Assembly (NCBI RefSeq): GCF_001194135.2
Contig: NC_068991.1
Location: 22,298,869-22,332,618, forward strand
Reading direction: 5' to 3'
From: Octopus bimaculoides
Lineage: Eukaryota
DNA length: 33,750 nt
In this document: one piece after another, positions 1-33,750 of the stretch
Position numbering within the stretch: the first letter of the stretch is position 1
Layout of the letters: every line of letters begins with the position of its first letter
Position numbers and translations under genes: made by a program
The notes under the pieces: model-generated
Told to the model about the DNA's origin: nothing
What the model saw: only the letters and a program-made list of their open reading frames with translations
Database searches by the model: none

Positions 1-176
1 TCAGCAACAACGCCAACAATACCCTAATTAACAACTAGGCAGATGAGGTAGTCTTAAATGTCTTGATCAGAGAGACGGTATAGTTCAATAAAACAATTAC
101 AAGGTTTGCAACATTAGCTATATGGTGTTGACAATAATACTGACCCAGTATTTGACTGGTCCCCTGAAAGGATTAA

Positions 177-406
177 CCCTTTAGCACTCAAATTATTCTG
201 TGAAATGTAATATTTATTTACATTGTTGTGAATCATGCACTTTGAGATTCCATTGTTGTGAATCATAGCTTTGAGATTCCAATAATGCAATTATTTGCTT
301 TTAGGATGATATTTTAGAGTATATGTGGGAGGCTGGATCTGGCCAGTTTGAACACAAAACAGGTCAGATATTTAGGCCAAATATGGCTGGCTTAAATGCT
401 AAAGGA
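177..406. mobile_element. piggyBac-type MITE (TTAA duplication, CCCTTTAGCA termini)
   Basis: TTAA|ccctttagca ... tgctaaagga|TTAA; internal 30/29-bp tandem duplication at 221-279. Confidence 0.8.
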
Positions 407-843
407 TTAAAGCCAAAATGTAAAGAGATATAACTGTATACATAAATGTATTTTTCTTGCTACTTTAGCTTTGTTCTTAGATCAGTAGATGGCAGAATTA
501 GTATAGTTTTAGAAGAAAGAGTATAATTAGTTGTATGCCCTTCAGTACTAATCAATTATTTCATTGACCCCTGGAAGGATGGAAAGCAAAGTCAATCTTA
601 GCTCCTGCATTTCAGATAGAATGTTTGGTCCTTCAAACACATCTTGGTGTATAATGTGACCTACCTTCTTTGGCTGTAGATTTTGGTCTAAAGAATTTGA
701 TTTGTATGCCAAAAAACGTAGTAACTAAATACCACAAGGACTTTTGTCCTCTCTACAATCCAATCCAATGAAAATAATGATAATGTTGGGGGGAAAAAAG
801 GACAAATAATGCTCTGTTAAGCCTCCATCAAAAATCTGCTTAC

Positions 844-942
844 CTGTCGTCCATAGAAATGAGTGTCACCTTTGAATGACCCTCGTGATCCCGTAAAGGA
901 AAACATTGGTAAAGGAACAGGTATAGGAACATTGACACCAAC
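844..942 (-). CDS. ALDH6A1: ALDH6A1 exon 14, [33 protein letters not shown]
   Basis: 99 nt; ttcag acceptor, GTAAGC donor. Confidence 0.97.
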
Positions 943-3255
943 CTGAAAAAGATATAAATTTTTATATATATGATATGTCAATCTGACCAGATCACCTCCT
1001 CATACGCCCCTTCACCTCTCAAAGATTTCTTGTCTTGCAAAGTTACTTGGTGACCCTTCAAGTGCAGGTGCCACTTAAAAATGCACCCAGTCCACACTGT
1101 GAAGTGGTTGACATCTGGAAGGGCATCCAGCTGTAAAAAACATGCCAAAACTGACTTCGCCTGTACAAGTGTCACATAAAAAGCACTCAGCCCACTCTGC
1201 AGAGTGGTTGGTGTTAGGAAAGGCATCCAGATGTAAAAACCATACCAAAACAGACACAGAAGCATAGTGCAGGCTCCTGCCTGGCCAGCTCCTGTCAAAT
1301 TGTCCAACCCAAGCCAGCATGGAAGGAGGACGTTAAACAATGATCATGATAGTAATAATAATCCATGGATGTAATTTATAAATATTTTAATGCATTGCTA
1401 CACACGTTTCCACAAATCACATGTAACTTAAGATCATAGTCCATATTCCTGGGATGATTACAGTACAGTCCATAGTACTCATAGACATTAGGTGGATCAT
1501 ATTCATGCATTCATTTCTTTGGGCAATATGACATAATAAAATAGGAGCTTTCATATGCATATTCAAAATGTTACCTGTAAACAAACTTAAAGTATGTATG
1601 TCGGTATGTGTGTACATCAAAGCTTTACCAAAATTAAAAAATAAAGATATAGATCATCCTCACCTGTCCAACATCAATTTCATTTACATATTTGCGTGCC
1701 GTAGCACCATTAGTGGTGAATATAGCTGTTCCGTTGCCATAAGGGTTTTTGTTAATGAATTCTATGGCTTCATCAAGGGTGTCAACACTTAAAGAACATA
1801 AAACTGGACCAAAGATTTCCTCCCTGTAGCATTTCATATCAGGCTTTTAGCAATAAGAGAAATAAAGAGAGAGAAAGAAAATTAATAAAGACAATGATGA
1901 TGAGAAGGATAGATGTGTGTGCGTGCGTGCGTGCGTGTGTGTGTGTGTCGGTATATAGGGTAAATTGCTACCATTTTATATTCTTAATTTCACACATGCA
2001 CATTGTTTGTTTTTGTCAACTACACAGTATAGAAGGGTCAGTAAAGGACTGTCTGTGAGAAAAACAGCACCATGGCACAATTCACTCTGCTTGAAATTTG
2101 GAAACAATATGCTGTACTGCTTGGCATTCACACCGGAAGCTCCAATACAAAAAGATGGTGAACACACAGAACAACAGTTGGCTTGCCATGGAATCAAAAC
2201 ATGCTGAAAATGATAAAAAATCAAGCATCCAGTCAACATCATGCTGTCTGGAGTGATCACTAGTGATGGTAACGTTATGTCTCTATTCATCTTCCAACAA
2301 TGGCCTCAGACTCAATACAGAGGCCTTCATCAAGTGCTTGGAGGAGGTAATGCTGTCCTGGATCTAGAGAGTGGCTGCTGGAAGACCCTATGTCTAGCAC
2401 CACACCACACAAGCAGAACACAATCATGGCTGTCAAACAATTTCCCCCAAATCTGACCACCTAACTTCTCAGACTGCTACCCTCTTGATTATTATGTGTG
2501 GGGCACAGTTGAGCAAGAGATCAACAAAACACCTTGTAAAACCAATGATGAACTGAAGGCAAAGATTATGGCAGCATTCACCAATTTAAACAAGGAAACC
2601 ATCCAGACGAGTTTCAGAAGATTCCAAAGTCATCTGGAGGCTATGGTTGAAGCCAACGGCAATTTTATTATATAAATTTACTGTTTAGTATTTCAAGATA
2701 TTTTTATGTAATTTGGGTAAATATATCTGTTAAGCTGAAGTGAGATCGCAGCCACACATGTCTAGCCCAGTTAAGAGTCTCCCTGATGCATCGTGCAATA
2801 TATGCTTGAGAAGACCTGTTGAGTCAAGTAAAACCAATATCATAGCTATGGCCAGTGCCCCCTGACTGGCTCCCATGCCAGTGGCACATAAAAAGCACCA
2901 ACCAAACGTGGCCAGTACCCTCTGACTGGCCCGTGCTGGTGGCACGTAAAAAGCACTATCCGAACGTGAAAGATGCCAGACCCACCTGACTGACTTCTGT
3001 GCCGGTGGCATGTAAAAAGCACCCACTACACTCACGGAGTGGTTGGCGTTAGGAAGGGCATCCAGCGGTAGAAACATTGCCAGATCAGACAGGAGCCTGG
3101 CGCAGCTGCTGGCTCTCCAGACCTCAGTCAAACCATCCAACCCATGCCAGCATGGAAAACAGACATCAAACGATGATGATGATTATGAAAATGAAATGTC
3201 AATATTATTTTCATTTTTGCATAATTCAGATGACAATATATTCACTGCACCCTAT

Positions 3256-3294
<39 letters not shown>

Positions 3295-6200
3295 NNNNNN
3301 NNNNNNNNNNNNNNNNNNNNNNNNNNNNNNNNNNNNNNNNNNNNNNNNNNNNNNNNNNNNNNNNNNNNNNNNNNNNNNNNNNNNNNNNNNNNNNNNNNNN
3401 NNNNNNNNNNNNNNNNNNNNNNNNNNNNNNNNNATATATATATAAAATAAAAGTAGTTAGAGTAAATCCTAGCTGTTTCCTCTTGAAGCACATTTGCTTA
3501 TTCCATTATTACAATCCAATATGTAGTCTCAGTTGCTGCTGTATGTCAGTCAAAATACATTAAAATTGAGAATTATCTAAATATTTGCAGAGTTATTGTA
3601 TGACAAAACAGGAAGGTGGAAGCAAAAACGAATTCTACATTGCTTTGTTAGATTATGTATGTTTGTAAAGCATTAGAAATATTCACACCGTAACATTGTG
3701 AAGGATAGAGGGCCCCACAAAGTTTCCCTTTTCATATCCAGGGACTTTGATATTTCGGCCATCTAGCAGAACATCAGCACCATCTTTAGCACCAGATTCG
3801 ATAAGATCACAGACACGATTCTTTGATTCAGGAGAAATTAATGGTCCAAGGTCAGCACCAGGTTCATGACCTAAAGAAAAAAAATTAAATAAATATATCT
3901 ACAATGTCATATCAATGATGGGAACTTCTGTCTATAAGGAAATTCAGTACACTAGATACAGCTTGTCCAAATGTTAAACTTTAACACATTCTAATATGTG
4001 ATGACTCAAAACATGCTTGAGATGAGAATAAATATCACTTGCAAACTACCTTGTCAACAAATGACAGGGACCTTGTCTTTGTAGTTGGCGACTTCAATGG
4101 GCATGTTGGACAACATGCAGGGGACTTCCATGGCGTACATGGAGGCTATGGTTTTGGTTCCCACAATGATGAGGGAACCAGGCTGCTAGAGTTCTGCGAT
4201 ACAGATGATCTTATGGTTTGTAATACTAACTTCAGGAAACCTGCCAGCCACCTATTCACCTACCGATCTAGTGGACACACTAGTCAAGTTGATTACATCC
4301 TCGCCAGTAAACAAGAAAGATGGCTACTTATAAATGCCAAGACCTTCCCAGGTAAAGAATGCACCCCACAACATAGATTACTAGTTAGCAACTTCAGGAT
4401 CAGGGCTAAATAGATGCCCAGATGATGGCCAGCATGGAGAAGAAGGGTCTGGAAGTTTAAGGATCCTCTGAATTGACAGATATTTAGAAATGTATTACTT
4501 GAAGCTTTTGACAAAAAAGAGGAGGGTATAGCATCACATGATGTGGAAGACAACTGGAGGTTTCTGTGGGACAATCTATTGAGGGCTACTGACCAGATCA
4601 GTGGATTGTGCAAAGTCCCCTCTTGACCCAAGTTAACATGGTGGTGGAACAATGTAGTTGACAGGACCAAAGAAACAGGCATAGAAGAAACAGGCATTGG
4701 AAGAATGGTGGCAGCAGGGAATTGTATCAGATTGCCAGAAGGGAAGCTAGGAGACAGGTTTACTTAGCCAGAGGGGAAACAGATAAGAAAAAATTTGCCA
4801 ATGTTCTGCATCATGAGGACTAAAGACTTGAAGTGTTTCATGTTGCAAGACAGTGTGTGAGAGAGAATCGTGATGTCATAGGAGAGAAATGTGTCCACAT
4901 GGATGATGGCTCACTTGCATTTAATGAGGCTGCAAGGAGAGACTTGGAGACACCACTAGAAAAGGTTGCTAAAGGAAGCAAATGAATGGGAGAGTTCAAA
5001 ATATCAGCCCAACATAGGGACCAGCTATCTACCTTGGTAGATAAAGCAATTAAGGGTATGAAGACAGGGAAAGCCCTCAGCCCATCAGGAATCACCGCAG
5101 AGATGTTTGAAATATCTGGCGGTGTCAGCTATAGTTTAGTCACCCATATAGTCAATTAGGTGATACATGAAGGAGTCATACTCAATGACTGATGTAACAG
5201 CACCATAGTCAACTGTTACAAAGGTAAAGGTGATGCATTAGATATGAATAATTATACAGGTATCAAGTTGTTGGATCAGGTAATGAAAGGCATGGAGAGG
5301 GTCATAGCCCAACTAATTAGGGAGAGAGCCAGTCTAGACAAGATGCAGTTTGGGTTTGTGCCAGGGAAAAGCACCACTGATGCTGTATTTCTGGTAAGAC
5401 AGCTGCAGGAGAAATACCTAGCCAAAGATAAACCTCTGTACCTGGCTTACATTGACATGGAGAAAGCCTTTGGCAGGGTCCCCCAATTCCTTATCTGATG
5501 GTCAATGCGGAAACTAAGGATAGATGAGTGGTTAGTGAGAGCTATGTACAGGGATGCTGTCAGTAAGGTGAAGGTTGGCAACGAGTACAGTGAGGAATTC
5601 CAGGTAGGAGTAGGGTTCCACCAAGGATCAGTCCTCAACCCCTCTTATTCATCATAGTCCTCCAGGCAATAACACAGGAATTCAAGATAGGATGCACCTA
5701 GGAGCTTCTCTATGCTGATGGCCTTACTCTAATAGCTGAGTCACTATCAGAACAAGAGGAGAATTTTCAGGTGTGGAAGCAAGGTCTAGAATCAAAAGGT
5801 CTTAGAGTCAATCTAGCAAAAACCAGCAGACAAACTACAAATCCCTTCAGGTAGATGGCCCTGCTCAATCTATAGAAAAGGCATAAGATATACCTGGTGT
5901 AAGCTATGGATGCATAAGAGGTGCAGCAATATCAAAAGAAGGCTAACTGGGAAGATAGTTTTTGTGTGTGGCAAATGCTCAGGGGTAATAAACACTGAAA
6001 ACACTGTCCAGAAAACAGCTTCCATCACATGCCAGGGAAAAACTACAAGTAGTTGATAACTTCCGTTACCTAGGTGATGAAGTCAGTAGTGGGGGTGATT
6101 GTTCTGCGAGTATAGCTTCTAAAATAAGAATAGCCTGGGCAAAGTTCTGAGAGCTCCTACCTCTGCTGGTGACAAAGGGCCTCTCGCTCAGAGTAAAAGG

Positions 6201-9200
6201 CAGACTATATGACATGTGTGTAAACAGCCATGCTACATGGCAGTGAAATATGGGCTGTGACTACTGAGGACATGCGTAAGCTTGCAAGGAATGAAGCTTG
6301 CATGCTGCGCTGGATGTGCAATGTCAGTGTGCATACACAACAGCGTAAGTGCTCTGAGAGAAAAGTTGGACATAAGAAGGATCAGATGTGGTGTGCAAGA
6401 GAGACGATTGCACTGGTATTGTCATGTATTGTGTATGGATGAGGATAGCTGCGTGAAAAAGTGTCACACCTTAGCAGCAGAGGGAACCTGTGGAAGAAGT
6501 AAACCCAGCAAGACTTTGCATGAGGTGTTGAAGCACGACCTTCAAACAATGGGCCTCACGGAGGCAATGACAAGTGACTGAGACCTTTGGAGATATGCTG
6601 TGCTTGAGAAGACCCGGCAAGCCAAGTGAGATCATAACCATGGCCTATACCAGTGCAGCATAACCAGCCCATTGGCAATAAACTACGCTTGCAAAGACCT
6701 GTAGGAGCAAGTGAAGTCGTCATCATGGCCGATTACAGTACCGCTTGATTGGCACCCATGCCAGTGGCATGTAAAGAGCACCATTCAAGCATGGTCGATG
6801 CCAGTGCCACCTGACTGGTCCTGTGTCAGTAGCACATAAAAAGCACTATCCAAATGTGATCGTTGCCAGGCCTGCCTTACTGGCTCCTGTGCTGGTGGCA
6901 CATAAAAAGCACCCACTACACTCTCGGAGTGGTTGCCATTAAGAAGGGCATCCAGCTGTAGAAACATTGCCAGATTGGATTGGAGCTTGATGCAGCCTTC
7001 TGGCTCACCAGCCATCAGTCAAACCACCCAACCCATGCCAACATGGAAACTCTACACTCAGTTACACAATTTGGAGAGTGTGGATAACACAATCTTTATG
7101 CCATAGAGCATTAAATTTTGAAATTCAGAAAGTTCAATTTCTACACCAGATCACACACAGTTTTAATTTTTCATGAACATATATTGTTCTCAAATTAAAA
7201 TTACAAATGATTTTGTTTTTAAAAAGGAGACAAAAAAAATCTGATATAAAAGAAACATTCAAAATAAAACAAATTATAACTGAAAAAATATGAATTTATT
7301 TACCTGCATTAACTTTCAGTTTTTTGGCCTTTTCTACTAATTCTGAAATCCATTCCTTGGATTCTCCAACAAACACTGCAGTTGTTAATGCCATGCATCG
7401 CTGACCAGCTGCACCAAATGCAGCGCCAACAAGCTACAAGAAGAATTAGGAAATAAAACAATCAGGAGTGGAGGAAGGTGACTGTTGTGTGAGAATTTTG
7501 CATAACATGGGAATTATTCCATTTGAACAATGGTAATGCAATTGTAGTGTAGCAATAATGTTGCCTATGCAAATGCTACCACTTGTGGTATGGAAACACT
7601 GCTGCTTGTAGTGCAGGAATTCTGCCAGTCTTAAATTAGAATAATGTCATTTGCCGATCTAGGATAATATTTGAAAATCTAAGAAAATCCCATTTGCAGA
7701 CTGGAGTAAAACTATTTTTAGATTGGGATAATACCATTTGCAGATGAGAATAAATACAAAGTCATATGATATCTGTTCTAGCTCTTTATGTTGAGAGTTC
7801 AACAAGGACTTTTGTCCCTCTGCAGTCATTAAAGTACCAATCTAGTTTTGGTGTCAACAGCATCAGCTAACCCCCAACCATAAAAAATTGCTGACCTTGT
7901 ACTTGAACTAGTACAATTATTATTATTTTTGGGCCGATGGAATGGCAGAATCCTTAGTACATTGAGCAAAAGGTCACACAATATTTCAATCAACTCTATG
8001 TTCTGAGTTCAAATTTGGCCACACTACAATTGCATTACCAGGGTCAACTTTGTCTTTCATCCTTTCAGAATCAATGAATTAAGTACCAGTTGAGCACTGG
8101 GGTCTATGTAATTGCCTTGTGCCTATAGTAGAAAGGATTATTATTATTATTACCTGGTTTAATGTCATTTCTTTGTTTGCATCAGGCATGATGACACCAT
8201 GATTCTTTGCTCCCTGAAAAGAAAAGAAATTAAGAGATTTTAAACAAAAACAGAGCAAAAAAATTCTTAACCACTCAGCCACTATATGCATATCTCCATT
8301 AATAAGACTGATGATGATGATGATTGGCAAACAAACTAATTGAAATATAGTGTAGATGTAAATATTGAAAAAAATTTTCATTTCTTATAGCTATGATTCA
8401 CACACACATACACATTAAAAAAAATTATTTTAAGAACTTGTTTAGAATCCTGTTTTATTAACCATTTTGAATGTTTGTCATATAGGCAATATTATATGTA
8501 CTATATTGTTGCTTTTGTCTTTAAGTACATTTTTTACTAGAAAATAATATGTATCATATATCATACGTATATACTCAGTGTGATTCCATTTCATAAGCTT
8601 TATTAGATTTCAGCATTCTTATCCAGTCAGTTTGTTCATTTTTTCCAGAACCAAGATGAGAAGGCAAACATAATATCAGATTGAAATCTAAGTATTATAT
8701 CTCAAGTCATTTGGATCTCTTTCTGACTTACTACCAGATTGATGTAGGTGACATTTCAAACACTAAAAAGCAGTCTTGTTTCTTAAGTTAAGAAGAAACA
8801 AATAAGAAACATATGGTTGTGTTAGGTTTCACTGGAAATCACTAAATGATTGTACAGTGGTTCGTGATGATATTTCATATTAAAAAAAAATCTTAACATT
8901 CATCCACCATATTGACAAAAAAAAAAAAAAATTAAAAAGAAAAACACAAGGGAGAAAATGAAATTGAAGCACAGGAAATAAGATTAAAGAGTGTTGAGGT
9001 AGGGGCCTTGAAATAAAGCATTAGAGGAAAAGGGCCGTCAAACAAAAGTTCATTGAGTCAAAGAATATAGGAGAAAAATTTGTAGTAAATGCCATAAGAA
9101 TAAAACAATATAAAACATTGGAATGGAGGAATTAAATTTTATTGGAGAAAAAATTTGACTATTGGAGTTGGGAGACAAGTTTACTGGAATGATAACTGGA

Positions 9201-12200
9201 AGAATATAAGGCTTTACACTATGAGAAAAAAATTTGTTAAATGAAGAAGTCATCATTGAGAATCATCTATAATAGGTTTCCAGATCTACAGAAAATAGCT
9301 GAGTTTAGCTTTTGTCCAAATTAGGTAAAGATAGGGACCTGTTCCAAGAGCATAACAATATAAGTGATGACCTAGAAAGACATAAAATTTGGTTTTGCTA
9401 ACAATGCACCATACTCTTGTATGTCAATAAATAGCACATAAAAAAGCACCATTCGAGTGTGGTCATTGCCAGTGCTGCCTGACTGGCTCCCTTGTTGGTG
9501 ACACGTAAAATGCACCCACTATACTGCAAGTGAGTGGTTGGCATTAGGAAGGGCATCCAGCTGTAGAAACTTTGCCAGATCAGATTGGAACCTGATGCAG
9601 CCTTCTGGCTTGTCAGCCCTCAGTCAAACCATCCAACCCATGCCAGCATGGAAAGCAGATGTTAAATGATGACGATAATGATGAGTAAAGGCAGTCAAGT
9701 GTAAAATATTTGCAATAAGATATGATTACACAACAACATCAAATTTCATTACAACAATGACAGACATGTTTAAATCTAGGAGATACAGATATACTAAATC
9801 AACAGTACATACATGCTGACAGACATATTGACACACATTCAAAGTCAAACACATTACACTAACAACACACACACACACACACACACAGAGTACTTTGAAA
9901 GAAAAAAAAAATAGAAAAAAACTAACTCACCATATTTGATTGAACTCTCTTGCCATTTTTGGTTCCCCTGTCATAGATGTAATTACCCTGTTACAGAAGA
10001 AACAGAAAAAAAAACACCTATTTTATTACATAAAAGATATCAAACTGTATGCATGATTTTATTTCACTTGCCAAGTAAAACTCACCTCTCACAGGTCTGG
10101 GTGAAACTAAATAAGACTTTCTACTGGATAGTGGTCTATAGTATATCCTGTCACCAGTAGTTTGTATTGTGTCAGAAACATTGTAAAACTAATTTCTAAT
10201 AATGTTAGAAACAAAATTTCTAACATTGGTTATACACACAGAAATTCAAAGAATCATTTTTAACTGAAATAAACAAATTGAACAGTAAAATAAATTTTTA
10301 AAATCTTTACATGCCATATATACAGATCTCTTTATATGCACAAATAGTAACTTACAGCTTGATCTGATCCTACAAAGGATATAGCTCTAATATCAGGGTG
10401 ATCACAGATAAAGTTTACAGCTGAAAATATAAAATAAAAACTTTCAGAAAAATTTTAAAATCTATTCATTTCTTTTTAACTGTTTTACATCCATTTTAAA
10501 AAGCCAGCATGAATAGAATGGGCTTTGCAAAATTTTATATATTTCCATTTATTGAAACAATTTGAGGCATAGCATAGCTACAAGCATGGATTTGTGATAA
10601 AATACTTCATTTATAGGTTAAGGTTATCATTGGTTTCATGTTAGAGGAAGTTCCTCAATAATTATCAAGTGTATCACATGGAACATCGGTGTTCACCTCC
10701 ATGACCCATGTGACAGGCTTGATAACTGTTGAAGGACTTCTCTTAACATGAAACCAACAGTAGCCTTAACCCATTAATAAATATATGTGTGTATATATAT
10801 CCTGAACTACAAAAGAAATGTCACACTGTAAAAGATTACTTGTTTCACACACTATTGAGATTATATGGATTTATCGCATTTCTAGGTAATCTGACATCAG
10901 ATGTCACTGACCTACAACACCACTCTCTTTTGAAAACAAAAGGATTGCATGAGGGGTTCAAACTCGTTCACTTTTCGTGAACATGGTAATGCTCATGAAC
11001 ACATCTTTATGAAAAGCATGATGCACATGCAAAACGTTGACTCATTGGGTATAAAAGGCACCCAAATTTACCAGCCTGTCATTCATTTCCTGAACGCAGC
11101 AAGCATACCAAGACTGACACAAAATCAGAGGGAGCAAGCTATCGGATGTCTTCATGCTGATCAATGTCCATGGGTCATTGCTAATGACTTGAACTGCAGT
11201 ATTCGGACAACTGAGCGGCTGAGGGTACGATACAATGCCACAAACAACAAGGACGATCAATCATGCAGTGGCCAACCAAGGGTTACAATGGCACATCAAG
11301 ATTGCCACCTGCACTGACAGCACTTGCAGAACCAATTCTGGAGAGCAACAGAATCAGCCAGGCAGACCATAGGGATTCATCACAAACCTATTTGTGCAGA
11401 GACAGTTCACCACCAACTGAGATCTTTCAATTTGTCTTGTCAACATCTAGCTAGGGGCACCATCCTCACAGATCATCATCAACGGGCACGTCTGCAGTGG
11501 GCTCAAAAATGTCAGAACTGGCAGTATCAGCAGTGGAGGACTGTAGTTTTCACTGACAAAAATCAATATTGCATTTCTGTGGTAGATGGAAGAGCTAGGG
11601 TTTGGAGAAGAAGGGGTTAATGTCATGCCGATGGCTGTGTGGTGGAGAGAGACTTCTGGAGAGGACAGAGCATCATGGTATGGGGTGGGATTGCACTCAA
11701 CCAGAAGCTTGGATCGGTGGTCTTCCAAAACATTGGCCAAGGCCAGGGCAATGTAGTAACCGCTGCTTGCTACATTGACCAAGTGTTGAGGCCTAACATT
11801 GTGCAATACTTTGCCTGTCATCAGAATCACATGTTCTAACAAGTCAATGCCTATGCCCATACTGCTAGGTTGACAACAGACTTCCTCCAACAGCACAACA
11901 TCCAGACACTGCCATCGCCTGCTCTAGGTCTGGACTTGAACCTCGTAGAGCACCTGTGAAGCGAAATCCAAAGAGGGCTAAATGACAGCCGTCCAAAGTC
12001 AACAACTGCGGCACAGCTCACTGTAATTTTTAACAGAGTGTGGGTTGCTATCCCCATGGCCTTCATCAATCATTTGGTGCATTCGATGTACAGAAGATAC
12101 CTGGTGGTAATCAATGCTAATGGTGGCCACACAAGATATTGAGTTCATCTCTTTGGATTCAGGACACTCCGTCATCATGTGACACCATGCGACATCAAAC

Positions 12201-13315
12201 ATGTTTCAGGAAATGACGTTTTATCATTAGGAGAGAACGGTTTCTTAATTAGAACTCTTTAATCAATGCTACCCTTGAATTGTGGGTACTTGTTAAAATG
12301 TTTTTTTTTTATGTTAGGTGCACAACTAAAGGAGACTAAAGTTATGCCTGTATCTATGTGTGTGTATGTGTGAAATGTTTGTCTATCAATCTAAGGAAAA
12401 TCTTTCTCACACAAGTCTTGACATTGAGTGAGAAGGGTGGAATAAACCAAATGACATTTCTGTGGTGCTTCCTTTTCTGGGGGTTAGGGCCAGGCATGTA
12501 AGAGATGCGGTCCTTAAATCCACTCAAGGCCAGTGCCTCATTGTAGTAGGGCGCAGTAGCGTCAAAGATATCTTGGCTCGAGGAGAGATTTGAGATCCTC
12601 TTGCTAGACCTTTCACTAGGTTCTTGAAAACTATAGACAGGGTGACAGGAGGCTGTGCTAATATAAGACAGTCTCTTGTTTTGCTTGTGATAGGGCCTGT
12701 ATGTACCAGAGCTCAGATCTAAAGTAACATCTAAGAAATCTACTGTGGTAAGATTAGTCTCAATGGTGATCTTGAGACCATTGAGGGTGCTAATTAGGTC
12801 CTTTCTAAGTTTATCTAATGTGTGGCTGTTGGCTCCACTTGAGGTGGATAGGGTGTCATCTCTGTAGAGGCCAAAGAGATGTTCAGGGTGTACAGTCTGA
12901 TAAGATCACAGACATAAGTGTTGTCATATGCTCCCATAGCTACATCTAATGAGCCCTCGAATCTTTGCCGAACAGCACTGTCTTCCTGGCATGCATTATC
13001 ACTCTAACCTCACTATAATAACTGTGAAGCCCTTGGTAAAGGAAATAGCCTTCAACAATAACTCTTTATATATTTTTGTGTGTGTGTCTTTGGCTCTGTG
13101 TTTATGTCCCCACCACCGCTTGACAACCGACTTTAGTGTATTTAAGTCCTCATAACTTAGCAGTACGGCAAAAGAGATTGATAGCATAAGTACTAGGCTT
13201 ACAAAAATAAGTCCTAGGGTCAATTTCTTAGACTAAAAAAACAAAAACAAAACCTTTAAAGCGATGCTCCAGCATGGCTGCAGTCAAATGACTGAAACAA
13301 GTAAAAGAAAGAGTG

Positions 13316-13349
<34 letters not shown>

Positions 13350-16300
13350 ATTTTGAGTGTGTCTCTTTGTGTTGGTATCATGAAATAATTGCAGGTGTTA
13401 TCATAACACAAGCTGTGTCTTGTTTACAATCATCCATGAAAACACTGGCCATGAGGAAGTATTAGCTTGTTTAGAAACAGCGAGGTTGACAACAGGAAAG
13501 GCATTAATAGAAAAACTGCCTCAACAAATTCCACCTGACCCATGTAAGCATAAAAATGTGGATACTAAAATGATGATAAAATAGTGATTACAGCTAAACA
13601 TCAACTGCATCAAACTCAACAATCTAGGCAGCCATGCCAAGACATAGGCACTCTCCATCTTCCTATCTTTTGGTTGGCATTAGGAAAGGCATCCAGCTGT
13701 AGAAACCAAGCCAAAACAGACTATGGAACATGTGCAGCCCCAGGCCTTGCCAGTTCCTGGCAAGCCATCCAACTCATGCCTGCATGGAAAATGGACATTA
13801 AATGTAGATGATGATGTAATGTCCTTCTTACCATTACTAATGAATTTTGTAAATTGAATAAAACCTACACCAACCCGACTACGTTTTCTCTACATTATCC
13901 TTGTCTCTTAACTGAAAGGGGCCAAAAGAAGCTATAGGTTTAGACCTTTCTTTCACATAAACGGATTAAAAATTTATTTTAAATTAATTTGTTCAAGGGA
14001 ACTGGTGGAGAAAGAGAACTGATTTTTTCCTTTTTACTTACAGTCATGTTGTCCATGGATAACATTCACAACACCATCAGGAAAGCCTGCTTGTTTTGCC
14101 AATTCCATGAGAATCATACAAGCTCCTGGATCTCGCTCAGAGGGTTTAATAAGCATGGTGTTACCACAGGTTAAGGCAATTGGGAACATCTAACAATGGA
14201 GAACATTGAAAAGAAAACTTCAGTGATTAAAAAAAAATAACTACAAAGGTATCAAACTTTATAAGATTTTATATTCATGCACTAATTTTGAGCAGCCTTC
14301 AACTTTTTCAATCCAAAGGATTTTTTTAACCAAATATTTACAAGCTATTATTTATAGCTTTATCTACTTTGTGTTTCATCATTTGAAAAATATGTATAAG
14401 TAGAGATTATTCTTTGATTACAACTTGGAACTGCACAATTACAAAGGTCACGTGAAGAAAATTTATATATTAGATTGTCCAGAAAGTCCGTGCCGATTTT
14501 TAAAGGAAAGAAAAAGGTCAATAAATACTTGCCATTACATTTTTAATCAACCAAATACGAACCATTTTGTTGCACAATGTGTCTCCATCTTTTCTTTAAC
14601 ATGAAAATACCCTCTTCGCAGAATTGAGGTGGTTTCATGGCAAATAAGTCGAAAGGTAAGCTACTATAAATCGGCACAAACTTTCCAGACAACCCAATAG
14701 TTATTTCTCTGAGACATCTAACCCTTTAGCATTCAAACTATGCTGTCAAATGTAATACATATTTATGCACATTCTTTTGAATTCATCATGCATTATCTCA
14801 TAGCTTTGTCAGATAGATGTGAGAGGTTAGATCTAACTAGTTTGAACATAAAGGAGGTAGAATATTTGGACCAGATGTGGGAGGTTTAAATGCTAAAGGA
14901 TGACAGAGTGAGAACATAATGCATAGCTGAATAACTTTGCTAAACATGCCATCAAGTATGATGAACACAATGATTTTTGTATCAATAATTTTACTATACA
15001 GATGCAGAGATAACAAAAGGTGCCATACATTCTGGAGCAATATCCAAAACCACTTCATCTTCTAAGTAACTTCAAAAAACTTTACTTACCCACAAAGGTA
15101 TCATAGCAGGGAAATTAAATGGTGTGATTCCAGCACAAACTCCAAGAGGTTCTCGAATAGTCATAGTATCCATGTCTTTGGCAATTCCAGTTAAAGTTTC
15201 ACCAAGGCACGTAGCCGATAAACTACAGCAAGTTTCAACAACCTCTAAATATATTAAGAAATAAGACAGAAAAAGTATAAGTTGAATCCAAGTGATCTTT
15301 TTGAAAACACAAAGCATCTTGTATAAACTGTTAGGTACAACTAATATTTACAGTTCTTTGTTTCTTCTTTGACAACTATGAGGGGAGGTCAAAAAGTAAT
15401 GCCATTTTCTTTATTTCATGTGAAATTTTTGATAAAAATAACTGAAAATTTTCCCAGTTGTAAATGATTATATCATTTACGTTCTGAAATATTCTGTTTC
15501 TTACTTTTCAGGTTTTTAGACCGGTAAAGAAAATTCGAAATGGCTGCCCCCTTAGAGTTACATCAAAAACAAAGAGCAGTGATTGAATTTCTTGTTGCTG
15601 AGGGAGAAACCCCTACGATCATTCACCGACGATTACAAAATCGTCTTTGAGAACAATACTTTAGATTATAGCAATGTCTGCAGGTGGGTCCATTGTCTGA
15701 AAGACGAAAAAGTAGTGTAGCTGATAAACCCCGTTCTGGCCATCCGCCTGCTTATGTGAATCCTACCAATAAAGCAAAAGCAGAGCTCTGATCAGAGAAG
15801 ACAGTGCATAACTCTTGATGAGTTGGCAGAAAACCTTGAAGTGATCCATGGAAGTGCTTACAACATTGTTGAATCACTTGGCTTTTCAAAAGTGTATGCC
15901 TGCTGGGTACCGAGAGAGCTGACTACCAAATGCAAGACTGACAGGGTCAATGCCTGCACTCACCAGATTTAGCGCCTTCAGACTATCATCTCTTTGGCCC
16001 TACGAAAGAGAGTTTGAGAGGCAAACATTACTCCAGTGACGAGGAAGTGGCTCAAAGAACAGTCAACAGAATTTTACGGGGCAGGGATATATGCTCTCAT
16101 TTGAAGGAGGAACATTGCTACTGAGAGAAATGGTGATTATGTTGAGAAGTAGGGATGTGATCCACAGAGGGCCAGCTTCATTTTGATGTATGATACATGT
16201 TCCTGTGTTGGTAATTATACCTGTCCTAAACAAAATGGCATTACTTTTTGACTCACCCTCATACAATTGACAGACTCACTGCAGCATCACTATTGATTTA

Positions 16301-19300
16301 AGGATCAATAGTTTGTTACCCATCTATTATGTTGTATGCCTTGAACTCCTTGAAGTATTTATAGTCTACTTAACTGTAAATTTTTATTAAAAGATTTAGT
16401 TCAGATCTTCAATCTAAGCAGTGAGGTCACTCTAGTTTCTGTCTCACAAAGCTTTGGCTGGTCCAAGGCATCACACAGTGAAAATGAACCTGAGACCATG
16501 TGGTAGGGATGCAAACTTCTTACCACTCGGCGGCCATACTTGTATCTATAGGCTAATTGTTGCTGGTACAGACCACCATCAGTTTCTTCAGACTTCTGAA
16601 CTTACACAACACACACTCATTGCTATAACATCACCTAACACATGTACCAAGACCATCACCTTACACAAAACATGCCCTAACTACCATACTACCAACTCAA
16701 AGTAAGATTTTAGTAGTAAATCAATGGCTCAGTACTACACTTGATGGTCAGTATACAAGTCACAGAAAATATGTAAAGAAAAGTGATGAAAATCACTGCA
16801 GTACAAGATATAGAGACAAATTTATTTTAATACTTCAGTCTTCTGCCCTTATCTTTTATTTTTAAATCAGCCAATGAGAAAGTGTCTATGTTGTTGCTCA
16901 ACCCACTAGAAAGAGCAGCTAAATCCTACGAACCACAAACAACCTTCTTAAAAACAGAAGGACACATTTCACACTCCCAAACACAGAATCTCTGAATAAG
17001 AATAGGATGGTCATGGTTGGAATACCTTTAATCATAATTCTTGCTTAATCAGGGCTGACCTGATACTTTTAGCATTTAGACTGGCCATAAGCATCCCAAA
17101 TAGTTGATGTTTTATATGGGGTGACAGCACTAAGCAGTGATGTGTATAAATACAACCTTGTTACTAGTTCAAATATGTTTGAGGCATGGATTTGAATATG
17201 CCTCAAGTATATTTGAACTGGTAAAAAGTTTGTATCTATGTTTTATGTTCAAGCCAGACAGATCTGACCTCTCACACCTATCCTTCAATGCCATTCTACA
17301 AATAAACAATCACATCATAGAAGTTTCAAAGCTACAAGATATATCATGATTAATTCAGAACAATATGAATAAATAACCAGAACATTTGACAGAAGAATCT
17401 GAATGCTAAAAGCTTAGAGTGACAAGAAAAACAACACCAAAAAAAATTAAGCATTGTCACATTGCTAAGCACCAGTTCTTTAGTTTTGTTTGAGGTTAAA
17501 GTTCAAGGAATGTGAACAAGACACTTTGAATGAGATGTGGTAAATGTCTCAACCATAGACAATTTCTGAAGTAAACTCTTTCTGTATTAAGACTTTCAGT
17601 ATGCAATCCAAAAAATAAACAGTAAAAAGATATCAATTGCAGTGAAAACCAAGTGAGTCACAGACAACCTTATTCTCTGACATGATTCAAGACAAGGAAA
17701 CAAAAGAGATAACTAGTGTTACAGACGCCTCCAACATGCAAGTATACAATGAAACTACTTACGTAGACCTCGAAGAACATCTCCTTCAGCATCGACCAGA
17801 GTTTTCCCTTGCTCTTCAGTGATATTTTTTGCCAGCTTTCCCTGAAAAATTACAAAAACAAACATTTAAAACAAAGTATCACAAAATCCTTTTATTTAAA
17901 GCCAGGTTAAATTTAGGTGCTTGTTCTCCAATAAACACTTGAATAAAATAAAACGTGAACACCAGCTGTAGGTATACCTCCACAAACACCAGTCATAATG
18001 AGGGAGCTTCTATGAAGGAAGAGTGATCAAACTCCTTTAAATCATAATATACTGTTTTATGTAACCTTGGCAGAATTTGAACTCAGAATGTAAAGACTGA
18101 CAAAATGAAGCTAAGCACTTTGTCTAGCATGCTAACAGTTCTACCAGCTCACCACTTTGGGCACATCTAGTAATATAACACGGGGTACATTAGGACTAAA
18201 ACAAAAAAAAAGAAAAGAAAATGGGATGGTATAACTCTAAGGTTTTTTTTGTTTTATTTTGTTTTGTTTTTAAGATTACTCTGTATCAGGATTCACCTGA
18301 GGCTAAATAACAACATACACAAACAGTCTACCATTCAAATCAACCGGCTATAAATAACAGCCAAAGCAACCTTATATCATACCATACTGATAAATATATT
18401 AAAAAGATACACCAACAATGTAGTTCTTGAAACTCAAAAAAGATGGGATGGACACAGCTGGAATGCCTTTAATCATAGATCTGGTGGGTAAGGGCTGACC
18501 TAGTGCTACAGAATACCACTGTCAACACAACCATTATCAAAACACACCAACAGAGTAACATACCATATTGTCTTTGATCAGTTGCTGGAGATTGAACATG
18601 CACTGCTGTCTAGTCAGGATGGTACTGTTGCGCCACGAACTGAAGGCTTTTTTGCAAGACTCTACAGCTGCATTCATCTCCTCCTGGGTAGATTCTGGCA
18701 CCCGTGTAATGACTTCATTTGTGGCCTGTGAAGTAGATAGAATATGTTCATTTGATTGATGGATAGATTTAGGTAAAGAGATAGACTTAAATATAGGTAG
18801 ATCTATTAGTACACTATGTATGCCCACATACGCACATATATACTTTACACAAGAAAAAGGTAAGCTCCGGCATTAATAGTCTTAGTATTAAATTTCAGTG
18901 GAAAGAAGTAAAAATATTTAAACGTTTCTTCACTAAAGAGATGAATGATTCAACCATATAATCACAGTAAAAATATAAATAAAATGTTAGAAGTTACTGT
19001 TACACATTATTACAAATGTTTGTTTATTCACAACACTGCTTTCTTGTGCCCACTACAATATTTTGTTTAGCTGGACTGGCATCATGCATGATCAGCACAT
19101 TTTGATGTTAATTTACTATTTTAAAAAAACGTTTCCGTAGTCATTTAAGAGTTGTCTTCCTTGTGGTACATGGGTACTGATGGTTGTCAAGGAGTGAGAA
19201 ATTTGCTCACCATTCCGCCAAGAGAGGACACCTTGAAATGATTTAATGTTTTTAAGCACCTGTTACCAAAAGGTAAGAAAGGTTCTAGCAAATTTAGCAG

Positions 19301-21499
19301 TGTAAATAGCCTTTGTAAAACATGTCCCAAACATATTTGAGTGGATCTAAATGTTTGTTTTTAAGAATATTTCTTTACGGCAATTATACAGAAACATAAA
19401 CATGATCCTCTGTAAGGCAACCATTGGTAACAATGACAGCAGTGTATCACTCCATATTTGAGATGGCGAGATTTGGTTTTTCTTCTTTTTTTTGTTAACA
19501 TTTAATGTTTACTTTTGAAAAGGACAATTCGAGAAATTTTCGTTTTTGTTCCACAAAACTGTTTCACATTACTATGTGAACAAACATGTCATGTGAACAC
19601 CCAAACTTAAGTCTGATTGTGTAATCTGTTGTGAACCATTCATATCAAGCTTACATTTTTATTGTAACCTTGTTTTTTTATTCAGACACAGTATATCTAA
19701 GACAACACTTCGTTAAAATAGCATGTGAGCTGAAGGAAATTTGGCTGCTATTTTTACCAGAGTGAGCACTTACACAGATACTCCCCCATTTGCTCATGTA
19801 TAAGCCAGGTATCTCATTTGTATTCTGTGTGTATCTATCTATATACAATATACATTTCTCTATTTTCATATCTGACTGTATTTGATTGCATGCGTGTGTG
19901 TGTGTGTGTGTGTGGGTGTGTGTGTGTGTTGTGCACATGTGTGTGTACGTGTTTCAGTATATTCATGTGTATGTAGTTGTGTAAATATAAATGTACTTAC
20001 AGGATTATGCAAGTCAATCCATTTGTTTGTCTTGGACTCCACAAATTCTCCATCGATGAACATTTTTGTGGTTGGCTGCAATAATTCAACAAAATCATAT
20101 TTCATTTCTCTGTTTCTCACATTGCAACACAATACTGAATGGATGAACATTAATGAACAGTACTAATTGGAAAAGTTGCATTTAGTAGTCCCATTACATT
20201 TAAGAAGTTGTGGTTCTTGAATAAATGAACAACTCAAACTGCTTCTTTTTAACCTGAATTTCTTTAAATATGGAAGAACTGTTTTTTTACTGGGCCAAAT
20301 AGGAAGAATTACTTCAGTTATTGAGCTGTTTAACCATTTTGATACCAACTCACCAGAGACTACCATTGGTACCATGATACACACTTCCTGTTTTAAAAAA
20401 ACCATCCATCAAAAATTCCAAGTTAATAACAAAACAGTTTATTAAATTCTTCATCATTTTAAAGATTAATTGGAACAAAGCAGTGTATTTCAATAGAAAT
20501 ATGATAATAAAACCATTAATATATCTTATTAAAAAGGCATTTCAATGAATTTGGTTAAAGGGTGGCACAATATTACATTGTAAGGTTAGTGAATACTTTT
20601 ATTACCATATTTCGGTTCAAATATATGGCCTTTGTTTCAATTCTTTATGTGTATAATGAAGAATTAAAAAGAATAACATTATTACACTGGGGATTGGAAT
20701 ATAGATTAACATAAAATTTTGATAGGTTTTAATTTAGATCACATTACAGCACAAGATTGATATTATTGCAATATGGGGTTTCTTTGGTGCAATGAGGTGT
20801 TAGTAAAGTAAATGAAGATGTATTTCATCTGCTATGTCAATAATAACTGAAGTACACTTGTGAACATTTAAATGAAATATTTACTGCTGGACTGTAACAT
20901 ATTTATTAATTATTAGCTATTTATAATGCATAACATAAAATGTTTGCTGACTGGGAAAGAGACAAACTGCCCCAAAATTACATATTGTGTACTTGATGAA
21001 ATTTCAAGAGAGTGTTGCACTTTGAGCTTGTTCCAAATGGTCATGCTGTAGTGCTTTGAAAGTGCACTACCCAGCATTGGTCAATTGAACACACACACTC
21101 CCCACAGTATGACAATGCTCTGGCACACACAGCCAATGTGACCAAACAGAAACCTAAGGAACTTGAGAGGCTGGAAGTGCTGCCTCACCCTGCCTACAGG
21201 TCAGACCTTGCATCATCAGATTACCACTTTTTCCAAGCCATGGCTCATTTCCTCTGAGAAAGAGGTTCAAAAATGTGGAGGAGGTTGAAAACTAGTACAA
21301 GGAGTCTTTTTGCCTCTAAATCAGCCAAATGGTATAGGTGTGAAATTGTGTGTCTGGCATGATGGCAACAGACAATAGAATATGATGGGATATATTTTGA
21401 TGAATAAACTCTTTACATATCTAATTTGTTTGAACTATCAATTAAAGCTTGAAATACGAAAAAGCTTTTGACTACATACATACATGCAGCATATATATA

Positions 21500-21541
<42 letters not shown>

Positions 21542-24500
21542 CAATCTTAGTGCTGGAATGACTCATTTGCTGTTTGCAAATAAAATTATTCATTTATTCT
21601 TTGAAAAGAGCATTACAGTAGCACATACACTCTCCACAGCATTACAATGCTCTGGCAGAGCAGGAACAATTGAGTGGTGAAGTTACACCAAAAAATAAAG
21701 ACACTACTACATATTGGAAGTACTTCATATTTTTTTTATTTGATCATCCAAANNNNNNNNNNNNNNNNNNNNNNNNNNNNNNNNNNNNNNNNNNNNNNNN
21801 NNNNNNNNNNNNNNNNNNNNNNNNNNNNNNNNNNNNNNNNNNNNNNNNNNNNNNNNNNNNNNNTATTATAAGTGTTAAATTAATTTTTCTGGTATATATT
21901 GCTGATTTAAAAAACAAAATGATAAAATGTTTTAAAAAAACTTACAGCTGCATAGCGACACGTCTGGGTGTGGAACTGAGACACTGATCCCAAGAAAGAC
22001 ACCTGAAAGCAAAATAAAAGATAAAAACTAATATAAATCAATAGCACAGAAAGTGTCAGCAGGGAAGTATCCAGGAGTCATGACCTGGATGTCGCCTGCC
22101 CCCGCCCCTCCCCACCCTTACAGTGTAAGGGAGTTAAGGGCCAAAACAGTTGAAACACTTGCATGAAGAGGACTTCTTCTCTGAAGACCTTCTGCTCTTC
22201 AGTTCTCCCAAGAGTCGTTTTACTATCTCAACAGCAAGTTAACAAGTGGTATGCTGCATTTCAGATCCAATTATAAATGATGTACAATTGAACAGCCAAC
22301 AAAATTGGCGGTCAAGTGACATAACAAAATTTTTTAAAAAATTAAAAAAACTAATGAAAATAAAACGTGCATGCATACACACACACACACATCATCAGAA
22401 ATGTGTTAGTGAAAGAGTGAAAAGTTAAGAGAAACTGAAAATACCTCCTTCCCTACTTCCTCTATCAATCTATCCCATGGAAGCTTCTTCGTGGTAACTA
22501 ACCTATTACACATAAGCCAAGTTTACTTCAAATCCCATTTTACCATCTTAAAAAGATATGTATCAAAGTCAATGTAGTCCTAGGTACGCTATGCCTTAAA
22601 CAATTACAGGATGATCAGGTAATAGAAAGAGCAGCCAAATCTCCCTCAAATCTCATCTGATGATATTGAAAAAAAAACAAAGCATACCCAAGCCAATATT
22701 GTAGATACATTATGCCTTAAACAATGACAGGATAGGTAGGCACTAAACATAGCAGCCAAATTTCCCTTAAATCCAACTTAACCATCTGAAGAATTTGATG
22801 CATCCAGTATAATCCTAGATATACTATGCCTTAATGATATATCAGGTTTTGAATGCCTTTGTTCAGAATTATGCTCAAGAAGGCTGACATGGGACTAAAC
22901 AACTGGCCTATCTGTCCCTTTAAAATTCACATCAGCCAATAAACAGTGAAACTGTAGCTTCAACAAAGTATCCCAAACATTGAACATGGAACTTGTCTGT
23001 GATAAACTATGGCATAGAAATATATACAAGATAATTAGAAGTATAGAATAATACTTGGTAGGGAAACCAAATATGGAGAAGATAGATTGCTTAGAATAAA
23101 CACAAAAGCAGAAGAATTAATGATTATGACCTTTAACAACTTGGATAATGTAGTAAAGATTGCCAACATAACATGGCAGTCCTGGTTTAGGACTAATGTT
23201 GCTGTAATTTAGCCCCAGGAGACATCGTCTCCAGCTGGCTATGCGACACGATCTGTGTCCTTATATTTTCGAACAAGGGAATCTAGCGCCCCCACTCAGC
23301 TCAATACAATATCTATGTATCGCGATTTCTGGGTTATTTCCCTTCATCAGCACAGAATAATTGCTTGGCTAAAGGTGGCACTGCCAAATTCCTGTTCGAA
23401 ATATAGTTTTCAAGGTGACAACTAGTCAATGATTTATAAATTAGAAAATTACTGAGGCTAAATTACAGCAACATTGGTCCTAAACCAGGACTGCCATGTT
23501 ATGTTGGCAAACAATCTTTACTACAAAGTATTATTGCTGAATATCTCGCATTGTGAGCCACCTCTAGTTGAGCAATTATTCTGTGCTGATGAAGGGAAAT
23601 AACCCAGAAATCACGATACACAGATATTGTTTTGAGCTGAGTGGGGGTGCTAGATTCTCTTGTTCGAAAATATAAGGACACATATCGTGTCGTATAGCCA
23701 GCTGGAGACGATGTCTCCTGGGGCTAAATTACAGCAATATTAGTCCTAAACCAGGACTGCCATGTTATGTTGGCAAACAATCTTTACTACAAAGTACTGT
23801 TGCTGAATATCTCACGTTGTGAGATTTGAAAATAGTAATTTTCTAACTTGGATAATGCTGTGAACAGAGAAAGAGAGAGGTAGGAGTTGTGCGCATGTAG
23901 ATGAGATGTGTGTGCATGTTTAATAGTGTGTGTGTGTGTGTGTGTGTCAGCTATTGAGAGTAAACTTCTTAATGTCCCAATAGCTGAACCACAGAGTTGT
24001 AAGGAAATTTACTCTCACCAACTACTAGCATCATTTTAATGTCAACTTTTCCTTGCTTAGATGGGTCAGACAGAATTTGCTAAGGCATCTACAACCAGAT
24101 GCCCTTCCTATCACCAAGATTATATCATATATATCTAAGTCACAATATATGGATTCATGTAATTCAGTAGTATTCATAAAAACATTCTAGTGGAGCTGAA
24201 CATCTTATCTGACCACCAGTCCCCAGATCTCAATGTTATTGAGCATTTATGGTGCACTTTAGAAAAACATGTAAGGAGTCGATACCTTCCACCATCATCA
24301 CTACAAGAACTGGAGACTGTTTTAGCTGAAGAATGGACAAAAATTTCTTTGGAAACAATTCAAACTTTGTACGAGTCCAAACCTTGTAGAACTCAAGCTG
24401 TAATTACTGCCAAAGGCAGTCCTACCCCATTTTAAAATAATTTGTTTGAAATTTTAAGGTGTTTCCATTATTTTGTCCAACCCCTGAATATGTACACACT

Positions 24501-25429
24501 CACACACACATGTATATGCACACATACATACACACATATATGCACACATACATACACACATATGCACACATACATACAAACATATATGCACACATACATA
24601 CAAACATATATGCACACATACATACAAACATATATGCACACATACATACAAACATATATGCACACATACANNNNNNNNNNNNNNNNNNNNNNNNNNNNNN
24701 NNNNNNNNNNNNNNNNNNNNNNNNNNNNNNNNNNNNNNNNNNNNNNNNNNNNNNNNNNNNNNNNNNNNNNNNNNNNNNNNNNNNNNNNNNNNNNNNNNNN
24801 NNNNNNNNNNNNNNNNNNNNNNNNNNNNNNNNNNNNNNNNNNNNNNNNNNNNNNNNNNNNNNNNNNNNNNNNNNNNNNNNNNNNNNNNNNNNNNNNNNNN
24901 NNNNNNNNNNNNNNNNNNNNNNNNNNNNNNNNNNNNNNNNNNNNNNNNNNNNNNNNNNNNNNNNNNNNNNNNNNNNNNNNNNNNNNNNNNNNNNNNNNNN
25001 NNNNNNNNNNNNNNNNNNNNNNNNNNNNNNNNNNNNNNNNNNNNNNNNNNNNNNNNNNNNNNNNNNNNNNNNNNNNNNNNNNNNNNNNNNNNNNNNNNNN
25101 NNNNNNNNNNNNNNNNNNNNNNNNNNNNNNNNNNNNNNNNNNNNNNNNNNNNNNNNNNNNNNNNNNNNNNNNNNNNNNNNNNNNNNNNNNNNNNNNNNNN
25201 NNNNNNNNNNNNNNNNNNNNNNNNNNNNNNNNNNNNNNNNNNNNNNNNNNNNNNNNNNNNNNNNNNNNNNNNNNNNNNNNNNNNNNNNNNNNNNNNNNNN
25301 NNNNNNNNNNNNNNNNNNNNNNNNNNNNNNNNNNNNNNNNTAACAATTATGAAAATTCCTAAAGTGTGTACTGATATAAGGAGATATAACAGTATAAAGG
25401 TATGGCATATACTTACATATACAAAAAGG

Positions 25430-25476
<47 letters not shown>

Positions 25477-26223
25477 TATGCATACACACACACACGTTTA
25501 TATAAAGAATATATTATAATTATAAGGCGTAATCATAAGTAACTGAAAAATATCAATTTAAGTACCATATTGCATCATATCATGCATACCTGCTCATAGA
25601 ATGTTATACCAGCATAGAACGTAATATACACACACGTACATACATATATATACATGCACAGATATACAATATATACACACACACGTACATACATATATAT
25701 ACATGCACATATATACAATATATACACACACACGTACATACATATATGTACATGCACATATATACAATATATACACACACTAGAATGTTACCTGTCACAT
25801 ACCATGTAACTTTGCAAGTATACTTCTGCCACCATCGGTAATATCAGATAACGTGGCATACAATTTTAATTTAACATATCAAATTTCTTGATAAAAAAAT
25901 AATTTTTGATAGAAAAATATTACCTTCAAATAAAATTGAATAAAACAGTATTCAAAAAAATTAAAAATTTACTCTCCATACTGATTTTAAATTATGGAAG
26001 TTCACACACACACTCCTTCTCTGTTAATGACACTTTCTCTCCTCTGTGTGTGTGTAGCATTCCTTTATTCATTGCCTGCCAGCAAGCCTAGCATGTGTAC
26101 TTATCCTGCACTACTTACAGTAGCTTTCTCTGTATCTCTCTTTTACTGTCTCTCCCCTTCTCTCCATACAATGTAAGCACAAGAGGAGAAACCAACTAAC
26201 CAACATTTATATCAGCTATTTAT

Positions 26224-26264
<41 letters not shown>

Positions 26265-29200
26265 GTAGCTGATATAAATGTTGGTCAGTTGATTGTTCCT
26301 CTCAAGCTTACATCGTATGATGATGATCTATATATGTGTATATATGAAATACATTTCTTATAACAATCTATACTGATTTAAGTTTCATCAGTAAGTACTC
26401 AACATATTCTATGATATTCAAACTCTGTTATATCCTCACTTGTCCATGTTCTTTTCTTCAGTTTTGGTGAGAGTGTGTTTTGAGCAACCTTAGTTGTAGA
26501 AACTATAATTGGCTTATAATGCTGTAGTAATATTCTGCCATTAAATCATGTGTAATTGTTATATGGTGGCTAAACATGCAGCTGCTGTGGCAGTATAGTT
26601 TACAGTAAACAACAATAATGAACTATTGTTCACATATATGGTTTTAATACTTTTTATTCATGATCGCACAAGTACTGTCACACAAAAAGCAAGCTCCTGG
26701 CAAAGCAAGGTCATGACCTGATTTTGATTCTCTGTTGACCTGAATTTACTTATACCCACTATACATGGGTGGGTTGAAAAATTCATAGGCTGACAATGAA
26801 GGAGTGATGTTGGAGCTGTGAAATTTTGCATGCATTAATTTGCATTTTTCTTAATAACTGCATTGTTTCTTTCCAGGTAAACAGACACCTGGCTGCTCAA
26901 AAAAGATTTCAAAAGAAACTAGTAGCAACTACTCTTAAAAAGAAACAAAATTTGGCATCATGGTGTTATCAAAAGTAGGCAACTAAATTTAGGGGAGGAA
27001 GGGAGAGTGTTGAAGATGACCCAAAGTCTAATGTCATGCAACTACCATCACTGAGGAAAAACATTGATCTATATCTAATGTTGATTGACGCAAGTCCAAC
27101 TGTTTCCTTGAACATTTTCTTACCCAGGATGAGCCTTAAGTTCATTACTTTGAGCCAAAGACAAAGAGACAATCCATGCACTGGAAACACCTCTCTTCAC
27201 CTGCCCCAAAGAAATTCAGGATCATTCCATGTGCAGGGAAGGAAATGGCCTCAGTTTTTTTGAGATGCAAAAGGCATTGTATTCATTAACTATCTTCAAA
27301 AGGGCCACACCACCAATGGAGAGTACTATGCCAACTTACTGAGGCAGTTACAAAAGGCTATCAAAACCAAACGCCCAAGAAAATGGAGGAAAAGGGTCTT
27401 CTTTCATCAGGAAGAAGTCCTTGCTTTCAATGACTATTCTCCTGATTTGGCCCCATCTGACTATCATCTGTTCCCCAACCTGAAGAAACTTGCCTGGAAA
27501 CCAGTATTGTACTGGTGATGTCATATCTGCTGTTGATGACTTTTAGACCAACAGAATGGAAACTTCTTCACCAATGGGATCCAAGGACTGCAACACTGAT
27601 GAAAGAAGTGTGTGAACCACAAGAAGAGCGATGTTGGAAAATAAACATTTGGTCACATTCTATGAGAGTATCTTGGTCAGCCTATGAACTTTTCAGCCAA
27701 CCTTTGTATAATGTCTCAGAGAAAAGGAACTACAAACAATATCACTATATGCTTTCCCTAAAATATACAAGGCTAACAGCATTCATTGCCAATCTTACAG
27801 CAAAACTGTTGTGGATGGATTCTGACCACCCACCACAAATGACTGAAGGTGGACTGTCTCATTGTTATAAAGTAAAGAACTGTGACTGATTGGCAGTTCG
27901 GGTTAGTAAGCAGTTCACTATGAGCCTTTGATATAGAGTGTTGAGTCTCGTGTAATATTAATAGTAGAGCATCAAGTAAATACTTTCTTTCCCCCCTGCT
28001 TCATTACATTATATATCCAACATACAAGGATATAAAAGTGGTGACGAGGATGAGATCCCCACTGAAGTATTGTGCAACACTTTTGAGGTACCAACACCCA
28101 AGTAATTTGAAACTACTTTTTCTAGCACCAGAAAACGGAAAAGGAAGGAAACACTGGAATTGAACCCTAAATGTAAGAGATATTAAAACTCTAAGAGGAG
28201 TTCAATTCTCAAAATGGGAGAAGATGGGGGAGACTGATTCTAAAGTGGGGAGACTGATTCTAAAGTGGGGAGACAGAAGGTGAACTGTCTTATTGTTATA
28301 AAGAACTGTGAGTGGTTAACAGTTCGGGTTGGTAAGCAATCCACTGTAAGCCTTTGATATAGAGCATTGAATCTTGTGTAATAATAGAAAACTAGGGCCA
28401 TAATAGAAAACATTTGCCCAAAGTGCCATGCAGTAAGACTGAATCTAAGACCACACGGTTGGGAATTGAAAAGAAAATTTAAATTGTTCAAAAGCCAATA
28501 CAATATAAGCTGAAATAAAGAGAGTAAAAGCAGAAGTATGACTTCTCTACTTCTGTATTCAAACTTTAACCCAATACTAATGAAAAAATTGTTTCCCAAA
28601 TACATGGGAAGAAAGTGGTGAGAAAGAGAAAGGCAGAAAATCTTAGTGAAGTTGGAGGTAAAAACAGTAAGAAAGGAAGAGGGGGATTATTAATCAATGT
28701 AAGGTAGGGAGGAGATTTTTCTGGTCAGTTGGAGGTGACTGACTTATAAACAACTTTTGAATTAAAAATATGCACATTCGTGTCTATACAAACACTTAAT
28801 TGAAATTAACCTGTTAGCTCCAATATTTTCACATCCAAATGCATCCACAAAGCTGCTAACCTCCATGCTCTCTCTCCCACTTTTTTCCAAACTTATTAAG
28901 TTTGGAAGAAGGGTCATTGTGCCTTCCTCCAGACCTTCATACAATGGTCATGAGTTTGATGTCATTCATGTTTTGTTTAAACTGTTGCAGTTTAAACACT
29001 TTCAGGAAAGGTGAAAGGAACGAGCAGAAGATTCCAGAGAGTTGGTGTTTCGAGGTGGAAGGACTGAACATACTGGTTAGTGTAGGACCTGCAGGATCTT
29101 GGACACAAAGGTTAATGAGAACTGATGAGACAAGTGTGTTGTGAACGCCTGAGTATAAGAGATACCAGACCAGCCAATACTAAGGAGCAGGTCATTAAAG

Positions 29201-32200
29201 TAACAATAGAAAAGACAGGGAAAAAGAGATGGCCAAAGACTGGAATGTCTGTGAGTGAGTTACAGTAATCCCTCACCACACAACAATACTGTTTCTACTT
29301 TGTGGATTTTCACCTATCGCAGGAGGTTTTGGAACATAACACCCATGATAGTCGAGGGATTCCTGTAATGCCAATCAGTCAAGTGGTCTTTCTTTGAAGG
29401 CAGACTAGGATGCCTGAGTGCTTAGCAATATCCCAGATGTGGGAGCAATATTCCTTTTTGAGCCTCACTCAAGCTTTGTAGAGAGTAGACAATTTTGGAG
29501 GGCTGAAATATTTTATGGCCTGGAAGAGAAGGGCCAGTCTTAGGTATGTTAAGAATATGTTATTTGGTGCAACTGTGAAGGCTCTAGTAGAGTACCACTT
29601 CTGTTTGGGGCAGGCCAATGCAACAGTATTTTCTTGATATAAGTAGTGCTTGAACATTTTTTGACACTAAAAGCAACAAGATTGGCATGGTCGTACTAGG
29701 ACATTCGCAAAATCACTGTTCATGGAATCAGTGCAGGTTTGGCATGTGGTGTCTAAGTTGTGTGTTGATGATGTATAGTTGGAGATGGTTAGGAAGAAAT
29801 GAAGAATTGTAACACCCGTATAAGAGAGTTGTTGGATGTGACAGCAAGTAGGTCATTGATGTATAGGTCAAAGAGAGTGGAGGGCAAAACCTAACCCATG
29901 GGTATTACCAGAGTTGACTGAATGTGGGACAGAAAGAGCTCTATCAACATATTCTGCAGCTGTGTGATCTGGTTGGAAGCTACATATCTAAAAGATGAGT
30001 GGAGCCTATAGTCAGAAAGCTTTGATAGGAAATCCACAACATGGATGAAGGCTTTGCAGGTGTCTAAGCTAAAAACACTGCTGTTGCCAAACTTCTCCAA
30101 CACAAGATCCCACTGGTGACATAAGAAAATAGTTCTTCAGTGGGTCTGACTCAAAACGGGAATGTGGTAAATAACAATATGCATATACATGCACTGTATA
30201 TGCACAAGCATGCTTATTTTCCAACTTGCACCTCTATAACTGAGCAGCTCTCTGTCCATCTGCCTATCTGTTTTTCTATCAGCATGTCTACTACCTCCAT
30301 TCAAAACCACCTGGGGCTCAATCCATTTCTAAAAGTAGTAAGATTAGTGAGCTACTAATGGTGATAATTCCTGTCCTATTGTACACAAGGAGAAAACTTG
30401 AATTCAAGAAATTTCAAGCTATATTACAGATCCAGATCCCAAGATAGCTTATTTCTGTCTTACATCACTTGCCACCTGATTTTCTAGTTTTCATAAATGT
30501 AAAATTTTGCCCCATGTTAATTATTTGAAGGCAGTCAGGTGAAAGTATTTACTGTGCCCATTCTAGTTGTGGTTTTCTTTTTGTCTTTTCACAGGTAACT
30601 TCAGAAAGAGAAGGAAATTCATTTTTCCTGATTATTTTGTTTTGATGCAGAATTTGCACAAACATGAAGGTTAAAGGATCATTATTGAAGAAGCACTGAA
30701 ATTCTGGAAGTATAATTAGTTTGATCTAAAATATACATCTTATATAAGGTAGACCATATGCATTTACTAGTATAATTCACAGTAACTGATTAACGATTTT
30801 CTTTTTTAAGAAATCATTTGGATATCAGATACTGATATGGTACATTGGATTGTAACTTCAATATCAGTAATTCAAAAGTGGTACCCATGTAATAGTAGCC
30901 TAATGTCTCTGAGAAAAAAAATGGATGTCAGATAATCAGCTTTCACATTTGTTATAAATTTCAAGACACGGAGTTCGACAGATTGATGAGGTACTGGATC
31001 ATCAATGAAATGGTCAATAGTTTTCATTTTGTCGCCAGTGATTGGAAAAAGAAAAGATAGTTCTCACATAGCCCACTCTTCCAATTTTAAATATATAATA
31101 CTGGTGGATGACATAGTTCACTATAATAAAAAAAGTAACTGTTTAATTTACATGTTTCACTAACTTACATAGATGATCTCAAAACATCGTATGAATGTTT
31201 CTTGTAAAATAAGGGCACTGATAATTTAACTACTTCTAGATACATGGCAGGAAGATAAAGTACTCAAGTGATGCTTTCTGATTGAGTGGACTTATAAATC
31301 TAAGGCATTGTGCTTACATAAACAAGAAAAATATTGAAAATAACTGAAGGGCAAAGAAGGTTAATGTTATTAACCTTTTATTGCTTTTACATAAAATTTA
31401 TTACTCGTAAAATAAGTTCGTATGTTGTGAGAAGTGAGTGCCAACGTTTTGAGCAAGATTGCCTGTGGTATTTAAACACGAAAAATCCTAGACATGTTTT
31501 AAAAAGAAAAAGGAAAAGGTTTGGAAAAACAAATTCAAGTGAACAAAAAAACTTCCCAGTTATACAGAACCCTGCAATATATAATTTACCGCAAAAAAAA
31601 AAAAAAATGGTATGGGGATGATTTTAAGCAACCAATAAAAAAGGGCAACTAAATTCAATAACTACCTGACTTTTTCTCTTTTATAAATACAGTAAAGTCA
31701 GTTTATGCAAAAGAACTGTCGTTTAATGTAGGGTAAAGCGGTAAAAATAATATTTTATGTAATTGTCAACACGAATTGTTCTCGTGAAATGTATATATTG
31801 TGTGAACAGTACCTTGAGCATTTAATTAAATGAAATAAGTTATCTAAACAAAACGCTGTGAGTAAACATTTTCTGTAACATTGTAAATGGTTTCATTCCA
31901 CATCTAGTTCAAAAACACTACGCCTACATGTAAATACATCATGAAAAATAGGCAGGTTGTTGAGCAAGATTTCACACATAATTCAGAGACTAAGCGAAAA
32001 ATGATCGAAGGCCGTAACAAGATACAGTGGGTTACATTCAACTCCATTATATAATTTGTTATGTAAGATGCAGACACATGTACAAACTTGCACACACACA
32101 CAAGGTAACATCTACGCAGGTATACATGTAACAACTACATGTAAGGGCAAGATAGAAACCACTACATAGTCGCTTCATCGCTAAAAATAGCAGCCAAATA

Positions 32201-32709
32201 TCCCGCAAATCTACCGTCTTAAAAATTAAGACGAGACGGACCTATTGAGTAAAAGTAGTTTTGAAAATAAAGAAAAGAAAGGAATGTTATGGCTAAATAA
32301 TTTTTATCATAGGTCTGGAATACAAAATCTAACCTAGGGCTAAACAAAATAAGGTATACATAAGTACACGTAAAAATACACGTATACACACAAAAAGGGC
32401 AAACTACACGTATACATACAAAAAGGGCAAAATACACGTATACATACTAAAAAAATATATAATAACTACGCATGCACACGCACATGTAACAATTAACAAA
32501 TGTGCATAAAGAACTGTGTATATATGCACCATATAACAGCATGTGCATGTATACACAGAAAGATTATTTCTCAATGCATGAACAAATAATAACAAAAACT
32601 TGCTCCTGCTGCATATATGTACTATGGTGAAAAGAGCAAGTGAAGATACATCATCAATAGCCACAAAACTTACTCGATGCCGCAGAGTGAGACGTAGAAG
32701 CGAGGCCAT
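844..32709 (-). CDS. ALDH6A1: Methylmalonate-semialdehyde dehydrogenase [acylating], mitochondrial; spliced gene, 14 coding exons in window, last exon outside
   Basis: Exons join in frame (36+57+75+162+79+155+148+65+57+60+130+182+180+99 = 1485 nt). ALDH motifs PFNFP, KPSE, SFVGS, catalytic GQRCMAL, EEIFGPV. SNMGAKNH replaces the general-base LELGGK motif, which is diagnostic of CoA-acylating MMSDH. No stop codon seen in window. Confidence 0.97.
978..1355 (+). mobile_element. SINE-like repeat with two tandem GGCATCC core modules
   Basis: gaagggcatccagctgtaaaa near 1118 and gaaaggcatccagatgtaaaa near 1218; the 3' end resembles the other copies. Confidence 0.7.
1664..1843 (-). CDS. ALDH6A1: ALDH6A1 exon 13, [14 protein letters not shown]...EIDVGQ
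   Basis: 180 nt; EEIFGPV motif; AAG acceptor (ttgctaaaag), GTGAGG donor. Confidence 0.96.
1956..3254 (+). mobile_element. Degenerate maT-like Tc1/mariner transposon, interrupted by an RTE-tail repeat
   Basis: Transposase remnants [47 protein letters not shown]. Ends TA|tagggt and accc-ta|TA; the left TIR has a ~9-nt deletion relative to the right. Confidence 0.8.
2734..3186 (+). mobile_element. RTE 3'-tail-derived repeat (three ~60-nt units, GGAAGGGCATCC core, (GAT)n tail)
   Basis: Co-linear with 6600-7050. Units start at 2851, 2911, 2975. Ends in gatgatgatgat. Confidence 0.85.
3295..3433. other. Assembly gap (N) inside a (TA)n tract
   Basis: N run. Confidence 0.99.
3689..3870 (-). CDS. 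ALDH6A1: ALDH6A1 exon 12, (G)[13 protein letters not shown]...[13 protein letters not shown]
   Basis: 182 nt, phase 1 to 0; tttag acceptor, GTGTGA donor. Not in the ORF track. Confidence 0.96.
4037..7050 (+). mobile_element. 5'-truncated, degenerate RTE-clade LINE (APE endonuclease end, RT, 3' UTR)
   Basis: VGDFNGHVG...SQVDYIL (endonuclease); [37 protein letters not shown] (RT); LHGSEIW C-terminal motif. Many stops and frameshifts. The ORF ends near 6600 and runs into a ~450-bp 3' region. Confidence 0.92.
7304..7433 (-). CDS. ALDH6A1: ALDH6A1 exon 11, [16 protein letters not shown]...KLKVNA (catalytic Cys codon 7395-7397)
   Basis: 130 nt, ends phase 1; tgtag acceptor, GTAAAT donor. Confidence 0.97.
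7740..7930 (+). mobile_element. Older copy of the same SINE family
   Basis: ctttatgttgagagttcaa...aaagtacc...attgctgaccttgt...attattatt. Confidence 0.55.
7931..8151 (+). mobile_element. tRNA-derived SINE with (ATT)n tail
   Basis: A-box-like tggcagaatcc, B-box-like gagttcaaat, body ctttcatcctttc..aagtaccagttgagcactgggg; shared with the 33120 and 33447 copies. Confidence 0.8.
8154..8213 (-). CDS. ALDH6A1: ALDH6A1 exon 10, [20 protein letters not shown]
   Basis: 60 nt; ttcag acceptor, GTAATA donor. Confidence 0.95.
9433..9685 (+). mobile_element. Truncated copy of the RTE-tail/GGCATCC repeat
   Basis: One hairpin unit, core and degenerate (GAT)n tail; co-linear with 2940-3186. Confidence 0.8.
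9931..9987 (-). CDS. ALDH6A1: ALDH6A1 exon 9, [19 protein letters not shown]
   Basis: 57 nt; aacag acceptor, GTGAGT donor. Confidence 0.95.
10356..10420 (-). CDS. ALDH6A1: ALDH6A1 exon 8, (S)[21 protein letters not shown]
   Basis: 65 nt, phase 1 to 0; ttcag acceptor, GTAAGT donor. Confidence 0.96.
10915..12265 (+). mobile_element. Tc1-family transposon fossil; transposase pseudogene 11105-12142
   Basis: One 346-codon frame (ATA for ATG, four internal stops): [35 protein letters not shown] (second Asp lost), [17 protein letters not shown]. Outer boundaries are approximate; TIRs not confidently seen. Confidence 0.9.
12370..13070 (-). mobile_element. Degenerate Penelope-like element reverse transcriptase fragment
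   Basis: Frameshifted pieces read [94 protein letters not shown]. This is the PLE RT motif series with the GLYRDD signature. Confidence 0.85.
13085..13310 (+). mobile_element. 3' part of another SINE-like repeat family
   Basis: cataagtactaggcttacaaaaataagtcc...gctccagcatggctgcagtcaaatgactgaaacaagtaaaaga; recognised from recall only. Confidence 0.55.
13640..13815 (+). mobile_element. Short copy of the GGCATCC repeat
   Basis: ttggcattaggaaaggcatccagctgtagaaac ... gcatggaaaatggacattaaatgtagatgatgatg. Confidence 0.7.
14042..14189 (-). CDS. ALDH6A1: ALDH6A1 exon 7, [22 protein letters not shown]...VIHGQHD
   Basis: 148 nt, phase 0 to 1; KPSE motif; gttag acceptor, GTAAGT donor. Confidence 0.96.
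14470..14697 (-). mobile_element. 228-bp non-autonomous mariner deletion derivative
   Basis: TA|ttagattgtccagaaagtccgtgccgattt and aaatcggcacaaactttccagacaacccaa|TA TIRs. Minus strand reads [24 protein letters not shown]. Confidence 0.85.
14722..14900. mobile_element. Second copy of the CCCTTTAGCA MITE
   Basis: ccctttagcattcaaa ... tttaaatgctaaagga; interior similar to 177-406. Confidence 0.75.
15090..15244 (-). CDS. ALDH6A1: ALDH6A1 exon 6, (Q)VVETCC...[14 protein letters not shown]
   Basis: 155 nt, phase 1 to 0; tttag acceptor, GTAAGT donor; PFNFP motif. Confidence 0.96.
15379..16261 (+). mobile_element. Mariner transposon with internal deletion
   Basis: ~30-bp TIRs (tgaggggaggtcaaaaagtaatgccatttt / aaaatggcattactttttgactcaccctca), TA duplication. 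Remnants [34 protein letters not shown]; most of the catalytic domain is deleted. Confidence 0.92.
16440..16545 (-). mobile_element. SINE 5' head fragment; a similar fragment lies at about 28395-28470
   Basis: ccaaggcatcacacagtgaaaatgaacctgagaccatgtggt resembles ccaaagtgccatgcagtaagactgaatctaagaccacacggt; minus strand reads as a tRNA-like head. Confidence 0.55.
17066..17413. mobile_element. Third, oppositely oriented copy of the same MITE, with an internal insertion
   Basis: cttttagcatttagactggcc ... ctgaatgctaaaagctta; interior is the reverse complement of the other two copies. Confidence 0.65.
17763..17841 (-). CDS. ALDH6A1: ALDH6A1 exon 5, [26 protein letters not shown]
   Basis: 79 nt, ends phase 1; ttcag acceptor, GTAAGT donor. 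Not in the ORF track. Confidence 0.96.
18564..18725 (-). CDS. ALDH6A1: ALDH6A1 exon 4, [10 protein letters not shown]...QQLIKDNM
   Basis: 162 nt, cacag acceptor, GTATGT donor. Confidence 0.96.
20001..20075 (-). CDS. ALDH6A1: ALDH6A1 exon 3, [25 protein letters not shown]
   Basis: 75 nt, tgcag acceptor, GTAAGT donor; matches MMSDH N-terminus. Confidence 0.96.
21090..21480 (+). mobile_element. Mariner transposase C-terminal fragment
   Basis: [11 protein letters not shown]...[18 protein letters not shown] (35 residues between the two Asp); ends not resolved. Confidence 0.8.
21753..21863. other. Assembly gap (N)
   Basis: N run. Confidence 0.99.
21946..22002 (-). CDS. ALDH6A1: ALDH6A1 exon 2, [19 protein letters not shown]
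   Basis: Acceptor ttttgctttcag, donor GCT|GTAAGT, 57 nt, phase 0/0, presequence-like composition. Confidence 0.82.
22560..22905. repeat. Degenerate ~115-120-bp tandem repeat of a dispersed family (related pieces at ~16880-17062 and ~18295-18510)
   Basis: tatgccttaa at 22590, 22711, 22825; agcagccaaat at 22630, 22752; shared gaatgccttt...ggctgac end motif. Confidence 0.6.
23312..23356 (-). ncRNA. Minimal type I hammerhead ribozyme motif (copy 2, sense to ALDH6A1 pre-mRNA)
   Basis: Reverse complement reads TCTGTG-CTGATGA-AGGGAAATAACCCA-GAAA-TCGCGAT-A-CATAGA, with a perfect AUCGCGAU palindrome in stem III; predicted cut between 23318 and 23317. Confidence 0.78.
23580..23624 (+). ncRNA. Minimal type I hammerhead ribozyme motif (copy 1)
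   Basis: TCTGTG-CTGATGA-AGGGAAATAACCCA-GAAA-TCACGAT-A-CACAGA: 6-bp stem I, CUGAUGA and GAAA cores, short stem II, near-palindromic stem III, AUA triplet; predicted cut after 23618. Confidence 0.75.
24180..24486 (+). mobile_element. Tc1 3' fragment with right TIR
   Basis: [12 protein letters not shown]...[13 protein letters not shown] followed by ggtgtttccattattttgtccaacccctg. Confidence 0.85.
24491..24670. repeat. 22-24-bp CA/TA-derived minisatellite running into an assembly gap
   Basis: cacatacatacaaacatatatgca repeated. Confidence 0.9.
24671..25340. other. Assembly gap (N)
   Basis: N run. Confidence 0.99.
25624..25780. repeat. 49-bp minisatellite, ~3 copies
   Basis: cgtaca at 25635, 25684, 25733. 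Confidence 0.9.
26764..27706 (+). mobile_element. Degenerate mariner transposon
   Basis: 31-bp TIRs (26/31), TA duplication. Remnants [24 protein letters not shown] and [18 protein letters not shown]. Confidence 0.9.
28227..28274. repeat. 20-bp tandem duplication, 2.4 copies
   Basis: ggggagactgattctaaagt x2 plus ggggagac. Confidence 0.9.
28860..30120 (-). mobile_element. Degenerate CR1/L2-type LINE, 3' part of RT ORF plus 3' UTR
   Basis: [62 protein letters not shown] resemble the C-terminal half of a CR1/L2 ORF2. Clade assignment is from motif recall. Confidence 0.75.
29263..29365. mobile_element. Tigger/pogo-like MITE nested in the CR1/L2 LINE
   Basis: TA + CAGTAATCCCTC ... GAGGGATTCCTG + TA (TIR 11/12, TA duplication). 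Removing it rejoins the LINE sequence. Confidence 0.8.
32365..32445. repeat. 28-bp tandem repeat containing four TACACGTA motifs
   Basis: tacacgta at 32365, 32377, 32405, 32433. Confidence 0.85.
32674..32709 (-). CDS. ALDH6A1: ALDH6A1 exon 1 coding part, [12 protein letters not shown] (mitochondrial presequence-like)
   Basis: ATG in aacATGG context, Arg/Leu/Ser-rich with no acidic residues, donor CGA|GTAAGT, phase 0 fits exon 2. Assigned by composition and splice signals, not by strong homology. Confidence 0.8.
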
Positions 32710-33110
32710 GTTCAAGGAGTTAAACATTGCTCTCAAGACACAGCTGTATATAATTGACACTATTCTGTATCAGTTCGGCAATTTCAACCTCGAATCAGGG
32801 TATGACCTCTTCACCCCTCATATAGCTAATGGTTTATTCGCCTCCTTTACGTATTTATTGTGTTGCTATTTGGAAAATAAAATTGTTTTCGTTTTTTTTT
32901 TTCCTAAAGTTATTTTCCTTTATTTTTATTAATACTATTTGATTTTTTTCAACTTCTCTCTCTTTCTAACTCTCCCTCTTTCCCTCCAGCTCTCTCGCTT
33001 CTCCCTCTCTCTTTCTTTTCTTCCTACTCTCTCTCCACACCACTCGGCAACGAGACATATGTACCCCACCACCCGAAAGATACATCTGAACTAGTTTTAG
33101 AGATGTATTT
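32710..33110 (-). promoter_or_regulatory. Probable 5' UTR and promoter region of ALDH6A1
   Basis: Immediately upstream of the ATG, CpG-retaining, with a long CT/GA tract at ~32950-33040. The TSS cannot be located from sequence alone. Confidence 0.5.
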
Positions 33111-33119
33111 TTCACCAAA

Positions 33120-33328
33120 TGTTTAACACTCCGGGGGAAATGCTTAGTGGCATTTCGTCAGTCTTCACAATCTGCGTTCAAATTCTGCCGAGGTTGACTT
33201 TGCCTTTCATCCTTTCGGAGTCGATAAAATAAGTACCAGTTGAACACTGAGTTCAATGTAACCGATTTATCCCCTCCCACGAAACTTCTGGCTTTGTGCT
33301 AAAATTTGAAATCATTATTATTATTATG
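33120..33328 (+). mobile_element. tRNA-derived SINE, CpG-retaining copy upstream of the gene
   Basis: gcgttcaaattctgccgaggttgactttgcctttcatcctttcggagtcgataaaataagtaccagtt ... (ATT)n. Confidence 0.85.
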
Positions 33329-33446
33329 GTTGGGCTTCTTGGTGGTCTTGTGGATAGAGACATATGTAGACAACAACAATGAACATCCTCGGCACGGTTC
33401 AATCTTACCCAGGGGTTGCATTAAGGGGTCTTACTAAAATTTTAAA

Positions 33447-33627
33447 GGCAGCAAGCTGGCAGAATCGGTAGCATGCCAGTCAAAATGCCTGATAGTATTT
33501 CACCTGCCTTGACATTCTGAATTCAAATTACGCTGATGTCAACTTTGCTTTTCATTCTTTCGGAATCAATAAAATAAGTATCAGTTAACCACTAGGGCTG
33601 ATGTAATTAACTAGCCCCACTCCCCAA

Positions 33628-33660
<33 letters not shown>
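33447..33660 (+). mobile_element. tRNA-derived SINE copy with long (ATT)n tail
   Basis: ggcagcaagctggcagaatcggtagc head, gaattcaaatt B-box-like motif, same body. Confidence 0.8.
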
Positions 33661-33713
<53 letters not shown>

Positions 33714-33716
33714 CGA

Positions 33717-33750
<34 letters not shown>
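33628..33750. repeat. Compound microsatellite (ATT)n-(GAT)n-(GAC)n
   Basis: Directly visible; runs off the window end. Confidence 0.95.

What the first reader, a model, noticed from the sequence alone, without database searches (positions are those of the whole stretch)
23150..23823. Candidate cephalopod non-LTR retrozyme: 266-bp repeat unit carrying a minimal hammerhead ribozyme
Seen: a 266-bp unit is present as ~1.4 tandem copies on + (23456-23823) and ~0.9 copy on - (23150-23379). Each orientation has stem I (TCTGTG/CACAGA), CUGAUGA, a 3-bp stem II with AAAUAA loop, GAAA, a palindromic stem III (AUCGCGAU) and an AUA triplet. Established: small tandem repeats with minimal type I hammerheads and palindromic stem III define metazoan non-LTR retrozymes, which cleave as dimers, yield small circular RNAs and are thought to be mobilised by Penelope-like elements. 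Inference: this is a young, dispersed, non-coding retroelement family (copies ~94-95% identical, CpGs still intact) that may yield a ~266-nt circRNA. I do not know whether it has been described in this lineage. Caveat: the stem II closing position is A-A rather than G-C, so activity is uncertain.
Basis: partly seen in the sequence, partly recalled or inferred. Interest (0 to 1): 0.9.

Follow-up and report, generated by a model that had tools for sequence, protein, structure and literature searches.

The report
Octopus hammerhead-ribozyme retroelement insertion
This is one roughly 700-bp insertion of a short non-coding mobile element carrying a minimal hammerhead ribozyme motif, laid down in an octopus-type genome in the tandem-plus-inverted pattern typical of Penelope-like retrotransposons; it is a real member of a known class, and this copy cannot make a circular RNA.

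Summary
A 266-bp unit is present as 1.40 tandem copies on + (23452-23823) and 0.87 copy on - (23149-23379), 93-95% identical. Each full copy carries a minimal type I hammerhead motif. A descriptor for this motif gave 0 hits in 1500 simulated windows.

New here: the block 23151-23844 is one insertion flanked by a perfect 13-bp target-site duplication. Its layout is an inverted head-to-head copy, a 72-nt spacer, a partial tandem and a 21-nt tail. This is the published signature of Penelope-like element (PLE) integration.

The host is an octopod-like cephalopod. PLEs are reported as recently active in Octopus vulgaris.

- The stem III palindrome is intact only in the minus copy. The plus copy has a CpG-to-CpA change.
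- CpGs are partly decayed.
- Each strand carries only one hammerhead, so this locus cannot release a 266-nt monomer.
- "Dispersed family" is untested. No other copy lies in the window or in 123 kb of Octopus DNA.
- Rfam models do not detect the motif.

The odd A/A pair flanking stem II recurs in an unrelated O. vulgaris motif, so it is probably a lineage variant rather than damage.

Verdict: a new member of a known kind (PLE-type minimal hammerhead, non-LTR retrozyme-like element). Moderate interest.

The parts
23138..23150 (.). Left target-site duplication, AACTTGGATAATG
   Evidence: 13/13 identical to 23845-23857 and placed exactly at the outer edges of the repeat block. The last 2 nt (TG) overlap the end of the inverted copy as microhomology.
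23149..23379 (-). Inverted copy A, unit positions 1-235. Its 5' end faces inward and its 3' side abuts the left duplication. It has a 4-nt deletion relative to the plus copies.
   Evidence: BLASTN 93.2% over 235 nt; alignment.
23312..23356 (-). Minimal type I hammerhead motif, intact version. Stem I is UCUGUG/CAUAGA, followed by CUGAUGA, A, GGG-AAAUAA-CCC, A, GAAA, the palindrome AUCGCGAU, and H17 = A at 23318.
   Evidence: Descriptor hit. The RNAcofold homodimer MFE is the double-hammerhead topology, -25.7 kcal/mol against -8.4 per monomer.
23380..23451 (.). 72-nt spacer between the head-to-head copies. It is weakly collinear with unit ~88-161 in + orientation. Its last 11 nt belong to a 16-nt segment (23438-23453) that is an inverted copy of the tail/duplication junction.
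   Evidence: The collinear similarity is not significant on its own (81 of 1000 shuffles). 23438-23453 matches the reverse complement of 23834-23849 at 15/16.
23452..23556 (+). 5'-truncated upstream copy B, unit positions 162-266. It has no hammerhead.
23557..23823 (+). Full-length copy C, unit 1-266 plus 1 nt, joined head-to-tail to B.
23580..23624 (+). Hammerhead motif of copy C. The core is intact. Stem III is AUCACGAU, with one CpG-to-CpA change that breaks the palindrome. H17 = A at 23618, so predicted cleavage is at 23618|23619.
   Evidence: In the homodimer MFE, stem III no longer forms.
23824..23844 (.). 21-nt non-unit tail, ATTTGAAAATAGTAATTTTCT, near-palindromic, lying between the 3' end of the array and the right duplication.
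   Evidence: PLE insertions are described as often carrying a 30-40-bp tail at one end (PMC8557442).
23845..23857 (.). Right target-site duplication, AACTTGGATAATG

Best explanation
Window 23151-23844 is a single retrotransposition insertion of a short (266-nt unit), non-coding, non-autonomous element. The element carries a minimal, dimer-dependent type I hammerhead motif, and it was integrated by the machinery of a Penelope-like element (PLE).

Shown:
- the unit and its copies;
- the 13-bp target-site duplication;
- the layout of head-to-head inverted copy, spacer, partial tandem and tail;
- a hammerhead core with three helices that is far beyond chance;
- a predicted double-hammerhead fold.

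Inferred mechanism for the family:
1. Source loci with two or more units in tandem are transcribed.
2. The 8-nt palindromes (15.1-16.1) of two motifs pair in trans to build stem III, and stem I also forms in trans.
3. [quoted passage not shown]
4. A PLE reverse transcriptase/GIY-YIG nickase copies more than one unit at a staggered nick. Priming from both nicked strands yields the inverted copy.

This particular locus is a dead end. It has only one hammerhead per strand, and the plus one has lost the palindrome through CpG decay. It cannot release a monomer.

If read through as part of a host transcript, its main effect would be a ~220-bp, 95% paired RNA hairpin.
For: - Repeat anatomy.
- Target-site duplication: 13/13 at the exact outer borders.
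- The published PLE hallmark is a partial tandem, an inverted copy adjacent at the 5' side, a tail at one end and a variable duplication length (PMC8557442). Non-autonomous PLE derivatives giving head-to-tail multicopy insertions are also described there.
- Hammerhead statistics: 0 descriptor hits in 1500 simulated windows. A relaxed descriptor gave 6 hits against 0.07 expected in 155 kb of window plus Octopus DNA.
- The cofold MFE equals the double hammerhead. A 2.3-unit transcript with the palindrome restored adopts or nearly adopts this fold, with ddG 7.9 kcal/mol out of -199.
- The monomer RNA folds unusually well: z = -3.3, with 0 of 200 shuffles as stable.
- Stem I changes from G-C to G-U between the two copies and keeps pairing.
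- The same CUGAUGA-A-GGG...CCC-A-GAAA plus 8-nt palindrome architecture, with different stems I and III, occurs at O. vulgaris L007:20252-20299.
- There is no ORF longer than 74 codons in any frame of the unit and no tRNA-like head.
- Host and partner: only Octopus proteins match the neighbouring LINE. Shared repeats are 73-89% identical to Octopus loci. Thirty-one PLE families with 336 recent insertions are reported in O. vulgaris (PMC13282606).
- Minimal hammerheads in PLE pseudo-LTRs, and retrozymes as PLE derivatives: PMC4209133 and bioRxiv 10.64898/2026.07.22.740005.
Against: - No Rfam hammerhead hit, even at E<=10.
- Position 10.1/11.1 is A-A, where PLE minimal hammerheads keep a highly conserved G-C. 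Catalysis is therefore unproven, and such motifs cleave poorly in vitro even when canonical.
- No second locus of the family was found in the window or in 123 kb of Octopus DNA, by a protein-word search of its longest frame, or by pattern scans. A multi-copy family is therefore assumed, not shown.
- No PLE ORF lies in the window, and no similarity to a PLE pseudo-LTR could be tested.
- The tail is 21 nt, not 30-40.
- The inverted copy is complete at its 5' end and truncated at its 3' end, whereas the PLE description speaks of 5'-truncated inverted copies.
- The hammerhead region is no better conserved than the rest between the two copies: 2 differences in 45 nt against 12 in 190. This is expected for neutral decay after one insertion, but it gives no evidence of selection.
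Confidence: 0.72

Rival explanations
1. The unit is not a separate non-autonomous family. It is the pseudo-LTR (terminal repeat) of an autonomous PLE, and this locus is a heavily truncated or rearranged PLE insertion.
For: Minimal hammerheads map to PLE pseudo-LTRs, and most genomic copies are truncated PLE remnants. Xenopus retrozyme families are sister to PLE pseudo-LTRs. PLE insertions are heavily 5'-truncated.
Against: The head-to-tail junction at 23556|23557 joins unit end directly to unit start with a 266-nt period. The copied template therefore repeated every 266 nt with no ORF in between. A truncated autonomous PLE would give a single 3' fragment, not more than one unit. No RT or GIY-YIG remnant is adjacent.
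Confidence: 0.13
2. It is an ordinary short interspersed or satellite-like repeat whose hammerhead-like stretch is non-functional. The A-A at the base of stem II would abolish catalysis, so the motif is a relic or coincidence and plays no part in the element's life cycle.
For: A-A replaces the conserved G10.1-C11.1. No Rfam match. PLE-type minimal hammerheads show low in vitro activity and an unknown role, and PLE clades without hammerheads proliferate well. The ends of the copies do not coincide with the predicted cleavage site.
Against: Chance is excluded for the motif as a whole. The A...A arrangement recurs with different stems I and III in a second octopus motif. Helix lengths are the canonical 6 bp for helix I and 4 for helix II if A-A counts as a pair. 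The double-hammerhead fold is the predicted MFE.
Confidence: 0.1
3. It is not a mobile-element insertion at all. It is a local inverted-plus-tandem duplication produced by replication or repair error, or a foldback/MITE-type DNA transposon.
For: The 220-bp, 95% inverted repeat resembles foldback elements. Only one locus is known.
Against: The block is flanked by a perfect 13-bp direct duplication at its exact borders. The two termini are not inverted repeats of each other: the left end is unit position 235, and the right end is unit 266 plus a 21-nt tail. CpG o/e is twice the background, which argues that the block is younger foreign sequence.
Confidence: 0.05

Closest known systems
Minimal type I hammerheads of Penelope-like elements (Cervera & de la Pena 2014, PMC4209133; Lunse, Weinberg & Breaker 2017, cited in PMC7761336)
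   Same: The CUGAUGA / GAAA core is shared. There is no closed helix III; instead a palindromic 15.x-16.x segment can pair only between two copies. An extra nucleotide follows A9. Loop 1 is poorly defined and stem I is open. The motif sits in a repeat laid down in tandem and in opposite-strand pairs a few hundred bp apart.
   Different: There is a second extra A between stem II and G12, so the conserved G10.1-C11.1 closing pair is replaced or preceded by A-A. Stem II is only 3 G-C pairs, against 6-8 bp in the Schistosoma and Drosophila examples. The repeat unit is 266 nt with no ORF.
Metazoan non-LTR retrozymes (Cervera & de la Pena 2020, PMC7229834; Li, Clavereau & Pollet 2026 preprint, 10.64898/2026.07.22.740005)
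   Same: The unit size of 266 bp falls in the 170-400 bp range. GC is below 45%. There is no ORF, LTR, PBS or PPT. The repeat is arranged head-to-tail. The target-site duplication is longer than 4 bp. The predicted monomer fold is stable and branched. PLE is the likely helper.
   Different: Retrozymes are defined around canonical type I hammerheads with loop 1-loop 2 contacts and arrays of two or more ribozymes. Here the motif is the minimal PLE type. There are only 1.4 units with one ribozyme per strand, no expression or circRNA data, and an inverted copy.
PLE insertion architecture (Evgen'ev & Arkhipova 2005; Arkhipova 2006; Craig et al. 2021, PMC8557442)
   Same: It shows a partial tandem, an inverted copy abutting the 5' side, an extra tail at one end and a variable-length target-site duplication. 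Non-autonomous derivatives that form head-to-tail multicopy insertions are known.
   Different: There is no RT/GIY-YIG ORF. The tail is 21 nt rather than 30-40. A 72-nt spacer separates the head-to-head copies. The inverted copy is truncated at its 3' side rather than its 5' side.
Newt/salamander satellite 2 hammerhead (Epstein & Gall 1987; Forster 1988, as summarised in PMC7229834)
   Same: It is a ~300-bp repeat whose hammerhead has too weak a helix III to act alone and cleaves as a double hammerhead between neighbouring units.
   Different: The amphibian motif keeps a 1-2-bp helix III with a tetraloop and conserved loop-loop contacts. It occurs in long arrays with tens of thousands of copies.

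Membership tests
Hammerhead ribozyme, type I minimal (PLE-type) | Conserved core C3 U4 G5 A6 N7 G8 A9 ... G12 A13 A14 | tested here: met
   CTGATGA and GAAA are present in both copies in the right order and spacing.
Hammerhead ribozyme, type I minimal (PLE-type) | A15.1-U16.1 pair followed by H17 (not G) at the cleavage site | tested here: met
   GAA-A...U-A, triplet AUA; H17 at 23618 (+) and 23318 (-).
Hammerhead ribozyme, type I minimal (PLE-type) | Helix I formed by the sequences immediately 5' of C3 and 3' of H17 | tested here: met
   6 bp, UCUGUG/CACAGA. The minus copy has CAUAGA, a G-C to G-U change that keeps the pair.
Hammerhead ribozyme, type I minimal (PLE-type) | Helix II hairpin closed by the highly conserved G10.1-C11.1 pair | tested here: not met
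   GGG/CCC with loop AAAUAA is flanked by an A on each side, so the position next to A9 and G12 is A-A. The same arrangement occurs in O. vulgaris L007:20252-20299. The feature is defined in PMC4209133.
Hammerhead ribozyme, type I minimal (PLE-type) | Palindromic 15.x-16.x segment allowing an intermolecular helix III (double hammerhead) | tested here: met
   AUCGCGAU is a perfect 8-nt palindrome in the minus copy, and the cofold MFE is the double hammerhead. It is broken in the plus copy, which reads AUCACGAU.
Hammerhead ribozyme, type I minimal (PLE-type) | Match to a curated covariance model (Rfam Hammerhead_1 and relatives) | tested here: not met
   No hit at gathering score or at E<=10. 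Four other descriptor-positive octopus motifs, including one with a closed helix III, are also missed, so the models are insensitive to this class.
Hammerhead ribozyme, type I minimal (PLE-type) | Site-specific self-cleavage | not testable with these tools
   Needs in vitro transcription of monomer and dimer constructs.
Metazoan non-LTR retrozyme | Short (about 150-450 bp) head-to-tail repeat, GC below 50%, no ORF, LTR, PBS or PPT | tested here: met
   266-bp period, GC 0.40-0.45, longest stop-free frame 74 codons.
Metazoan non-LTR retrozyme | Canonical type I hammerhead with closed helix III and loop 1-loop 2 tertiary contacts | tested here: not met
   There is no loop 3 and no closed loop 1. 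Only an internal loop lies 6 bp up an extended helix I in the predicted fold.
Metazoan non-LTR retrozyme | Two or more ribozymes in the same orientation, so that a unit-length RNA can be excised | tested here: not met
   There is one motif on + (23580-23624) and one on - (23356-23312). Copy B lacks the hammerhead region.
Metazoan non-LTR retrozyme | Many genomic copies; linear and circular unit-length RNAs in tissues | not testable with these tools
   No host genome or transcriptome is available. No copy was found in 157 kb sampled.
Penelope-like element insertion (non-autonomous derivative) | Partial tandem plus inverted copy adjacent to the 5' side | tested here: met
   The array B+C spans 23452-23823 on +, and the head-to-head copy A spans 23149-23379 on -. 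The hallmark is described.
Penelope-like element insertion (non-autonomous derivative) | Target-site duplication of variable length and a short tail at one end | tested here: met
   A 13-bp duplication and a 21-nt tail at the right end only. The tail is shorter than the 30-40 bp quoted.
Penelope-like element insertion (non-autonomous derivative) | Sequence similarity to the 3' end or pseudo-LTR of an autonomous PLE of the same genome | not testable with these tools
   No octopus PLE sequences are available here. PLE presence and recent activity in Octopus is known only from the literature.
tRNA-derived SINE mobilised by a LINE | tRNA-like Pol III head and LINE-type 3' tail (poly(A) or simple repeat) | tested here: not met
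   ARAGORN finds no tRNA-like structure. The 3' end is ...GTTGTGAG plus a non-A tail.
MITE / foldback DNA transposon | Terminal inverted repeats at both ends of the element | tested here: not met
   The left terminus is unit position 235. The right terminus is unit 266 plus a 21-nt tail. The termini are not complementary.

The most novel reading that the evidence does not exclude
Octopods carry a lineage-specific hammerhead variant in which an A-A pair replaces the near-universal G10.1-C11.1 at the base of helix II, and it is catalytically competent as a dimer. Under this reading the 266-nt element is one of several active, PLE-mobilised families that produce small circular or linear RNAs. The footprints at this locus are two priming events, fixed ends at unit 266|1, and a snap-back copy of the tail/target junction. 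They would then record how PLE enzymes build tandem/inverted insertions from a short multimeric RNA.
Probability: 0.2. Interest if true: 0.55.

Novelty: new member of a known kind. Interest (0 to 1): 0.35.

Why it matters
Minimal hammerheads are known by the thousands in animal genomes, but their role in Penelope-like retrotransposition is still called a mystery.

This locus is a compact, fully readable example. It holds a 266-nt ORF-less unit with such a ribozyme, laid down with every structural mark of PLE integration inside 700 bp. It therefore supports, from insertion anatomy rather than phylogeny, the recent proposal that animal retrozyme-like repeats are non-autonomous PLE derivatives.

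It extends that class to cephalopods. The literature searched here holds no description of it in that group.

It also points to a recurring A-A variant at a normally invariant helix II position, which is cheap to test biochemically.

For genome annotation, Rfam models miss this class entirely, and such elements are probably filed as unknown or unclassified SINE-like repeats in octopus repeat libraries.

Tried and rejected
1. Rfam at gathering score on the whole window, and at E<=10 on 22900-24100, gave no ribozyme of any class. The same was true for five Octopus loci. I conclude that the curated models are insensitive to loop-less helix III motifs, not that the motif is absent.

2. I searched for other family copies by translating the longest stop-free frame (74 aa) and searching 5.8 billion proteins. 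No candidate was found.

3. A pattern scan for CTGATGAAGGGNNNNNNCCCAGAAAT returned two metagenome hits. Both are GC-rich or coding sequences without stems I and III, so they are chance matches. There were no viral hits.

4. A full-text search for the hammerhead sequence in papers gave nothing.

5. Species identification through the aldehyde dehydrogenase exons returned only 64-69% hits (a slug, a fish and unnamed sequences), which is uninformative. The LINE endonuclease fragment worked instead.

6. BLASTN of the insertion against 123 kb of O. bimaculoides, O. sinensis and O. vulgaris DNA gave no copy.

7. I asked whether copies A and B derive from one template unit and C from another. The three-way alignment shows only singleton differences, so this is not informative.

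8. I asked whether the spacer is a diverged unit segment (88-161). It is collinear, but the score is reached by 81 of 1000 shuffles, so the question is left open.

9. I looked for a second ribozyme that would explain ends at unit 266|1. There is no Rfam hit, and the sequence at the junction (GUGAG|CC) violates the hammerhead NUH rule.

10. I considered a foldback/MITE, a tRNA-SINE and a local duplication, and rejected all three (see membership tests).

11. One script timed out on a slow shuffle. It was replaced by strand folding.
Full report
**1. What is in the sequence**

The region holds three copies of one 266-nt unit.
- The repeat finder reports a direct repeat with 266-nt spacing, 23452-23557 vs 23718-23823, 93% identical.
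- It also reports an inverted repeat of 220 nt, 23160-23379 vs 23557-23776, 95% complementary.
- BLASTN of the monomer 23557-23822 against the window places copy C at 23557-23822 (unit 1-266).
- It places copy B at 23452-23556 (unit 162-266, 93.3%).
- It places copy A on the minus strand at 23379-23149 (unit 1-235, 93.2%).
- It finds nothing else in 33.7 kb.

Tandem Repeats Finder does not list the array, as expected for fewer than two copies.

**2. The hammerhead motif**

On the plus strand at 23580-23624 the sequence reads UCUGUG-CUGAUGA-A-GGG-AAAUAA-CCC-A-GAAA-UCACGAU-A-CACAGA.

On the minus strand (23356-23312) it is the same, except that the helix III segment is A-UCGCGA-U and the 3' strand of helix I is CAUAGA.

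- The core boxes, the A15.1/U16.1 pair, H17 = A and a 6-bp helix I are all present.
- The C/U difference in helix I turns a G-C pair into G-U and keeps the helix.
- The 8-nt palindrome AUCGCGAU is intact only in the minus copy.
- The plus copy carries CG to CA, one of several CGCG to CACG or CGCA changes between copies.
- The ancestral unit therefore most likely had the perfect palindrome, and the plus copy has decayed.

Statistics:
- A descriptor requiring CUGAUGA, a helix II of at least 3 bp with at most one unpaired base on either side, GAAA, an A...U palindrome, H17 and a helix I of at least 5 bp found the minus copy.
- It found nothing in 1500 first-order Markov windows of the same size, both strands.

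Folding:
- RNAcofold of two 45-nt motifs from the minus copy gives exactly the double hammerhead as its minimum-energy structure: helices I and III in trans, helix II in cis.
- The energy is -25.7 kcal/mol against -8.4 per monomer.
- With the plus-copy sequence, helix III is lost.
- In a 2.3-unit transcript with the palindrome restored, one motif already adopts this conformation in the unconstrained fold.
- Forcing the adjacent pair costs 7.9 of 199 kcal/mol.
- The 266-nt RNA running from cleavage site to cleavage site folds at -80.5 kcal/mol, z = -3.3, with 0 of 200 shuffles as stable. The complement gives z = -2.4.

**3. What does not fit a textbook hammerhead**

- No Rfam model matches at gathering score or at E<=10.
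- Helix II is flanked by an A on each side.
- PLE minimal hammerheads characteristically have one extra nucleotide after A9 but keep a highly conserved G10.1-C11.1 (PMC4209133).
- Here there is also an A between C and G12. Either A-A occupies 10.1/11.1, or both As bulge.
- Counting A-A as a pair gives helix II 4 "pairs" and helix I 6 bp before an internal loop, which is the canonical metazoan geometry.

The arrangement is not a private defect of this locus.
- In 25 kb of O. vulgaris DNA fetched for another purpose, L007:20252-20299 reads GUCU-CUGAUGA-A-GGGAUAU-CCCUA-AUAUCCC-A-GAAA-CAGCUGU-A-AGGC.
- It has the same A-GGG...CCC-A frame and a perfect but different 8-nt palindrome (ACAGCUGU).
- Helix I is different and helix II is longer.
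- No sequence similarity extends outside the motif.

Whether A-A permits catalysis cannot be decided in silico.

**4. The block is one insertion with PLE-type anatomy**

- AACTTGGATAATG occurs at 23138-23150 and again at 23845-23857, exactly at the outer borders.
- Between them lie copy A (inverted, 5' end inward), a 72-nt spacer (23380-23451), B and C head-to-tail, and a 21-nt non-unit tail (23824-23844).
- They also describe an extension tail at one end and a target-site duplication of variable length.
- They note non-autonomous derivatives that form head-to-tail multicopy insertions (PMC8557442).
- The B|C junction joins unit end to unit start directly. The template therefore repeated every 266 nt with no ORF, which argues for a short non-autonomous element rather than a truncated full-length PLE.
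- The unit has no frame longer than 74 codons and no tRNA-like part.
- The two termini are not inverted repeats of each other, which excludes a foldback or MITE element.

**5. Fine structure, partly unexplained**

- The 3' end of the plus array and the 5' end of the inverted copy both fall at unit 266|1 (GTTGTGAG|CCACC). This is 62 nt upstream of the predicted cleavage site.
- With four ends, such a coincidence has a probability of roughly 0.07 under random placement. It is a hint, no more, that the template had fixed linear ends rather than being a circle opened at the ribozyme site.
- The inverted copy joins the left duplication through 2 nt of microhomology, as in priming from the second nick.
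- 23438-23453 is a 15/16 reverse complement of the last 11 nt of the tail plus the first 5 nt of the right duplication.
- The tail itself is nearly palindromic. This looks like snap-back synthesis during resolution.
- The spacer is weakly collinear with unit 88-161, but not significantly so.

**6. Host and helper**

The window is eukaryotic: 36% GC, CpG o/e 0.27, with assembly gaps.

- A LINE endonuclease fragment at 4039-4413 matches only Octopus sinensis, O. bimaculoides and O. vulgaris named proteins, at 60-72% identity (Pfam Exo_endo_phos_2).
- The window shares a ~2.9-kb LINE and ~250-330-bp SINE-like repeats with loci from those three genomes at 73-89% nucleotide identity.

"Cephalopod" is thus supported. 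The species is not determined.

- Penelope-like elements are reported as abundant in coleoids (PMC8967140).
- In O. vulgaris, 31 families with 336 recent insertions are reported (PMC13282606). That paper mentions neither hammerheads nor retrozymes.
- The giant squid genome paper lists 235 Rfam Hammerhead_1 hits without comment.
- Two full-text searches (retrozyme/hammerhead/cephalopod; hammerhead ribozyme/octopus) turned up no description of such elements in cephalopods.

**7. Hammerhead-like motifs are frequent in octopus DNA**

A relaxed descriptor also accepts closed helix III hairpins. It found 6 hits in 155 kb against 0.07 expected. Two are in the window and four are in O. vulgaris locus L007.

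One of the four, at 17105-17157, has G10.1-C11.1 and a 4-bp helix III with a 6-nt loop. It sits inside a 342-bp unit present as 1.16 copies, 16942-17339. That is a retrozyme-like locus of the more canonical kind.

Rfam misses all of them.

**8. State of this locus**

- Each strand has one motif and copy B lacks it, so no transcript of this locus contains two cleavage sites. No 266-nt monomer or circle can arise here.
- The plus motif has also lost its palindrome.
- Copies differ by 5-7%. CpG o/e is 0.54, twice the local background but well below 1.
- The copies were probably identical at insertion. Using the rate implied in PMC13282606 (JC 0.09 at about 25 My), the insertion is roughly 10 My old. 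This is an inference.
- Between the two motif-bearing copies, the hammerhead region is not better conserved than the rest: 2 differences in 45 nt against 12 in 190. That is what neutral decay of a dead copy predicts.

**9. Genomic context**

- Aldehyde dehydrogenase exons, most similar to methylmalonate-semialdehyde dehydrogenase, lie on the minus strand near 8.1, 18.6 and 20.0 kb.
- A CpG-rich stretch at 31.1-33.2 kb contains ATGGCCTCGCTTCTACGTCTCACTCTGCGGCATCGA followed by gtaagt. This may be the first exon.
- If so, the insertion lies in a long 5' intron, and its arms would form a ~220-bp hairpin in the pre-mRNA. This is an inference.

**10. Verdict**

The best reading is a single, now inert, PLE-type insertion of a short non-autonomous element with a minimal dimer-type hammerhead.

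It works like a non-LTR retrozyme or PLE pseudo-LTR repeat. Strict membership in the retrozyme family as defined (canonical hammerhead, two or more ribozymes, circRNA) is not met at this locus or could not be tested. The G10.1-C11.1 criterion of PLE hammerheads is not met.

It is a new member of a known kind, in a lineage where the searched literature holds no description of such elements, with a recurring A-A variant worth a bench test.

Family copy number, helper identity and catalysis remain open because no host genome or transcriptome was available.

Noticed in passing
L007 (O. vulgaris OX597830.1) 16942-17339: A 342-bp unit is present as 1.16 copies (56-nt terminal direct repeats, 94.6% identical). 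It encloses a well-formed type I hammerhead at 17105-17157 with G10.1-C11.1, a 4-bp helix III with a 6-nt loop, and a 6-bp helix I. It is a retrozyme-like locus of the more canonical kind, and Rfam misses it.
   Followed up: partly
L007 6184-6262 (+), 7601-7651 (-), 20252-20299 (+): Three further hammerhead-like motifs lie in the same 25-kb O. vulgaris locus, and none in the other four Octopus loci (98 kb). The motif at 20252 shares the A...A flanks of helix II with the window element and lies about 200 nt downstream of a decayed LINE RT ORF. The reason for the clustering in one locus is unknown.
   Followed up: partly
window 23438-23453 and 23834-23849: A 16-nt inverted duplicate (15/16) covers the tail/target-site junction and sits right at the 5' edge of the plus array. 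The 21-nt tail is itself near-palindromic (GAAAAT AGTA ATTTTC). It may be a snap-back footprint of insertion resolution.
   Followed up: partly
window 8100-8230, 18537-18720, 20003-20074 (minus strand): These are exons of an aldehyde dehydrogenase gene, most like methylmalonate-semialdehyde dehydrogenase (Pfam Aldedh). The best database identities are only 64-69% (a slug, a fish). No Octopus orthologue was returned.
   Followed up: partly
window 31150-33250: This is the only CpG-rich stretch of the window (o/e 0.66-0.93 against a median of 0.20). It contains a possible first coding exon on the minus strand ([12 protein letters not shown] followed by gtaagt at 32709-32674). It is a candidate promoter/CpG island of the dehydrogenase gene.
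   Followed up: partly
window 4038-7049 (+): A decayed LINE (endonuclease-RT) is about 80% identical over 2.7-2.9 kb to copies in O. sinensis (L004) and O. vulgaris (L005). The related annotated proteins are named "craniofacial development protein 2-like".
   Followed up: partly
window 2740-3194, 6670-7049, 9434-9684, 13067-13342: A SINE-like repeat of about 250-450 bp is present four times in the window and many times in all five Octopus loci, at 73-89% identity.
   Followed up: no
window 10949-11620 (+): This is a fragment of a Tc1/mariner-type transposase (HTH_Tnp_Tc3_2, just below the Pfam cut-off).
   Followed up: no
window 22570-22834: Diverged direct repeats (72 nt at 79%, spacing 121; 30 nt at 80%, spacing 235) lie just upstream of the insertion. 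They are an unrelated short tandem-like repeat.
   Followed up: no
window 23160-23379 with 23557-23776: If transcribed through, for example as intron sequence, the two arms would form a ~220-bp, 95% paired RNA hairpin. This is the kind of substrate expected to attract A-to-I editing or small-RNA processing in cephalopods.
   Followed up: no
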